DNA from: Gemmatimonadota bacterium
GTDB taxonomy: Bacteria > Gemmatimonadota > Gemmatimonadetes > Gemmatimonadales > GWC2-71-9
Direction: 5' to 3'
DNA: 64,000 nt
Assembly (NCBI GenBank): GCA_039589615.1
Contig: JBDHHA010000001.1
Span: 63,435 to 127,434, forward strand
The notes beneath the pieces were generated by a model, which did not search any database, was not told where the DNA came from, and saw only the letters and a program-made list of their open reading frames with translations. Shown here in pieces: positions 1 to 64,000 of this stretch. Each line of letters starts with the position of its first letter. Within the stretch, counting starts at the first letter, position 1. Position numbers and translations under genes: made by a program.

Positions 1-59
1 TCCATACCTCAAATACTCCGGCGCCGCCGCCGATGTTGCAAGGGGTGCCGGGCGAATCC

Positions 60-902
60 CTAGTGGGCCGTCCCTACCGCCACCCTGTTGCGGAGCACCC
101 CCACCCCTTCCACTTCCACCTCCACGACATCCCCGTGTTGCATGGCGGCGGTGCTGCCCGGCGTTCCCGTGAAGATCACGTCCCCCGGGAGCAGCGTGAA
201 ATACCGGCTTACGTAGCTGACGATCTCGTCCACGCTGAAGATGAGATCCCGGGTGCTCTCCGACTGACGGACCTCGCCGTTGAGGCGGGTCTGCACGAGG
301 AGATCGTTGTAGTCCAATCCCGTTACGATCGCCGGCCCGATCGGTCCGAACGTGTCGGATCCCTTCGCCCTGAGCCACTGCAAGTCGTCCCGCTGCCAGT
401 TCCGCTCGCTGACGTCGTTGCCCGCGGTGACGCCGAAGATGTAGTTGGGCGCCTCGGCCACGGAGACGTTGCTGGCTCGCTTGCCGATGACGACCACCAA
501 CTCTCCTTCGTAGTGGAGGTTCTCGGCGTCCGGCGGAACGACAATGTCGTGGCCGTGGCCCACGAGGGAGGTGGGATACTTGGCGAAGAGGCCGGGATAT
601 GCAGCGGGTTCCCGGGTCCCCAGGTGGCTCCGGTAGTTCAACCCGACGGCGATGACCTTCGACGGCTCGACGGGGGCGAGCAGCGTCACGTCTGCCAGCG
701 GGATCGATGTGTCCGTGACTTGGTGAGACCCGAATAGATCCCCGAGAATCGGACGGACCATCTCTCCTTCCAACACCCCAGAGAAAACCTGTGCTCCCTG
801 GGCGTATCGCACGAACTTCGTGACTTGGCTCTGCGCCGTCGCCGGATGCACCAAGACGAGAACGGCGAGGGCGCACCAGAGCGGGTGCCGGGTGGTGGTC
901 AT
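60..902 (-). CDS. Fumarylacetoacetate hydrolase (FAH) family protein with N-terminal signal peptide
   Basis: The 280-aa ORF has a FAH-fold C-terminal pattern (KVIAVGLNY, HYEGELVVVIGK, GVTAGNDVSERNWQ, PGDVIFTGTPGS). The N-terminus WCALAVLVLVHPATAQS looks like a signal peptide. Confidence 0.8.
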   Translation of the reverse strand: MTTTRHPLWCALAVLVLVHPATAQSQVTKFVRYAQGAQVFSGVLEGEMVRPILGDLFGSHQVTDTSIPLADVTLLAPVEPSKVIAVGLNYRSHLGTREPAAYPGLFAKYPTSLVGHGHDIVVPPDAENLHYEGELVVVIGKRASNVSVAEAPNYIFGVTAGNDVSERNWQRDDLQWLRAKGSDTFGPIGPAIVTGLDYNDLLVQTRLNGEVRQSESTRDLIFSVDEIVSYVSRYFTLLPGDVIFTGTPGSTAAMQHGDVVEVEVEGVGVLRNRVAVGTAH

Positions 903-918
903 GACTGTCCTCCGAGGC

Positions 919-1788
919 TTACCGCCTCATCCTGTTATAGGCGAGCATGACGTCCATGATGTCATTGCTCTCGTACGTGAGCTCCCAGTCTCCCGTGCGC
1001 CTGGCCCCGGGGTAGTGGGCGCCCTCGAAGATCACCTGCTCGGTCTTCATCGTGAGCACCATGGTGTAGGGCGGCCGCAGCGTGTACGGCTCATAGTCTC
1101 CCAGGTTGCGGAGCGCCCGCTCGACGCCGGTACTTATGCGCTCCCGAGCCACCTCAGGGTGGAGGTTCAACGCCGCCGCGCCAATACCCTGTTTGACGGC
1201 CACTGTTTCCACGGGGCCGAGGAGCGCCTGGACCTGGTCGCACAGGGCTTGGTCGCCGGCCGCGAAGACGACGGGCACGTCGTAGTAGCCCGCGATCAAT
1301 GCGTTGTATCCGGCTTCGGGCAGGGAGTGCCCGTTGATTGACACGTCGGTCACGTTGCCCGATGACGTGTGATCGATGACGCCGTTGGGCGTCCCGGCCT
1401 TGGCGTGGAAGCCGATGAAGATCACCGCATCGAATGATGCGTCGATGCCCTCCATCATGCTCAGCGGCCCTCCCGACCACCCGCGCAGCAGCCGCGCCCG
1501 GCTGTTGAGCATTTCCGGGAGCAGGTTGAGGGCCGACCCGTGGGAGTCCCGCACGACGATTTCCGTCGCGCCAGCGGCGAGGGCGCCCTCGATGGCGGCG
1601 TTCGCCTCCCGGGTCATGACCGCTCTGAAGTAGTTGTAATCCTTGCCGGCTCGGCTCGCTTCCTCCGCGCTGCTCACCACACCGGTGATCCCCTCCATGT
1701 CCACCGAGATGAACACTTTGAGATCTTGGCCGGTGAGGGGGGGCAACGCCGTCAGCAACGCCACCGAGGCTATGCGGACCGCTCTCAT
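919..1788 (-). CDS. Peptidase M55 (DppA-type D-aminopeptidase) family protein
   Basis: The 289-aa ORF has FISVDMEGITGV near the N-terminus and VRDSHG, typical of the M55/DppA family. AGGAGG lies upstream of the ATG, and a hydrophobic leader is present. Confidence 0.8.
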   Translation of the reverse strand: MRAVRIASVALLTALPPLTGQDLKVFISVDMEGITGVVSSAEEASRAGKDYNYFRAVMTREANAAIEGALAAGATEIVVRDSHGSALNLLPEMLNSRARLLRGWSGGPLSMMEGIDASFDAVIFIGFHAKAGTPNGVIDHTSSGNVTDVSINGHSLPEAGYNALIAGYYDVPVVFAAGDQALCDQVQALLGPVETVAVKQGIGAAALNLHPEVARERISTGVERALRNLGDYEPYTLRPPYTMVLTMKTEQVIFEGAHYPGARRTGDWELTYESNDIMDVMLAYNRMRR

Positions 1789-1931
1789 GAGGCCTCCTGA
1801 ATCGGGGTGTTCTGCAAAACTACGGTGTGGGACCGGGAGCGGCGAATGGCCGCTCTGGTGGGTCGGTCGCGAGGCGAGAAGCCCCAGCGACCTCGGACTG
1901 TGTGGAGACGCGGTCTAGCTGCTGCTGCGCC

Positions 1932-2390
1932 CTAGGGCGCCAACACAGGTTCCTGGTCGCTTACCCGTTGCACCAGGATCTCCCGGGCAATGTCGGCGTC
2001 GAGGGCCAGGTCGGTCTCCCCGACACGTACCACGCAGGAGGGTCGTTGCTGGATGAGCACGACGTGGGACCCCGGCGCGAGGCCGAAGACGGCAAGGGTG
2101 TTGTGTCGTTGTGGGTTTTGACCGCCCATGCAGAGCACGGTTGCGCGGTCGCCCCCCTTGAGCTTGGTGATCGGCTGTATGTCCGTAGGAAGCTCGCTGT
2201 AAGCCAAGGCTCCCCTCCTAAACAGTTTGTGGATCCAGGAGACCCGTTTCGGCCTCTCGGGAAATTCGTAGTTGCAGCTAGGACAGCGAGTCAGGTGGCA
2301 CAGCGCGCCCAACGGACACCCGTGGGCACAGAGCGTGTCCACCTTCTCGAACTCGAACCCGCAGAACGGGCAGGTTAGAAACTCAGCCAT
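1932..2390 (-). CDS. feoA: FeoA-domain protein with Cys-rich (zinc-ribbon-like) N-terminal extension
   Basis: The internal ATG at 2390 (MAEFLTCPFCGF...) gives 152 aa. The N-terminus carries 7 Cys in CxxC-type pairs. The C-terminal half has a FeoA/SH3-like pattern (VFGLAPGSHVVLIQQRPSCVVRVGETDLALDADIAREILV). It overlaps the feoB stop by 16 nt. Confidence 0.7.
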   Translation of the reverse strand: MAEFLTCPFCGFEFEKVDTLCAHGCPLGALCHLTRCPSCNYEFPERPKRVSWIHKLFRRGALAYSELPTDIQPITKLKGGDRATVLCMGGQNPQRHNTLAVFGLAPGSHVVLIQQRPSCVVRVGETDLALDADIAREILVQRVSDQEPVLAP

Positions 2391-4360
2391 TGTCCCAGAT
2401 GGTTGAGTGTTCCCCCCACGAAGAACGCGAAGGGGAAGATGAACGCCGCCATGCCCAAGGCGATCTTCATGCCTTGTTCCTTCGCGATCATCAAGAAGTT
2501 GGCGATGCACGGCATGAACAGGGTGATCGTGACCATTGCGACGAAGATCTGATGTGCGGAGAGCACGGCATCCGGACCGGTGGCCGCATCCAGGATGTAC
2601 ACGGCGCCGAAATCACGCCGCATGAAGCCCACCAGGAACGCGTTGGCCATCTCCCGGGGCAGGCCGAGCCAGCCGGTGACCAGGGGTTCCCCGACGCGGC
2701 CAATGGCCTCGAGGATGTGAAACTGGTCGAGGACGAACAACAATGCCGTGCCGATGACGAAGAGGGGGATGACCTCTTTCAGATACCAATTCAGGCGCGT
2801 CCACGTCTTCACGGCGACGTTCGAGATCTGTGGACGCCGCATCGGTGGGATCTCCATGATGAAGTCGCTGGTATCGCCATCGAAAAGACGCGCCGTCAGC
2901 CATCCCACCAAGAAGATCACGCCGATCACGATCCCGACCCACACGACTGCGCCTGCCGGATGGAGCATGGCCATCATGGCGAGGAGAACGCCCAGTTGCG
3001 CGGAGCAGGGCACCGCCAGGGCCAGGAGCATGGTCGTGACAATCCGCTCCTTGCGTGTCTCCAGAATGCGCGTGGTCATGGTGGCCATGGTGTCGCACCC
3101 CAGCCCCAGAATCATGGGAAGCACGGCCTTGCCGTTCAGCCCCATCACCCGAAAGACCCGGTTTACCATGATGGCCATGCGGGGGAAGTATCCCGAATCC
3201 TCCATGATGCTGAACACGAAGAAGAACGTGGTGACGATGGGGAGCACGATGGCGAAGGCGTAGGCCAGGGCCATGGTGATGACCCCGAAATCTCCCACCA
3301 GAAAGTCGTGCGCTACCCGCATCACGGATTGCGGTGCGGTCAGGTCGGCGCCGGGCTGCAGCGCGTAGGCCGGCAGGATGGCTTCCTTGTCGAGGGTTCC
3401 CAGGGTGATCTCGTGCACCGGAGTGAGCGGGATCCCCATGGTGTGGGATATCAGCTCGACATCGTGCGCGTGCGGGAAGCGGAACACCGCATCGATCCCA
3501 CGAACCGCGAGAGGACTCAGGCGCTGTTGGAAGAGGGGCACCTCCATCGCGTCGACCAGCGTGCCCGCCCCGAACAGCCCGACGAACCACGTTACGACGA
3601 ACAGCACCAGCCCCAGGAATGCGAGGCCCTTCACCGGGTGCATCGCCCAGAAGCCGAGCCTGACGCTGAAGGAGGCGTGCTGCGGCTGGCTCATCTCGTA
3701 GGTTTCGCCGAGAATGTCGTGCACCTTGCGGAGGAGGGAACGATTGTGCTCGTAGAGATCGTCGAGGGGGCCGTCGTCATCGGCCTCAATGGTGGGCTTC
3801 CGGGCCTCCGGCAATGCGGCGATCAGGTCTTGCGTCCCTTCGTTGCGGATGGCGACGGTGCTCACCACCGGCACGCCGAGGATCTCGCTCAAGCGCTCGG
3901 TGTCGATCTTCCCACCCCGCTCTTCGAGCTCGTCGACCATGTTGAGGACCAGCATCATCGGGCGCTGGAGCTCTGCGAGCTGCAGCGTGAGCAACAGGGC
4001 CCGGCGCAGGTTCTTGGCGTCGGCCACCTGCACGACGGTCCCGTCCGGGTATTGATCCAGGAGGTTCAACGCCACCCGGGCGTCGTCGGCCCGGGGCGTG
4101 AGGTCGTTGATACCCGGGGTGTCGATGATCTCCATGGCGCGGCCGTTGAAGTTGGCCTGAGCCCTGGCGATGTCGACGGTCGTGCCGGGGAAGTTGGAGA
4201 CCGTGACGTAGCGGTTGGTGAGATTTTTGAAGAGAACGCTCTTGCCGACGTTGGGGTTGCCCACCAGGACGGTGGTGTGCCGCTCCTCGGCGCGCTGCTT
4301 GCGGCGCTGGGGGCTACCCACGCTTTGGGATTCTACGGCGCTGCCTCTGGGTAAATGCAA
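2375..4360 (-). CDS. feoB: Ferrous iron transporter FeoB (N-terminal GTPase plus membrane permease)
   Basis: G1 motif VLVGNPNVGKS, then DTPG and NMVD, followed by a long polytopic membrane domain. The 796-aa ORF-track start is an overextension into the divergent permease gene. In-frame alternative starts are TTG 4360 (preceded by AAAGAG), GTG 4390 and GTG 4321, so the start is uncertain by about 40 nt. Confidence 0.85.
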   Translation of the reverse strand: MHLPRGSAVESQSVGSPQRRKQRAEERHTTVLVGNPNVGKSVLFKNLTNRYVTVSNFPGTTVDIARAQANFNGRAMEIIDTPGINDLTPRADDARVALNLLDQYPDGTVVQVADAKNLRRALLLTLQLAELQRPMMLVLNMVDELEERGGKIDTERLSEILGVPVVSTVAIRNEGTQDLIAALPEARKPTIEADDDGPLDDLYEHNRSLLRKVHDILGETYEMSQPQHASFSVRLGFWAMHPVKGLAFLGLVLFVVTWFVGLFGAGTLVDAMEVPLFQQRLSPLAVRGIDAVFRFPHAHDVELISHTMGIPLTPVHEITLGTLDKEAILPAYALQPGADLTAPQSVMRVAHDFLVGDFGVITMALAYAFAIVLPIVTTFFFVFSIMEDSGYFPRMAIMVNRVFRVMGLNGKAVLPMILGLGCDTMATMTTRILETRKERIVTTMLLALAVPCSAQLGVLLAMMAMLHPAGAVVWVGIVIGVIFLVGWLTARLFDGDTSDFIMEIPPMRRPQISNVAVKTWTRLNWYLKEVIPLFVIGTALLFVLDQFHILEAIGRVGEPLVTGWLGLPREMANAFLVGFMRRDFGAVYILDAATGPDAVLSAHQIFVAMVTITLFMPCIANFLMIAKEQGMKIALGMAAFIFPFAFFVGGTLNHLGQWLSF

Positions 4361-4520
4361 ATGAGTCTCTTTCTCAAGTAGCTGGCCCACGTCACCCGTG
4401 TCATGGAAAATCCCATGGGTGTCAGTGTGGGGCGATGAATTGAATGTGAAGCAATCTTCAGAAACCCCTGTTGCCGGGGAGCAGAAACGGTGCAATGGTG
4501 ACAGGGCTTTACGACAGGGT

Positions 4521-5873
4521 ATGGGTTCTTTCGTGGGAGGAAATCCAGTGAAAGAGGGGGGCAGCTCAACGACGTACGCCCGGCGGCTCGGGGTGTTCGA
4601 CGGCACGATGCTCGTCATGGGCGGCATCATCGGCGCGGGGATCTTTCTCAACCCGTCGATCGTGGCCCAGCGAATCGGGACCCCCGGCCTCACGGTGGCC
4701 GTGTGGGTCATCGGCGGGGTGATCGCCCTGGCGGGAGCGTTCTGCTTCGCCGAACTGGGATCCAACCGGCCCCAGGCCGGTGGGGGGTACGTGTACCTCC
4801 GGGACGGGTTCGGCCCCCTGCCCGCCTTTCTCTACGGTTGGACGCTGCTCTTGGTGATCAGCACCGGGGCGATCGCGGCCGTCGGGGTGACGTTTGCCCG
4901 ATACGCCGCGGATCTGGCCGGGCTCGGTGATCGGTGGATCAACCCCCTCGCCGTCGGGGCCATCCTCCTCCTCTCGGCGGGCAACTACCTGGGTGTGCGG
5001 ACCGGAGCCGTGGTGCAGAACGTGTTCACGGTGCTGAAGCTGGTGGCCCTCGCCGTCCTCATCGTCGTGGGTCTGTTTGTAGCCGGCGGGGAGCCCGACG
5101 CCGCCATCACAGGAACGGCGGGCAACGCCTTGGGGCTCGGTGGATTCGCCGCTGTGGTAGGGGTGGCGCTCGTTCCCGTGCTGTTCTCCTACGGAGGCTG
5201 GCAGCAGACCAACTACGTCGCCGAGGAGATCGTTGACCCGGAACGGACGTTGCCACGTGCCCTCCTCCTTGGCGTGGTGGGGGTGGTGCTGGTGTACGTG
5301 CTTGCCAACGTGGTGTACGTAAAGGTCCTCGGCGTGATCGGCCTGGCGGCGAGCCTGGCGCCGGCCGCGGACGTCATGCGGGCACTGCTCGGTCCTGCGG
5401 GAGCGACGTTCATCTCCGCTGGCATTGCGGCGTCGACGTTTGGGTTTCTGAACCTGGTGATATTGGTCTCGCCCAGAGTCTATCAAGCCATGGCCAGAGA
5501 CGGCGTGTTCTTCCGACGCATGGCCGAACTGCATCCCCGGCATCGGACTCCCACGGCGGCCATCGTGTTTCAGGCGGTGTGGGCGTCTGTGCTGACGCTG
5601 AGCGGAACCTACGGTCAACTGCTGGACTATGTGGTGTTCGGGGATTGGATCTTCTTCGGCCTGGCGGGTGCGACCGTCTTCATCTTTCGACGTCGGGGCG
5701 AGGAAATCCGATTCAAGACGCCGGCGTATCCGTGGATACCCGGGCTCTTTGTGGTGGCCGCCGCCTACGTGGTGCTGAGCTCGATTGCCTCGAATCCCGG
5801 CAACGCCTTGTTGGGATCGGGGTTGATCGGCCTTGGCGTCCCCGCGTACTTGTTCTGGAGACGTAGTACGTAG
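4521..5873 (+). CDS. Amino acid permease (APC superfamily)
   Basis: About 12 predicted TM segments. The N-terminal pattern GVFDGTMLVMGGIIGAGIF...FAELG is typical of APC transporters. The start is ATG 4521 or the in-frame GTG 4548 (GGAGGA upstream). Confidence 0.8.
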   Translation: MGSFVGGNPVKEGGSSTTYARRLGVFDGTMLVMGGIIGAGIFLNPSIVAQRIGTPGLTVAVWVIGGVIALAGAFCFAELGSNRPQAGGGYVYLRDGFGPLPAFLYGWTLLLVISTGAIAAVGVTFARYAADLAGLGDRWINPLAVGAILLLSAGNYLGVRTGAVVQNVFTVLKLVALAVLIVVGLFVAGGEPDAAITGTAGNALGLGGFAAVVGVALVPVLFSYGGWQQTNYVAEEIVDPERTLPRALLLGVVGVVLVYVLANVVYVKVLGVIGLAASLAPAADVMRALLGPAGATFISAGIAASTFGFLNLVILVSPRVYQAMARDGVFFRRMAELHPRHRTPTAAIVFQAVWASVLTLSGTYGQLLDYVVFGDWIFFGLAGATVFIFRRRGEEIRFKTPAYPWIPGLFVVAAAYVVLSSIASNPGNALLGSGLIGLGVPAYLFWRRST

Positions 5874-5938
5874 CAGACGGAGCCTGCGGCCGCTCCGATC
5901 CGAAATGACTCACACGAACGGGCGACCGGACCATCCCC

Positions 5939-7111
5939 ATGGGCCGCACAACATTCCTGCTTCTCCCGCTCCTGGCCTGGACGGGCGGCGCCCGCGCCCA
6001 GGAAGGTTTCCGCCCGGGCCTCCAGGTGACCGGACTCCCCGCCATCAACTACGACTCGGATGAGGGATTCGGGTACGGCGCCGTTGCCGGCATCTATCGC
6101 TACGTCGAGGGCCGCAACCTGTACAAGTGGGCGCTGGAGCCCTCGGTCTTCTTCACGACGAACGGGCGTCGCGATGTGTTTGTGTTTGTGGACGCGCCGT
6201 TTGTCTTTGGGGGCGCGTGGAGGTTCTCGCTGGGCACGGGATACACGAACGAGTGCTGCGTTCCCTATTACGGTCTGGGAAACGCGTCCGACTACGACCC
6301 CACGCTGGTGGGTGAGGACGTCACTCCCAAATTCTACGCCTACGGCCGAGACCGCTGGGTCTTCGCGGCGCGCATGCAGTGGCGCGTGCGGCCCAATGTG
6401 CGACTGGTCGGCGGATTCGCGGCGTATCACAACACGAGCGAGAGCAGCGGCCCGGACACCAAGTTCGGCGAGGATCTGGACGCGGGCGCAATCCCGGCCT
6501 CGCATCTTTCCGCGGCGTCCATCGGGCCGAGGCTCGGCGTCGTCTTCGACACGCGGGATTATGAGCGGGACCCGCACCGGGGCGTCTGGCTCGAAGCGCT
6601 GGTGTGGCAGGGGCTGGACGCCCTGGGCAGCGAGGACGACTTCACCCGTCTCACCGCCGCGGCGCGGGGTTATGTGTCCCTGACCTCGAGCGTCACACTG
6701 GCGGGCCGGGTGCTCGGCGAGCACGTCTTCGGCACGATGCCCGTCGCCATGCTGCCCGATCTGGCGTCGTCGTTCAAGGATTTCGAGGGCGTCGGAGGCG
6801 CGCAGTCGGTGCGTGGCGTGTTCCGCGCCCGTTACATCGGAATTTCGCGCGTGCTGTCGAACATGGAGCTGCGGTGGCGTGGGGTGCAGTTCCCCGGCAT
6901 CGGGCAGCCGTGGCGTATAGGTGGCGTGGCGTTCGTGGACGCGGGACGGGTGTGGGACGATGCCGGAACCGACGCCGGCGCAGGTCTCCATTGGGGGAAG
7001 GGCGGGGGGATCCGTTGGAGCATGGGCGACGCCTTTATCGTGGCAATCGACGTCGCCCACGGCAGCGAGGCGGGCGTGCAGACCTACATGGGACTAGGTC
7101 ATCTGTTTTGA
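5939..7111 (+). CDS. Outer-membrane beta-barrel protein (Omp85/surface-antigen-like barrel)
   Basis: Signal peptide (LLLPLLAWTGGARAQ), alternating beta-strand pattern, Gly/aromatic-rich C-terminus ending in ...YMGLGHLF (terminal Phe). Confidence 0.6.
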   Translation: MGRTTFLLLPLLAWTGGARAQEGFRPGLQVTGLPAINYDSDEGFGYGAVAGIYRYVEGRNLYKWALEPSVFFTTNGRRDVFVFVDAPFVFGGAWRFSLGTGYTNECCVPYYGLGNASDYDPTLVGEDVTPKFYAYGRDRWVFAARMQWRVRPNVRLVGGFAAYHNTSESSGPDTKFGEDLDAGAIPASHLSAASIGPRLGVVFDTRDYERDPHRGVWLEALVWQGLDALGSEDDFTRLTAAARGYVSLTSSVTLAGRVLGEHVFGTMPVAMLPDLASSFKDFEGVGGAQSVRGVFRARYIGISRVLSNMELRWRGVQFPGIGQPWRIGGVAFVDAGRVWDDAGTDAGAGLHWGKGGGIRWSMGDAFIVAIDVAHGSEAGVQTYMGLGHLF

Positions 7112-7138
7112 AGTGTCGCTGTCGGTGATGGCCATATC

Positions 7139-9958
7139 TCACTCGCCACCGCCTAGCTGCGCCTCGGTGGCGCCGGACAGGTAGATCCCGTTGAAGAAGA
7201 ACTTGAATGTGCCATGGGGCTGGCCCCGGAACAGCACTTCGGGTCCCAGGATGAACAGATTCCCCTGGCCCACCTTCGCGTCCGCGATGGTGACGCCGCC
7301 GTTGAGGTGATGCTGCCCCCATGCCCAACCGCTTCGCAGCGGCGCGTCGCTGTCGAACCACGCCACCGGACGCACACCTTCCACGTACGCTTCCGGACGC
7401 AGCCGGAAGACCGGGCTGTTCGAGAACATCACGTCCACCCGGTCCTTGACGCCGTACGCCAGCGGCCGAGTGTTGTCGACCCGTACTTGGAGCACCGAGG
7501 TGGGGACGTAGTAATCGTTGCGGGACAACGGCTGTCCCAGCCCGTCGACGATGTGATTCGTGAGGGGCAGCTCCGCGTGTTGCACCATGGAGTTGGAGCT
7601 GCCGATGGCGACCAGCGTGCCGCCCTGATTCATGAATTCGATGAGTTCCGGAACGGTTCGGTCGGTGGAGACATTACCGAGCCAGCCGCGGTACTCCTCG
7701 GGAATGCTCGAGGGGTCTGGGCCGCCGCCACCAAACCCTCCTCGGAATCTCCCTCCCCCACTTCCGCCCGGAATGGCGCCGTCCACGAACACCAACACGT
7801 CGTAGGTCCGGTTCAGGTTCCCGGCGTCGAGTTCCTGGGGATACACCAGCTCGAAGGGGAACTCGAACTGCTCCAGCAGCCACCGCGTCCACCCTGACGG
7901 CATGGAGCCGCCGTACCGGTCCCACAGCCCAATACGCACCGGGCGTACACGCAAGGCATTGCCCGTGGGGGCAAACGGCACGCCGTCGAAGTCCACCCCG
8001 AGCTCGGCTGCCATCGCCTCGAGTTGTCCTCGAGTGGACGAGTTGGCGGGAATGTAGATCGTCCCAGCGGGATAGGTCGTACGGTTCGCCGAGAACGGCG
8101 CCGCCAGCCAATACACCTCCTGGTTGTCTGCGTGCAGACGGTTGGTGACGATGGCCGCGTCGTTCACCTCGTGACTCATCAGGAACCCCGCCGCGTCTTG
8201 CACGTTGGTGACGCGGCCCGCCAGCGGCGTAGCAAAGCCCTCGATCTGCTCGAAGGGACCGTCGAAGTCCTCGAGGATCCGGTCGAACTCCACGCCCATG
8301 CTGTACGCCAGCGTGTAGCCGGCGTTGTCGTACGGCGGCCTGGGCGGACCGCCCTCGTACTCGAAGTCGTTGGGGTGGTCCTGCGGTTCGAACATGTCGA
8401 GGACGTGGGGCCGGAACGCCTGCGCCGCCTTCACGACGTACGATCCGGCGGGATACGACGTCCCGGCGACCTCGAAGTCACCCGTTGCGCGGTGCACGGC
8501 GATGCCGCTCTTGATCAACGCGTTCAGGAACTTCACGGCAGTGGGGAAGTCGGCCTGGTCCGCCGAGAGAATGAACCCGCGGGGGTCCCTGTTCTCGGGG
8601 AGGCGCAGCATGTCGAAGTACTCATCGGACACGCCGCGGAACCGCCGGAACATCTGCGCCTGTGCCTGCTGCGCGCCCTGCTGGCTCGCCGCCACGGCTT
8701 CGTTGACGGCATCGATCACTTTGGGGTGAATCGTCCAACTGTCGCGGCTGCCCCGCTCGATGGAGTTCTTGCCCATGAGGTAGCGGTTGTACAGCATGGT
8801 CTCCCGATTCCGGGAGGCGTAGTCCATGATGGCCCGGTTGGCGGTGATGGAATAATCGATCGACTGCCTGAAATGCCACTCCTGCGGCTCGATGGGGGCC
8901 GGTAGGTCACCGTTGGGAAGTTGTCGCTGGGGCAGGAACGGGATACGCATCGGCGTCGGGTTGCCGATGGTTTCGGTCAGGATGCCGATCTGGTTGTGGA
9001 AATATCCGACGGTTCTCACGTTGCCGTTGAACCACGTCGAGTAGCTCGCCCCCGATCGCATGGTGGATCCCCCTTTGCCCTCGGCCACGAGCCTGGAGTG
9101 GATCGCCGTGCCGACCGCCTCGATGCCCAGGGGGATCAACGGGTCGAAGTTGTAGTTGAAGGGATCACGGAACGGTGGCGCAAACATCACGGTTCCCGCC
9201 GGTCCCGTCTGATGGTGGTTGTACATGAGTTGGGGATACCACTCCCGAAACATGATGCGGGACATGTTCTCGGTTTCGGGCTGGCTCACCAGGTACGAGT
9301 CCCTGTTGTTGTCGTGGCCGATGTACTTCTGGTAGAGGCGCGGGATCCCGCTGCTGCGCCGCCGGGTCGGGTCCGGCTCCCGCATGTACCAGTCAGACAC
9401 CAACTCCATGCCGTCGGGGTTGGCGTGTGCCGCCAACAGGATGATGTCGTCGAGCAACCGCATCGTCTCCCGATCGGTCCGACTCACCATCTGATAGACC
9501 ATCTCCATCAACTGGTGTGCCCCCAGCACCTCGGTGGCGTGAAGTCCTCCGTCGATCCACACCACGGCCTTGCCTTCCCGGGCCAGCTCCCGGGCCTGCT
9601 CGTCGGTCAAACCTTCGGCCAGGGCCAGCTGTCGTGCGATTCCCTTGTAGCGGTCCAGGTTCCGATGGTTTTCAGGCGACGTGATGATGGCCATGAGCTG
9701 CGGCCGGCCCTCCGCGGTCGTCCCCATCTCCTGCAAGACCATCCGCGGGGATTCGCGCTCGAGCTTCTGCCAGTACTCCACGAGCTGGGTGTAGTTGGCC
9801 AAGTGATAGTCGTCGCCGATGTTGAAGCCGAACTGGTCCTGGGGGGTCGTGATCCGGCCCTGGGCATTCAGCGCCGCCATGGGAGTCGCGGTCAGGACGG
9901 CGGCCAGGGTCACCCCGGCAAGCGTGGACCGCCAGGTCGTGCGTGTGATACCGATCAT
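7139..9958 (-). CDS. Large secreted M14-family zinc carboxypeptidase-like protein
   Basis: Internal ATG at 9958 (MIGITRTTW... with a signal peptide). Zinc motif HATE in IDGGLHATEVLG, ANPDG and HDNNRD. Long C-terminal extension of about 939 aa in total. The upstream 75 codons of the track ORF look spurious. Confidence 0.8.
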   Translation of the reverse strand: MIGITRTTWRSTLAGVTLAAVLTATPMAALNAQGRITTPQDQFGFNIGDDYHLANYTQLVEYWQKLERESPRMVLQEMGTTAEGRPQLMAIITSPENHRNLDRYKGIARQLALAEGLTDEQARELAREGKAVVWIDGGLHATEVLGAHQLMEMVYQMVSRTDRETMRLLDDIILLAAHANPDGMELVSDWYMREPDPTRRRSSGIPRLYQKYIGHDNNRDSYLVSQPETENMSRIMFREWYPQLMYNHHQTGPAGTVMFAPPFRDPFNYNFDPLIPLGIEAVGTAIHSRLVAEGKGGSTMRSGASYSTWFNGNVRTVGYFHNQIGILTETIGNPTPMRIPFLPQRQLPNGDLPAPIEPQEWHFRQSIDYSITANRAIMDYASRNRETMLYNRYLMGKNSIERGSRDSWTIHPKVIDAVNEAVAASQQGAQQAQAQMFRRFRGVSDEYFDMLRLPENRDPRGFILSADQADFPTAVKFLNALIKSGIAVHRATGDFEVAGTSYPAGSYVVKAAQAFRPHVLDMFEPQDHPNDFEYEGGPPRPPYDNAGYTLAYSMGVEFDRILEDFDGPFEQIEGFATPLAGRVTNVQDAAGFLMSHEVNDAAIVTNRLHADNQEVYWLAAPFSANRTTYPAGTIYIPANSSTRGQLEAMAAELGVDFDGVPFAPTGNALRVRPVRIGLWDRYGGSMPSGWTRWLLEQFEFPFELVYPQELDAGNLNRTYDVLVFVDGAIPGGSGGGRFRGGFGGGGPDPSSIPEEYRGWLGNVSTDRTVPELIEFMNQGGTLVAIGSSNSMVQHAELPLTNHIVDGLGQPLSRNDYYVPTSVLQVRVDNTRPLAYGVKDRVDVMFSNSPVFRLRPEAYVEGVRPVAWFDSDAPLRSGWAWGQHHLNGGVTIADAKVGQGNLFILGPEVLFRGQPHGTFKFFFNGIYLSGATEAQLGGGE

Positions 9959-10172
9959 GAGTCGTCTCGAGCGTGGGTGATGGGCTGTGGCCGGGCGGCG
10001 CCGGCTGTCGCGTGACCATAACGATTGGCGCCACCCCGCGCCAGGCAGCCGGCCGCCACCTCGGAACCGCCCGGTTTTGCTGGGCTTGCTGTGCTTGACA
10101 CCGCCTTGACGGCGCCGCTGCACCTTGTTCGCCATGGAGAAATCCGCCGGACGCCCAGGCGCCGAATTCGCT

Positions 10173-12500
10173 ATGCAATCCACGTCGAACCGCTACTTCC
10201 GCTGGCTCGTTTCACACCGGCCCTTGGTACTGGCCCTGTCCGGGTCCGTGCTGGTCGCGGCTGCGATGGGGGCGCTCCGGGTGCGGATCGACTACACCGT
10301 CGAGCAGTTCTTCCCGGCATGGGGTCCCGAGCGCAACACGTATGAACGCTACAGGGAGAGCTTCCCCAAGGAGGACGCGCGATTCTCCCTGTTCTGGCAG
10401 GGCCCGGCGGCGCCCGACGCGGCCTCGTACGCCGTGCTGGAAGCCGCGGCCCGGGTCTTCGAGGGCGTCGGGCTCCAGGACGTCCACTGGCTGGGAAGTG
10501 TCGAGGTGGCGGAGGTCGTGGAGGTGGATGGAGAGCCGGCCCTCCACATTCGTCCCCTCGTCGAGGGCAGCCGGTTGACGGATGAGCAGGTCCGCCGAGC
10601 CCTCCAACGGCACCGCGATGACCGGCTGTTCAGCGGGTACCTGTGGAACGAGGAGCAGAGTGTCCTCGGGCTGCACGGCTATCTGAGCCAAGACGAAAAC
10701 GACGATCGCCGCCGCCGGGAGGTGGAGGAGACGCTCGTCGAGCGACTTGCGGCCCTCGATCTGCAGGAAGGCACCCTCGTGCTGGGGGGCATTCCGGTCG
10801 TGCGATCCCGCCTACCGAAGCTGCTACAGGGCGATCAGGTGTTGCTGCTGGCGGCAGGGATGCCGGTGTTCTTTGGTCTGCTGTTCTTCTTCTTCCGCCG
10901 CGTCGGGCAGGTGGTATTGTGCCTGACCGCGATGCTCCCGGCGTATTTCTGCACGGTGGGTCTGATGGGCTTTGCCGGGAAGCCCATCACCGTCCTGACC
11001 ATCTTCGTCCCCATCATCGTGCTCGTGGTCGGGGTGAGCGATTCGATCCACTTCCTCGCGCATTACCGCCGTGCGCGGCGCACCGCGCCGCCGGACGAAG
11101 CGGTTGCAGGTGCGTTCACAGAACTGGCGACACCGTGCTTCTACACGTCGCTTACGACGGCCATCGGGTTTGCCAGCCTGATGGGGACGCGCATCGGCAT
11201 CGTGGTGGAGTTCGGCCTGTTCACGGCCATCGCCATTCTCCTGACATTCGTGTTCAGCGTGACACTCCTTCCGGTGTTGCTGAGTTACTCGGCGCTGGAG
11301 GCTGGGGATGACCGGTCAGTGACCCCACGCTGGATGCGACGCATCGTCGATGCCGCAGCCGGACTGGGGATGCGACCGTCGAGATGGGTGGTGGGGTCCT
11401 TCGCCGTCGTCGCCGTCACCGCACTCGTCCTGGGGACGAAGCTTCGCGTCAATACGTTTCTCGTGGACGATCTCAAGGAGACGTCGGGACTGATTCGAGA
11501 TCTGCGGTGGGTCGAGGCGAAGGGCTTCGGGCTGTTTCAGGTGAATGTGTTTCTGCGGCAAACCGACGAGGAGGTCTTGCACCACCCCGATGCTCTGCGG
11601 TGGATGGAAAGCTTCCAGGCGTTCGTCGAGCAGGACTCCGTCGTGATCAGCACGGTGGCGTTGCCCGATTATCTCAAGCAGTTGCGCCAGGCCGCCCTGG
11701 ACGGGGAAGCCGGAGATCGACTCCTCCCGGCCACTGTCGCGGAAGCGAGCCAGCTACTGTTCCTCGCCGGACTGCACGATCCGGAATTTGTGGAGGACGT
11801 GTATCGCGAGTTGGATGGAGAAGCCCAGGTGATCGTCGCGGTACGGGACGCGGGTTCCGGAGTGCTGGTGCCGTTCCTCCAACGAGTGGATCGATACCTG
11901 GAGCAGCACCCACCGCCGGTCGGGACCGCTGTGTCCACCGGAACGGCCAAGCTCCTCCAGGAATTCACGGCGCACCTCCTCAAGAGCTTCGGACCGAGTC
12001 TACTGGTAGCCCTGATCCTCATCACCGGCGTCATGGTGTACATGTTCCGCTCGTTGCGGTACGGGATGGTGGCTCTCGTCCCCAACCTGTTCCCACTAGT
12101 GGTCCTTCTAGGGGCGATGAAGCTGGGTGGCTTCGACTTGAAGCCTTCGACGATACTCGTTTTCTCCATCGCGTTCGGGCTGGCGGTCGACGACACGATT
12201 CACTTGCTGGGCCGGTTCAGACGGGCCATCCGGCAGGGGTTCCCGTTGGAGGCGGCGCTGCACCAGAGCATCACTGAAACCGGACCTGCCATTCTGAAGA
12301 CCACCATCGTCGTTGCCAGCGGCTTCTCGTTGCTCATGTTCGCCGAGTTTGAGGTGATGTTCCTGGTCGGTTTGATGACGGCCGTGAGCGCTGTCACCGC
12401 CGTCGCCGCAGACCTCTTCCTCTTCCCTTCCTTTATCTCGCTTGCGTGGCGCAGGGTTGAACACTGCAAACCCGTCGCGGCGCAGCTGCAGGAGGTCTGA
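10173..12500 (+). CDS. RND-superfamily exporter, MMPL/HpnN-like (two 6-TM bundles, two periplasmic loops)
   Basis: 775-aa protein with duplicated TM bundles containing GVSDSIHFL and GLAVDDTIHLL motifs (an SSD-like RND signature). No adjacent membrane-fusion protein gene. Confidence 0.8.
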   Translation: MQSTSNRYFRWLVSHRPLVLALSGSVLVAAAMGALRVRIDYTVEQFFPAWGPERNTYERYRESFPKEDARFSLFWQGPAAPDAASYAVLEAAARVFEGVGLQDVHWLGSVEVAEVVEVDGEPALHIRPLVEGSRLTDEQVRRALQRHRDDRLFSGYLWNEEQSVLGLHGYLSQDENDDRRRREVEETLVERLAALDLQEGTLVLGGIPVVRSRLPKLLQGDQVLLLAAGMPVFFGLLFFFFRRVGQVVLCLTAMLPAYFCTVGLMGFAGKPITVLTIFVPIIVLVVGVSDSIHFLAHYRRARRTAPPDEAVAGAFTELATPCFYTSLTTAIGFASLMGTRIGIVVEFGLFTAIAILLTFVFSVTLLPVLLSYSALEAGDDRSVTPRWMRRIVDAAAGLGMRPSRWVVGSFAVVAVTALVLGTKLRVNTFLVDDLKETSGLIRDLRWVEAKGFGLFQVNVFLRQTDEEVLHHPDALRWMESFQAFVEQDSVVISTVALPDYLKQLRQAALDGEAGDRLLPATVAEASQLLFLAGLHDPEFVEDVYRELDGEAQVIVAVRDAGSGVLVPFLQRVDRYLEQHPPPVGTAVSTGTAKLLQEFTAHLLKSFGPSLLVALILITGVMVYMFRSLRYGMVALVPNLFPLVVLLGAMKLGGFDLKPSTILVFSIAFGLAVDDTIHLLGRFRRAIRQGFPLEAALHQSITETGPAILKTTIVVASGFSLLMFAEFEVMFLVGLMTAVSAVTAVAADLFLFPSFISLAWRRVEHCKPVAAQLQEV

Positions 12501-13301
12501 ATGGTTTCACCCCTTCGGAGCCGGTGGTGGACTGTGCTGGCAATAGTAGGGACGTGCGTTCCCCTCACGGTGGTGGCGCAGGACCCCGAGGTGCGCGGGC
12601 TCGAGATCGCCGCAGAGGCCGATCGCCGCGACTCGGGGTATCGCGACATCACGGCGGAATTGACGATGACGTTGCGAAGCCGGAATGGCCGGGAGCACAC
12701 CCGGGTCATGCGGATCAAGACGCTCGAGGTGGAGGGTGACGGGAACAGGACCATCCTGGTGTTCGACCAACCCCGAGACCTCGAGGGCACGGCGCTCCTG
12801 ACGCTGGGCCACCCGACCGGTGCGGACGATCAATGGCTCTACCTCCCCGCCCTGCGAAGAGTGAAGCGGATCGCGTCGGGGAATCAAGCCAGTTCATTCA
12901 TGGGAAGTGAATTCGCTTATGAGGACATCGGCTCACAGGAGTTGGGCAAGTACACCTATCGCTTTCTGCAGAATGACAGTGTCGCTGGACGGAGTGCGTT
13001 GGCCGTGGAGCGCATTCCAACGGACCCGAAGTCGGGATATGCACGACAGGTCGTGTGGTTCGACTCGGAAGAGTACCGGGTCCTCAAGATCGACTACTAC
13101 GACAGGAGCAATGCACTCTTGAAGAGTCTGGAGCTCCGTGGCTACCGGCGGTATGCGGAGGCGTATTGGCGGCCGGACGAGATGCGCATGGTGAACCACC
13201 AGACCGGGAAGAGCACTACGTTGCGGTGGCGCGACTACCGATTCGGCGTGGGATTGCGCGAGGGGGATTTCGATCGCAACCGGCTGAGTCGGGTGAGATG
13301 A
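12501..13301 (+). CDS. LolA-like outer-membrane lipoprotein-sorting/carrier family protein
   Basis: Starts on the nucleotide after the RND stop. Signal peptide present. Motifs WLYLPALRRVKRI and SFMGSEFAYEDI are characteristic of the LolA-like family found next to MMPL-type RND exporters. Confidence 0.7.
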   Translation: MVSPLRSRWWTVLAIVGTCVPLTVVAQDPEVRGLEIAAEADRRDSGYRDITAELTMTLRSRNGREHTRVMRIKTLEVEGDGNRTILVFDQPRDLEGTALLTLGHPTGADDQWLYLPALRRVKRIASGNQASSFMGSEFAYEDIGSQELGKYTYRFLQNDSVAGRSALAVERIPTDPKSGYARQVVWFDSEEYRVLKIDYYDRSNALLKSLELRGYRRYAEAYWRPDEMRMVNHQTGKSTTLRWRDYRFGVGLREGDFDRNRLSRVR

Positions 13302-14470
13302 AGCACGCCCTTCTGTGGCTTCCGTTGTTGGTCACCACAACCCTGGGACGTGTGCCGGTGCCGCTCGAGGCCCAGTGGCGCGGCGCCGTCGTGGTGGAGG
13401 GGCGGGCATTTTCCGGCGCGGCCCACGGCGTCGGTGTGAGTCGCTACGAGACCGCCGTTGCCTTTCGGCTCGAGAGGACGGTGGATTGGGATCGGGGGAG
13501 GCAGTTCCTGACGGTGGCGCCTTTCTTCCGCTGGGACCCGGTGGATCCCAACAGAACCCGGCTCGATTTCCGCGACCTGAGCTGGCAGGGCCGGTGGCGG
13601 GACTGGGAGCTTGCCGTTGGCATGCGGGAGCTGTTCTGGGGTGTGGCCGAATCCCGCCACGTCATTGACGTGCTCAATCAGCGCGAGGTCGTGGCAGGTG
13701 CCGAAGGGTACGTCAAGCTCGGCCAACCGATGGTGCATCTCACGTGGACAAGGCGTTGGGGCGTGGTGGAGGCGTTCCTGTTGACCGGCTTCAGGACGCG
13801 ACCGTTTGCGGGACAGGCCGGCCGGCTCTGGTCACCACTCCCCGTTGACGCCGACGATGCAACGTTTGAATCGGCGGCCGAAACGGGCCACCTGGATGCG
13901 GCCGTCCGGTGGACCCACACGGTGGGTGCGTGGGACATCGGGTTGGCGCACTTTCGAGGTACGAGTCGCGAGCCGCGATTCGTCCTGGGCGGCAACGGCC
14001 TGGGCCAGGCGGTGTGGGTTCCCCATTACGATCTCATCCGTCGCACGAGCGTCGACCTCCAGCTCACAACGGGACGGTGGCTCTGGAAACTCGAGGGCGC
14101 GAGACAGACCGCTGCAGCGGGACGCCACAGCGCGTTGGCCGGTGGTGTAGAATACGCGTTTGCCGATTACCTCAGTGTGCTTGCGGAGTACGTCTACGAC
14201 AGTCGAGGCGACCGGGCGACAACGTCGCTTCAGGACGATGTGTATCTCGGGGCACGGCTCCTCACGCAGGATGGCGCGATCTCAGCGGGCGGCTACATCG
14301 ATCGCAAGACCGGCAACCGTTTCCTCAACATTCAAGCCACCAGACGATTGACCGACGCATTCACCGCAACACTGGAGGTTTGGGTTTTCGGCGGTGCGAG
14401 CGGGCGGGAGCCACGGCATGCCCCACGCCGGGACACCACTCTCGGTCTGCGGGTGAGTCGATTCTTATGA
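13298..14470 (+). CDS. Hypothetical outer-membrane beta-barrel protein
   Basis: ATG at 13298 overlaps the previous stop (ATGA). Signal peptide MKHALLWLPLLVTTTLG, then alternating amphipathic strands to the C-terminus (…LGLRVSRFL). No family recognised. Confidence 0.5.
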   Translation: MKHALLWLPLLVTTTLGRVPVPLEAQWRGAVVVEGRAFSGAAHGVGVSRYETAVAFRLERTVDWDRGRQFLTVAPFFRWDPVDPNRTRLDFRDLSWQGRWRDWELAVGMRELFWGVAESRHVIDVLNQREVVAGAEGYVKLGQPMVHLTWTRRWGVVEAFLLTGFRTRPFAGQAGRLWSPLPVDADDATFESAAETGHLDAAVRWTHTVGAWDIGLAHFRGTSREPRFVLGGNGLGQAVWVPHYDLIRRTSVDLQLTTGRWLWKLEGARQTAAAGRHSALAGGVEYAFADYLSVLAEYVYDSRGDRATTSLQDDVYLGARLLTQDGAISAGGYIDRKTGNRFLNIQATRRLTDAFTATLEVWVFGGASGREPRHAPRRDTTLGLRVSRFL

Positions 14471-14552
14471 TGGTTGGAACCTAAGTGGTTCTTAACGGTG
14501 TAAGACGCATGCTCTCTATCTGCCGATGTTGGCAGTCGATACTTTCCGGTTG

Positions 14553-16151
14553 ATGTCTACTGTGAAAACCCTCCGTTGTCTCGGAGCGTGCCTTCTCGCA
14601 TGCGCGGTGCTGCCGCTTCCCACTGGCGGTCAGGTGTCCGTGGACGTCTCGACTGTGGATCTTGCCTACCGCGATCTGGAGAAGCTGCAATCGTTCGAAC
14701 TGGTGGATCCCACGATCGTTGGGCAGCGACCATATACGCGCCTCGACTTTGCGCGCTTTGCCCGGCAGGCGCGGAGTCGGCTCGATGCAAGTCACACGGA
14801 GTACGTTCGGGGTATCGTCGAACGGCTGGAGCTGCGTTTCGCGTCGGAGCTCGAGCTGCCAACGGAGTATCGAGGCATCGAGCAAGCGTCGATGCAACTC
14901 ACAGGTGCAAGGAGCCCTCCGCGTTTGGTCCGAGAGCACCTCGGCGCCGTCGATGCGGTGATCAATCCATTGTTGGGATACCGGCAAGGCCGGCGCCTCG
15001 TCGATGGTATCACCGGGGGGTTGGAAACCGTGCACTGGGCGCGCTTTTCTGATCGGGCGGCGGTGTACGCCCGTCCGCGCGTCCAGCTTTCGGAAGCACG
15101 GGGGACCGCGGAGAACGTCAACGATGTGACCGTCCAGGAAGCCTACGGCAAGTTGGCGTTCGGTATGTTTTCCCTGCAAGCCGGGCGTTCGAACATGGTA
15201 TGGGGCCAGGGCCGCCACGCCGGCATGATCCTGTCGGGGAACGCACGCGGGTTCGACATGGTCAAGCTCACGAATGAGCCCTGGGTGCCTCCATGGATTT
15301 TTCGCTACCTCGGACCCACCAAGGGCACGGTATTCCTGGCAACCACGGTGGCGGACCGGGACCGTCATTTCGTGAACTCGTACGTTTTCGGTTACAAGGT
15401 GAGTTTTCAGCCGACAACATGGCTCGAATTGGCGGCCAGCTTCATCGTCGAGGCCGGGGGGGAGGGAGCACCAGAGGCGTCCTTCGGAGACCGCCTGACC
15501 GATCACCTCTTCATTGTCGACCTCTTCATCACCGATGCCGACGTGTTCTTTTCGAACAAGATCGGTGGGGGGGAGTTTCGCCTCTGGGTGCCGGGTGCCA
15601 GGGGCTTACAACTCTACGGCGAAGTGGTGTTTGATGACGTGTCGCCGTCGGATTTCGGCAAGTGGCTGGGGCAGGACGCTGGATATCTCGCTGGAGTGTA
15701 CGCTCCACGAATAGACCGTGAGGGACGCCTGGATTTCTCGTTCGAGTACCAAAACACCGGAGTGCGCTATTTTCGACACAGCCAGTTCCGCACCGGTTTC
15801 ACGTTCGACCAGTTTCTCTGGGGAAGCATTCTGGGCCCCGAGGGTCAGGCGGGGTATGTGGAGCTGAACTGGGACGCCACGGGAACGGACGTACTCTCGC
15901 TCCACGGGGCCTACGAGGGCCGAAGCCACGACGTGTACGAGACCACCGGTCGGGACAGGACGGCCAAAACCCAGTCTCTTCCTCAGGAGCGACGCTACCG
16001 CGTCGTCGGTTCATGGACCCATCGTCCGCTACAGGAGACGTTTCTCGTCAAGGCAACGGTTGGTTATGAGCGGGTCAACACCTTCGACTTCGCAGTAGGC
16101 AGCAACCACGGCAGCGTCATCGGGCAGATCGAGTTCCAGTTGCGCTTCTGA
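14553..16151 (+). CDS. Outer-membrane beta-barrel protein, Wzi-like (capsule-assembly family) candidate
   Basis: Signal peptide, an N-terminal helical segment (DLAYRDLEKLQSFELV...RPYTRLDFARFA) followed by a long barrel ending ...QIEFQLRF. The family assignment is tentative. Confidence 0.5.
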   Translation: MSTVKTLRCLGACLLACAVLPLPTGGQVSVDVSTVDLAYRDLEKLQSFELVDPTIVGQRPYTRLDFARFARQARSRLDASHTEYVRGIVERLELRFASELELPTEYRGIEQASMQLTGARSPPRLVREHLGAVDAVINPLLGYRQGRRLVDGITGGLETVHWARFSDRAAVYARPRVQLSEARGTAENVNDVTVQEAYGKLAFGMFSLQAGRSNMVWGQGRHAGMILSGNARGFDMVKLTNEPWVPPWIFRYLGPTKGTVFLATTVADRDRHFVNSYVFGYKVSFQPTTWLELAASFIVEAGGEGAPEASFGDRLTDHLFIVDLFITDADVFFSNKIGGGEFRLWVPGARGLQLYGEVVFDDVSPSDFGKWLGQDAGYLAGVYAPRIDREGRLDFSFEYQNTGVRYFRHSQFRTGFTFDQFLWGSILGPEGQAGYVELNWDATGTDVLSLHGAYEGRSHDVYETTGRDRTAKTQSLPQERRYRVVGSWTHRPLQETFLVKATVGYERVNTFDFAVGSNHGSVIGQIEFQLRF

Positions 16152-16196
16152 GCGGTTGCGGCCGTATCGAGTATCGATAATCTCGGCAAGCTCACG

Positions 16197-17507
16197 CTAT
16201 CGGGCCACCGTGCTTGGCGTCATCTCCCGGATGAAGAACACGGCGTCGGCGACACGGGTCCAGTCGGCCGTCATCGGCGAGTGACCCATAGGACGACTCA
16301 ACAGCGGATTGCTCAACCACTCGCCGCCAACAGGAATACGTCGCAGATCGAGGAACGCGTACTCGTTCCCCGTACGATGGAACAGATCCTCGAGGCTCCC
16401 GGACGCGGCGTCGCCGATCTCCTGCGGCGCGCCACGCTCTCCCTCTCGCGCCAAGCCCATCTGCCCGGCATACGACGTGAACATGACCGTGTACACGTCG
16501 TCACCTAACGTCTCGAGCAGGTGGTGCCCCATGGGAATCATGTTGGGGGCGCCGTTGTTCTCGATCGTCTGGCGGTTCCGCGTGAGGTGCGAAGTGGCGC
16601 CCCACACGATGAGTCGGCGGGTGGGATACTGTTGGGTGGCCAACCAAGTCAGGTTGTCGGCCATCTGCGCGTCCCGCATGTTGGCAATGTTCGGGTCGAT
16701 CTGCTGCGGATTGAGTTCCCAGGCGAACTCGAAGAACTGCCCTATACTCTTCAGCTGTTGTGCCCAGAACGCCGCCGTGTCGCCAGGAGTCCCTCCTGCC
16801 ATCAGACGCTCGCGCACGGTTCCCACGGTGTGATGGAAGGCGGCCCGTTCCTCTGCAGGGAGTGATCGCCACTGCATCGGGTTGGTGAAGAGCATCTCGA
16901 TCGTGCCGGCGACCGTCGCGAACACGGTGTCCGCCGCAAGGGCGGGATCGTGGCGCGTCACGAACTCCCGCAGGTCCGACACGAAGAAATCCCGAGAAGC
17001 CGATCCGTTGGGCTGCATGTCGAATCCCGCGAGCTCCAGGGGCCGGTCCGTGCGGGATGCCGCGCCGACGTAATCCAGGAGCGGCTGAACCTCCTGGCTG
17101 TTGGACCACACGTCGAAGAGGCATCTGCCGGCGGCGGTCTTGGCATCCTCGCCGTGTTGCATGAGGCTCCACGCCTTGCGGCAGTCGTACAGCCCGCTCT
17201 CGAACACGAGCACGTCGAATTCCATCTGCTGGTGCAGGAACTCGATGAGGCGTGTTTTTGCCAGGAAGGTGGCCCCGTCACCGTGGGACTGCTCGCCCAG
17301 CATGACGATCCGAGCGTTCCCGACGGCGCGTCTGAACGGCTCGAGGTCTGCGAAGTCGTCGGACCCCGGGCGTATGTCGACAACCGGCACGGTGTGATCC
17401 GCCAACCACTTCACTCGAGCCTCGTCACCGACGCCCTGTGGCGTGGCCTCCTCGGGGGCGAGGGAGGCGAGGATGGTAGCAGAGAGGAGAATGGCGCGAA
17501 GTCTCAT
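16197..17507 (-). CDS. Erythromycin esterase (Ere) family protein, secreted
   Basis: 436 aa. MLGEQSHGDG motif, VFESG, and overall Ere-family layout. N-terminal signal peptide MRLRAILLSATILASLA. Confidence 0.7.
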   Translation of the reverse strand: MRLRAILLSATILASLAPEEATPQGVGDEARVKWLADHTVPVVDIRPGSDDFADLEPFRRAVGNARIVMLGEQSHGDGATFLAKTRLIEFLHQQMEFDVLVFESGLYDCRKAWSLMQHGEDAKTAAGRCLFDVWSNSQEVQPLLDYVGAASRTDRPLELAGFDMQPNGSASRDFFVSDLREFVTRHDPALAADTVFATVAGTIEMLFTNPMQWRSLPAEERAAFHHTVGTVRERLMAGGTPGDTAAFWAQQLKSIGQFFEFAWELNPQQIDPNIANMRDAQMADNLTWLATQQYPTRRLIVWGATSHLTRNRQTIENNGAPNMIPMGHHLLETLGDDVYTVMFTSYAGQMGLAREGERGAPQEIGDAASGSLEDLFHRTGNEYAFLDLRRIPVGGEWLSNPLLSRPMGHSPMTADWTRVADAVFFIREMTPSTVAR

Positions 17508-17594
17508 AGTGGGAATATATGGGTCTCTATGGAAGACGGAACGCTCGTGTTCTAAGTTTCACAGAACCGCCTGACAACGAGCACTCGAGGACTC

Positions 17595-18422
17595 ATGGCC
17601 CACTCCGTCATGCGCGCTTGGAACGAGCTGGATGTCGCACGATACAAATCAGAGCTGTATCGCATGTGGCACGCGGGGTATCGGGCGGGGCTCTCGCACG
17701 AGAGGGTGCTTTCCACCGCGGGAGAGTTTCGCCGCTCGCCCACGGTGGCGCGAATGCGCCGTCATTTGCTACGAGCCGCCCAGCAGCGAGAAGGGCTCGC
17801 CACGCCGATCAAGGCGAGACCGGATCTCTTCGTTCCCTTCGAGGCGGCGTTGCTGGAGCTCGGGGAGGAGGCGGGCGGCCTGGAAGAAATCCTTCAGCTT
17901 CTGGGGACATACTTTCAGAACGAGCATCGGATGACCCTCTGGGTGAAGAAGAAGATGGCGTATCCCATGATGAACGCCATTGGCGCAATCTTCATCGCGC
18001 CGTTCCCGGTGCTCTTCTTCGGCAACGCGGCGGCGTATGCGCTGACGGTGACCACGAGCCTGGTCGTTGCGCTGGCGGCGGGCGGCGCCCTGTTGGCTGC
18101 GGCGGCCAGATCGTACCGCAATCGGCCCAAAATCGTGTTGGCCCGGCTCTGTCGGGCCATGGCCGTGGGTGTGGAGGCCGGCCTCTCGTTGGATCGCGTG
18201 GTACAGCTCGCGGTCGACGCCACCGGCAGCCGAGAGCTTGCAGGGTACGTGGCGCGGATACCGAGACCGCAACTCCGGAGCCAGCCGCTGGCCGCCACGT
18301 TTTCCGGCTCCGCGCTCGTGTCCCCGGAAATGGTCGCCGCGTTGCAGGTGGCGGAGGAGACCGGCGACTACACCAACACACTCAAGAAGCTGGCGGAACT
18401 CTACGAGGACGGGTTCAAGTAG
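17595..18422 (+). CDS. Compact type II secretion system F (GspF/PilC) domain protein
   Basis: Two T2SSF-like cytoplasmic helical domains (…FEAALLELGEEAGGLEEILQLLGTYF… and …MVAALQVAEETGDYTNTLKKLAELYE) flank a short hydrophobic core. At 275 aa it is shorter than canonical GspF of about 400 aa. Confidence 0.65.
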   Translation: MAHSVMRAWNELDVARYKSELYRMWHAGYRAGLSHERVLSTAGEFRRSPTVARMRRHLLRAAQQREGLATPIKARPDLFVPFEAALLELGEEAGGLEEILQLLGTYFQNEHRMTLWVKKKMAYPMMNAIGAIFIAPFPVLFFGNAAAYALTVTTSLVVALAAGGALLAAAARSYRNRPKIVLARLCRAMAVGVEAGLSLDRVVQLAVDATGSRELAGYVARIPRPQLRSQPLAATFSGSALVSPEMVAALQVAEETGDYTNTLKKLAELYEDGFK

Positions 18423-18425
18423 GGA

Positions 18426-19421
18426 CTACGTCTGAATTCGGTGCTCTCGGATGAAATCCTCGGTGGTTTCCGGCACGAGGAGGTTGTCGGCGATCGCCGC
18501 CAGCTCTTCCGCTTCCCGCCACGCCGCCTCCAACCTGGCCAACTCACCCTCGAGCGCGCGTTGCTCCGTCTCTTCATGGGCCGCCATTTCCAGTGCGAGC
18601 CGTTTGGCCTCGGGGAGCTTGGCGATCCTCGCGGCGGGCTTGCTAGCGGCTGAGAGCGCCGCCCGGTTGAAGAATCGCAGCGGGTCCACTGCGGCCTCCA
18701 GCATGTCCACGGCCTCATCCACCGCGTGTTTCGTCCCGGCGTAGCGGTTGAGGTACGGCACCAGGAGGCCCACGGCATGAACGGCATCCTCGCCGTGTAG
18801 ACGGTAGGGCCGATCGAACTCATCGCGGACGCCGACCGCCCAGCCGTCCGGTCCTTGTCGAATGAGCTGGAGCCACGGGAGGTTTCCGAGACGCACCTTT
18901 ATCGTGTCCCGCACGGCAGCCCGGCGTCGGTGGGGATCGCCCCACCGCGCGTCGCCGGCATCGGTTGGGATGCGGGCCACGATCTTGTTGGGAGAGCCCA
19001 GTAACACCTGGGCGCCGAAGGGGTGTTGGTACACGCCAAGCCGAATCACCTCGATGCCCGCCCTCAGCAGGTTGGCGCGCCGCCGCTTGATGACGAGATC
19101 TCCATACCGCCAGGCGGCGAACTCCGGGAGCTTGGGATCCCCAATCCGCACGAGTTCCAGGCCCTCCTTGAGGCGCGCCAGGCCAATGTGTTCCGTGGAG
19201 AATCGAAGGTGGGTGTCCACGAACAGACGTTCGCACTCTTCGATGACATCCAGGCGCTCGTCTAGGGGTGAAAGGTTCCACCGATTGCACTGGAGGCAGA
19301 CGACCCAGAGGCGCCCCCGGGCACCGTCGAAGGCGAGGCGCCTTCCGATCGGGAAGGTCTCGATGACCTGGTTGGTCTCCAGGTCCTTGAGGCAGAAGAG
19401 GCAGGTGGAATACATCGGCAC
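18426..19421 (-). CDS. Hypothetical protein with N-terminal CxxC...CxxC zinc-ribbon and C-terminal coiled coil
   Basis: 331-aa ORF with coding-like composition. CLFC...CLQC pairs in the first 50 aa. The C-terminus EETEQRALEGELARLEAAWREAEELAAI looks like a coiled coil. No family recognised. Confidence 0.55.
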   Translation of the reverse strand: MPMYSTCLFCLKDLETNQVIETFPIGRRLAFDGARGRLWVVCLQCNRWNLSPLDERLDVIEECERLFVDTHLRFSTEHIGLARLKEGLELVRIGDPKLPEFAAWRYGDLVIKRRRANLLRAGIEVIRLGVYQHPFGAQVLLGSPNKIVARIPTDAGDARWGDPHRRRAAVRDTIKVRLGNLPWLQLIRQGPDGWAVGVRDEFDRPYRLHGEDAVHAVGLLVPYLNRYAGTKHAVDEAVDMLEAAVDPLRFFNRAALSAASKPAARIAKLPEAKRLALEMAAHEETEQRALEGELARLEAAWREAEELAAIADNLLVPETTEDFIREHRIQT

Positions 19422-19525
19422 TGCTCCGGCGAACAGACCTATTCGGCGGTACCCGGCTGGTCATGGAAGGTTTCAGCGCATTATTATGCACTCGCCAGCG
19501 CGGCTCCCACACCACCTGAGGGTCC

Positions 19526-20371
19526 ATGAGGAGCGACAGAAAATTCAGGGGCGGAGTGGCAGTGTTCATTCCGGTGATCTGCCTGACCTTAGCTGCATGT
19601 GAGGAGGCGCGACCCGATCGGGACATTCGCTTGAGTCCTGCGGGGTCGGATGCGGTGCCGGGTCAGGTGATCATTGAGTACATCGCCCACGCGGCGTTCC
19701 GCATCCACTCGCCCAACGGCACACAGGTCATCATCGACCCGTTTGCAGATCGTGTCTGGTTGGGGTACGACTTTCCCGACAGCCTCGCAGCCGACGCCGT
19801 TCTCATAACGCACCCGCACTACGACCACGATGCCGGCGATCGGATGGGACGGGCGTTTCCCTGGGACACGGACGTTGAGGTCATTCGCGATTCGGGATCG
19901 TACACGGTGGGCGACATCACCATCCGTGGCATTGAGGGCAAACACGCCGATCCCTACGGCAAGGAGTTCGGTCAGACCAACACCCTCTTTGTGCTGGAGG
20001 TGGCGGGGTTGCGGATCGCCCACGTGGGAGACAACGGACCCCTCACGGAGGCCAACGTCCTGGCGCTCGGGCGCGTCGACATCCTGATGATGCCGGCCGA
20101 CTCCGAATACCACATCCTGTCGGCAGAGGACACCGAGGCGAACCTGACGGCGGTGCACCCCCGGGTGTTGATCCCCATGCACTACCGACACCCGGACCTC
20201 GAAACGTCTCCCGACAATCCGGAGGATCTCGGCCCCATCGACCCCTGGCTGGAGGGAAGGTCCAACGTGGAGCGCCTGGCCGGTCATGTGAAGATCTTTT
20301 CGGCCGCGACGTTGCCGCAGCGGGAGATCGTTCTCGTGCTCTCTCATTCACCCGATGTGATACGCCCATAG
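19526..20371 (+). CDS. MBL-fold metallo-hydrolase lipoprotein
   Basis: Lipobox-like LTLAAC. HxHxDH motif (ITHPHYDHDAG) and later His/Asp ligand positions. Confidence 0.75.
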   Translation: MRSDRKFRGGVAVFIPVICLTLAACEEARPDRDIRLSPAGSDAVPGQVIIEYIAHAAFRIHSPNGTQVIIDPFADRVWLGYDFPDSLAADAVLITHPHYDHDAGDRMGRAFPWDTDVEVIRDSGSYTVGDITIRGIEGKHADPYGKEFGQTNTLFVLEVAGLRIAHVGDNGPLTEANVLALGRVDILMMPADSEYHILSAEDTEANLTAVHPRVLIPMHYRHPDLETSPDNPEDLGPIDPWLEGRSNVERLAGHVKIFSAATLPQREIVLVLSHSPDVIRP

Positions 20372-22170
20372 TGGAACATCCCCTCATCGGCCTCGCTGCC
20401 ATCATCGTGATCGGCATTGCGGCGCAGTGGTTGTCGTGGCGGTTGCGATTGCCGGCCATCTTCCTGCTGTTGCTGGCGGGCTTTGTGGCGGGCTCGGCCA
20501 CCGGATGGATCAACCCCGACGCTTTGCTCGGGGAAGCGCTCTTCCCCATCGTCTCGCTCTCGGTGGCGATCATTCTCTTCGAGGGCGGACTCAGTCTCGA
20601 CATCGCCGAACTGGCCAAGATCGGCCGGGTGGTGCGCAACCTGGCCAGCATCGGCGTCGTGGCGACGTGGTCGTTGTCGGCCGTGGCGGCCCACTTCCTC
20701 CTCGGCTTCGATCTGCCACTGTCGGCGTTGATCGGGGCGATCCTCGTCGTCACCGGTCCGACGGTCATCATACCGCTGCTGCGACACATTCGCCCCACCG
20801 CCAAACTCGGCTCGGCGATCCGCTGGGAAGGGATCGTCAACGATCCCATTGGCGCGATCCTCGCGGTGTTGGTCTTCGATGCGATCGTCGCCGGGGAAGG
20901 GCAGGAGGGAGTCTCGGCCGCCGCGCTGGGTGTGTTGAAGGCGTTGGGCGCTGGGGGCGCGTTGGGGCTCGCCGGCGCGGGCCTGATCGTGCTGCTGCTC
21001 AAGCGCTACTGGGTACCCGACTTTCTCCAAAGCCCCGTGACGTTGGCCGTCGTGATGGTGGTGTTCTCGTTGTCGGATCTCGTGCTGTCCGAGTCAGGGC
21101 TGCTCGCCGTGACGGTGATGGGGAGCGCCCTGGCCAGCCAGAACGTCGTCACCGTACGGCACATCGTCGAGTTCAAAGAGAACCTCCGCGTGCTGCTCAT
21201 CTCGGCGCTGTTCGTGATTCTTGCCGCGCGTCTCCCCATCAGCGACCCGGCCTACTCGGATCCCGGCAGTCTGTTGTTTCTTGCGGCCCTGATACTGGTG
21301 ATACGGCCCGCGTCGGTCGCGCTGTCCACCATCGGCACGTTTCTCACGTGGCGCGAGCGAATCTTCTTGGGGTTCATGGCGCCGCGGGGAATCGTCGCCG
21401 CCGCGGTGGCGTCGATCTTTTCGTTGGAGTTGATAGAGCTTGGCTACCCCGGAGCGGAGAAGCTCGCTCCGGTGATGTTCCTCGTCATTGTCGGGACCGT
21501 GGCGCTCTACGGGCTCGGAGCGGGGCGCGTCGCACGGTGGCTCGAGGTGGCGACACCCAACCCGCAGGGCATGCTGCTCCTCGGCGCCGGTAGCTGGGTT
21601 CGGGCGGTGGCGCGGGTGTTGAAGGCTGAAGGGGTGGAGGTGACGCTGGTGGATGCCAACTGGAAGAACGTCGCCCGGGCGCGACAAGAGGGTCTCGATG
21701 CGAAGTACGAGAATATTCTGGCAGAATACGCGTTCGAGGACCTGGAGCTGGACGGGATCGGACGGTTTCTGGCGCTGACCCCCAATGACGAGGTGAATTC
21801 CCTGGCGACGGTTCACGCAAGCGACGTCTTCGAGCGATCCAACGTGTATCAGCTTGCTCCAGAGCGCGCAGACGCGGGAGGACGACTCACGGAGATGCCG
21901 TCGCACCTCCAGGGGCGGTTGCTGTTCGACACGGTGGCAACGCACGCCGAGATCAGCAAGCGATTTGCGCAAGGCGCCACCGTCAAGCGGACGGGACTGA
22001 CCGACGAATTCGGGTTCGACGAGTTTGTCGAGCACTACCGGGGAGCTGCCCTCCCCCTCTTCGTCGTGACCGAGGCCGGCAGAATCCTGGTTCTCGAAGC
22101 ACAGGGCAAGGTGCCGGTGAAGGCAGGCCAGACCCTCATCAGCCTCGCCGTCGACAACAACGACACCTAG
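20371..22170 (+). CDS. Cation:proton antiporter (CPA1, Na+/H+ exchanger family) with C-terminal RCK/TrkA-N-like domain
   Basis: The GTG start overlaps the MBL stop by 1 nt. About 12 TM segments, then a Rossmann-like LLLGAGSWVRAVARVLKAEGVEVTLVD segment. Confidence 0.8.
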   Translation: MEHPLIGLAAIIVIGIAAQWLSWRLRLPAIFLLLLAGFVAGSATGWINPDALLGEALFPIVSLSVAIILFEGGLSLDIAELAKIGRVVRNLASIGVVATWSLSAVAAHFLLGFDLPLSALIGAILVVTGPTVIIPLLRHIRPTAKLGSAIRWEGIVNDPIGAILAVLVFDAIVAGEGQEGVSAAALGVLKALGAGGALGLAGAGLIVLLLKRYWVPDFLQSPVTLAVVMVVFSLSDLVLSESGLLAVTVMGSALASQNVVTVRHIVEFKENLRVLLISALFVILAARLPISDPAYSDPGSLLFLAALILVIRPASVALSTIGTFLTWRERIFLGFMAPRGIVAAAVASIFSLELIELGYPGAEKLAPVMFLVIVGTVALYGLGAGRVARWLEVATPNPQGMLLLGAGSWVRAVARVLKAEGVEVTLVDANWKNVARARQEGLDAKYENILAEYAFEDLELDGIGRFLALTPNDEVNSLATVHASDVFERSNVYQLAPERADAGGRLTEMPSHLQGRLLFDTVATHAEISKRFAQGATVKRTGLTDEFGFDEFVEHYRGAALPLFVVTEAGRILVLEAQGKVPVKAGQTLISLAVDNNDT

Positions 22171-22173
22171 CCG

Positions 22174-23151
22174 CTAGCGAATCGCGATCGGACTCCCGGG
22201 AGAACCGGTGGCTCCCTTGAACGGGACGGGAATGTACACGAAGGCGAACTCGTACACGCCGTCCGCCGCCAACGCCGAGAGATCCAGATTCTCGATGTTG
22301 TAGACGCCGTTGCGGTTCATGAGCCACTGGTGTCCTTCGAATGGCCGGTCCGGATTCTCGCCGGGAACCGCTTCCACCGCCCAGTTGTCGGCTCCGGTCA
22401 TGACGATCTTCTGCTCGACGAGCCATTTGACGGCGGTCACGCCCGGGCCCGGGTTGTCGCCCACGTAGGCCGCGTTGTCTTCCATCCAAAGCGCACCGTG
22501 TCCCGTGTGGAAGAGCACCACGTCGCCTTCCCGGATGTCCACGTTCTGTCTCTGGAGCGTCCCCTCGATGTCGGCGATGGTGATGATGTAGTTGGGAGCC
22601 AGCCGCTCGACGCCCCTGTAACTCGCCACGTCGAGCAAGACGCCGCGCGTGAAGATCGCCCCCACGTTCTCCACACCGATCTTGGTGAGGCCATAGGTGT
22701 CGCCGAACTCGGAGAGCTTGAATCCGTTGTAGAAGACATCTTCCCCATCGACACGGGTGCCGATGTGGCCCAGGCCGTCGAATTGGGTCCCGATCTGCCC
22801 CAACTCGCCGCTCACCATCTCGTCGTTGTAGACGATCTGCCCCGTGCCCATGGGTCCCCCGGTGGGCAAACCCGGCATCGTGAGGCTGTAGTGCCTGTTG
22901 CCGAACAGGGGTATGCCGACCTCGTATACCCGCCCCAGCCGGTAAATCTCTCCTTCCTTAATAAGGCCGATGGCCTCGAGGACCTTGGCCGGGGTGATCC
23001 GGTTGGCGGCGCCGCGCTGGTCATCCGGCCCCCACTCGGACGGCCACCAGCGAGTGCCGGTTGGTGTTTGGGCATCGGTGGATTCGCCGAACACAAGCAA
23101 TGCAGCGACCATGCACACGGCCCATCGGGCCGCCTGTTGGGTTGTTGCCAT
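22174..23151 (-). CDS. Cyclase-family protein (kynurenine-formamidase-like fold), secreted
   Basis: ATG 23151 is preceded by GGAGGAGGAG. Signal peptide present. Motifs GTQFDGLGHIG and VLFHTGHG. The rest of the 835-aa track ORF is an out-of-frame overlap with the next gene. Confidence 0.75.
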   Translation of the reverse strand: MATTQQAARWAVCMVAALLVFGESTDAQTPTGTRWWPSEWGPDDQRGAANRITPAKVLEAIGLIKEGEIYRLGRVYEVGIPLFGNRHYSLTMPGLPTGGPMGTGQIVYNDEMVSGELGQIGTQFDGLGHIGTRVDGEDVFYNGFKLSEFGDTYGLTKIGVENVGAIFTRGVLLDVASYRGVERLAPNYIITIADIEGTLQRQNVDIREGDVVLFHTGHGALWMEDNAAYVGDNPGPGVTAVKWLVEQKIVMTGADNWAVEAVPGENPDRPFEGHQWLMNRNGVYNIENLDLSALAADGVYEFAFVYIPVPFKGATGSPGSPIAIR

Positions 23152-23198
23152 CTCCTCCTCCTTGTAGTGGGCCTCCCGACCTTCTGTATAAAGGATTC

Positions 23199-24524
23199 TT
23201 ACCCGAACCGCGACACCAAATACACTACCGTCGTCACACCCAACACCAGCAGCCCCAAGTACGTCAACACCAACATCCCTCGCCCCGGCCTGTGCTCCTC
23301 TGGAACATCCTCCGAGGTCACCGCCTTCAAGTTGAGATACCCCAGCACCGGCGTCACCACGAACGTGAAGATCGTGGCAAAGTCGATCATCGTCGTGAGG
23401 TTGCCGGCAAACAACATCAACGTCAGCAAGTTGAGCACGCCGAACACGATCAACACGATCCAGTAGCCTCGACCCGTGGGCGCGTCCGGTTCCGGATAAG
23501 GAGCGGCGGCCTTGAAGTTCTGGAAGCAGCGGTCGATGGCCCGGGGAAATCCGTCGATGACGATGAGGGTCGTGGAGAACATCGTGGCGAACGCGGCGAC
23601 TCCCACCAGGACGCGCGTCCAATTCCCCAGGGTACTTGTGTAGAGCTCTACGAGCTGGGTGCTGAAGACCGTTCCCTGGGGACTGAACTCCTGTCCCGCC
23701 CCGTGCATCACGGCCGTCCCCAGCGCCAGGAACGCGAACGCGAGGATGCCGGTGCCGATGTACCCCACGTTGAAGTCGAGCTGCACCATCTTGACGCTGG
23801 TGCGCTCGCCGGATGCACGATCCTTCGCCAGCACCCAGAGGGAGCTCATCACCGAGATTTCCACGGCGGACGGCATGAATCCCACGAGGGCGAGGATGAA
23901 GGCAAAGGGGATCACCGCACCGGCGTCCATCAGTGGCCACGGGACCAGCGTGGAGAAGTCCGCCCGTGGTAGGGCGATGGCTGTCGCGGCCAATGTCGAC
24001 AGCGCCAAGAAGACGAGTACGCCTTTGACGGTGCGATCGAAAACCCGAAAGCGACCCACGAGCAACAGGGTCGTGCACCCGGCGTAGAGCAGCCCGCCGA
24101 TCGCGGCCGCAGACCACTCGAGTCCCACCAGGTATCGGATCAGGAACGATGTGAATAGCAGGATGGCGACCTGATGGATCACCGCGGTCACGAAGGTGAG
24201 CCCGAAATAGAGCCACAGGGCCCAGCGGCCGATCCTCCGGTACCCCTCTACCAAACTCCATCCGGTGGCAGCCGCGTACCGGTGTCCGTACTCGAAGAAG
24301 GGATACTTGAGTATCAACGCCGCCAGGATGATCCCGGCCAGGGCAAACCCGGCGGTGGCGCCGGCCCGGGTGGACTGCACCAGGTGTGAGATGCCGATGG
24401 CGGCCGCAGCCCACATGAGGCCCGGTCCAAAGCTCCTCCAGAACGATCTGGGTGTTCCTGCCACTGGCACCGCCCCTCGGAGAACCGGACAAGTATCGGG
24501 GCCGGTCCCCTCCATGGGAAGCAC
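23199..24524 (-). CDS. NRAMP-related membrane transporter with non-canonical metal-site residues
   Basis: 441 aa, about 11 TM. N-terminal FGPGLMW...AGATAGF resembles NRAMP TM1, but the DPGN position reads GISH and the MPHN position reads MPSA (alignment by eye). Confidence 0.65.
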   Translation of the reverse strand: MLPMEGTGPDTCPVLRGAVPVAGTPRSFWRSFGPGLMWAAAAIGISHLVQSTRAGATAGFALAGIILAALILKYPFFEYGHRYAAATGWSLVEGYRRIGRWALWLYFGLTFVTAVIHQVAILLFTSFLIRYLVGLEWSAAAIGGLLYAGCTTLLLVGRFRVFDRTVKGVLVFLALSTLAATAIALPRADFSTLVPWPLMDAGAVIPFAFILALVGFMPSAVEISVMSSLWVLAKDRASGERTSVKMVQLDFNVGYIGTGILAFAFLALGTAVMHGAGQEFSPQGTVFSTQLVELYTSTLGNWTRVLVGVAAFATMFSTTLIVIDGFPRAIDRCFQNFKAAAPYPEPDAPTGRGYWIVLIVFGVLNLLTLMLFAGNLTTMIDFATIFTFVVTPVLGYLNLKAVTSEDVPEEHRPGRGMLVLTYLGLLVLGVTTVVYLVSRFG

Positions 24525-24593
24525 CGGACCTCTGGCGGTGCTGACCGCCGGTGGGCAGTGTTAGGGATGTCACCACCCCAACCCCGGGCAACC

Positions 24594-26336
24594 ATGACCA
24601 CAAGATCGATCCTCCCAATCGCGGTACTCCTACTCGTTTCCTGCACGCCCGGGCACAGCCAACGGTTGTCCACCGGCGCAATTCGCGAGTTCCTGCTCAA
24701 CGCGCAGGACGCATACTCCGGCGAACGGGCGCGAGACGTCGTCGGATTCGTCGAGCAATACTGGAGAATCCCGGGCAACACGGGCTTTGACGCGAGCATC
24801 CAACGGGTCATCGACGAATTGGAAGACGCCGGGTATGTGTCGGAGGAGGCGGCCGCGCCGGACGCCCGCCTCACCTACCGCGTGGAGGGGCGCCCCATGG
24901 CTCGTCCCACCTGGGAACCGGTGGAAGCGTCGCTCACCATCGTGGGACAAGACGAACCACTCCTGGAACTCGCGACCAACCGGAGCATGATCACGGCGTA
25001 CTCCTACTCGACGCCCCCTGGAGGCATCGAGGCGGAGGTGGTGGATGTTGGTGCGGGCCGCCCCGAGGACCTCGAAGGCGTCGACGTGGGCGGCAAGATC
25101 GTCTTTGGCGAAGCGAATACGGGGCGGCTGTTCCGGACAGCAGTGCAGCAGCATGGCGCCGTGGGCGTGATGACCTACGGCCTTCCGGCGTACAACCAGG
25201 CCGAGCGTTACCAGAACTCCATTTCCTTCGGTTCGATTCCGCTGGACTCGACGGCCCGCTCTTTTGGATTGCGGTTGTCGTTCAGCGCTCGCGAGGCCTT
25301 GAGAGGCGCGCTGGCCGCCGGGCCGGTGCGCGTGCATGTGATGACCGAGTCCCGGATCTACCCCTCAGAGGAATTGACCCTCGTGGTGGAAATCCGTGGT
25401 GGCGCCCACGCCGACGAGCGCTTCGTCTACACCGCCCACGTGCAGGAACCCGGCGCCAACGACAACGCTTCGGGGGTGGGCGCACTGAGTGAGATCGCCC
25501 GGGTCTTTGCCGAGGAGCACCGGGCGGGCCGGTTCGATCCGGCGCGCACCATCACGATGATCTGGGGCGACGAGATCAGCTCCACGCGGCGATACCTGGA
25601 GGAAGACCAGGCCCGCACCGCCGGTGTACGGTGGGGACTGAGCCTCGACATGGTGGGGGAGGACACGGAGAAGACCGGCGGCACGTTCCTCATCGAGAAG
25701 ATGCCCGACCCGTCATCGGTCTGGACGCGGGGAAACGACCAACACACCGAGTGGGGCGGCCGGCCCCTCACGGTGGATCAGCTCACGCCCCACTACTTCA
25801 ACGACTTCGTCCTCAACCGCTGTCTCGACCAGGCCGCCGGAACCGATTGGGTGGTGAAGACCAACCCCTACGAGGGCGGAAGCGACCACGTGCCGTTCCT
25901 TCGCGCGGGCAAACCAGGCCTCCTGTTGTGGCACTTCACCGACGTGTTCTATCACACGGACCGAGATCGATTGGAGATGGTATCGGCACGGACACTGGAG
26001 AACGTGGGCGTGTGCGCCGCGGTGTCGGCGATGGTGCTCACCACGGCCGATGGAGTGACTGCGCGGTTCGTTGCGGAGGAGCTGGAGCGGAGCGCCGTGA
26101 CTCGACTGGAGGCCGAGGCGGCGTTGAGCCGGACGGCGGTGGCGTCCGGTGAAGACGCGGATGAGCAGCGCCTGATTCTCCGAACCTGGACCGAGTGGTA
26201 CGAGGCGGCGATCCGGGCCGCCGAGGACATCGAGGTGGGTGGAACCTCATCGGAGACGTTGGAGGCACTCGACCAGGCAATCGCACGAGTGCGAGAGCTT
26301 GGAGATAGCCTGGGTGTGACATTGGGTGGGCAGTAG
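24594..26336 (+). CDS. M28-family aminopeptidase lipoprotein with PA domain
   Basis: Lipobox LLVSC. M28 motif EPGANDNASGVG and later GGSDHVPF. The start was chosen at MTTRSIL (the track ORF starts 12 codons earlier). Confidence 0.75.
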   Translation: MTTRSILPIAVLLLVSCTPGHSQRLSTGAIREFLLNAQDAYSGERARDVVGFVEQYWRIPGNTGFDASIQRVIDELEDAGYVSEEAAAPDARLTYRVEGRPMARPTWEPVEASLTIVGQDEPLLELATNRSMITAYSYSTPPGGIEAEVVDVGAGRPEDLEGVDVGGKIVFGEANTGRLFRTAVQQHGAVGVMTYGLPAYNQAERYQNSISFGSIPLDSTARSFGLRLSFSAREALRGALAAGPVRVHVMTESRIYPSEELTLVVEIRGGAHADERFVYTAHVQEPGANDNASGVGALSEIARVFAEEHRAGRFDPARTITMIWGDEISSTRRYLEEDQARTAGVRWGLSLDMVGEDTEKTGGTFLIEKMPDPSSVWTRGNDQHTEWGGRPLTVDQLTPHYFNDFVLNRCLDQAAGTDWVVKTNPYEGGSDHVPFLRAGKPGLLLWHFTDVFYHTDRDRLEMVSARTLENVGVCAAVSAMVLTTADGVTARFVAEELERSAVTRLEAEAALSRTAVASGEDADEQRLILRTWTEWYEAAIRAAEDIEVGGTSSETLEALDQAIARVRELGDSLGVTLGGQ

Positions 26337-26362
26337 TTCGCGTTGTCGGAAGAACGCCGGAA

Positions 26363-26713
26363 CTAGCCTCCTGCCTGTTGCTCAAACCGTTCGGCGTGCT
26401 CCACACCCCGGCGGAGCTTCGACTCGAACTCGCCCAGCGGTCCCACACATTGCGCCAAGAGCTTGTGCAGCCGCGCCGTCAACTCGGCCGCTTCCATTGG
26501 CGGATTGGTGGCAATGGATTCCTGCCACAGCGACTCGGCCTCGTCGTGAAACGCGATCACCACTTCGATCTCTTCCTCGGCGTACTTCTTGTGTGCGGCG
26601 CCCTCACGAACGTCCGACACGACTCCGGCCAACATGATCTGTATCGATTCGCGCACTCCTAACCCCGCGGTCGAGAGGCGCTTGACGAACTCTTCTCTGC
26701 GACTGTCTCCCAT
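26363..26713 (-). CDS. Hypothetical helical protein (116 aa)
   Basis: Only the distal 117 codons of the 377-aa track ORF avoid the DctP gene on the opposite strand. Starts at ATG 26713. No family recognised. Confidence 0.4.
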   Translation of the reverse strand: MGDSRREEFVKRLSTAGLGVRESIQIMLAGVVSDVREGAAHKKYAEEEIEVVIAFHDEAESLWQESIATNPPMEAAELTARLHKLLAQCVGPLGEFESKLRRGVEHAERFEQQAGG

Positions 26714-26809
26714 CACAGACCTCCATCGAGAGTCTCGTCCCCAAAGGTAGCAGTCCCGCCGGCGGAGCGGGTAGCCGGAGCGTGAGCCCGAGCCATATCT
26801 TTGTCCCCT

Positions 26810-27814
26810 ATGAGCAGCGTGGTCCGACGGCCCGCCACGGTCCTGGCGGGGTTTCTGGGGGTTCTCGCCGCCGGTTTGGCCGGATGCAGCCCCGAGCGGG
26901 GGGCCCTCGAGTTGAAGGTGGCCCACTCGGGTCCTCCCGAGTCCCTCATCGGCCTCGCCGCGGACGAGTTTGCCCGCCGTGCCAATGAGCGGCTCGGCGG
27001 TCGGGCCACGGTCGTGGTGTTCGGATCCAGCTTGCTGGGGGGCGACGAGGTCGTGCTTCAGAAGGTCAAGCTCGGCACCGTCGACATGTCCCTGACGTCC
27101 ACGGTGCTGTCGTCTCAGGTCGATGCCCTGGCGCTGTTCGAGATGCCGTATCTGGTGCGAGATCGGCAACACATGCGGCGCATCGAGGAGGAGTTGTTCT
27201 GGTCGGCGTTGGAGCCCCGCGTCGAGGAGGTGGGCTACAGGGTCCTGGCGGTGTGGGAGAACGGGTTTCGCCACATAACGAACAACGTCCGCCCTATCGT
27301 CACCCCCGAGGACCTGAGAGGGCTCAAGATGCGGACGCCGCGCAGCCCGTGGCGCGTCAAGGTGTTTGAGGCGTTCGGAGCCAATCCATCTCCCTTGTCG
27401 TTCTCCGAGCTCTTTATAGCTTTGCAGACCGGCGTCATGGACGGACAGGAGAACCCGCTGAGCAACATCGTGACGTCGGGGCTCCATGATGTGCAAGAGT
27501 ACTTGTCACTGACGAGGCACGTATACAGCCCGGCGTATTTGACGGTGGGCGCGGACCAGTGGGCCCGACTCCCTGCCGACATTCGGCAGGTGCTCGAGGA
27601 AACGGCCCGGGAGGTCCAGGTCTTCGCGTTGGAGACCGCCGAGGAATTGGACACGCGGTTACTCCGGGAGCTACGGGACGCGGGGATGCAGATCAACGAG
27701 GCGAACCGGGCGAGCTTTGTCACGGCGAGCCAGGCGATCTATAATGAGTTCGATGCTGCGGTTCCCGGTGGCCGGGAGCTGGTCGACCGGGCGTTGGCGT
27801 TGGCGGAGCGATAG
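26810..27814 (+). CDS. dctP: TRAP transporter substrate-binding protein (DctP family), lipoprotein
   Basis: Lipobox LAGC. DctP-family pattern (FEMPYL, GLKMRTP, ALQTGVMDGQENP). No dctQ or dctM in the window. Confidence 0.8.
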   Translation: MSSVVRRPATVLAGFLGVLAAGLAGCSPERGALELKVAHSGPPESLIGLAADEFARRANERLGGRATVVVFGSSLLGGDEVVLQKVKLGTVDMSLTSTVLSSQVDALALFEMPYLVRDRQHMRRIEEELFWSALEPRVEEVGYRVLAVWENGFRHITNNVRPIVTPEDLRGLKMRTPRSPWRVKVFEAFGANPSPLSFSELFIALQTGVMDGQENPLSNIVTSGLHDVQEYLSLTRHVYSPAYLTVGADQWARLPADIRQVLEETAREVQVFALETAEELDTRLLRELRDAGMQINEANRASFVTASQAIYNEFDAAVPGGRELVDRALALAER

Positions 27815-27830
27815 CGGGAAGGGTTCACGC

Positions 27831-28649
27831 ATGCAGATCGATCCCAAGAAGTGTGTGGCGTGTGGCAACTGTGTCGCCGTGTGTCCCATGGGGGCGATCT
27901 ACATCGACCCTGCGGTCAACCGCGCCACGGTGAACACGGAGGAATGCGTCGAGTGCTACACCTGCCATCGAGGGATGAGCATGGAGCGGCTCAATCCGGT
28001 GATGGTGCGGGCGGTTCGGCGGATGCTCCACGTGTTTCGTCTGCGATTCGATCCCGAACCGGATGTGTGCCCTACCTCCGCCATCACGCCCGATGAGCTG
28101 GCGTGGCCGCGGGTGGTGCGACGGGCGTTCAGCGACGTCACCGCGTCCCACGAGAGCACCGGCGTCCACGGGCGGGGCACGGAGGAGGTCAAGACCAACG
28201 ACGTAACGAACCGTTTGGACAGAGGCCGCATCGGGCTGACGGTGGAGCTGGGACGGCCGGGCATCGGCGTGTGGTTCCGGGACGTGCAGCACGTCACCAA
28301 ATCTTTGGCCGATGGGGGCGTGGAGTTCGAAGAGAAGAATCCGGTGACGAGTCTCATGGCCGATCGGGCACAGGGGCTGTTGAATCCCGAGATCCTCAAC
28401 GAGAAGGTGATGTCGGTCATCATCGAGTTCAACACGGCAGAGGCCGACATTCTTGGAGTCCTGCAACTCCTACGGCAGATCGCAACCGAGATTCCAACGA
28501 TCATGGCATTGGGCCTTTCGGTGCGGTGTGACGATCAGGGGAACACGGACATAGAGGATCTGCTGCGCGAGCACGATTTCGAGTTCAACCGTGCCAAGAC
28601 CAACATCGGGATCGGTCGGGCCGACGTGGCCGTCGCGGCTACCGTCTAA
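27831..28649 (+). CDS. 4Fe-4S dicluster-domain protein with uncharacterised C-terminal domain
   Basis: CVACGNCVAVCP and CVECYTC motifs in the first 50 aa, with about 220 further residues of no recognised family. ATG 27831 lies 16 nt after the dctP stop. Confidence 0.65.
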   Translation: MQIDPKKCVACGNCVAVCPMGAIYIDPAVNRATVNTEECVECYTCHRGMSMERLNPVMVRAVRRMLHVFRLRFDPEPDVCPTSAITPDELAWPRVVRRAFSDVTASHESTGVHGRGTEEVKTNDVTNRLDRGRIGLTVELGRPGIGVWFRDVQHVTKSLADGGVEFEEKNPVTSLMADRAQGLLNPEILNEKVMSVIIEFNTAEADILGVLQLLRQIATEIPTIMALGLSVRCDDQGNTDIEDLLREHDFEFNRAKTNIGIGRADVAVAATV

Positions 28650-28661
28650 AGGAGAGGCAAC

Positions 28662-29336
28662 GTGACGCATACGCTGCACCGCTTTGGGAAGAAGGACAGC
28701 CTGTCCCATGACTTCATCGTGACGGCGATGCCGGCCCGGGGCTTCAACGACGAGGGCTGCATTCCCAAGCAGAAGACCTTTCTTCGGGCCGCGCTGGAAT
28801 TCAACCCGGTCAACATCGGCAACGCCATCAAGGGCGCCGAGCACCGCGCCGCGAAGGACTTGCGGCCGACGGCACACTGGCACCGCGATACCTCTCCCGA
28901 CCCCCAACTGGTCATCGACGAGGTGGATCGACCTACCACCGTGTCGGCGGTGTTCGACGACTACGCCTCCATGCGGGCCTTCGTCGCGAAGGTGGTCGAA
29001 ATGGACCTGGGCCTCTCGGTGAACATCTCGTCGGTTCCGGAACAGGCCGAGAAGTGCTGCGGTGAGTGTGGCGTCGTCCGGCACAGCATCGAGTACTCTC
29101 TGGGGTTCCAGGGCGCCACGGAAAAACTCCCCGACGACACCACCATGCAACTCTCCACCATGTGTGGGCACGGCATGGTGTCCGCTACGTTTGCCCGCAA
29201 GATGACCGATTGGGTCCGGTCCGGGCGTCGCACGCCCGAGGAGGCCACCAAATACCTGGCCCGGTTCTGTGTCTGCGGCAGCTTCAACCCGGCGCGAGCC
29301 GAAGATATTCTCCAGCAGGCGGCAAGAGGGAAGTGA
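28662..29336 (+). CDS. Hypothetical Cys-rich protein (224 aa)
   Basis: GTG start 12 nt after the upstream stop. Clustered Cys motifs CCGECG, MCGHG and CVCGSFNP. No family recognised. Confidence 0.55.
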   Translation: MTHTLHRFGKKDSLSHDFIVTAMPARGFNDEGCIPKQKTFLRAALEFNPVNIGNAIKGAEHRAAKDLRPTAHWHRDTSPDPQLVIDEVDRPTTVSAVFDDYASMRAFVAKVVEMDLGLSVNISSVPEQAEKCCGECGVVRHSIEYSLGFQGATEKLPDDTTMQLSTMCGHGMVSATFARKMTDWVRSGRRTPEEATKYLARFCVCGSFNPARAEDILQQAARGK

Positions 29337-30320
29337 GTGGGTGACGTGAGCACTGTGGAGGAAGTGGGACGCGACACGCTCCACCGGATGCTCTACTACA
29401 TGAAGCTGCACCGGGCGTACGAAGATCGGATCGAGGTCGTTTACCGCCAGGGCAAGCTCGCCGGGCCGGTGTTCGTGGGTCGCGGGCAAGAGGCCGTCGG
29501 CGTCGGAAGTGCCATCCAGTTGGGGAAAGACGATTTCATCTTTCCGTCCCACCGGGATCTCGGTGCGTTCTTCATCAGAGGTATGACGCCGGAAGCCGTC
29601 TCGCTCCAGTACTTCGGACGGCGGGACGGGCCCATGCGGGGTCGCGACGGCAACACCCACATGGGGGACTGGAGTCTCAACATCGGCATCTTCGTGAGCC
29701 AGATGGCGGACACCGTACCGGTGGCTGCCGGAGTAGCATTCGCGCTCAAGCAACGTGGCCAGAACAACATCGTGCTGTGCTACAACGGTGACGGCGCCAC
29801 GAGCCGAGGGGACTGGCACGAAGGGCTGAATCTCGCCGCCATCATGCAGCTCCCCGTCGTGTACTTCTGCGTGAACAACCAGTACGCGTACTCGACACCT
29901 GTGGACAAGCAGATGGCCGTGGAGTGCGTCGCGGAGCGGGCGTCGGGGTACGGCATGCCGGTGGACACCGTTGACGGCAACGACGTCTTGGCCGTGTACG
30001 CCAGCGCGAAGGCGGCCATCGAGCGTGCCCGGAGCGGTGCGGGCCCCTCGTTCATCGAGTGCGTGACATACCGGATGACGGGACACGGCTCTCACGACGA
30101 TGCCAGATATGTTCCCGAACAGTTCTTCGAGGAGGGGAGGGAGAGGGATCCCATTCCCAGGCTCATCGCCGCACTCCAGGCACACGATATGGTGACGGCC
30201 GCCGAGATCGCCCACATGGACGCACGCATCACCTTGGAGGTCGAGGACGCCATGCAGAAGGGCGAGGAGGGGGCGTTGCCCGAGGGGCCCGAGGCGCTCA
30301 CCGGCGTCTATGCGGAATAG
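29337..30320 (+). CDS. TPP-dependent 2-oxoacid/acetoin dehydrogenase E1 component, alpha subunit
   Basis: TPP-binding motif YNGDGATSRGDWHEGLNLAA...VNNQYA and E1-alpha loop YRMTGHGSHDD. GTG start immediately after the upstream TGA. Confidence 0.85.
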   Translation: MGDVSTVEEVGRDTLHRMLYYMKLHRAYEDRIEVVYRQGKLAGPVFVGRGQEAVGVGSAIQLGKDDFIFPSHRDLGAFFIRGMTPEAVSLQYFGRRDGPMRGRDGNTHMGDWSLNIGIFVSQMADTVPVAAGVAFALKQRGQNNIVLCYNGDGATSRGDWHEGLNLAAIMQLPVVYFCVNNQYAYSTPVDKQMAVECVAERASGYGMPVDTVDGNDVLAVYASAKAAIERARSGAGPSFIECVTYRMTGHGSHDDARYVPEQFFEEGRERDPIPRLIAALQAHDMVTAAEIAHMDARITLEVEDAMQKGEEGALPEGPEALTGVYAE

Positions 30321-30323
30321 CCC

Positions 30324-31292
30324 GTGATCACCTACCTCGAGGCCATCAGCCAGGCGCTGCGCGAGGAAATGCGCCGCGATTCCGACGTCTTTCTCTTGGG
30401 TGAGGACATCGGGAACTTTGGCGGTGCGTTCAAGGTCACCGAAGGCTTTCTCGAGGAGTTCGGTGCGGAGCGCGTCATCGACACGCCCATCGCGGAGGCG
30501 GGTTTCACCGGCATGGCGGTGGGGGCGGCGATGATGGGCATGCGGCCCGTGGTAGAGTATCAGTTCAGCGACTTCATGTCCTGTGCCTTCGATCAGATCA
30601 CTAACTTCGCCGCAAAGACGCACTATCGCTTTGGTGTGCCGGTTCCCGTGGTGTTCCGGGCCCCCACCGGCGGCGGTTTCAACGGCGGCCCGTTTCACTC
30701 GGGCTGCCTGGAGTCGTACTTCGTGCACACGGCGGGACTCAAGATCGTGGCCCCCGCCACGGTGTACGACGCCAAGGGGCTACTCAAAGCTGCTATTCGG
30801 GACAACAACCCGGTGCTGTACCTGGAGCACAAGCATCTCTACCGTCGCGTGAAGGCCGAATTGAACGGTGATGACTACGTGGTCCCCATCGGGGAAGCCG
30901 CCGTACGGACGGAGGGCGACCGGCTCACCGTGCTCACCTATGGTGCGATGCTCCACGTGTGCTTGGACGCCCTCGAGAGTATTCCCGGCGCTGACGGGGC
31001 GGTGGAGGTGATCGATCTCCGAACGCTGGTGCCGGTCGACAGGGAAACGGTGCTCGCTTCGGTCAAGAAGACGGGCAAGGTATTGATCGTGCACGAGGCC
31101 GCAAAGACGGGAGGATTCGCCGGCGAGCTGGCGGCAATCATCGCCGATGAGGCGTTCGAGTTCCTGGACGGGCCGATTCGGCGGGTGACGGCGCCGGATA
31201 TTCCCGTTCCCTTCAGTCCACCGCTGGAGGACTTCTATCTCCCCAGTGCGGACGACGTGGCGGCGGCAGCACGGCAACTTCTCGAGTTTTGA
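30324..31292 (+). CDS. 2-oxoacid/acetoin dehydrogenase E1 component, beta subunit
   Basis: Typical E1-beta sequence (LLGEDIGNFGGAFKVT, DTPIAEAGFTGMAVGAA, YLEHK). Starts 3 nt after the E1-alpha stop. Confidence 0.85.
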   Translation: MITYLEAISQALREEMRRDSDVFLLGEDIGNFGGAFKVTEGFLEEFGAERVIDTPIAEAGFTGMAVGAAMMGMRPVVEYQFSDFMSCAFDQITNFAAKTHYRFGVPVPVVFRAPTGGGFNGGPFHSGCLESYFVHTAGLKIVAPATVYDAKGLLKAAIRDNNPVLYLEHKHLYRRVKAELNGDDYVVPIGEAAVRTEGDRLTVLTYGAMLHVCLDALESIPGADGAVEVIDLRTLVPVDRETVLASVKKTGKVLIVHEAAKTGGFAGELAAIIADEAFEFLDGPIRRVTAPDIPVPFSPPLEDFYLPSADDVAAAARQLLEF

Positions 31293-31295
31293 GGA

Positions 31296-32441
31296 ATGAT
31301 GATGCGACGCTACACGTTCCTGGCCTTCGGCGCTCTGGCATGGTCGGCGTGTGCCGGCGAAAGTGAAGCGCCGTACTATCCGCCTCCCGGCGATGCTTGG
31401 GAAACGCGAACGCCTGCGGAAGTCGGCATGGACGCCACCCTGGTGGAGCAGGCGGTCGAGTATGCCAGGACCCACGACAGCGAGGTCGTGCCGTACGACT
31501 ACTCGGGCCACGAGGAGAAGTTCGGCAAACTCGAAGGGCCCTTGCCTGATGAACGGGGTGGTCCGGCGGGAATCATTCTGCGCCACGGGTACATCGTGGC
31601 CGAGTGGGGCGACACGCAGCGCGCCGACCTGAGCTTCAGCGTCACCAAGAGCTTCGTGTCCACCATGGCGGGGCTGGCCTTCGACCGCGGGATGATCGGG
31701 AGCACCCAGGATCCCATCGGCAAGTACGTCACGGACGGAAAGTTCGACTCGCCCCACAACGCCCAGATCACATGGGAGATCCTGCTCCAGCAGTCCAGCG
31801 AGTGGGAAGGGATCCTCTTCGGCAAGTCGGACACGGCGGACTTCTATCACCGAAGAGGAAGAGAGCTTCCGCGGCAAGCGCCTGGAACCTATTACGAGTA
31901 CAACGACGTGCGGGTGAACCTGGCGTCGTATTCCATACTGCAAGTGTGGCGACATCCGCTGCCGGATCTATTGAAAGACCTGGTCATGGATCCCATCGGA
32001 GCGTCGGACAGTTGGACGTGGCACGGGTACGCCACGTCCAACGTGGAGATCGACGGGCAAACCATCAACTCGGTTGCCGGCGGTGGACACTGGGGCGGCG
32101 GTCTCTGGATCAGCGCCCGGGACATGGCACGGTTCGGGTATCTCTTTCTGCGCCGCGGCACGTGGGACGGTGACGACATCATCTCGTCTGAATGGATCGA
32201 CATGGCCACCACGCCCAGCGCGCTGCGCCGGGATTACGGTTACATGTGGTGGCTCACCCCCGACGACGCGGACCCGCCGGGCACGCCGGCGTCCACGTTC
32301 GCCGCCCGGGGGTACGGCTCCAACATGATCTGGATCGACATGGAGCGCGATCTGGTTGCGGTGGTGCGATGGTTTGGGGGTAGGGCACCGGAATTCTTCG
32401 GGCCGCTGGTGGAATCGGTGGAGGCGAAGCCGATCGAGTAA
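31296..32441 (+). CDS. Serine hydrolase (beta-lactamase/transpeptidase-like fold), secreted
   Basis: SxxK motif in FSVTKSF. Leader and lipobox-like WSAC. Starts 3 nt after the E1-beta stop. Confidence 0.75.
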   Translation: MMMRRYTFLAFGALAWSACAGESEAPYYPPPGDAWETRTPAEVGMDATLVEQAVEYARTHDSEVVPYDYSGHEEKFGKLEGPLPDERGGPAGIILRHGYIVAEWGDTQRADLSFSVTKSFVSTMAGLAFDRGMIGSTQDPIGKYVTDGKFDSPHNAQITWEILLQQSSEWEGILFGKSDTADFYHRRGRELPRQAPGTYYEYNDVRVNLASYSILQVWRHPLPDLLKDLVMDPIGASDSWTWHGYATSNVEIDGQTINSVAGGGHWGGGLWISARDMARFGYLFLRRGTWDGDDIISSEWIDMATTPSALRRDYGYMWWLTPDDADPPGTPASTFAARGYGSNMIWIDMERDLVAVVRWFGGRAPEFFGPLVESVEAKPIE

Positions 32442-32704
32442 TCCCCCCTTAACGTCCCTAACCACAACCAATCCCCAAATCGGTAAACCCCGCTCACGGC
32501 AAGGCTATGTCGAAGGGCCCTTGCGGTCACTTGTTGCACAATGTTGGCCTCAGTCGTTGAGATAGTGGGACCTTTACCGTGTCTGCTTTAGCCGAAGAGA
32601 TTGGTAGAAAGTCGTCCCTGAGTCCGTATATGAAGCAGGCCAGCGACACAGATGAAAAGGTGAGTGATGCTGGCTGTTGAAGGGCCACGAAGGAGAGAGG
32701 CAGA

Positions 32705-33499
32705 ATGAGACGAATACGGTTTTTTTTCGGAATGACCTTGGCGGCCGCGATAGTCGCCGGGTGCGGCGATTCGACGGGGCCGGGGGTGGTGCAGGAGGGC
32801 TCCGAGTGGACGGGCCAGGTTTCTGTGGGGAACACGATCGAGATCAAGGGAGTGATAGGCGATATCCAGGCCTACCTCACCGCAGAGCCCGAAGTCACCG
32901 TCAGTTGGATCAAAGAGGGCCACAGGGACGATCCGTCCGAGGTGCGGGTGGAAGTCGTCGATCATGCGGGCGGCGTGACGATCTGTGCGGTGTATCCGGA
33001 TGTTGGCGGTCGACCTGCTAACGAGTGCCGTCCCGGGCTCTCCGGGAACATGAGTACGGGCGACAACGATGTCGAGGTGAACTTCATCGTGTGGGTGCCG
33101 GTGGGAGTGCATTTCACCGGCCGCACCGTCACGGGTGACGTGGAGGCAGTGGAAATCCGGGGTGACGCGTATGGGATCACCGTGACCGGTGACGTGAACC
33201 TGTCGACCACGGGCATTGCCGAGGCGACCACCGTGACCGGCTCCATCAACGCCTCGATCGGCGAAGCCGACTGGGGCCGCGACCTGCATTTTACGACCGT
33301 GACGGGGAGTGTCTGGGTGAGAGTTCCGGCGGCCACGAACGCCGAAGTTCGGGCCACGACGGTAACCGGGAGCATCTCTTCGGACTTTGGCCTCCACGAG
33401 ATTTCGGAGGGCACGGCACGGGGGACGATTGGGAATGGTGGGCCGATGCTGATGCTCACGACGGTGACCGGGAGTATCGCGCTCAGGCGGGGAAGCTAG
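32705..33499 (+). CDS. DUF4097-like beta-strand repeat lipoprotein (putative adhesin fold)
   Basis: Lipobox IVAGC. Six copies of the T-V-T-G-(S/D) strand motif at regular spacing. Confidence 0.65.
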   Translation: MRRIRFFFGMTLAAAIVAGCGDSTGPGVVQEGSEWTGQVSVGNTIEIKGVIGDIQAYLTAEPEVTVSWIKEGHRDDPSEVRVEVVDHAGGVTICAVYPDVGGRPANECRPGLSGNMSTGDNDVEVNFIVWVPVGVHFTGRTVTGDVEAVEIRGDAYGITVTGDVNLSTTGIAEATTVTGSINASIGEADWGRDLHFTTVTGSVWVRVPAATNAEVRATTVTGSISSDFGLHEISEGTARGTIGNGGPMLMLTTVTGSIALRRGS

Positions 33500-33573
33500 G
33501 GCCGCGATCGTGTGATGGCGCAGCATGCCTGGCGTCCCACAGCGCGCGAAGGGACGCCGGGCATGCGAGCCCT

Positions 33574-34560
33574 TTACGTCTGACTTTTGGTCCCCTCCAG
33601 CATTTCCCGAATCCCACCGATCGAGCTGAGCACCCCAGTGGCCTCATAGGGCAGGTACACGACCTTGTTGTCCTTGCCCGACACCATTTGTTTCAGGGCT
33701 TCGATGTAGCGCACCGCGATCATGTAGTTGCCGGGATCGCCCTGGCTCGCGGTCAACGCATCGGTGATCTTGGCGATCGCCCCGGATTCGGCCTCGGCGA
33801 CCCGCAGCCGGGCTTGGGCCTCGCCCTCGGCGACCAGAATGGCGGCTTGCTTGGCGCCCTCGGCTTCCTGGACCTGGGCTTCACGCCTTCCCTCCGCCTC
33901 GAGGATCCGTGACCTCTTGTCTCCTTCCGCCTCGAGGATTGCGGCGCGTCGGTCCCGCTCGGCGCGCATCTGTTTCTCCATGGCGTCGCGGATGTCCGCC
34001 GGCGGGTTGATGTCCTGCAACTCGACGCGGTTGACCTTCACGCCCCACTTGTCGGTTGCCTGATCGAGGATCGCCCTCAGCTTGTCGTTGATCGTATCAC
34101 GCGACGAGAGGGTCTCGTCCAGATCCATCTCCCCGATGACGTTCCGGAGCGTGGTCTGCGTCAACTTCTCGATGGCATCCGGCAGGTTCACGATCTCGTA
34201 CGTGGCGCGGCGGGGATCGGTGATCTGAAAGTAGAGTAGCGCGTTGATCTCCGTGACCACGTTGTCCTTGGTGATCACATTCTGGCGCGGGAAGTCGTAT
34301 ACGGTTTCGCGCAAGTCGATCTTGGAGACCATCCTGCGTATCACGATCTGCCCGCCCTCGATCCGATGCTGAACGTAACGCCACTCGATGGCCCGGGGAC
34401 GGTCGATCACCGGCCAGATGATGTTGATGCCCGACGCGAGCGTGCGGTGGTACCTCCCGAGTCGCTCGACGATCACGGTTTGTGCCTGTGGAACGATTTT
34501 GAATCCGGCGATGGCCATCGCGACGACGAAGATGACAACCGCACCTAAGACGAATTCCAT
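33574..34560 (-). CDS. SPFH/band-7 (stomatin/paraslipin-like) membrane protein
   Basis: N-terminal TM followed by FKIVPQAQTVIVERLGRY and the SPFH core. Ala/Glu-rich coiled-coil tail. Confidence 0.85.
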   Translation of the reverse strand: MEFVLGAVVIFVVAMAIAGFKIVPQAQTVIVERLGRYHRTLASGINIIWPVIDRPRAIEWRYVQHRIEGGQIVIRRMVSKIDLRETVYDFPRQNVITKDNVVTEINALLYFQITDPRRATYEIVNLPDAIEKLTQTTLRNVIGEMDLDETLSSRDTINDKLRAILDQATDKWGVKVNRVELQDINPPADIRDAMEKQMRAERDRRAAILEAEGDKRSRILEAEGRREAQVQEAEGAKQAAILVAEGEAQARLRVAEAESGAIAKITDALTASQGDPGNYMIAVRYIEALKQMVSGKDNKVVYLPYEATGVLSSIGGIREMLEGTKSQT

Positions 34561-34563
34561 GTC

Positions 34564-35016
34564 TTAGCCCCCTTTTATTGAGTCTTCCGAGACTACCACA
34601 ACCTTGGCGCCGTCGATCTCGACGATGGTAACGGACGACCCCTTCGTGATGGGCTCGCCGGTTGCCGAAACGGCTCTCCAATCCTCCCCGGCCACCAGAA
34701 CACGGCCTGAGTCCGTCGACGGATCGACGGCCTCGAGCACTCGGGCTTCCTGCCCGACCAGGGCGTCCACGTTCGATTTGAAGCCGTGATCACCGGGGTG
34801 AAGCCTTTTCAACACGAAGGGTCGGATGCCGAAGAACGCCCCCAACGTGCCGATCGAAAACGCGAGAATCTGGATCCCGAACGGGAGGCCGACGAGCGCC
34901 GCGATCGCCGACACAAAACAGCCGATGCCGAACGCCGCCAGCACGAACCCCGGCGTGAAGATCTCGAGCACGAACATCGCGACGCCCACGATCACCCAGA
35001 CATGCCAAGGGTCCAT
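34564..35016 (-). CDS. NfeD-family membrane protein (partner of SPFH protein)
   Basis: ATG 35016 (MDPWHVWVIVG...). Three TM segments plus a C-terminal OB-like domain (RVLVAGEDWRAVS). Ends 3 nt before the SPFH start. Confidence 0.8.
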   Translation of the reverse strand: MDPWHVWVIVGVAMFVLEIFTPGFVLAAFGIGCFVSAIAALVGLPFGIQILAFSIGTLGAFFGIRPFVLKRLHPGDHGFKSNVDALVGQEARVLEAVDPSTDSGRVLVAGEDWRAVSATGEPITKGSSVTIVEIDGAKVVVVSEDSIKGG

Positions 35017-35032
35017 TTGCGCTCTCCGTTTG

Positions 35033-35614
35033 TTACCTGCTCGCCACCTGCCCTCGCGCGGCGGCGAACGCCCGTTGGTTGAGTTCCCGGAACCGCTCCG
35101 GAATTCGCTCCTGCAGAGTACGATCCCAGACGTCGTCGGGAATGTCCAGGCACTCGGCGAGCTTGCCCAGGACCACGACGTTGGCGGCCCGGTGATTGCC
35201 CAGCTCGATGGCGGTGTCCGTCGCGTGCAACACCACGACATTGAAGCCCTTGGTCCGGAGGAAATCAATGGCGTCATCCGGGTAGGGACGCCGGTCGGCT
35301 GTGCGAATGGGCTCGACCTTGTGGTCGTTGACGATGATCGTGCCTCCGGGCCTCACGAAGTGGGCGTACCGCAAGGCTTCGAGCTTCTCCAAGGCGACCA
35401 GGTAATCCACCTCGCCGCGGCGGGCCATGGGGGAAAACACTTGGTCGCCGAACCGCACGTGGCTGAACACCGCCCCGCCTCGTTGGGCGACGCCGTGAAA
35501 CTCACCCTGCTTCGTGTCGTACCCCGCCGCGATGGCCGCGAGGGCGAGCAGCTCGCTGGCGAGGACGGCGCCCTGGCCGCCGACGCCTGCGATGAGCACG
35601 TTGGTCACGGCCAT
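35033..35614 (-). CDS. iorB: Indolepyruvate:ferredoxin oxidoreductase, beta subunit
   Basis: ATG 35614. IAGVGGQGAVLAS motif typical of the gamma-like domain of 2-oxoacid:ferredoxin oxidoreductases. Directly follows iorA. Confidence 0.8.
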   Translation of the reverse strand: MAVTNVLIAGVGGQGAVLASELLALAAIAAGYDTKQGEFHGVAQRGGAVFSHVRFGDQVFSPMARRGEVDYLVALEKLEALRYAHFVRPGGTIIVNDHKVEPIRTADRRPYPDDAIDFLRTKGFNVVVLHATDTAIELGNHRAANVVVLGKLAECLDIPDDVWDRTLQERIPERFRELNQRAFAAARGQVASR

Positions 35615-35616
35615 GG

Positions 35617-37356
35617 TCACGCTCCCTCCCCGACGGCGATGGCATCCACCGGACACATCTGTGCACACAGCGCACACCCGACGCACTCCCACTCCCGAAT
35701 CGACGGCCGGTCGATGTCGGGTTGCCACACGAGCGCGGGGCAGCCGGTCTCCATGCACTCCTCGCACCGGATGCAGCCGTCCGTATCGACCCAGTAGTGG
35801 ACGTGCTCTTTGGCTTTCTCGGCGGGGAGCAGCATGCATTGCCGCCGGGCGATGATCACCGATGGTCCGGGATGGTCGAGCCCCGCCTGGATGGCGGTCT
35901 GCGTGGAGTCGATGTCCCACGGATCGACCACCTCCACGTGCTCGACGCCGAGGGAACGCACCAGTGGCTCGTAGTCCACCGACGGAGCGTCGTTCCCCTT
36001 GAGGGTGTGCCCCGTGCCGGGATGCTCTTGCTGGCCCGTCATGCCCGTGGTGCTGTTGTCCAGGAGAATCGTTGTGGTGGGAACCTGGTTGTAGACCGCG
36101 CTGGCCAAGCTCGGCAGGCCACCGTGCAGTAGCGTCCCGTCGCCAATCACCGCGACGACCCGGTCTTCACCGGCTTTGTGGAAGCCGGTGGCGGTGCCAA
36201 TGCTCGCTCCCATGCAGAAGGTGGTGTGCATGGCCTGAAACGGCGGCAGGCATCCGAGGGTGTAGCATCCGATGTCCCCCGTCACCAAGACGCCCAAGTC
36301 CCGCAGCACGCTGAACACGCCCCGGTGGGGGCAGCCCGGACAGAGCACCGGCGGTCGGGGGAGGATCGTCACCTCCCCCGCCAGGTCGGACGGCACCGGC
36401 GTGCCGTTCAAGCCTGCCGCGACGAGGTCGGCGCTCAGCTCGCCGATGTTCGAGAACCGGTCCTTGCCGGTCATGTTGAGGATGCCGAAGCCGGCCATCT
36501 CCTGTTGGATGAAACCTTCGCTCTCTTCCACCACGAACACGGTATCGAACCGGGAGCAGAACTCCTGGAGGCGTTTCTCCGGAAGCGGGTAGAGCATCCC
36601 CAGCTTGAACACGGTGGCGTTGGGCGCCACCTCTTTCACGTACTGGTAGGGAATCCCATGGGTGACGATCCCGACGGTGGGATCGCCCTCCTCGACGACG
36701 TTGCCCTCGAACTCCTCGGCAAACTCGCGCATCGTGTCGAGCTTCTTCTCGAGTTCGGGACGGCGGAAGCGGGCATACACGGGGATGGCGTATTGCCGTG
36801 CCCTGCGGGAGAACTTCCTGCGCTCCGCCTCGGTACGCACCCCCGGCGCGGCGATGCTCCGGGTGTGCGATAAGCGGGTCGTCGTGCGGAACATGACCGG
36901 TGACTCGAAGCGCTCGCTGATCTCGAACGCCGTCTGGACCAGGGCCATGGCCTCGGCGGCGTCGGACGGCTCCAGGAGCGGCACCTTGGCCAGCTTGGCG
37001 AAGTACCGGCTGTCCTGCTCGTTCTGCGACGAGTACATGCCGGGATCGTCGGCGACGAGCACGACGAATCCGGCGTTGGTGCCGGCGTAGGGGAAGACCA
37101 TGAAGGGGTCGGCGGCCACGTTGAGGCCCACGTGCTTCATCGTCACCATCGTCCGGGCTCCGCCGAGGGCGGCACCCATGCCCTCCTCGAACGCCACCTT
37201 CTCGTTGGTGGACCACTGGGCGTCTACCTCGTCGTAGGTCGCCAGGTTCTCGAGCACCTCTGTGCTGGGGGTCCCCGGATACCCGGCGGCGAACGCCACG
37301 CCCGCCTCCCACGCTCCCTGGGCGATGGCCTCGTTGCCGGACATCAGGCGTGACAC
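35617..37356 (-). CDS. iorA: Indolepyruvate:ferredoxin oxidoreductase, alpha subunit
   Basis: 579 aa. N-terminal GNEAIAQGAWEAGV...GYPGTPSTE, a TPP-binding region, and a C-terminal double 4Fe-4S motif (CIRCEECMETGCP and CVGCALCAQMCP). Confidence 0.85.
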   Translation of the reverse strand: MSRLMSGNEAIAQGAWEAGVAFAAGYPGTPSTEVLENLATYDEVDAQWSTNEKVAFEEGMGAALGGARTMVTMKHVGLNVAADPFMVFPYAGTNAGFVVLVADDPGMYSSQNEQDSRYFAKLAKVPLLEPSDAAEAMALVQTAFEISERFESPVMFRTTTRLSHTRSIAAPGVRTEAERRKFSRRARQYAIPVYARFRRPELEKKLDTMREFAEEFEGNVVEEGDPTVGIVTHGIPYQYVKEVAPNATVFKLGMLYPLPEKRLQEFCSRFDTVFVVEESEGFIQQEMAGFGILNMTGKDRFSNIGELSADLVAAGLNGTPVPSDLAGEVTILPRPPVLCPGCPHRGVFSVLRDLGVLVTGDIGCYTLGCLPPFQAMHTTFCMGASIGTATGFHKAGEDRVVAVIGDGTLLHGGLPSLASAVYNQVPTTTILLDNSTTGMTGQQEHPGTGHTLKGNDAPSVDYEPLVRSLGVEHVEVVDPWDIDSTQTAIQAGLDHPGPSVIIARRQCMLLPAEKAKEHVHYWVDTDGCIRCEECMETGCPALVWQPDIDRPSIREWECVGCALCAQMCPVDAIAVGEGA

Positions 37357-37527
37357 GATGGGTTTCGAACTCCTGGCGCAGACGGTGGGGAAGACAGTAA
37401 TCCATTGATATATAGGTCGTTAGCGCCTATCCAGACGTTATAGAATTCTTGACGGATTCTTCATGTTTGCGAGCCGAGTTGCGGTGCACCAGGCGGGGAC
37501 GGAGACCTCTCGCCGGCAGATCTGTTG

Positions 37528-37556
37528 TTCCCATTTCCCTGGAATCGGGCTAAAAT
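37528..37556 (+). promoter_or_regulatory. Candidate sigma70-type promoter for the NSS transporter gene
   Basis: TTCCCA (37528-37533), a 17-nt spacer, then TAAAAT (37551-37556), about 48 nt upstream of ATG 37604, in a 247-bp divergent intergenic region that is less GC-rich than its flanks. Pattern match only. Confidence 0.25.
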
Positions 37557-37603
37557 GACGCGCCCGCCGACCCCAAGGCTCGATACCGTTACCGAGGCTC
37601 AAC

Positions 37604-39073
37604 ATGAACCAACAGAACAACGACCAATTCAATACGCGCTGGGGCATCTTGATGGCGGCCATCGGGATGGCCGTTGGTACCGGAAACATCTGGCGTTTCC
37701 CGCGGGTGGCCGCCGAGAACGGCGGCGGCGCGTTCCTGATTGCGTGGTTGGTGTTCATGTTCGCCTGGTCCATCCCGCTCGTGCTCAGCGAGTTCGCGTT
37801 GGGGAAATTCACGCGCAAGGGTCCGGCAGGCGCCATCGGGCATCTGATCGGCGGCAAGTTCAACTGGATGGGCGTCTTCGTCGGCCTCTGCACCTGTTTC
37901 ATTCTGTTCTACTATTCCGTAGTGACCGGGTGGTGCATCAAGTACTTCTTCGTGTCGCTGGGATCCGGGATGACGGCGGCGGGCGAGGCCGAGAGCTATT
38001 GGCAGAACCTGACCACCGGAAACATCCAGCCCGTGCTCTTCCATCTGATCGCCCTTGTCATCGGGTGTTGGATCATCTCCCGAGGCGTGGTGAAGGGCAT
38101 CGAGCGGACCAACCGCATCCTCATTCCTACGCTGTTCATTCTCCTGATTGTGGCGGCGGCCCGGGCGGTCACGTTGGACGGAGCCGTCCAGGGTCTCGGG
38201 TTCCTGTTCACGCCGGTATGGAGCGAGCTCAAATCGCACACGGTGTGGTTGGAGGCGTTGACGCAATCTGCGTGGAGTGTGGGAGCGGCGTGGGGCCTGG
38301 TCATGACGTACGGGGTGTATCTCAAGAAGCGAGATGACTTCGTTTTGACCGGCTACACCACTGCCTTCGGCGACTACTCGGCATCGCTGCTCGCGGGGAT
38401 CGCCATCATGTGCACGGTCTTCGCGGTGCTGCCCGAGCCCGAGGCGCGCGCGGCGCTGGCGGCAGGCAACGAGGGACTCACCTTCATCTGGCTGCCGCAG
38501 CTGTTTCAGCAGATTCCGGCGGGACGGATCTTCCTCGCCCTGTTCTTCTTGGCGTTGAGCTTCGCGGCCATGTCGTCGCTGATCGCGATGATCGAGATGG
38601 CCACGAGGATCTGCGTGGATCTCGGGATGACGCGGGCGAGCGCCGTGCCGCTGGTGGGTGGGGTCAGCTTCCTGCTCGGACTGCCGTCGGCGTGGAAGCT
38701 CGGCTTCTTCCAGAACCAGGACTGGGTGTGGGGCTTGGGGTTGATGGTGTCCGGGTTCCTGATTTCCCTGGCCGTCATCAAGTTCGGTGCGGAGCGGTTC
38801 CGAAACGAACTCATCAACACGGAGGACGAGCGTCGGCCCATTGGACGCTGGTACACTTTCGTCATGACCTATGTGGTGCCTGTGGAGTTCCTGGCCCTCA
38901 TCACGTGGTGGTTCTATCAGTCAATCAAGGTGTATGATCCCGACGGATGGTGGCATCCGTTCCACAGCTACAGTGTCGGCACCACGGTGCTCCAGTGGGG
39001 TGCGTTGATTCTCGCACTCCTCCTGGCGAACCGGTGGTGGGCGAATCGCGTCGGCGCGAAGACAGGAGAGTGA
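37604..39073 (+). CDS. Sodium-dependent transporter, NSS/SNF family
   Basis: Signature N-terminus RWGILMAAIGMAVGTGNIWRFP, 11-12 TM. Confidence 0.85.
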   Translation: MNQQNNDQFNTRWGILMAAIGMAVGTGNIWRFPRVAAENGGGAFLIAWLVFMFAWSIPLVLSEFALGKFTRKGPAGAIGHLIGGKFNWMGVFVGLCTCFILFYYSVVTGWCIKYFFVSLGSGMTAAGEAESYWQNLTTGNIQPVLFHLIALVIGCWIISRGVVKGIERTNRILIPTLFILLIVAAARAVTLDGAVQGLGFLFTPVWSELKSHTVWLEALTQSAWSVGAAWGLVMTYGVYLKKRDDFVLTGYTTAFGDYSASLLAGIAIMCTVFAVLPEPEARAALAAGNEGLTFIWLPQLFQQIPAGRIFLALFFLALSFAAMSSLIAMIEMATRICVDLGMTRASAVPLVGGVSFLLGLPSAWKLGFFQNQDWVWGLGLMVSGFLISLAVIKFGAERFRNELINTEDERRPIGRWYTFVMTYVVPVEFLALITWWFYQSIKVYDPDGWWHPFHSYSVGTTVLQWGALILALLLANRWWANRVGAKTGE

Positions 39074-39074
39074 G

Positions 39075-39173
39075 ATGAGCGCGAGCGGATGGATAACGAT
39101 GGCGCTGGTGCTGGCGGGGATCTGGGGTGGCTTCATCTACTTGTTGGTGCAGAGTACCAAGCAAGAAAACTGA
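39075..39173 (+). CDS. MetS-like small subunit of NSS transporter (32 aa, single TM)
   Basis: It is below the length of every ORF listed in the track (60 aa or more). ATG 39075 lies 1 nt after the transporter stop. It encodes MSASGWITMALVLAGIWGGFIYLLVQSTKQEN, a single TM with WGG, resembling the small subunits encoded next to MetP-type NSS transporters. Confidence 0.55.
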   Translation: MSASGWITMALVLAGIWGGFIYLLVQSTKQEN

Positions 39174-39185
39174 CGCCGGGGTGCC

Positions 39186-40214
39186 TCAGCACACGGTGAG
39201 ACGCAGCAACGCGCGCACGTACTCGCCGACATCTCCGCCGACTTCCAGGAAGAGGTTGCGGATTCTTCCTGTATCGAGGCGATGATTGCCCTCGACCAGG
39301 CCGAGGCCGGTCTCCGCTACGACGGCGCCGATCTCCAACGGTTCCCACCCGTGCGCCACCGCATTGGCAACAAAGGCGTCACGGCGATCAGGCGCAACGG
39401 TGAACACCAGCTCGAATTCACCGTGGGGCCCAGCCAGCATCATCCAGGGCGGCAACTTCACTGCGGCGGCGAGCCGCACCGCCGCGGGGTGCAACAGCTC
39501 CTCGACCTCCATGTCCAATTGGAATCCGATGCCGTTGAGCTGTGAAAGCTCGTCGAGTGTGGGAATGATCCCGTCGCTGGAGTCCATGCAACACGTGGCG
39601 AAGCCCTGGAGCAGCTGTCCCTCCGGGAGCCGGGCATGGGGCCGATACTCCAGCGCGAAGCCTTCGACGGCGGTCACTCCCTCGAGCTGCAACACGGCGA
39701 ATGCCGATCCCAGTCCCACCGGCCCCGACACGAACAACCGGTCTCCCGGCTCGCAGCCGCGGCGGGTGATGGGCGATCCGTCGGGCAGAACGCCCAAGGC
39801 CGTGGCGGACATCTGCATTCGGGTGGAGAAGTTCGTGTCGCCTCCGAGCACGGGAAGTCCGTAGGTGTTGCTGGCGTCGCGGATGCCGTCCTGAAGGCGG
39901 GATACGAAACGGTCGCCGACGCGCTGTGGCAGAGTCTCGTTGACGAGGATGCCCATGGGCTCGGCACCGACGGCGGCCAGATCGCTCGCGTTGACCGTGA
40001 CCGTCATCCACCCGATGAGGTAGGGGTCGTCGTACAGGCCGGCTTCGATCTCCTCCACGATTCCGTCCGTGGTGAGGGCCAGCACGGACTGCACTCCCGG
40101 GAGCCGTATCAACTCTGCGTCGCTCTCGCGCACCCCGTTCAGTTGGTGGGGGGAGCGGAGGAAGCCGGCGGTGAGCTGCTCGATGAGGGCGTTCTCGAGG
40201 ATAGCGGTGGTCAC
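39186..40214 (-). CDS. AIR-synthase-related (PurM/ThiL/HypE superfamily) ATP-binding protein
   Basis: GTG 40214 overlaps the upstream stop (GTGA). Motifs TTDGIVEE, NASDLAAVGAEP and GGDTN are typical of ThiL-like members. The remainder of the 526-aa track ORF is spurious. Confidence 0.75.
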   Translation of the reverse strand: MTTAILENALIEQLTAGFLRSPHQLNGVRESDAELIRLPGVQSVLALTTDGIVEEIEAGLYDDPYLIGWMTVTVNASDLAAVGAEPMGILVNETLPQRVGDRFVSRLQDGIRDASNTYGLPVLGGDTNFSTRMQMSATALGVLPDGSPITRRGCEPGDRLFVSGPVGLGSAFAVLQLEGVTAVEGFALEYRPHARLPEGQLLQGFATCCMDSSDGIIPTLDELSQLNGIGFQLDMEVEELLHPAAVRLAAAVKLPPWMMLAGPHGEFELVFTVAPDRRDAFVANAVAHGWEPLEIGAVVAETGLGLVEGNHRLDTGRIRNLFLEVGGDVGEYVRALLRLTVC

Positions 40215-41143
40215 GTGCACACCTGCAGGAGTCGGGGGCTGACGGAGAAGAAGGCTTCGCGGGCCAAAGTCACCTCGCCGTCCCCCTCCAAGGCGAACGG
40301 CTGATCGGCCTTGATGGCGACCCGACTGGCGCGCCACGACCGGGCGCCGCGCTGTCCGGAGAACTTGCCCCGGGCGAGCCGCCAAAAGGCGAGTAGCGCC
40401 CGGAGGATCGGGAGTTCCCTTAGAAGGTGGACGTGCAACCGGCCGCTGCCGGGCTCGTAACGGGAATCGTACCGGAGGCCTCCGGCAAAATTGGGATTCT
40501 TCACGATTCCCAGGTTCATGACCCGCGTGCGCACTGTCTCCGCATCGTTGACATTGATGGTCATATCCCGGGCGCGGTGACGGGCGACCGTGTGGAGCGC
40601 GGCGTAGCCGATGCCTCTCCCGGGCGACATACGCTTCAGGAAGCGCAGCACGCGATCTCCGGTATTGAAGAAGTAGTTTGCCTCTGCCGTGGTCCCCACG
40701 CTGGCGTTGATTACCCAGTGCCGGTCGCGCAGCTCCCCGTTCAGGTCGCGGTATCTGACCAGGCACACATCGTGTCGCACCGTGTTGCGGAAGTTCAGCC
40801 TGTACGGGATGCTCCGGATCTTGTGGAGCAGGCGGAACGGCTTATGGAAATCGTTGCTGGACCCGAGGCCAATTGCCCCGAGCTTCACTGCATTCAGAAC
40901 GTCGGGGTCGGCATGCTGAATGATGGTGTTCATCACGAGGTTGACGGTGCCGTCTCCTCCCGCCGCAATGAACCGCATCTCGCCGGCATCGAGAGCACGA
41001 GCGATGAGCTTTCGAACGACTTGCGCATTCGCTACCGCAATCATATCGAAGGGTCCTGCCAGCTCCCGCACTCGACTCTCCACGCGGTGCCACCGCTCGA
41101 GAGCCTTTCCGCCGCCCGCGTTGGGGTTGATGATCACCAACAT
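40211..41143 (-). CDS. Diacylglycerol-kinase-like lipid kinase (YegS/BmrU family)
   Basis: MLVIINPNAGGGKA start and the GGDGT motif (IAAGGDGTVN). 310 aa. Confidence 0.8.
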   Translation of the reverse strand: MLVIINPNAGGGKALERWHRVESRVRELAGPFDMIAVANAQVVRKLIARALDAGEMRFIAAGGDGTVNLVMNTIIQHADPDVLNAVKLGAIGLGSSNDFHKPFRLLHKIRSIPYRLNFRNTVRHDVCLVRYRDLNGELRDRHWVINASVGTTAEANYFFNTGDRVLRFLKRMSPGRGIGYAALHTVARHRARDMTINVNDAETVRTRVMNLGIVKNPNFAGGLRYDSRYEPGSGRLHVHLLRELPILRALLAFWRLARGKFSGQRGARSWRASRVAIKADQPFALEGDGEVTLAREAFFSVSPRLLQVCT

Positions 41144-41152
41144 ACATACCTC

Positions 41153-42232
41153 TCAGATCTGCTCTCGCATGGGTCGCACCTTCATCGCCACCAAAAATGC
41201 CACGTAGAAGACCAGGAGTGCCGGTCCCCAGGCAGGTTTCTGGAGGGCGGCGACGGCGGACAACGTGAGGATGTAGGCGTGCACGACTGGTGCGATGGCG
41301 ACGTGCGCCCGGCGTTCATTGTCCACGGTGTGGAGGAGGGCCTGCCCGATGAGCGTTGCGATCGCACCGCCCGTAAAGAACGCCACGGCGATGATCTGAT
41401 TGTTGGCCGGCATGGCGCCCGCCAAGGTCATCGACATGGCCATGCCGGTACTCAGGAGCATCAACGTCGCGAAGATGTTGCTCACAACGTTGGACAGGGG
41501 CAGCCCGAACACGACAGGGAGTGTGTGGTATCCCGTCGCGCGGTCGGCGGAAATGTCCTTGTAGTAACCCGTGAGGACGAAGTTGGCATAGCCGAAGAAA
41601 ACCGCGGTCAGCGACATTGCCAGAACCGGCGTGATTACGAAGCCACGGCCGGCGGCGCCGAGGCCCGCACTGTAACCGATCAACGCCAGCACGGCGACGA
41701 TCCAGGAATTGTAGAACGGACCCGCCCACCACTTTCGCTTGAACTGCGTGTAGGTCGCGATGCCCGCGACGGTGAGCACGGCCAGCGGTATGTTCAGATC
41801 GTTGTACCGGGTGACGATGACCCCGCAGGCGGCCAGCCCCAAAAAACTCACCAACAACACGTGCCCTCGACGGATCGTGCCCCGGACCAATGGGCGATAC
41901 GGAGCGGAGAGGGAGTCGGTGTCCAACTGGTAGCAGTCGGTGAGGGCTTGCCCGAATCCGTATGACAGGAAGAACGCGGCCGCGAGGAGTAGGGTGCCAC
42001 CGGTCGGCATACCGGGCGCGAGGGCGAGTCCAACGAGCCCGGTGATACCGGAAACGAACAGAAGGTAAGGTCGCATCGTGACGACGTAGCCGCGGAGAAA
42101 GCCGAAACTCACCAAGGGCGCGGCCACGGGTGCCCCGGGTCGCGCCGCGCCGACGGCGCTCGTGCGGGCCCACCGCCGCGTGCCATGGCGTATGCCGAAC
42201 CCGGCTGTCCGGGCGAGAGTACCGCCGATCAT
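41153..42232 (-). CDS. UbiA-family prenyltransferase
   Basis: ATG 42232 overlaps the upstream stop (ATGA). About 8-9 TM. First Asp-rich region LTDCYQLDTD...YRPLVRG and second YYKDISADRATGYHTLPV. An alternative start exists at the internal MRPYLLF. Confidence 0.75.
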   Translation of the reverse strand: MIGGTLARTAGFGIRHGTRRWARTSAVGAARPGAPVAAPLVSFGFLRGYVVTMRPYLLFVSGITGLVGLALAPGMPTGGTLLLAAAFFLSYGFGQALTDCYQLDTDSLSAPYRPLVRGTIRRGHVLLVSFLGLAACGVIVTRYNDLNIPLAVLTVAGIATYTQFKRKWWAGPFYNSWIVAVLALIGYSAGLGAAGRGFVITPVLAMSLTAVFFGYANFVLTGYYKDISADRATGYHTLPVVFGLPLSNVVSNIFATLMLLSTGMAMSMTLAGAMPANNQIIAVAFFTGGAIATLIGQALLHTVDNERRAHVAIAPVVHAYILTLSAVAALQKPAWGPALLVFYVAFLVAMKVRPMREQI

Positions 42233-42651
42233 GCTGTCCTCCAAAGCCGCCAGCCGAGCCCGAGACCGAGCGCACCGCCCCCGATGCAGATGGCGTTGCC
42301 TGCAAGGGCGATCAACGCCGATCCGGTGAGGGGGACGTACAGGCCCTGCCGGCCGTAGAAGGTGAGGTCGAGAATTCCCAGATAGAGGCTCATCGACGCC
42401 GCCGCCACGAGCCAGAACGGCCCCGAAGGCCGCCCCGCGAGCAGGCAACGGCTCGCAGTGAAGAGCATGACCGCCAATACCCCATCCGCCAGGGGGAAGG
42501 CCAGCTCGAACTCGTGGAACAGGGGGTGGTGCTGGCCCAGATCGGCTGCAGCGGAGAAGTAGAGCAGCCAAAACGTGGTCATCAGCAACCCTGCTCCCAG
42601 AGTCACCCAACCGAGGATCCGTCGTATCTGTCTGTCGGCGTCCTGAGCCAT
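42229..42651 (-). CDS. Hypothetical 4-TM membrane protein (first gene of operon)
   Basis: 140-aa ORF with four hydrophobic segments. Its stop overlaps the UbiA start. No family recognised. Confidence 0.55.
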   Translation of the reverse strand: MAQDADRQIRRILGWVTLGAGLLMTTFWLLYFSAAADLGQHHPLFHEFELAFPLADGVLAVMLFTASRCLLAGRPSGPFWLVAAASMSLYLGILDLTFYGRQGLYVPLTGSALIALAGNAICIGGGALGLGLGWRLWRTA

Positions 42652-42791
42652 CGAGGAAATCCTTTCATCTGGACGGCAACCTACCGGCCGGTCGTCAAGG
42701 CGACGTCAAGCGCCCGGCCTCCCTCCCGGGCTTGACGCCTCCTTGACGCCTCTCCGGCAGCTTGAAGCCGGAAAGTCGAGAGGACGACACC

Positions 42792-43610
42792 ATGGAAATC
42801 CAAGGAAAACGGGTGGTCATCACGGGGGCCTCGTCGGGGATCGGCCTGGAATTGGCCCGATTGGTGGCCCGGAAGGGTGGCGTGCTGCTGCTGGCGGCTC
42901 GGCGCCTGGAGCGGCTTCAGGCCATTGCGGCGGAGATCCGCGAGGCCTCTCCCGAGACCCCCATGCCCAGGGTGGCGCACTGCGACGTGGCGGACCGGTC
43001 GTGCGTCCGCCGCCTGATCGACACGGCGGTGAGGCAACTGGGCGGCATCGACATTCTCATCAACAACGCCGGGATCTCGGTCTACGGAGACGCCGAGGGC
43101 ACTTCGCTCGAGGATGTCTGCGCACTGATGCAGGTGAATTTCTTCGGGCCGCTGTACGGCATGCTGGATGCGTTACCGGAGATGAAGCGGGAGGGCGGGG
43201 GGATCATCGTCAATGTGGTCTCGGTCGCCGCCATTCACGGCGTGCCGTATCTGGCGGCCTACGGCGCCACCAAGGCGGCCCTGGCAACCTACGGGCAAAG
43301 CCTCCGCGCCGAGCTGGCCGAGACCGGCATCTCGGTCATCAATGTGTATCCCAGCCTGACCCGCACCAACATCTTCGCCGTCGAGAAACGGGTGGGAGGC
43401 GCCCGGCGTCCAAAACGCGGGTATGCGCCGGCCTCCAAAGTGGCAAGGGCGGTTGCGCGGGCGATTGAAACCGACAAGCACGAGGTGGTGCTCTCGGCAG
43501 AGGGAAACGCGCTGGCAGCCCTGCGAGGGCTACTCCCGACACTCGTACAAAGGACGATGGAACGGATTGCCGCTGGTTTGAGAGAGAAAGGGCAGGCGAC
43601 ACATGGCTAA
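42792..43610 (+). CDS. Short-chain dehydrogenase/reductase (SDR)
   Basis: TGASSGIG cofactor motif, NNAG, and YxxxK (YGATKAA). ATG 42792. Confidence 0.85.
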   Translation: MEIQGKRVVITGASSGIGLELARLVARKGGVLLLAARRLERLQAIAAEIREASPETPMPRVAHCDVADRSCVRRLIDTAVRQLGGIDILINNAGISVYGDAEGTSLEDVCALMQVNFFGPLYGMLDALPEMKREGGGIIVNVVSVAAIHGVPYLAAYGATKAALATYGQSLRAELAETGISVINVYPSLTRTNIFAVEKRVGGARRPKRGYAPASKVARAVARAIETDKHEVVLSAEGNALAALRGLLPTLVQRTMERIAAGLREKGQATHG

Positions 43611-45048
43611 GCCGAAACTGCAGATCATCGTGCTGTTTCAGAACCTGGGTGACGAACATGCGTACTACGCCCTTGCACCGGCGCCGCCGCTGTCAGGCGT
43701 GCTGCTCGCCGGCCTGACTCCTGACATTGTGGAGATCGAGTTGCTGCACGAGATGATCCGGCCCATCGACTACACGACCGACGCGGATTTCATCGCCTTG
43801 AGCTTCATGGATTTCTGCGCTCCGCACGCCTACGAGGTCGCCGCCCGCTTCCGGAAGTTGGGCAAGGTGGTCGTGGCGGGTGGGCGTTACCCCTCCACGT
43901 TCCCCCATGAGGTCATGCCCCACATGGATGCCGTCGTGGTGGGGGAAGCCGAGCCCGTGTGGGCGCAGGTGGTGGAGGATCTGGTAACGGGAAAGCTCAG
44001 ACGCATGTACACCGCGCCGTTCGCTCCGCCGTTGGACGGGATTCCGCCTCCGCGGTACGATCTCGTCGAATCTGCATTCGCAGCACCGGTGGTCACCGAG
44101 GCAACCCGCGGCTGCCCGTTTCAATGCACGTACTGCGCTCTCAACATCAGGACGGCACCGCACCGGTGCCGTCCCATCGAGGACGTGATTCGGGATCTCA
44201 CGGCCACTTCCAAGCTGCCGCTCCACAAGCGGAAGATGGCCATGGTCTACGACAACAACTTTGCCGGAAACATGGACTACGCGAAGGAGTTGCTGCGGGA
44301 AATCGGCAAGCTGAAGCTGTGGGGCGTCGGCTTCCAGTTCACCTTCAACTGTCTCCAAGACGACGAGTACCTGGACCTCCTGGCGGAAGCCAACGGCATC
44401 ATGGCGTTTATCGGCCTGGAGTCGCTCAACCAACCGAGCCTGCTCTCGGTCCGCAAGAGACAAAACAAGGTGCAGGAGTACCAGGAGCAGTTCAGGAAGC
44501 TCCGGGAGCGGGGCATCATGACCTTCACCGGCATGATGCTGGCGCTCGACGAGGACACGCCCGAGTACTACCGCAGCCTGCCGAACCGCTTGGAAGAGGT
44601 CGATCCCAGCGCGGTGCTCCTGTCGATCTCCATTCCCATTCCGGGGACGCCGTTCCACAAGCATGTGGAGTCGGAAGGTCGTATTCTCGACGAGAATCTG
44701 GCACACTACGAGGGCGACCATCTGGTATTTCAGCCCAAGAAGGTCACCGCAGACGACGTCTACACTGCCTTTCGCCGGATCAACCGGATCTTCTATTCGT
44801 GGAAGAACATTGCCAGGCGGTGGTGGCGGTTACTCTCGTCCTATCTGGGAAGCCGGGCCGCGCCAAGCGGCCTGTTCCACGCGCTGCTCATGACGTACAT
44901 CTTCTTCAAACTCTCCGTCTTCCAACGGCACCATGCGCAGAAGAAGGTGTATTCGCTCCCGATCGCGCCGCCACGGGATCGACCCGAGACGGCGAACCAC
45001 CCGCCCCTCGTGCAACTCGATGGCGGCCGGGAGCGGATATCTGCGTAG
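43603..45048 (+). CDS. B12-binding-domain radical SAM protein (class B)
   Basis: N-terminal Rossmann-like B12-type domain, then CPFQCTYC (CxxxCxxC). 481 aa. The ATG overlaps the SDR stop by 8 nt. Confidence 0.8.
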   Translation: MAKPKLQIIVLFQNLGDEHAYYALAPAPPLSGVLLAGLTPDIVEIELLHEMIRPIDYTTDADFIALSFMDFCAPHAYEVAARFRKLGKVVVAGGRYPSTFPHEVMPHMDAVVVGEAEPVWAQVVEDLVTGKLRRMYTAPFAPPLDGIPPPRYDLVESAFAAPVVTEATRGCPFQCTYCALNIRTAPHRCRPIEDVIRDLTATSKLPLHKRKMAMVYDNNFAGNMDYAKELLREIGKLKLWGVGFQFTFNCLQDDEYLDLLAEANGIMAFIGLESLNQPSLLSVRKRQNKVQEYQEQFRKLRERGIMTFTGMMLALDEDTPEYYRSLPNRLEEVDPSAVLLSISIPIPGTPFHKHVESEGRILDENLAHYEGDHLVFQPKKVTADDVYTAFRRINRIFYSWKNIARRWWRLLSSYLGSRAAPSGLFHALLMTYIFFKLSVFQRHHAQKKVYSLPIAPPRDRPETANHPPLVQLDGGRERISA

Positions 45049-45063
45049 GCCCACGCAGGCCTA
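45046..45063. terminator. Short hairpin spanning the stop codons of two convergent genes
   Basis: TAGGCC-CACGCA-GGCCTA is a 6-bp stem with a 6-nt loop. TAG (45046-45048) is the radical SAM stop and CTA (45061-45063) is the reverse-strand stop of the peptidase-like gene. There is no U-tract, so terminator function is speculative. Confidence 0.2.
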
Positions 45064-45438
45064 GAACACCATCTCCTCGTCGCTCAAGCCGAAGTGGTGC
45101 CCGATCTCGTGAATGACCGTCTCACGGACTTGCTGCAGAACCTCGCTGGCGCTGGCACAACATCGGAGGATAGGACCGCGGTAGATGAACACACGATCGG
45201 GGAGGCCAGTGTAGGCGACATCCCGATCCGTCAGGGGCACCCCGTGGTAGAGTCCCAGTAGCTCGCCATCTTCTGGATCCACGTCGAGGTCGGCGAGGTC
45301 CTCTGGTGAGGGTTCGTCTTCCACCACGATCGCCACGTTCTCCAGCATGGGCTGGAAGCGTTGGGGAAGATCCTCCAGCGCCTCCACCACCATGGCCTGG
45401 AATTCATCGAGGCTGAAATCCATCCGCCCGGGATTCAT
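45061..45438 (-). CDS. Small zinc-metallopeptidase-like protein (HExxH, zincin-like fold)
   Basis: 125 aa, acidic, with a C-terminal VIHEIGHHFG motif. Confidence 0.7.
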   Translation of the reverse strand: MNPGRMDFSLDEFQAMVVEALEDLPQRFQPMLENVAIVVEDEPSPEDLADLDVDPEDGELLGLYHGVPLTDRDVAYTGLPDRVFIYRGPILRCCASASEVLQQVRETVIHEIGHHFGLSDEEMVF

Positions 45439-45517
45439 CGGCAGTTCATCCCCCGTTCATGCTCACCGTCAAAGAATGAAAGGCTCTTCAAGTTCCCTTC
45501 GCAATGGGCATCGCCTC

Positions 45518-46537
45518 ATGGAGTTCACAGGAGGGCCCATCCCAAAGATATGGACGACGGGGTCGCTTTCCGGGGTCGACGCCATCGCCGAATCCGTGGC
45601 GGCCAAAGGCAAGAGTAACCTCTATCGCACGAGCTGCTACTTCGGGGATCGGGAGCGATACCGGTCGTTTTGTGCGCTGTATGCCGTTCTCCGGTTGGTG
45701 TCGGATCGGGTGAAAACCTTCCTGGCGGGCGGCGACGACTGCTCGGGTGAACTGTGTCAGGAGTTCATCGTCGTGCAGGCGTGGCGCCGGGTCATTGCGG
45801 CTTTGCTGACAGGCGACGATCCGATGCAGCAGGACATTCAGCAGATCGGCATCCCGCAGCTCGACGAACTCCTCGTGTCGTTTGGCGACGCCACGAAGCG
45901 GTTTCCCATTCCCGAGCAGCTATGGACCGCCTTCATGAACGCGATGGAGCGCGATCTCCAGCACCACCGCTTCGAAACTTTTGACGAGGTGATGGAATAC
46001 GCGGAGGGCGCGGCGGTTTGTCCGACGACGATCTACTTATATCTCGTACTGGCCGACGCACCCGATGACCACGGTGTATACCAGCTTCCACCAAACTTCG
46101 ACCTCCTGCCGTGCAGTAGGGATTTCGGTCTCTTCGGGTACCTCGCCCACAGTCTTCGTGATTTCCGACAAGACCTTGCGACCGGGAAGCGTGGTCACCT
46201 GTACATCGCAGCCGAAGACATGGCGCGTCACGGCGTCACCGAGCGAAAGCTGTTCGACGATTTGGTATCCGGGGTGGCGAGCTCCGAGCTGCGGGCCCTC
46301 GTGCGTGACCTGGTCGAGCGGGCGCGGGCTTTGGCGAGGCGGGGTCGTGTGAGCCTATCGGTGGTCGAACCGGACCTCAGCGCGGACCGGGCGTTCATGC
46401 TCAAATTGATCGTGCGGTCGTACGAGGCGTTTCTCGACAAGATCGTCTTCCATTCCTACAACGTGATGACTGACGATCACCGTTTGACCGAAGTCGAGCT
46501 GGAGAGTGTGGCGCTGGAGGTGGGCACGTTGATGTGA
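45518..46537 (+). CDS. Squalene/phytoene synthase family protein (trans-isoprenyl diphosphate synthase head-to-head fold), atypical first Asp-rich motif
   Basis: ATG 45518 (MEFTGG...). The ALYAVLRLVSDRV region aligns to the YxxxRxxDDxxD region, and LRDFRQDLATGKRGHLYI aligns to the second motif (RDxxxD...GRxY). The upstream 57 codons of the track ORF overlap the opposite-strand peptidase gene. Confidence 0.65.
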   Translation: MEFTGGPIPKIWTTGSLSGVDAIAESVAAKGKSNLYRTSCYFGDRERYRSFCALYAVLRLVSDRVKTFLAGGDDCSGELCQEFIVVQAWRRVIAALLTGDDPMQQDIQQIGIPQLDELLVSFGDATKRFPIPEQLWTAFMNAMERDLQHHRFETFDEVMEYAEGAAVCPTTIYLYLVLADAPDDHGVYQLPPNFDLLPCSRDFGLFGYLAHSLRDFRQDLATGKRGHLYIAAEDMARHGVTERKLFDDLVSGVASSELRALVRDLVERARALARRGRVSLSVVEPDLSADRAFMLKLIVRSYEAFLDKIVFHSYNVMTDDHRLTEVELESVALEVGTLM

Positions 46538-46643
46538 TCGCTCCGCGGCTCGTCGCCTTGAGGCGGCGGGTGTTGGGGCCTATCATAGCGCGTGATGGGT
46601 TGGGAGGTTGAGGAATCAGCGCCACCTCGACAGGGAGTCAAGC

Positions 46644-48086
46644 ATGGTTCACCACGCCCGTCTGTCCACACCGTCCCTCATGGTACTGCTCAGCGTCGCC
46701 GTGGTCGTTTCCGGGCAAGCTCAGGGCCGTGGCCCGACGACCGGTTTCGAGGTCGGGCAACCCTTCCCGGGGCTCGCCCTTCCTCGACTCGACGACGGCC
46801 GCACCGCCTCGCTGGCGGACTTCCGCGGCAAGAAACTCCTGCTCCACGTGTTCGCCTCCTGGTGAGCGGGCTGCCGAGTGCACGTGCCCGGGTGGCACGA
46901 CGCGACCAAAGACCTGCAGGCGTCCGGTGACCTGCAAATGGTGGGGATCATCCAGGAGCAGCATCCCGACCGGGCTCGGCTCTTCATGCAGTGGAAGGAG
47001 ATGGGTTGGCCGATTCTGGTTGACGCCTACAACCTTCTCGAGGTGCCGGTCGTCCCGATCACGCTGGCGATCGACGAGCACGGAGTGATCCGTCAGATCA
47101 ATCCTCGGCGAGGTGACGTCGATCGGCTTCAGGAGACTTTCCTCTCGCAAACCTTCGATCCGCCCCCGGGGGGCGCGGATGACCTACCGCGTGCTCCGAA
47201 CCTGGACGCCCTGCGGCCGCCGGCTGGGTCCGGCAGCGCCGGAGCGTGGATGGCGTACGGGGATGCCCTCGCCGTGTGGGGAGGCCCCGACCGCCGCGAC
47301 GACGCCATTGCCGCGTACGAGTCCGCGGTTCGCCCCAATGCGGAAAACGCACTGGGTCACTTCCGTTTGGGGGTTGCCCACCGGATGCGCTATGACTCGG
47401 ACGCGCGACGGGATGGAGACTTCACCAAGGCCGTCGAGCACTGGATGATGGCCCTCGACATCGATCCCAACCAATACATCTTCCGCCGGCGCATACAGCA
47501 GTACGGTCCCCGATTGGACAAGCCGTACCCGTTCTACGATTGGGTGGTCACGGCGCGGGCCGAGATCGAGGCACGGGGCGAGGCGCCGTCTCCCCTCGTG
47601 GTGGAGCCCCGGGGGGCGGAGTTCGCGCGGCCCGCCGAGGCATTCGTCGCCTCCGAGAAGCCCGAGGACGAGCCCGATCCCCGGGGACGGGTCCTGCGAG
47701 ATGAAGGGCAGTTCATAACCATCGAGACCACCACGGTCCCCCCGGCCGTCGAGCCAGGCGCGACCGCCCGCTTCCACATCGTGTTCCGCCCCGTGGAGGA
47801 GAACGAATCTCACTGGAACAACGAGGCTGAGGACCTCGCCTTCTGGATAGACCCTCCGGCAGGGTGGGAGGTGGAGCACCGTTATCTAACCGTCAGCATT
47901 CCCCCCGAGCCGGTGAGCCGGGAAACCCGCGTTCTCGAGGTGGAGGTCCAGGCACCCGAGCGCACCCGTGCCCGCCGCGTGAACATCCCCGCGTACGCGT
48001 TGTATTACGTGTGTGAAGACGTAAACGGGGTGTGCATGTACCGACGGCAAGACGTCGAGCTCCAGATCGCAGTCAAAAGGCAGTAG
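46644..48086 (+). CDS. Secreted thioredoxin-fold (TlpA/redoxin-like) protein with probable selenocysteine (UAGC active site), TPR-like and C-terminal beta-rich domains
   Basis: ORFs 46608-46865 and 46878-48086 share one frame, separated only by TGA 46863-46865. The context LLHVFASW-TGA-AGCRVHVPGW matches the WCxxC redoxin active site. AGGGAG lies 6 nt before ATG 46644, and a signal peptide is present. Confidence 0.65.
46879..46904 (+). promoter_or_regulatory. Candidate bacterial SECIS-like hairpin downstream of the in-frame UGA
   Basis: UGC-A-CGUGCC-CGGGU-GGCACG-AC-GCG. A 6-bp GC-rich upper stem (46883-46888 pairing 46894-46899) carries a G-rich 5-nt loop, with a 3-bp lower stem. It starts 13 nt after the UGA. 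Confidence 0.45.
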
Positions 48087-48247
48087 CTCCCGTCGGTCCT
48101 GAAACGTTCTGAAACCAATGCCCCCACGGTTACGTGATGAGCTGTGGGGGTCTTCACGTCCAGGAAGCAACGCCCCGTGGTCGCAGTCGGATCCTGACGG
48201 ACGTCACGCGCGATCGTCGGGACGCAAGTGGGCAGGAGCCGCGGGAC

Positions 48248-50389
48248 ATGGTTATAGCGCTCGATACGCAGCGTCTCAAAGCAGGTCTTGCCGACCGATA
48301 CCTCATTGGTCGCCGTATCGGCACCGGTGGGATGGCCGTGGTGTATCTCGCGCAGGATCTCCGACACGACCGCAACGTCGCGATAAAGGTGCTCCGCCCC
48401 GAGGTGTCGGGGGCCGTTGGCGCCGAGCGTTTTCTCCGCGAAATCCAGATCGTCGCACAACTCCAGCACCCCAATATTCTCACCCTCCACGATTCGGGAG
48501 AGGTGGACGGCTGGCTCTACTACGTCATGCCGTACGTGGATGGCGAGTCGTTGCGTGGTCGGCTCAACCGCGAAAAACAGCTCCCTATCGTCGAGGCCGT
48601 GCGGATCACCCAAGAGGTAGCCGACGCCCTCGACTCTGCACACCGCCACGGTGTGGTGCACCGAGACATCAAGCCGGAGAACATCTTGCTCGAGGAGGGC
48701 CACGCCGTCGTTGCCGATTTCGGCATCGCCTCTGCCGTGACGGCGGCATCCGGCGAGCACGTCACCGAGGAGGATGTTGCCCTGGGCACGGCGGCGTACA
48801 TGAGTCCGGAGCAGGGCAGCGGAAGCCAACTCGACGCCCGGAGTGACCTCTATTCGCTGGGGTGCGTGTCCTACGAGATGTTGACGGGACAGCCACCGTT
48901 CGTCGGGTCGGATCCCCGGGCGATCATCGCGCGGCACATGGTCGATCCCGCTCCGCCAATGACGACGGTGCGCCCCGACGTTCCCACGGCCGTCACCACC
49001 GCCGTCATGAAGGCGTTGAGCAAGGAAGCCGCCGACCGCTTCGCGACCCTCAGGGAGTTCAGCGACGCGCTGGAAGAGAGCGGCCTCGTGAGGCAGCCGG
49101 CCGCCGCCAAATCGATCGCGGTGCTTCCCTTTGCCAACATGAGTCCCGATCCCGAGGACGGCTTCCTCGCTGATGGGATCACCGAAGAGATCATCAACGC
49201 ATTGACGAAGATCGATGGGCTGCGGGTTGCCGCGCGTACCTCGGCCTTTGCGTTCAAGGACAAAAACGCAGACGTCCGCGCAATCGGCGGACACCTCAGC
49301 GTGCGTTCCGTACTGGAGGGCAGCGTGCGGAAGGCAGGGAATCGGATCAGGATCACGGCGCAGCTCGTCGATGTCGCCGATGGTTATCATCTCTGGTCCG
49401 AGCGGTACGATCGTGACCTCGAAGATGTCTTTGCGATTCAGGATGAGATCGCGGAGAACATCATGCGGTCGCTCGAGGTGATTCTGGGCGAGGACAAGAC
49501 GGTCGATAAGGCCCCCACCGTCGATGTCAAAGCGTACGAGTATTACCTACGAGGTCGCCAGTTCTTCCATCAGACTCGGAAGAAGCGCCTCAGGTTTGCC
49601 CGAGAGATGTTCACGAAGGCCATCGAGATCGATCCCGAGTATGCGCTTGCCCACGCGGGTGTCGCGGATTGCTGTTCGCTGCTCAACATGCACTACCCGT
49701 CCACTGAGAATGATCTCGAACAAGCAGACTCCGCGAGCCGGAAGGCGCTGGAGTTGGCGCCCGACCTCGCCGAAGCCCATGCGGCCCGGGGATTTGCGTT
49801 GTGGCAGATGCGATCCGTGGACGAGGCTATTATGGAGTTCGAGACGGCGATCCGGTTGGATCCCAAGCAATTCGAAGCCCACTACTTCTACGCCCGAGCC
49901 CGCTTCGAGCAGGGTGAGCTCGGGAAGGCCGCCGAGCTTTTCGAGCGTGCGTCCCAAGTGCAAGAGGATTACCAGGCCAGCTTCTTCGCGGCGCAGTCGT
50001 ACGTGGGGCTCGGACGCGATGGTGATGCGCAGGCGGCCTATCGGAAGGCGCTGCAGGTCGCCCAGGAGCATTTGGAGCTCAATCCGGATGATCCCCGGGC
50101 GGCTACGATGTGCGCCGTGGCCGCGTGCCGGGTGGGCCAGAAGGCCGAGGGGCTCGAGTGGGCCGAGCGCGCATTGGCCATCGATCCCGACGACGGAGGT
50201 GTGCGCTACAACGTGGCGTGTCTCTATGCGCTCGAGGGGGAACCGGAAAAGGCCATCACGTGCTTGGAGGATGCCCTCCGCCGAGGGTTCGCCAACAAGG
50301 ATTGGATTGCACAGGACCCGGACCTCGAGTCGATTCGTGACGACGCGCGCTTCCAGGCGCTCATTGCAGCGGTCCCCGATCGAACCTGA
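48248..50389 (+). CDS. Ser/Thr protein kinase with central TolB-N-like/periplasmic-type module and C-terminal TPR repeats
   Basis: GTGGMAVVY...AIKVL, HRDIKPENILL, DFGIA and SPEQ, then SIAVLPFANMS...ITAQLVD, then several TPR-like repeats. ATG 48248. Confidence 0.85.
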   Translation: MVIALDTQRLKAGLADRYLIGRRIGTGGMAVVYLAQDLRHDRNVAIKVLRPEVSGAVGAERFLREIQIVAQLQHPNILTLHDSGEVDGWLYYVMPYVDGESLRGRLNREKQLPIVEAVRITQEVADALDSAHRHGVVHRDIKPENILLEEGHAVVADFGIASAVTAASGEHVTEEDVALGTAAYMSPEQGSGSQLDARSDLYSLGCVSYEMLTGQPPFVGSDPRAIIARHMVDPAPPMTTVRPDVPTAVTTAVMKALSKEAADRFATLREFSDALEESGLVRQPAAAKSIAVLPFANMSPDPEDGFLADGITEEIINALTKIDGLRVAARTSAFAFKDKNADVRAIGGHLSVRSVLEGSVRKAGNRIRITAQLVDVADGYHLWSERYDRDLEDVFAIQDEIAENIMRSLEVILGEDKTVDKAPTVDVKAYEYYLRGRQFFHQTRKKRLRFAREMFTKAIEIDPEYALAHAGVADCCSLLNMHYPSTENDLEQADSASRKALELAPDLAEAHAARGFALWQMRSVDEAIMEFETAIRLDPKQFEAHYFYARARFEQGELGKAAELFERASQVQEDYQASFFAAQSYVGLGRDGDAQAAYRKALQVAQEHLELNPDDPRAATMCAVAACRVGQKAEGLEWAERALAIDPDDGGVRYNVACLYALEGEPEKAITCLEDALRRGFANKDWIAQDPDLESIRDDARFQALIAAVPDRT

Positions 50390-50486
50390 GAGCGCCTCAG
50401 GCCCGGGCTCGCGCACAGCCCCCATTCTCCCCATCTTAGACACCGAGCAGTTGCTGGAGAGACCCGCATCTTCGGGAGGCCCGGCC

Positions 50487-50909
50487 ATGGCCGATGGTGC
50501 ACCACGCGCCCAGCTCAAGAGCGTCGACCTGGAGCGTCTCGACGGCGGAGAGTGCCTGGTGCGGGTCGAGATGGTGCGCCACCTCAGTTCCTTGCTCCAT
50601 CAGACCTTTGTCGGCAAGGCCGAGGGAGCTTGCACACCGTCGGAGGAGATGCGGTGTGCGGCGGAGGCCACCTTAAAGGCCCTGGAGCGGGCCTATGGTG
50701 CGACCACCGGGACGTTCTCATTTCAGGGGGTCAAGACGGTCGAATCCTTCGACCGTCTCGCCGTCCTCGTGGCGGTGGGGACCAGCCACGCCGGCAAGCC
50801 TTTCCGGCTCGTGGGCTTCTGCGAGGTCGTCCAGCAGCTGCGGGAGGCCGCAGCGAAAGCAACCTGCAACGCTCTGAACCGATTCCTCAGCATGGCCTAC
50901 GGCGGCTGA
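50487..50909 (+). CDS. Hypothetical protein (140 aa)
   Basis: GGGAGG lies 7 nt upstream of ATG 50487. This is the only part of track ORF 49524-50909 that does not overlap the kinase gene. No family recognised. Confidence 0.45.
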   Translation: MADGAPRAQLKSVDLERLDGGECLVRVEMVRHLSSLLHQTFVGKAEGACTPSEEMRCAAEATLKALERAYGATTGTFSFQGVKTVESFDRLAVLVAVGTSHAGKPFRLVGFCEVVQQLREAAAKATCNALNRFLSMAYGG

Positions 50910-50912
50910 GAC

Positions 50913-53069
50913 CTACCCCTCTCCAAGGGCCTCGCTGATCCGCTCCGGTGTCATGGGCAGCTCGTACAAACGCACTCCCACGGCGTCGTGAATGGCATTT
51001 GCGATGACCGCTCCCATCGTGGCGATGGGCGGCTCGCCGCCTCCGGAGGGGGGCAACTCCGTGTTTTCTACCAAGACGGTCTCGATGGTGGGCAGCCATG
51101 AGAACTTGGGGATCTCGTACGTGTCAAAGTTCTCACTCAACACCCGCCGTCCGTCGAACCGAACCTGCTCGCTGAGCGCAAACCCCAGTCCCATGGTGAT
51201 GCAACCCTCCATCTGGAGCGTCGCGCCTTCCGGATTGATGATCTCACCCATGTCTTGCGCGCACACCACCCGGAGGACCTGGACCGTCCCCTCGGCGCGA
51301 TCAACGCTCACCTCGACCATGGTCGCCACGTACGTACCGGCGTAGTCTGCACACGCCACACCGTAGCCGCTGCCGCTGGGGGCTGGTTCCAACCGCCGCC
51401 CGAACTTCTCCGCGGCGGCCTCGAGAACGCGGCGCATCCTGTCGTTCTGGAGGTTCTGCAATCGGAATGTCATGGGATCCATTCCTGCCGCAGCGGCCAT
51501 GATGTCGATCTGGGATTCGACGGCGAAGACGTTGGTGTGGGCTCCGGGCCCGCGCCACGCGCCTACCGCGAAGGGATGCGCCTGATTCGACCCACCGCCC
51601 CGGCCGCCCCAACTGCCCCGAGCCACCACCTGGTGGTGGGGGATGGCGTAGAACAGTTCCGCCCCGCGGGACCCGGCAAAGAGGGTCTCGTAGTCCCATA
51701 AGACCACCCTTCCCGCCTCATCCACCCCGGAACGCACGTTGATGATGGAAGCCGGCTGGAAGGCGTCGTAGAAGAACTCCTCTTTTCGACTCCAGGCCAC
51801 CTGGACGGGTCGCCCCGCCTGCTTTGCCAGGCGGGCTGCTTCGACCGCGTGTTGGGGGTTCGTCTTTCCCCCGAAACCGCCGCCCACGAACGGGGTGATT
51901 ACCCGCACGTTGGCGGACGGGATGCCCAACGCCTGGCTCACGGGACCCCCGAGCCAAAACGGGGCTTGTGTGGCAGCCCAGACGGTGGCCCGGTCTCCTT
52001 CCACCTGGGCCACGGCGGTGTGGGGTTCCATGGGGGCATGCGCGAGATACGGTTCGCGATACGTGTGGTCGAACGTCTGCGTCGCGAGACGTTCTCCGTC
52101 GTCGAGATTCCCCGCCGACGCCACGGGTTGCGGAGGCGGCGCCGCCTCCACTAGATGGTCGAAGATGGTCTCGTCGTTCACCGTGGCGTTGGGTACTGAC
52201 CACCGTGCCTCGAAAAGCGCCAGGGCCCGATCTGCCACATCGGGGTACTCGTGCAAGACCGCAACGAGATCGCCGTCCCGCACCACCTGCGCGCCGTCCA
52301 CCGCCTCGGCGGCAGAGGTCTCGAGGTGCTCGAGGGCCGCGTCGTGCGTCGGCGGCCGCAGGATGCGCGCGTACAACATGCCGGGAAGCTGCACGTCGCC
52401 GGTGTACTGCGCCGTTCCGGTGACCTTTGGCACCGAATCGGTGCGGGAGGTCGCCGTTCCGCATAAGCGCCGCTGGCCGGCATCTTTAGGGGAAGCCGTC
52501 CCCTCGAGGCGCCGCTCGATGCGCCGCCCCTGCGCGAGTTCCGCGTAGGAGACACTGTTGCTCCTCGCGCCACGCTGAAAGACCACTCCGTCTTCCACCG
52601 CTAGCTGGTCCGACGATACTCCCAACCGCTCTCCGGCGAGCTGCAGCAGCACCGCTCGTGCCTCGGCTCCGGCGCCCCGCAGGGCGGGTCCAAACGTCCT
52701 TATGCTCAACGAACCCACCGTTGCCATGTCTGATGGACACACGAGCGTGTCGCCCATGACCATGTCGATGGAATCCAGCGCAACGTCCAATTCGTCGCCC
52801 AACATTTGGGCCAGGGCGGTGTAGATCCCCTGTCCCATCTCGATCTTCCCCGAGAACAACGACACCCGGCCGTCGTCGCCGATCCGCAGGAACGCGTTGA
52901 AATCATCGGGATACGTCCCAAACTGCCGGGGCTGGGCAGACGACGACTGCGCGACGTGGAACAGGACGAAGATGCCGCCGCCCAGCAGCTTGACCATCTC
53001 CCGCCGGTCGAGGGTGGTATCTTCCATACCCCACTCGCGCTCGACGGCAGTGTAGTTGATGTTGCTCAT
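50913..53069 (-). CDS. Xanthine-dehydrogenase-family molybdopterin-binding subunit (IorB/aldehyde-oxidoreductase large-subunit type)
   Basis: ATG 53069 overlaps the upstream stop (ATGA). 718 aa. A Tat-like N-terminus (DRREMVKLLGGG), GKIEMGQGIYTAL and FGGK motifs. Confidence 0.85.
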   Translation of the reverse strand: MSNINYTAVEREWGMEDTTLDRREMVKLLGGGIFVLFHVAQSSSAQPRQFGTYPDDFNAFLRIGDDGRVSLFSGKIEMGQGIYTALAQMLGDELDVALDSIDMVMGDTLVCPSDMATVGSLSIRTFGPALRGAGAEARAVLLQLAGERLGVSSDQLAVEDGVVFQRGARSNSVSYAELAQGRRIERRLEGTASPKDAGQRRLCGTATSRTDSVPKVTGTAQYTGDVQLPGMLYARILRPPTHDAALEHLETSAAEAVDGAQVVRDGDLVAVLHEYPDVADRALALFEARWSVPNATVNDETIFDHLVEAAPPPQPVASAGNLDDGERLATQTFDHTYREPYLAHAPMEPHTAVAQVEGDRATVWAATQAPFWLGGPVSQALGIPSANVRVITPFVGGGFGGKTNPQHAVEAARLAKQAGRPVQVAWSRKEEFFYDAFQPASIINVRSGVDEAGRVVLWDYETLFAGSRGAELFYAIPHHQVVARGSWGGRGGGSNQAHPFAVGAWRGPGAHTNVFAVESQIDIMAAAAGMDPMTFRLQNLQNDRMRRVLEAAAEKFGRRLEPAPSGSGYGVACADYAGTYVATMVEVSVDRAEGTVQVLRVVCAQDMGEIINPEGATLQMEGCITMGLGFALSEQVRFDGRRVLSENFDTYEIPKFSWLPTIETVLVENTELPPSGGGEPPIATMGAVIANAIHDAVGVRLYELPMTPERISEALGEG

Positions 53070-53545
53070 GGCCGCGCTCCTTCCATCATGTCGGCGGCCG
53101 CTTGGATGGCGCGTACCACGCGGTTGTGACTGCCGCAGCGACAGAGATTGCCGTCCATGCCGGCGAGGATCTCCTCCCGAGACGGAGCGGCGTTCTTCGC
53201 GAGCAGGCTGTACGCGCTCATGACCATGCCGGACGTGCAATAGCCACATTGCAGCGCGTCGTGATCGACGAATGCCTGTTGCAGCGGATGGAGATCACCG
53301 TTTCGGGCCAGGCCCTCGATGGTCACCACCTCCTTGCCTGCCACGAGTCGCATGGGATACATGCACGACCGGACGGCCTCACCATTCACCAAGACCGTGC
53401 ACGCACCGCACAGGGCTTGGCCGCACCCGTACTTCGTGCCGGTCAACGCGGCATCGGTGCGAAGCGCCCACAGCAACATGCGGGTGGGGTCGACGGTGAG
53501 GTTGGTGGGACGGCCGTTCAGCTGGAACTGAATGGGTTGCTTCAT
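53066..53545 (-). CDS. (2Fe-2S)-binding small subunit of molybdopterin oxidoreductase
   Basis: 159 aa. CGQALCGACTV and CGYCTSGM...CRCGSH are the two canonical 2Fe-2S motifs. GGAGGG lies upstream of ATG 53545. Confidence 0.85.
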   Translation of the reverse strand: MKQPIQFQLNGRPTNLTVDPTRMLLWALRTDAALTGTKYGCGQALCGACTVLVNGEAVRSCMYPMRLVAGKEVVTIEGLARNGDLHPLQQAFVDHDALQCGYCTSGMVMSAYSLLAKNAAPSREEILAGMDGNLCRCGSHNRVVRAIQAAADMMEGARP

Positions 53546-53639
53546 GGTCCCTCCGGGGAGGACAATGGCCGGTACCCACGAAGCGGCGTCGTTTCTAAGA
53601 GAAGGATGAAACGCGCCTGAAGAACGGGACACAAAAGTC

Positions 53640-55688
53640 CTATTGGCGCGGCGCTGCCCGTCGGCGGAGAGCGTCCAGGGGCGTCTCCAGAGCTTCCTCG
53701 AGTGCCGCCCGTCGGTCGATGGGGTAGGCTGCCTCGAGATCGGGCGACGGCATGACGCCGGCGGGGTAGTAGGCGATGTCCTGCCTCTTCTCCATGATGT
53801 GGCGCTTGGCGAGATCGAGGTCCCGTGCGTTCGCACCCCATGGCTCGTGCACCGTCCCGTCATCCCGTCGCTCGAGATCCCGCCACCACTTCTTGATGGG
53901 ATTGCGCTCGCCGTGGCGCACCAGGTCGTCCAATCGCACGAGCCAGCGGCGCGTGAAGGGGACGTGCACGGCGGCCCAGAGCAGGATCCGGTGCGTCAAC
54001 AGACCCTCGTTGGCAAACGGACACACCTTCATGCACCGGCCGCACGACGATCCCTTGGGGTTCGTCACGCGATAGCGGGTGCAACGCTCGACATCCGGCT
54101 TCCATATCTCGTAGCCGTTGAACATCACCTTGGACTTGTACGAGATGGCGTTGCAGGGACACTCCCGGGCGCACTTGCGACACTTGGTGCAAGTGTCCTG
54201 GAGGCCGAAGTCGATGGGACGATCCACGGCGAGAGGCATGTCTGTGGTGACCACGACGGACTTGGAACGGGGTCCAAGGAACGGATGTAGCACGAGTTCG
54301 CCGATGCGGCTCAGCTCGCCCAACCCTGCCCACAGCACGAGGGGAAGGTGTAGCACCTGGCTGTCCCGGTTGGTGTGAGCCCTGGCCCGGAGGCCAAGGC
54401 GCCGGATGTGCTCGGCAACCAATCCGGCGAGCTCCGCTCCCCGGAGGTAGGCGCGGAGGGATTGTGCGCCACTGATCCAATCGTCGCCGCTGGCTCCCTC
54501 CGATGTGTCGTGTCCCTGATCGATCAGGAGCACGATGGCGTAGCGGTGACGTGCGTCGATGGCGTTGCCGCCGCCGTCGTGGGAATACCATGCGTACGGC
54601 CTGGCTTCGCAGATGCCCACCGCGTCGCAACCCAAGAAATAAGACAAGGACTTCACCGCGCGGGCGTTTGCGACGGGGTCACCCAGATCTCCGGACGACA
54701 TCGGCGCCGGTTGGCCGTCCTGTAACGGAACCATGGCGGCAGTGAGCCGAGCCATGGCATACGCCAGGGGGTGCTTGGTCGCGAAGCGTTGCCGCTCCCG
54801 CTGGGCCTTTTCCCCCAGGTCGCCGTGGGCCGCGCGATCGAAGAAAGCCGCGCGCAGCGGAATGCGAGGCACCTCGTCCTCGAAGACCAGCGTGGTCGGC
54901 GTGTCACGACGACGGATCTTCTCCATGGGATACGATCCCAAGTGCGACTGCCGTCGCCCGAGTCGCCGGCACTCCCGTGCAGACCTCGTTCCGCCGAGGC
55001 CCAACCAGTAGACCAGGCGGCTCATCCCCCGGAGCGTCGCGCCGCCCACCACCAGCGGCCGATCCGGCGCCAGTGGGAGGGACGTGACAACGGTGGCAGT
55101 CGCGAACCGATCGCCGAGAAACGGTGCCACCGACCCACTCTCCTGTCGTTCCACCAATCCCGCAGACCACGCCAACGCGGCGAGGTCGACGTCGGACTTT
55201 CCCTGTGCGTGCACGTCGGCGGTGAACCCGAGTTGGCGAATGTAGCTCGCGACGACTGTGGCAATCCCGGCGCCGCGAAACGCAGCGCATGCGTCTGCCG
55301 CGCCCGCAATCCAAGTAGACGCGAGCGTGCCGGGTTCCGGTTCCCGGCCGTACTCGACCAGCAGAACGACGGCCCAGCGGTCGTCGTTTACCTGGCACAC
55401 TCCCACCAGCGATGCGTCGAAGAAGTAGCACGCGGCCTTGATCTCGCGCGTCGCCACGGCCGGGTCGTCCTGCAACGCCACGCGCTCGCCGCTCACCGGG
55501 ATGTTGTCACTTGCGAGAAACGTGTCGAGATAGGATTGCACGACGCCGGCGAATCCGGGCGCCGTTGATCGAGTCGGAGAGCGGCCCGCAGCCAGCGTGG
55601 CCGGGACCGGGTGGGCAATCCGCGGCAGCCGCTCCAGTGGAAACGGGCCCAGGTGCAGCGGCCGTTTGCGATTCGAGAAGAGCTTCAT
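53640..55688 (-). CDS. Reductive dehalogenase (RdhA) homologue, long cytoplasmic catabolic type
   Basis: 682 aa. C-terminal CTKCRKCARECP and C...CGRCMKVCP Fe-S motifs. Two tandem RdhA-like core segments. No Tat signal and no rdhB-like anchor nearby. Confidence 0.7.
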   Translation of the reverse strand: MKLFSNRKRPLHLGPFPLERLPRIAHPVPATLAAGRSPTRSTAPGFAGVVQSYLDTFLASDNIPVSGERVALQDDPAVATREIKAACYFFDASLVGVCQVNDDRWAVVLLVEYGREPEPGTLASTWIAGAADACAAFRGAGIATVVASYIRQLGFTADVHAQGKSDVDLAALAWSAGLVERQESGSVAPFLGDRFATATVVTSLPLAPDRPLVVGGATLRGMSRLVYWLGLGGTRSARECRRLGRRQSHLGSYPMEKIRRRDTPTTLVFEDEVPRIPLRAAFFDRAAHGDLGEKAQRERQRFATKHPLAYAMARLTAAMVPLQDGQPAPMSSGDLGDPVANARAVKSLSYFLGCDAVGICEARPYAWYSHDGGGNAIDARHRYAIVLLIDQGHDTSEGASGDDWISGAQSLRAYLRGAELAGLVAEHIRRLGLRARAHTNRDSQVLHLPLVLWAGLGELSRIGELVLHPFLGPRSKSVVVTTDMPLAVDRPIDFGLQDTCTKCRKCARECPCNAISYKSKVMFNGYEIWKPDVERCTRYRVTNPKGSSCGRCMKVCPFANEGLLTHRILLWAAVHVPFTRRWLVRLDDLVRHGERNPIKKWWRDLERRDDGTVHEPWGANARDLDLAKRHIMEKRQDIAYYPAGVMPSPDLEAAYPIDRRAALEEALETPLDALRRRAAPRQ

Positions 55689-55852
55689 GCTGTTATTGCC
55701 GTGAGTGCTCCGGGTTCGTTGACGGACGCGACCATCATGACGTCGACTTCCGGATAAGGGAAGGTGTCCAGGACTCGGTGCCCTAGCCGGCCCACGTCCT
55801 TCGGGTCACTATAGAAGGGACCTGTGCAAGTGGATCAGGACTCAGACGACTC

Positions 55853-56749
55853 ATGACTTCGCAGAATGCCGCCTCAGACTCCCCCACGCCCCTGGATGGA
55901 AGCCAGGTGCTGAAGGATGACCAGGTCGACGTGTTCGGCCTGACGCACCCGGGCAAGGTCCGCAAAGTCAATCAGGACCACTTCATGATCTGCTCCCTGC
56001 ACAAGCACATGAAAGTCCACTTCACCAGCCTGCCGGACGACGACGCCATTCCGTTAGAGGATGAGCGGCTGGCCTATCTGGGCATGGTGGCCGACGGTGT
56101 GGGAAGCGGAGCCGGTGGTGAGGAGGCGAGCCGCCTCGCGATACAGACGGTGGCGGGTTACATGACCCACACCATGCGGTGCTACTACACCGCCGATGCC
56201 ACGGACGAGCAGGCGTTCTCCGATGCGTTGCAGGACGCCGCGATGCGGTGCCACGAAACCGTGGTGCAGACGGCAGAGGTAGACCCGGATCGCCGTGGGA
56301 TGGCAACGACGCTCACGGTGATCATCACCGTGTGGCCCATCTCCTATTTGCTACAGGTCGGCGACAGCAGGTGCTATCTCTTTCGAGATGGCAAGCTGAG
56401 CCAGATCACCAGGGACCAAACAATGGCGCAAGAGCTGGTCGATCAAGGAGTGCTCACCAGGACGGACGCCGACAACACGAGGTGGGCCCACGTGCTCTCC
56501 AGCGCCATAGGTGGCCAGCAGACGGCGCCCGTCGTCACGCGCATCGACCGAAAGTGGGATGATGTCGTGCTCATCTGCAGTGACGGTCTCACGAAGCACG
56601 TGCCGAACGAGCACATCCGGGAGCGATTGGGGGCAATGACGTCTGCGAAGCAGGTGTGCGAGGACCTCCTGCAGGAAGCCCTCGACGACGGCGGGAGCGA
56701 CAACATCACGATTCTCGTCGGCAGGAAAACGCCGAAGGCCCAGGCGTAA
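55853..56749 (+). CDS. PP2C-family Ser/Thr protein phosphatase
   Basis: GKVRKVNQDHF, VADGVGSGAGGEEAS, VGDSRCY, CSDGLT and GGSDNITILV motifs. Confidence 0.8.
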   Translation: MTSQNAASDSPTPLDGSQVLKDDQVDVFGLTHPGKVRKVNQDHFMICSLHKHMKVHFTSLPDDDAIPLEDERLAYLGMVADGVGSGAGGEEASRLAIQTVAGYMTHTMRCYYTADATDEQAFSDALQDAAMRCHETVVQTAEVDPDRRGMATTLTVIITVWPISYLLQVGDSRCYLFRDGKLSQITRDQTMAQELVDQGVLTRTDADNTRWAHVLSSAIGGQQTAPVVTRIDRKWDDVVLICSDGLTKHVPNEHIRERLGAMTSAKQVCEDLLQEALDDGGSDNITILVGRKTPKAQA

Positions 56750-56756
56750 CCCCAAA

Positions 56757-59327
56757 TTATCGAAACACGCTGATTCGGTGCGTGGTGCGTCGATCCCCCG
56801 CCGGCAATGTCAAGGCAATTCTCGACACCCATCCGTCCCGCTCGACGAGCGAGGCGCCCTCGACGCGGCTGAACTGCTCACCGTGTAACCGCAGCTCGTA
56901 GGTGCGGCCCGCCACGCCCTCTACGTCCAGCGTCCACATGTCGTTCGCAAACGTGAAATCGACGATGCGGATCCCGTTGCTCGCCTGCCCGGGCTGGAGG
57001 GCAACCGACGGTGGCTCGACGTAAAGGCCGCCGTCCCAGTGGAGCTCGATGCGCGTCGGTGTCTCGGAGACACCGAAGGTGGCGCGATGACGGAACTCGC
57101 TCGACATCCTCGTGTCCTCCGGCATCTCCGTCCACCAAGTGTCTTGCACTCCCAAAGGAAAGGGAGCCGTGAACGCGAGTTGTATGGCAGGTCCGCGGGC
57201 CACGAACTCCGCGGCCAGGCGCCCCGCTTCCTGCTCGATGACGACGTCCAATGACGCGTCGCCCACCCGCAGGTTGCGTAGCCGAACCTCGTCCCACTGG
57301 GGCGGAAGTTGCGGAGTGAGTTTCGCATAGCGCGACGTAGCGTGTGGTTCCCAGCCCAGCATCCCCAACATCACCGGCGAGACGAGCATGGAGGTGGCGA
57401 AGAACTGATGGGGCACCGCCTGGTCGAGAGGCCGGTAGAACGCGCCCGACAGCAACTCGGGATGCCGGCCCCGGGCCCAGTCGAAGGTCATCTGCTTGAG
57501 GGCGTCGATGAGGGGGTACCCGGCCCACGGGCGATTGTAGTTGTACTGTCCCCAGCTCACAAAACCCGTCACGAAGGGCCACACTGCGCCCATGTTGTAC
57601 GCCATCGGGTCGTACAGCGGGCTGCCCGTGGACAGCATCCGGGCTCCCCAGTCCGAGCTGATGGCGTCGCCTGCGAGCTTGCGCAACGTGGACTTGGCTC
57701 GATCCTGTCTGAGGAGGCTGAACGCGGCGGCGGTGGCGGGCCACACGGTGAGGTTGTCGTTGGTGGTCCCGTCTCGGAGAATGCCGAAGGCGTGGTGCCC
57801 TTCGGCCTCCCGCCAGTAACGGTCATTGAGGGTCGCAACGGCGCGGCCGTAGAGAGCGATCGCGTCATCGGACAAACCCTCCTCGCCGACCACGCCGAGC
57901 AACTCCGGCATGGCCCCGAGCGCTTCAATCCAGACGGAAGCCAGGTAGATGTCCTGGTGGATCTGCGCTCCCAACGCGCCGACCTCGATGGCGCCCAACC
58001 CGCCAACCGTGTTCTCGATGATCCCGTCGCCGTCCGTTTCCGCCGTCAGACACCAGGCGAACGCCTTCTCGATGGCCGGCCACAGCTCCCGCACCAATTC
58101 GTCGTCGCCACTGGCCCGCCAGTAGCGCCACACGGCCACGATCCAGTAGGGCGTAGTGTCGGCGTGATAGTAGGCGTAGGGAAACTCGGTGAACCATGGG
58201 ATGCGGCCCGCGGCCTGGGAGATCTCGTGGGTGATCTTGCCGTCGTCCCGCTGGTAGCGTGCCAGGAACCGCAACTCCTGTGCGACTTGAGGCCAGAGGC
58301 CCGTGGCATCCATGGCGAAGGAGTTGATGGCCGCGTCGCCGCCGAAGAACCACCCGAACCCAGGCCGCGTGCTCGAGCCGGAGGTGCCCCATCCCGCCAC
58401 CAGTCCGCACCCCAGGTCGGGATTGCACACGAGCTGCTCGTCGAGGTTGATCTTGGACCATGCGAAGGCGAGATCCAACTCGTCGTCGGGCGTGTCGATG
58501 GAGGTTGTGCTCTCCAGAAGGCTGACGGCATGGGCCCGCCGCGCGTCGTAGATCTGCTCCGCTTCACCTATGAGTCGCCGGTAGACGTCCAACACCGAAT
58601 CCCGCGGGGCGATCCCCCCCGCGATGGCAATGGGCACGAATTCCCGGGCTGCCCGCTCCGCATCGACGGGGATGGTGAACGTGTTCGGCGCGTCGGGCAG
58701 CGCGTGGGCCGGGTGGGTGGACGCGGTCGCCGCCCACGGCGATCCGATTACCCCGTTCCGTTCTCGAAGACTCTCGGACAGGACGAAGGCCTTCTCCTGG
58801 TCGTTCCACGCGGTGTACTGCCCGCCGAATGCTCCCGGCCAGGCGTACTGGAAGACGGTCTTGAAGCTGACCACGATTTCGAGCGGGCGAAACGTTTCCA
58901 CGTCCAGCAGGACGAGCAGGCCCGCCTCGTCCAGCGGGGCCAGGATGTGCTGACGCACGGTGAACGTGGCGTGGGAGTAGGTGATCGTGGTGATCTCAGG
59001 GCGCACGTCCACCGTGCGGGCCACATCTGCTCCGCGTACTGGGTCGACGTAGTCGGGAATCTTGAAATCGAGCCGGAAGTCCGTGGCCAGCTTGAGTGGA
59101 TGCACCCACAACTCCGCCTCACCGGTCTCACTTCCCAGCCACGCGGCCGCCCGGCCCACCACCCCCAGGTACTGCTGGGGACGGACGTCAGCGGACAGGG
59201 TGAGGGGTGAATCGGTGATGGCAAACCTGGACACGGCTTGCCGTTGGGCGGCGGTTTCCCCGGCCGTGCCCATAAGGAGGAATAGGCAGAGGAGTGCCGG
59301 GGGTCCGGTTGGCAGTTGAATCTTCAT
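56757..59327 (-). CDS. Secreted (alpha/alpha)6-barrel glycoside hydrolase, amylo-alpha-1,6-glucosidase/GDE_C-like
   Basis: ATG 59327 with a signal peptide. GFGWFFGGDAAI and DGIIEN-type motifs of the six-hairpin glycosidase fold. 856 aa. Confidence 0.65.
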   Translation of the reverse strand: MKIQLPTGPPALLCLFLLMGTAGETAAQRQAVSRFAITDSPLTLSADVRPQQYLGVVGRAAAWLGSETGEAELWVHPLKLATDFRLDFKIPDYVDPVRGADVARTVDVRPEITTITYSHATFTVRQHILAPLDEAGLLVLLDVETFRPLEIVVSFKTVFQYAWPGAFGGQYTAWNDQEKAFVLSESLRERNGVIGSPWAATASTHPAHALPDAPNTFTIPVDAERAAREFVPIAIAGGIAPRDSVLDVYRRLIGEAEQIYDARRAHAVSLLESTTSIDTPDDELDLAFAWSKINLDEQLVCNPDLGCGLVAGWGTSGSSTRPGFGWFFGGDAAINSFAMDATGLWPQVAQELRFLARYQRDDGKITHEISQAAGRIPWFTEFPYAYYHADTTPYWIVAVWRYWRASGDDELVRELWPAIEKAFAWCLTAETDGDGIIENTVGGLGAIEVGALGAQIHQDIYLASVWIEALGAMPELLGVVGEEGLSDDAIALYGRAVATLNDRYWREAEGHHAFGILRDGTTNDNLTVWPATAAAFSLLRQDRAKSTLRKLAGDAISSDWGARMLSTGSPLYDPMAYNMGAVWPFVTGFVSWGQYNYNRPWAGYPLIDALKQMTFDWARGRHPELLSGAFYRPLDQAVPHQFFATSMLVSPVMLGMLGWEPHATSRYAKLTPQLPPQWDEVRLRNLRVGDASLDVVIEQEAGRLAAEFVARGPAIQLAFTAPFPLGVQDTWWTEMPEDTRMSSEFRHRATFGVSETPTRIELHWDGGLYVEPPSVALQPGQASNGIRIVDFTFANDMWTLDVEGVAGRTYELRLHGEQFSRVEGASLVERDGWVSRIALTLPAGDRRTTHRISVFR

Positions 59328-59450
59328 GCTGATAGACCTTGGAGGACCTGGTGCAATATCCCGTCTGATCCGAGATGCGTCCAGCGCCGGCGAACCGGGC
59401 ACGCCGCAGCTTGCGCGGCGCGGGGTCGGAGGCAGATTGGGAGACGAGCC

Positions 59451-61961
59451 ATGAAAGCGACGCTACTCCTCTCCGTCTCGGTGGTGCTGGCAGGATGTGC
59501 ACCGGCCCCGATCCTCGACAAGCAGGAGCTGCTGGACAGGCAGGACTGGTGGGACAACCAGGACTGGGAGTGGTATCGGGAGAAGATCCCCTTCTTCGAA
59601 TCCCCTGACCCGGACATCGACGCCACCTACTACTACCGGTGGGAAGTTCTCACCAAACACCTCGTGTACGGGTCTCCTGAGACGGGCTACACGTTCACGG
59701 AATTCATCGACCGCCCGTTCTGGTCGGGGACCTATGGCGCCATCAGTTGTCCCTTGGGGCACCAGTTCTACGAGGTGCGCTGGCTCAAGGACCGTCGCAT
59801 CATCGATGACTTCGCCCGCTACTGGTTCGAGACGCCGGGCGCTGAGCCACGGAGTTACAGCAACTGGTACGGTGACGCCATGTGGGCGACGTACACGGTG
59901 CTGTACGACGCGGAGTTCATCCGTACGGTGCTTCCCCACATGGAGACGCAGTACGCAGGCTGGATTGAGGAACATTGGGATCCCGAGCACCGCATGTTCC
60001 GGTGGGACGGCATGCACGATGGGATGGAGACCAACATCAATAGCCGGCAGACGGTAGACACCTTTGCCGGTGCGGAGGGGTACCGGCCCACCCTCAACAG
60101 CTACCTCTATGCCGACGCGGAGGCGATCTCCAAGGCCGCCGCACTCACCGGCGACTCGGAGACAGCGTTGACCTACGCGCACCGCGCCGCAGATCTCAAG
60201 CGCCGGGTGCAAGACGAACTGTGGGATGCCAGGAGGAATTTCTTCCTCCACCAGTTCGCCGCCGACGAGCTGGACGGAATCCGCGCCAAGACCCGCACAT
60301 ACGAGACCGGGAGGTACGCCGGCAACTCCCACGGGCGCGAGCTCATCGGGTACGTGCCGTGGCAGTTCAACCTGCCGGACGCCGGCTACGAAGCGGCGTG
60401 GCAGTACCTCATGGATCCCGAGTATTTTCACGCACCGTTCGGCCCCACCACCGTCGAGCAGAACGATCCCTTGTTCTACGTATCGCCCCGGTGCTGCGTG
60501 TGGAGTGGCAACGCGTGGCCTTACGCAACAACGCAGACCCTTGTGGCTCTCGCCAACCTCCTCAACAACTACGACCAGTCGTTCGTCGATGTGAATGATT
60601 ACGTGGCCCTGTTGCGGACCTACGCGATGAGCCACCGCATGAATGGCCTTCCGTACATCGCAGAGGCGGCCGATCCGGAAACCGGTTCGTGGGACGGTCA
60701 CAACACGTTTTACCACAGCGAGCACTACCTCCATTCGGGCTACGTCGATCTCATCATCACGGGGCTTGCAGGGTTGCGGCCCCGGGACGACGACACGGTC
60801 GAGGTCCATCCCCTGATCCCGGACGAGTGGGACTACTTCGCGTTGGACGACGTGTCGTACCATGGCCGCCGTCTTTCCATCGTGTGGGACCGGGACGGAA
60901 CGCGATATGGCAAGGGAGCGGGCCTCTCGGTGTTCGCCGACGGCCGGGTGATCGCCACCACGCCCACCGTGCGACGCGTGACCGTACCGCTCCCTCCGGG
61001 GGATGTGCGGGACACGGGTCCGCATCATGTGAACTTCGCCGTCAACAACCGGGGGTACTTCCCCCGTATTACCGCGTCCCACAGCGCGCCGGAAACGCCG
61101 CCGCTCTACGCTGTGGATGGGAACTCCTGGTATCACATGTCGCCGCCGAACCGGTGGACCGCAACAGGGTCCGGCAACGCGAGCGACTGGGTGGAGGTGG
61201 ATTTTGGAATCCCCCGCCGGGTGGAAACGGTGAAGCTCTACTTTCTGGATGACGGTGCAGGGATCGCTCCGCCGGAACGCTACGACGTGCAGATGTTCTA
61301 TGGCGGGCAGTGGGTGGGTATTCCTGCGCAACGCCGCTCACCGCGGACCCCGGCAGGGCGTCGTGCCAATGTGGTGTCCTTCGACATGATCGAGACGTCG
61401 AAGCTCCGGGCCGTCTTTACGCACCGCACGGGAGCGTTCACGGGACTGACGGAGATGGAAGCGTGGGGCCACGGCGAGCTCCCTCTGCCGCAGCCCACGG
61501 CGCCGGTGCACAATGTCGCCTTCAATGGGGGCGGTGAGGAATATCCCCGAGCCGCGGCGTCTTTCACCGCGCCCGTTGGAAGCATCGAGCAGGTGAACGA
61601 TCTGGAGTTTGGGTTCACCCGATACTCTCGCAACCGCTGGTCGGCCGCAGGCTCCCTCAATGCCGCCGATTGGGTGGAGATCGACTTCGGCGAACCCCAC
61701 ACCGTGGCAAGTCTCGAAATCTATTTGTATGGGGACGAAGAGCGTGGTGAGCGGGCGCCGCGGAGCTTCACGGTGCAATACTGGGTCGAGGGGGTGTGGA
61801 GGGACGCCTCGGTGGTGCGTCGTTATCCTCGTCGGCCGACGGCATCCGCGCGCAACACGGTGACGCTCCAGCCAGTCGAGACGAACAAGGTCAGAGTCGT
61901 ATTCGAGCACGACTTGCCGGGTTTCACCAGCGTGACCGAGTTGATGATATGGAAAGACTGA
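59451..61961 (+). CDS. Lipoprotein glycoside hydrolase (GH63/MGH1-like six-hairpin core) with two C-terminal F5/8-type-C (discoidin) domains
   Basis: Lipobox VLAGC. Core motif CCVWSGNAWPYATTQTL. Two C-terminal repeats each contain NRW(T/S)A.GS.NA.DWVE(V/I)DFG. Confidence 0.6.
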   Translation: MKATLLLSVSVVLAGCAPAPILDKQELLDRQDWWDNQDWEWYREKIPFFESPDPDIDATYYYRWEVLTKHLVYGSPETGYTFTEFIDRPFWSGTYGAISCPLGHQFYEVRWLKDRRIIDDFARYWFETPGAEPRSYSNWYGDAMWATYTVLYDAEFIRTVLPHMETQYAGWIEEHWDPEHRMFRWDGMHDGMETNINSRQTVDTFAGAEGYRPTLNSYLYADAEAISKAAALTGDSETALTYAHRAADLKRRVQDELWDARRNFFLHQFAADELDGIRAKTRTYETGRYAGNSHGRELIGYVPWQFNLPDAGYEAAWQYLMDPEYFHAPFGPTTVEQNDPLFYVSPRCCVWSGNAWPYATTQTLVALANLLNNYDQSFVDVNDYVALLRTYAMSHRMNGLPYIAEAADPETGSWDGHNTFYHSEHYLHSGYVDLIITGLAGLRPRDDDTVEVHPLIPDEWDYFALDDVSYHGRRLSIVWDRDGTRYGKGAGLSVFADGRVIATTPTVRRVTVPLPPGDVRDTGPHHVNFAVNNRGYFPRITASHSAPETPPLYAVDGNSWYHMSPPNRWTATGSGNASDWVEVDFGIPRRVETVKLYFLDDGAGIAPPERYDVQMFYGGQWVGIPAQRRSPRTPAGRRANVVSFDMIETSKLRAVFTHRTGAFTGLTEMEAWGHGELPLPQPTAPVHNVAFNGGGEEYPRAAASFTAPVGSIEQVNDLEFGFTRYSRNRWSAAGSLNAADWVEIDFGEPHTVASLEIYLYGDEERGERAPRSFTVQYWVEGVWRDASVVRRYPRRPTASARNTVTLQPVETNKVRVVFEHDLPGFTSVTELMIWKD

Positions 61962-63106
61962 GGTTGATTTTGCGGTTTGTTCTGGTGGCCCTGGTGGCTG
62001 CCATCGTGGGCTGCGCGGAGCAGGAGGGTCCCCCGCCCTCTGCCAATGTGTCGCGATCGCCGTTTGGGACGACGGAGAGTGGAGATTCGGTGGACGTCTT
62101 CACCATGGTCAACGCCAACGGCCTCGAGGTCCGAGCCACCAATTACGGCGGGATTATTCTCTCGCTCCGGGTGCCGGATCGCGAAGGAAACTTCGATGAC
62201 GTGGTGTTGGGCTACGACGACTTGGCGGCATACGAAGCTGATTCACCGTACTTCGGCGCCATCGTGGGTCGCTACGGAAACCGCATCGCCAACGGGCGGT
62301 TCACCCTCGACGGTACCACCTACGAGCTCGCCATCAACAACGGACCCAATCACCTGCACGGTGGTGTGAAGGGTTTCGACAAGGTCGTGTGGGAGGCTGA
62401 ATCCTTCGACACGCACGACGGCGTGAGCGTCGTCTTCAGCTATACCAGTGCGGACGGGGAGGAGGGGTATCCAGGTACCCTGGCGGCGCGGGTGACCTAT
62501 ATGCTCACGGATAGAGACGAGCTCGTCGTGGACTACCTCGGGACCACCGACAAGGCCACCCCTGTCAACTTGACACAACACACCTACTTCAACCTGGCGG
62601 GTGACGGACGGCGGGACGTGCTTGATCACGAATTGACCCTCAACGCTCAACATTACACGCCGGTGGATGAGACACTGATTCCCACCGGTGCGATCGCTCC
62701 CGTGGCCGGGACGCCTTTCGACTTCACGGCATCCACGGCCGTCGGCGCTCGCATCGGACGAGATGACGAGCAGCTTCGCGCCGGCGGGGGGTACGACCAC
62801 AACTTCGTCCTCGATCGGGGCGATGACTCCGGGTTGATCTTGGCCGCCCGCGTCGTCGAGCCGACGACGGGACGGGTGCTGGAAGTCCACACGACGGAGC
62901 CTGGGCTGCAGTTCTACTCCGGGAATTTCCTCGACGGCACGATCACCGGGAAATCAGGTCGGGTGTACGAACGCCGATACGGTTTCTGCCTCGAGACGCA
63001 GCACTTTCCGGATTCGCCCAACCAGGCCGCCTTCCCGTCGACCACGTTGCGGCCCGGGGAGGAGTATCGTTCGCGAACGGTCTTTGTGTTCGGCGTGGAC
63101 CGATAG
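61949..63106 (+). CDS. galM: Aldose 1-epimerase (galactose mutarotase), lipoprotein
   Basis: ATG 61949 overlaps the upstream gene by 13 nt. Lipobox IVGC. GRYGNRIANGRF, NHLHGG and the CLETQHFPDSPN motif. Confidence 0.85.
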   Translation: MERLRLILRFVLVALVAAIVGCAEQEGPPPSANVSRSPFGTTESGDSVDVFTMVNANGLEVRATNYGGIILSLRVPDREGNFDDVVLGYDDLAAYEADSPYFGAIVGRYGNRIANGRFTLDGTTYELAINNGPNHLHGGVKGFDKVVWEAESFDTHDGVSVVFSYTSADGEEGYPGTLAARVTYMLTDRDELVVDYLGTTDKATPVNLTQHTYFNLAGDGRRDVLDHELTLNAQHYTPVDETLIPTGAIAPVAGTPFDFTASTAVGARIGRDDEQLRAGGGYDHNFVLDRGDDSGLILAARVVEPTTGRVLEVHTTEPGLQFYSGNFLDGTITGKSGRVYERRYGFCLETQHFPDSPNQAAFPSTTLRPGEEYRSRTVFVFGVDR

Positions 63107-63172
63107 GGGACCTGGCAGAAGACTTGAAACGCCGCCATTTTGGACCATAGGCCTTTGCCGAGGCGCCACCGC

Positions 63173-64000
63173 ATGGTCAACCCATTCAAGCGATTCAGAG
63201 TCTGGCTCCACGGACCCCACTTTGTGGGTCCCGGGCGGGTCCGGGCCCTCTATTCGACTGCCGTCGGGATCGCCGTGGGGTTTTGGCTGGTCGATACGAC
63301 CGTGGACACGTTCGTGTTTCGCCAGGGCTCGTTTGTCGAGGTGCTGCTCTCGCCGAGCCCCGCCGAGCTGTGGATGCGGCTGATCGCGGTCTCCCTGCTC
63401 ATCGGGTTCGGCTTCTTTGCCCAACGCACGCTGACGAAGCTTCGGCTCGCCGAGAGCGCCGTCCGCCAGGCCCAAAAGCTGGAGGCCATGGGCCGCCTCG
63501 CCGGAGGCGTCGCCCACGATTTCAACAACGCGCTGACGGTGATCCACACCAATGCCGGCCTGATCGCCGCGGGCCTGCCCGCCGAGGCGGAGGGTCTCAG
63601 GGTCGACGCCGAAGAGATCCAGCACGCAGCCCTCCGTGGCGCCGCTCTGGTGAAGCGGCTGCTGGCGTTCAGCCGTCCGGAGGCGCTGGAGGTGCGCTCC
63701 ATAGATCTCAATCAACTAGTCGGCGGGGTGCAACCCACCTTGCAGCGGTTGCTTCCCGAGCACATCGACTTGCACGTCGAGCCCGACCACTCGAACCCCG
63801 TCATCGAGGCCGATCCGGCAGCGGTGGAACAGATCATCGTCAACCTCGCCACGAACGCTCGGGATGCCATGCCCAAAGGGGGAAAGCTGCGCATCGGCAC
63901 AGAGAGGGGAACACCTCTGCGAGAGCGGCATGGCGAGGGCAAGGAAGACCGCGAGTACGTCTGTCTTTCCGTGAGCGACACCGGCGTGGGGATGGACGTG
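63173..64000 (+). CDS. Sensor histidine kinase (5' partial, runs off the window end)
   Basis: This open-ended frame is not in the track. Two TM segments, an H-box LAGGVAHDFNN and an N-box NLATNARDAMP. It is still open at 64000. Confidence 0.8.
   Translation, partial: MVNPFKRFRVWLHGPHFVGPGRVRALYSTAVGIAVGFWLVDTTVDTFVFRQGSFVEVLLSPSPAELWMRLIAVSLLIGFGFFAQRTLTKLRLAESAVRQAQKLEAMGRLAGGVAHDFNNALTVIHTNAGLIAAGLPAEAEGLRVDAEEIQHAALRGAALVKRLLAFSRPEALEVRSIDLNQLVGGVQPTLQRLLPEHIDLHVEPDHSNPVIEADPAAVEQIIVNLATNARDAMPKGGKLRIGTERGTPLRERHGEGKEDREYVCLSVSDTGVGMDV

Follow-up and report, generated by a model that had tools for sequence, protein, structure and literature searches.

The window analysed here, the whole 64-kb stretch of DNA, contains a complete reductive dehalogenase homologue gene, rdhA, and directly downstream of it two genes for a molybdenum (Mo) hydroxylase. 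These genes and the regions of the rdhA product are as follows.

53640..55688, minus strand: rdhA, complete CDS (682-aa open reading frame with an ATG start), predicted NpRdhA-type catabolic reductive dehalogenase of the "truncated" subclass
55467..55688, minus strand: N-terminal lead (aa 1-74), conserved with the NpRdhA N-terminus and not a signal peptide
55044..55466, minus strand: N-terminal duplicate of the core (aa 75-215), 35% identical to aa 337-495
54681..55043, minus strand: inter-domain region (aa 216-336) with pocket residues F282, F283, F302 and A303, placed by alignment to NpRdhA
54204..54680, minus strand: predicted functional cobalamin-binding core domain (aa 337-495) with G407, S410, L411, Y414, N440 and K476, placed by alignment to NpRdhA
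54009..54203, minus strand: two-[4Fe-4S] ferredoxin-like module (aa 496-560), with R540; Fer4_7 (PF12838) matches over aa 499-559
53640..54008, minus strand: C-terminal helical region (aa 561-682) and stop codon, aligned to NpRdhA residue 692 of 704
53066..53545, minus strand: adjacent gene for a 159-aa [2Fe-2S] small subunit of a xanthine-dehydrogenase-family Mo hydroxylase (IorA-like), with Fer2 and Fer2_2 domains
50913..53069, minus strand: adjacent gene for a 718-aa molybdopterin-binding large subunit with IorB-like domain order (MoCoBD_2 and MoCoBD_1)

The gaps flanking rdhA are only 164 and 94 bp long. A 265-aa open reading frame at 53066..53863, seemingly overlapping the 3' end of rdhA, is an artefact of the first in-frame start codon, the true start being at 53545. 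Every NCBIfam match of the small subunit fell below cutoff, and those of the large subunit were generic and also below cutoff.

A phmmer search of the PDB returned the crystal-structure sequence of NpRdhA (4RAS/6ZXU) as a full-length match to the rdhA product (E=1.8e-197), with query residues 1-676 aligned to residues 1-692 of the 4RAS chain. NpRdhA, the enzyme of the alphaproteobacterium Nitratireductor pacificus pht-3B (WP_008597722; PDB 4RAS, 6ZXU, 6ZXX, 6ZY0, 6ZY1), is the nearest characterised relative, at only 51% identity over 667 aligned positions, whereas the host of the present gene is probably a member of the Gemmatimonadota. The two proteins are about the same length, share their domain order and are collinear throughout, the N-terminal lead aligning from NpRdhA residue 1 (MKLFSNRKRPLHLGP in the rdhA product, MRLYSNRDRPNHLGP in NpRdhA). 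The NCBIfam RDH model (TIGR02486) scored 199.6 bits, above its curated cutoff of 160.35, and an identical protein carries the JGI name "reductive dehalogenase".

The initial annotation had read the gene as a signal-less, cytoplasmic RdhA of the NpRdhA type with neither a Tat leader nor an RdhB-like anchor gene, and our results bear this out. No RR pair occurs in the first 60 residues, the N-terminal lead is free of hydrophobic stretches, no transmembrane helix was found in the product (maximum 19-residue Kyte-Doolittle hydropathy 1.21), and no small transmembrane-rich (RdhB-like) open reading frame lies between 50 and 59 kb of the window. Domain and profile searches found no flavin, NAD or 2Fe-2S (Fer2) domain in the product, and no phthalate-dioxygenase-reductase-like (PDOR-like) domain follows the C-terminal region, the end of which is collinear with NpRdhA; these two features together place the protein in the "truncated" subclass. 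NpRdhA likewise lacks both a Tat signal and a fused reductase. BhbA (Comamonas sp. [quoted passage not shown] Judged by its sequence, the protein is an intact, ordinary member of the already-described cytoplasmic catabolic B12 reductive dehalogenases, and very probably a soluble cytoplasmic enzyme of the truncated NpRdhA type, dependent on cobalamin and two [4Fe-4S] clusters and devoid of a fused NAD(P)H reductase module.

An internally duplicated core had also been proposed from paired motifs, and self-alignment strongly supports it. BLASTP aligned aa 75-215 with aa 337-495 at 55/159 identities (35%, E=1e-24), the Smith-Waterman score of the two segments was 222 against 33.6 +/- 4.9 for shuffles (maximum 60, n=1000; z=38), and an HHalign profile-profile comparison built on 14 homologues gave a probability of 99.9% (E=2.7e-36). 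All of the paired motifs are present at their proposed relative positions: REIKAACYFFDASLVGVCQ at aa 81 and RAVKSLSYFLGCDAVGICE at aa 343 near the N-terminal end of each segment, VVLLV at aa 107 and IVLLI at aa 385 followed by IRQLGF at aa 150 and IRRLGL at aa 428 in the middle, and VVTSLPLAPDRPL at aa 200 and VVTTDMPLAVDRPI at aa 479 at the segment ends. In the predicted model the helices and strands of the N-terminal copy follow the order of those in the core. The NpRdhA sequence gives the same self-match, and a duplicated cobalamin-binding domain is a published defining feature of the catabolic RdhA class (PMC10463259); the duplication is thus a known family hallmark and nothing new. A shorter architecture is suggested for the Roseobacter catabolic RDase Ros_A3X954, a cytoplasmic enzyme without a Tat signal that debrominates bromophenols and has its Fe-S motifs at residues 283-345 (PMC13101508), compared with 500-557 in the rdhA product; this much earlier position points, in our reading and not that of PMC13101508, to a single core domain without an N-terminal copy.

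The two halves differ in their catalytic residues, which are kept in the second, while in the first the catalytic Tyr and Lys are replaced by A136 and A196 and the Ser by D132. Across the 14 homologues, invariant columns number just 15 in the N-terminal copy and 64 in the core domain, and mean pairwise identity is 44% and 73%, respectively, so that the copy evolves faster than the core. The loss of the Tyr and Lys together with this weaker constraint fits a structural-only role.

In the core domain, G407, S410, L411, Y414, N440 and K476 correspond to NpRdhA A419, S422, M423, Y426, N452 and K488, and in the Fe-S module R540 corresponds to R552; the roles of the active-site residues in NpRdhA are taken from PMC7565698 and PMC10463259. 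Both RdhA-type Fe-S motifs claimed in the initial annotation were located, as C500-x2-C503-x2-C506-x3-C510-P and C536...C549-x2-C552-x3-C556-P, and all of their cysteines align to those of NpRdhA, whose 9 cysteines from C512 to C568 are all kept in the rdhA product. NpRdhA shares with the rdhA product the vestigial core duplicate, the Tyr-Lys dyad, the Arg, the Ser and the Fe-S cysteines, and Y426, K488 and R552 are conserved in BhbA and JtRdhA as well (PMC10463259).

An AlphaFold model computed from the 14-sequence alignment was of moderate quality (pLDDT 67.8), with pLDDT below 50 at aa 495-561 and 592-659, the Fe-S and C-terminal regions. Foldseek against the PDB nevertheless confirmed the fold assignment, with NpRdhA entries at the top (E~1e-57, TM 0.74), followed by PceA (E~1e-10) and then QueG (E~1e-2). 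The predicted structure contributes little that the sequence does not already show.

By homology with NpRdhA, the rdhA product would receive electrons from an external low-potential donor, a ferredoxin with a separate reductase of its own, and pass them through the two [4Fe-4S] clusters to a base-off cobalamin seated in the second α/β domain (aa 337-495). S410, K476 and R540 would grip the hydroxyl of an ortho-halogenated phenolic substrate, the halogen of which would ligate the cobalt; reduction would then break the carbon-halogen bond, and the carbon would be protonated by Y414 paired with K476. The first α/β domain (aa 75-215) is an ancient core duplicate stripped of its catalytic residues. 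In NpRdhA this domain packs on the active core like the second monomer of the dimeric respiratory RdhAs, which would make the enzyme monomeric. That the rdhA product binds these cofactors, uses this class of substrate and this kind of electron donor and is a monomer we infer by analogy with the same enzyme.

The substrate itself may differ. Of the pocket residues listed for NpRdhA (PMC7565698), F290, F291, F310 and P311 correspond to F282, F283, F302 and A303 of the inter-domain region, and across the pocket three hydrophobic positions are changed (P311 to A303, A419 to G407 and M423 to L411), which suggests that the substrate may not be 3,5-dibromo-4-hydroxybenzoate. An NpRdhA-family protein with another substrate or reaction, for example one that acts on a different halogenated natural product or catalyses a reduction involving no halogen, would be consistent with these changes and with the heterogeneous genes found beside its relatives. 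G407 and A303 are invariant in the 14 closest homologues, so NpRdhA may be atypical of the larger clade, and other catabolic RDases do take other substrates, a Roseobacter enzyme debrominating 2,6-dibromophenol and a Pararhodobacter enzyme deiodinating 2,4,6-triiodophenol (PMC13101508). Against this, the changes are conservative, to smaller or similar hydrophobic residues, and the whole polar set for phenolic hydroxyl binding and proton donation (S410, Y414, K476 and R540) is conserved and invariant across the 14 homologues. We consider a departure of this kind unlikely.

The arrangement downstream of rdhA raises another reading, in which rdhA and the two Mo-hydroxylase genes form a functional unit and the [2Fe-2S] subunit supplies RdhA with the electrons gained by oxidising an aldehyde or heterocycle, in a redox-neutral couple. 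All three genes share one strand, the small-subunit gene starting 94 bp downstream of rdhA and overlapping the large-subunit gene by 4 bp; the 94-bp gap holds no terminator-like site, and a promoter and terminator scan of 50.7-56.0 kb found nothing over shuffle expectation. No FAD subunit gene lies beside the two-subunit hydroxylase, and the literature names no native donor for the truncated clade of catabolic RdhAs (PMC10463259). Reductase-less RdhA might have been recruited, in this Gemmatimonadota lineage, into an operon with an FAD-less Mo hydroxylase as its physiological donor, for example by coupling oxidation of a brominated hydroxybenzaldehyde to its own debromination; this would fill the native-donor gap of the truncated enzymes, and we think it very improbable.

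Conservation argues against such a unit. We surveyed 80 related loci with the IorA-like, IorB-like and PP2C proteins of the window as tblastn queries and obtained matches in 4/80, 4/80 and 1/80 loci, respectively, none of them adjoining rdhA. The IorA/IorB-like genes lay within 10 kb of rdhA in only those 4/80 loci, about 5 kb off and 26-46% identical, and the large-subunit gene was missing beside rdhA in 76/80. The closest rdhA relatives are from Gemmatimonadota MAGs, and in the nearest of these loci (L004) rdhA is joined directly to the orthologue of the window gene at 46878-48086, the 5.5-kb block containing iorAB being absent as an indel in a tblastx comparison. The large subunit moreover has a Tat-signal-like N-terminus (DRREMVKLLGGGIFVLFHVAQSSSAQ; RR, then a hydrophobic stretch, then SSA-Q), which implies a periplasmic location apart from the cytoplasmic RdhA. 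A conserved rdhA-iorAB unit is thus rejected, and the two Mo-hydroxylase genes downstream are neighbours particular to the lineage and no conserved partners of rdhA. A functional link between the three genes is correspondingly doubtful in the extreme.

A respiratory, energy-conserving dehalogenase is effectively refuted. The RDH family model is common to the respiratory enzymes and the rdhA product, and PceA of Sulfurospirillum multivorans (4UQU) and the RDH complex 8Q4H share with it the cobalamin core and two [4Fe-4S] motifs, PceA itself being a distant match (E=4.7e-24 over aa 426-602). Respiratory RdhAs, however, have a Tat leader, an RdhB anchor, a dimeric structure, energy conservation and no vestigial domain, whereas the rdhA product has no twin-arginine signal peptide, transmembrane helix or adjacent rdhB and does have the extra vestigial domain characteristic of catabolic enzymes; its identity to NpRdhA is 51%, and the structural alignment by Foldseek gave about 20% with PceA. 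Membership of a non-dehalogenase class of class-III B12 enzymes, such as epoxyqueuosine reductase (QueG), would by the initial annotation have refuted its reading, but is itself refuted by the profile scores. QueG shares the fold, yet TIGR00276 reached only 15.4 bits of the 200 required, over the ferredoxin motif alone, and the structural matches to QueG span about 200 columns at 12-15% identity.

The preferred reading, a truncated NpRdhA-type catabolic enzyme, probably implies removal of a halogen, most likely bromine, to let aromatic acids or phenols into aerobic catabolism, as opposed to organohalide respiration. NpRdhA is reported beside a ferredoxin reductase and two ferredoxins (PMC10463259), neighbours that rdhA of the window lacks. 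The 64-kb window yielded no genes of aromatic catabolism, none for a pair of ferredoxin and ferredoxin reductase and none for making or importing cobalamin, so the local context gives the physiological role no support; nor did a cobalamin riboswitch or any other RNA element match Rfam at gathering thresholds across the whole window. The window does contain an indolepyruvate:ferredoxin oxidoreductase alpha-like gene, but its position 17 kb from rdhA is not evidence of linkage.

We clustered open reading frames of at least 70 aa within +/-6 kb of rdhA in the 80 loci, a length below which small ferredoxins could fall, and found no universally conserved neighbour (ferredoxin, reductase or transporter), the most frequent family being SDR (19/80). 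Acyl-CoA ligase (14 loci), enoyl-CoA hydratase (11), a PobA-like FAD hydroxylase (6) and PaaABC (6) also recurred. These are genes of aromatic-acid and CoA-thioester catabolism, and we count them in favour of a catabolic role.

The locus touches the native-donor question of the reductase-less clade without resolving it, and its importance is mostly one of annotation: rdhA is a predicted Gemmatimonadota representative of the oxygen-tolerant debrominases, a structurally characterised and widespread family believed to channel halogenated aromatics into aerobic catabolism. The family is present in at least 596 species genomes, sponge-associated lineages included, a spread that supports cytoplasmic dehalogenation as common in aerobic heterotrophs.

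The reductive dehalogenase homologue (RdhA) encoded by rdhA is a typical representative of a family already published and with solved structures, that of the catabolic enzyme NpRdhA from Nitratireductor pacificus pht-3B.

53640-55688, minus strand: rdhA, ATG start, 682 aa

Searched against PDB sequences with phmmer, residues 1-676 matched chain residues 1-692 of 4RAS, 6ZXU, 6ZXX, 6ZY0 and 6ZY1 (E=1.8e-197), all described there as catabolic reductive dehalogenase NpRdhA, and global alignment gave 51% identity over 667 positions. Assignment to epoxyqueuosine reductase (QueG) or another non-dehalogenase branch, the alternative named in the initial annotation, is not borne out by profile searches: the NCBIfam reductive dehalogenase profile TIGR02486 scored 199.6 bits (curated cutoff 160.35), whereas the QueG profile TIGR00276 reached 15.4 bits against a cutoff of 200, through the ferredoxin motif only, which rules QueG out. 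A 4Fe-4S dicluster domain was the sole Pfam match, and the two RdhA-type Fe-S motifs noted previously are both present (C500xxC503xxC506xxxC510P and C536...C549xxC552xxxC556P). The AlphaFold2 model (mean pLDDT 67.8, pTM 0.71) is confident for both α/β domains and poor for the Fe-S and C-terminal parts; its top PDB structural matches are NpRdhA chains (E~1e-57, TM 0.74), followed by the respiratory RdhA PceA (~1e-10), a membrane RDH complex and QueG (~1e-2). Both the sequence observation and the NpRdhA-type interpretation of the initial annotation stand.

The NpRdhA pocket combines a hydrophobic set (F290, F291, F310, P311, A419 and M423) with polar residues that bind the substrate hydroxyl (S422, K488 and R552), the proton donor Y426, which forms a dyad with K488, and N452 (PMC7565698).

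Pocket residues of NpRdhA and their counterparts in the window RdhA
F290, F282, conserved
F291, F283, conserved
F310, F302, conserved
P311, A303, changed
A419, G407, changed
S422, S410, conserved
M423, L411, changed
Y426, Y414, conserved
N452, N440, conserved
K488, K476, conserved
R552, R540, conserved

NpRdhA has nine cysteines between 512 and 568, every one of them kept in the window protein, and S410, Y414, K476, R540, G407 and A303 are invariant across a 14-sequence alignment. The three hydrophobic changes are conservative and typical of the larger clade. The conserved and invariant residues thus make up an intact catalytic apparatus for ortho-halophenol dehalogenation. By analogy with NpRdhA, from which we take cofactor binding, substrate, electron donor and mechanism, electrons from ferredoxin would reach base-off cob(II)alamin by way of the two [4Fe-4S] clusters; the substrate halogen would ligate cobalt, with the phenolic oxygen held by S410, K476 and R540, and reduction would cleave the carbon-halogen bond, the carbon being protonated by Y414.

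The proposed internal duplication is real. All eight quoted motif pairs were located, their members lying ~262-279 residues apart, and homology of the two halves is supported by a BLASTP self-match of the first copy (aa 75-215) to the core (aa 337-495; 55/159 identities, E=1e-24), by a self local alignment score of 222 against 1000 shuffles (mean 33.6, SD 4.9, maximum 60; z=38), and by HHalign of the two segments cut from a 14-homologue alignment (probability 99.9%, E=2.7e-36). Helix and strand order is identical in both domains of the AlphaFold2 model. The duplication is already known as a defining trait of the NpRdhA-type family, and NpRdhA itself gives the same self-match (residues 75-222 versus 348-504, 34% identity, E=5e-24). 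Its extra domain is unable to bind cobalamin and imitates the contact between the two monomers of a respiratory RdhA dimer, which is why NpRdhA is monomeric (PMC10463259). In the window protein the first copy carries A136, A196 and D132 at the catalytic Tyr, Lys and Ser positions, and across 14 homologues it is under much weaker constraint than the core (44% versus 73% mean pairwise identity; 15/141 versus 64/159 invariant columns).

The reported absence of a Tat leader and of an RdhB-like membrane anchor gene was likewise confirmed. The first 60 residues lack an RR pair, the N-terminal end can be aligned to that of NpRdhA, and hydropathy peaks at 1.21 (19-mer, Kyte-Doolittle); the gaps flanking rdhA are short (164 and 94 bp) and no small TM-rich ORF occurs at 50-59 kb, so an RdhB is absent. 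Since the C-terminus is collinear with the NpRdhA end and domain and profile searches found no flavin, NAD or 2Fe-2S domain, the protein belongs to the "truncated" clade, members of which require external redox partners. Native donors for this clade, NpRdhA included, have not yet been reconstituted (PMC10463259).

The 5' neighbour of rdhA is a divergent PP2C phosphatase gene; on the 3' side lie the following features.

50913-53545, minus strand: Mo-hydroxylase pair of the xanthine-dehydrogenase family, IorA-like 159-aa [2Fe-2S] subunit and IorB-like 718-aa molybdopterin-binding subunit
48087-53639: 5.5-kb block of a Ser/Thr kinase-TPR gene, a 140-aa hypothetical gene, iorB and iorA

The [2Fe-2S] gene starts 94 bp from rdhA and overlaps the molybdopterin-binding subunit gene by 4 bp, all on one strand; no terminator-like site was found in the 94-bp gap, so co-transcription with rdhA is possible. 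Its real start is at 53545, preceded by a GGAGGGA ribosome-binding site, and a 265-aa ORF at 53066-53863 (minus strand), overlapping the rdhA 3' end by ~220 bp, is spurious, produced by an in-frame start codon farther upstream. NCBIfam matches of both subunits are generic, with equivalog scores far under cutoffs, and no FAD or cytochrome subunit gene adjoins the pair. Redox coupling of RdhA to this adjacent hydroxylase is highly improbable on comparative evidence. Of 80 related loci, no more than 4 carry IorA/IorB-like genes within 10 kb of rdhA; these lie ~5 kb away and are 26-46% identical to those of the window. The whole block is missing in L004, a closely related locus from a Gemmatimonadota MAG, where rdhA is followed directly, after 83 bp (L004:1780-1863), by the orthologue (76% aa identity) of the 402-aa TPR gene at 46878-48086. 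The difference is a lineage-specific insertion or deletion. Moreover, the Mo subunit has a Tat-like N-terminus (…DRREMVKLLGGGIFVLFHVAQSSSAQ…), which points to probable export. Given the unconserved linkage and this N-terminus, we regard the pair as neighbours outside the RdhA system.

Contigs from JGI metagenomes 3300041080 and 3300041085 encode an identical protein, named "reductive dehalogenase", and Gemmatimonadota MAGs supply the next closest sequences (65-68% identity). When one genome per species was scanned, relatives were encoded at no fewer than 596 loci, spanning Gemmatimonadota, Alpha-, Beta- and Gammaproteobacteria, Acidimicrobiia, Rokubacteria, Entotheonella and Poriferisodalis; in a 5.8-billion-protein set, 3532 of the 8000 candidates scored had E<=1e-10. 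Many relatives (L024, L052, L078, L081 and others) are sponge-associated by record title (Entotheonella, Poriferisodalis, SB06xx Acidimicrobiaceae bins), which would suit degradation of brominated sponge metabolites.

None of the neighbours is shared by all 80 loci. Recurrent ones are SDR (19/80), acyl-CoA ligase (14/80), enoyl-CoA hydratase (11/80), and PobA-like FAD hydroxylase, PaaA/B/C and the CMD family (6/80 each), a set compatible with a catabolic role on halogenated aromatic acids. PobA-like FAD aromatic hydroxylase or PaaABC phenylacetyl-CoA oxygenase genes adjoin rdhA at about six loci each (for example L051:12148-13725, L046:13429-13731, L073:12419-13369 and L080:13910-14662), a hint that members of the clade differ in the pathway they supply, whether 4-hydroxybenzoate-type or phenylacetate-type.

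The remaining genes of the window are housekeeping or unrelated, and no Rfam elements were found in its whole length. An indolepyruvate:ferredoxin oxidoreductase alpha-like gene 17 kb from rdhA (35617-37356, minus strand; TIGR03336 641 bits, just below the 650.9 cutoff) might conceivably provide reduced ferredoxin. A cluster at 41153-46537 (UbiA prenyltransferase, SDR, B12-binding radical SAM enzyme, squalene/phytoene synthase) may be an isoprenoid-lipid modification locus and supplies a second B12-dependent enzyme in the window. At 10125-13301 (plus strand), an MMPL/sterol-sensing-domain RND-type transporter directly followed by a LolA-like lipoprotein-sorting protein may form a lipid export pair. 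At 56757-61961, two large divergent glycoside-hydrolase-like genes, one GH116-like and the other MGH1/GH65-like with two F5/8 type C domains, are followed by an aldose epimerase.
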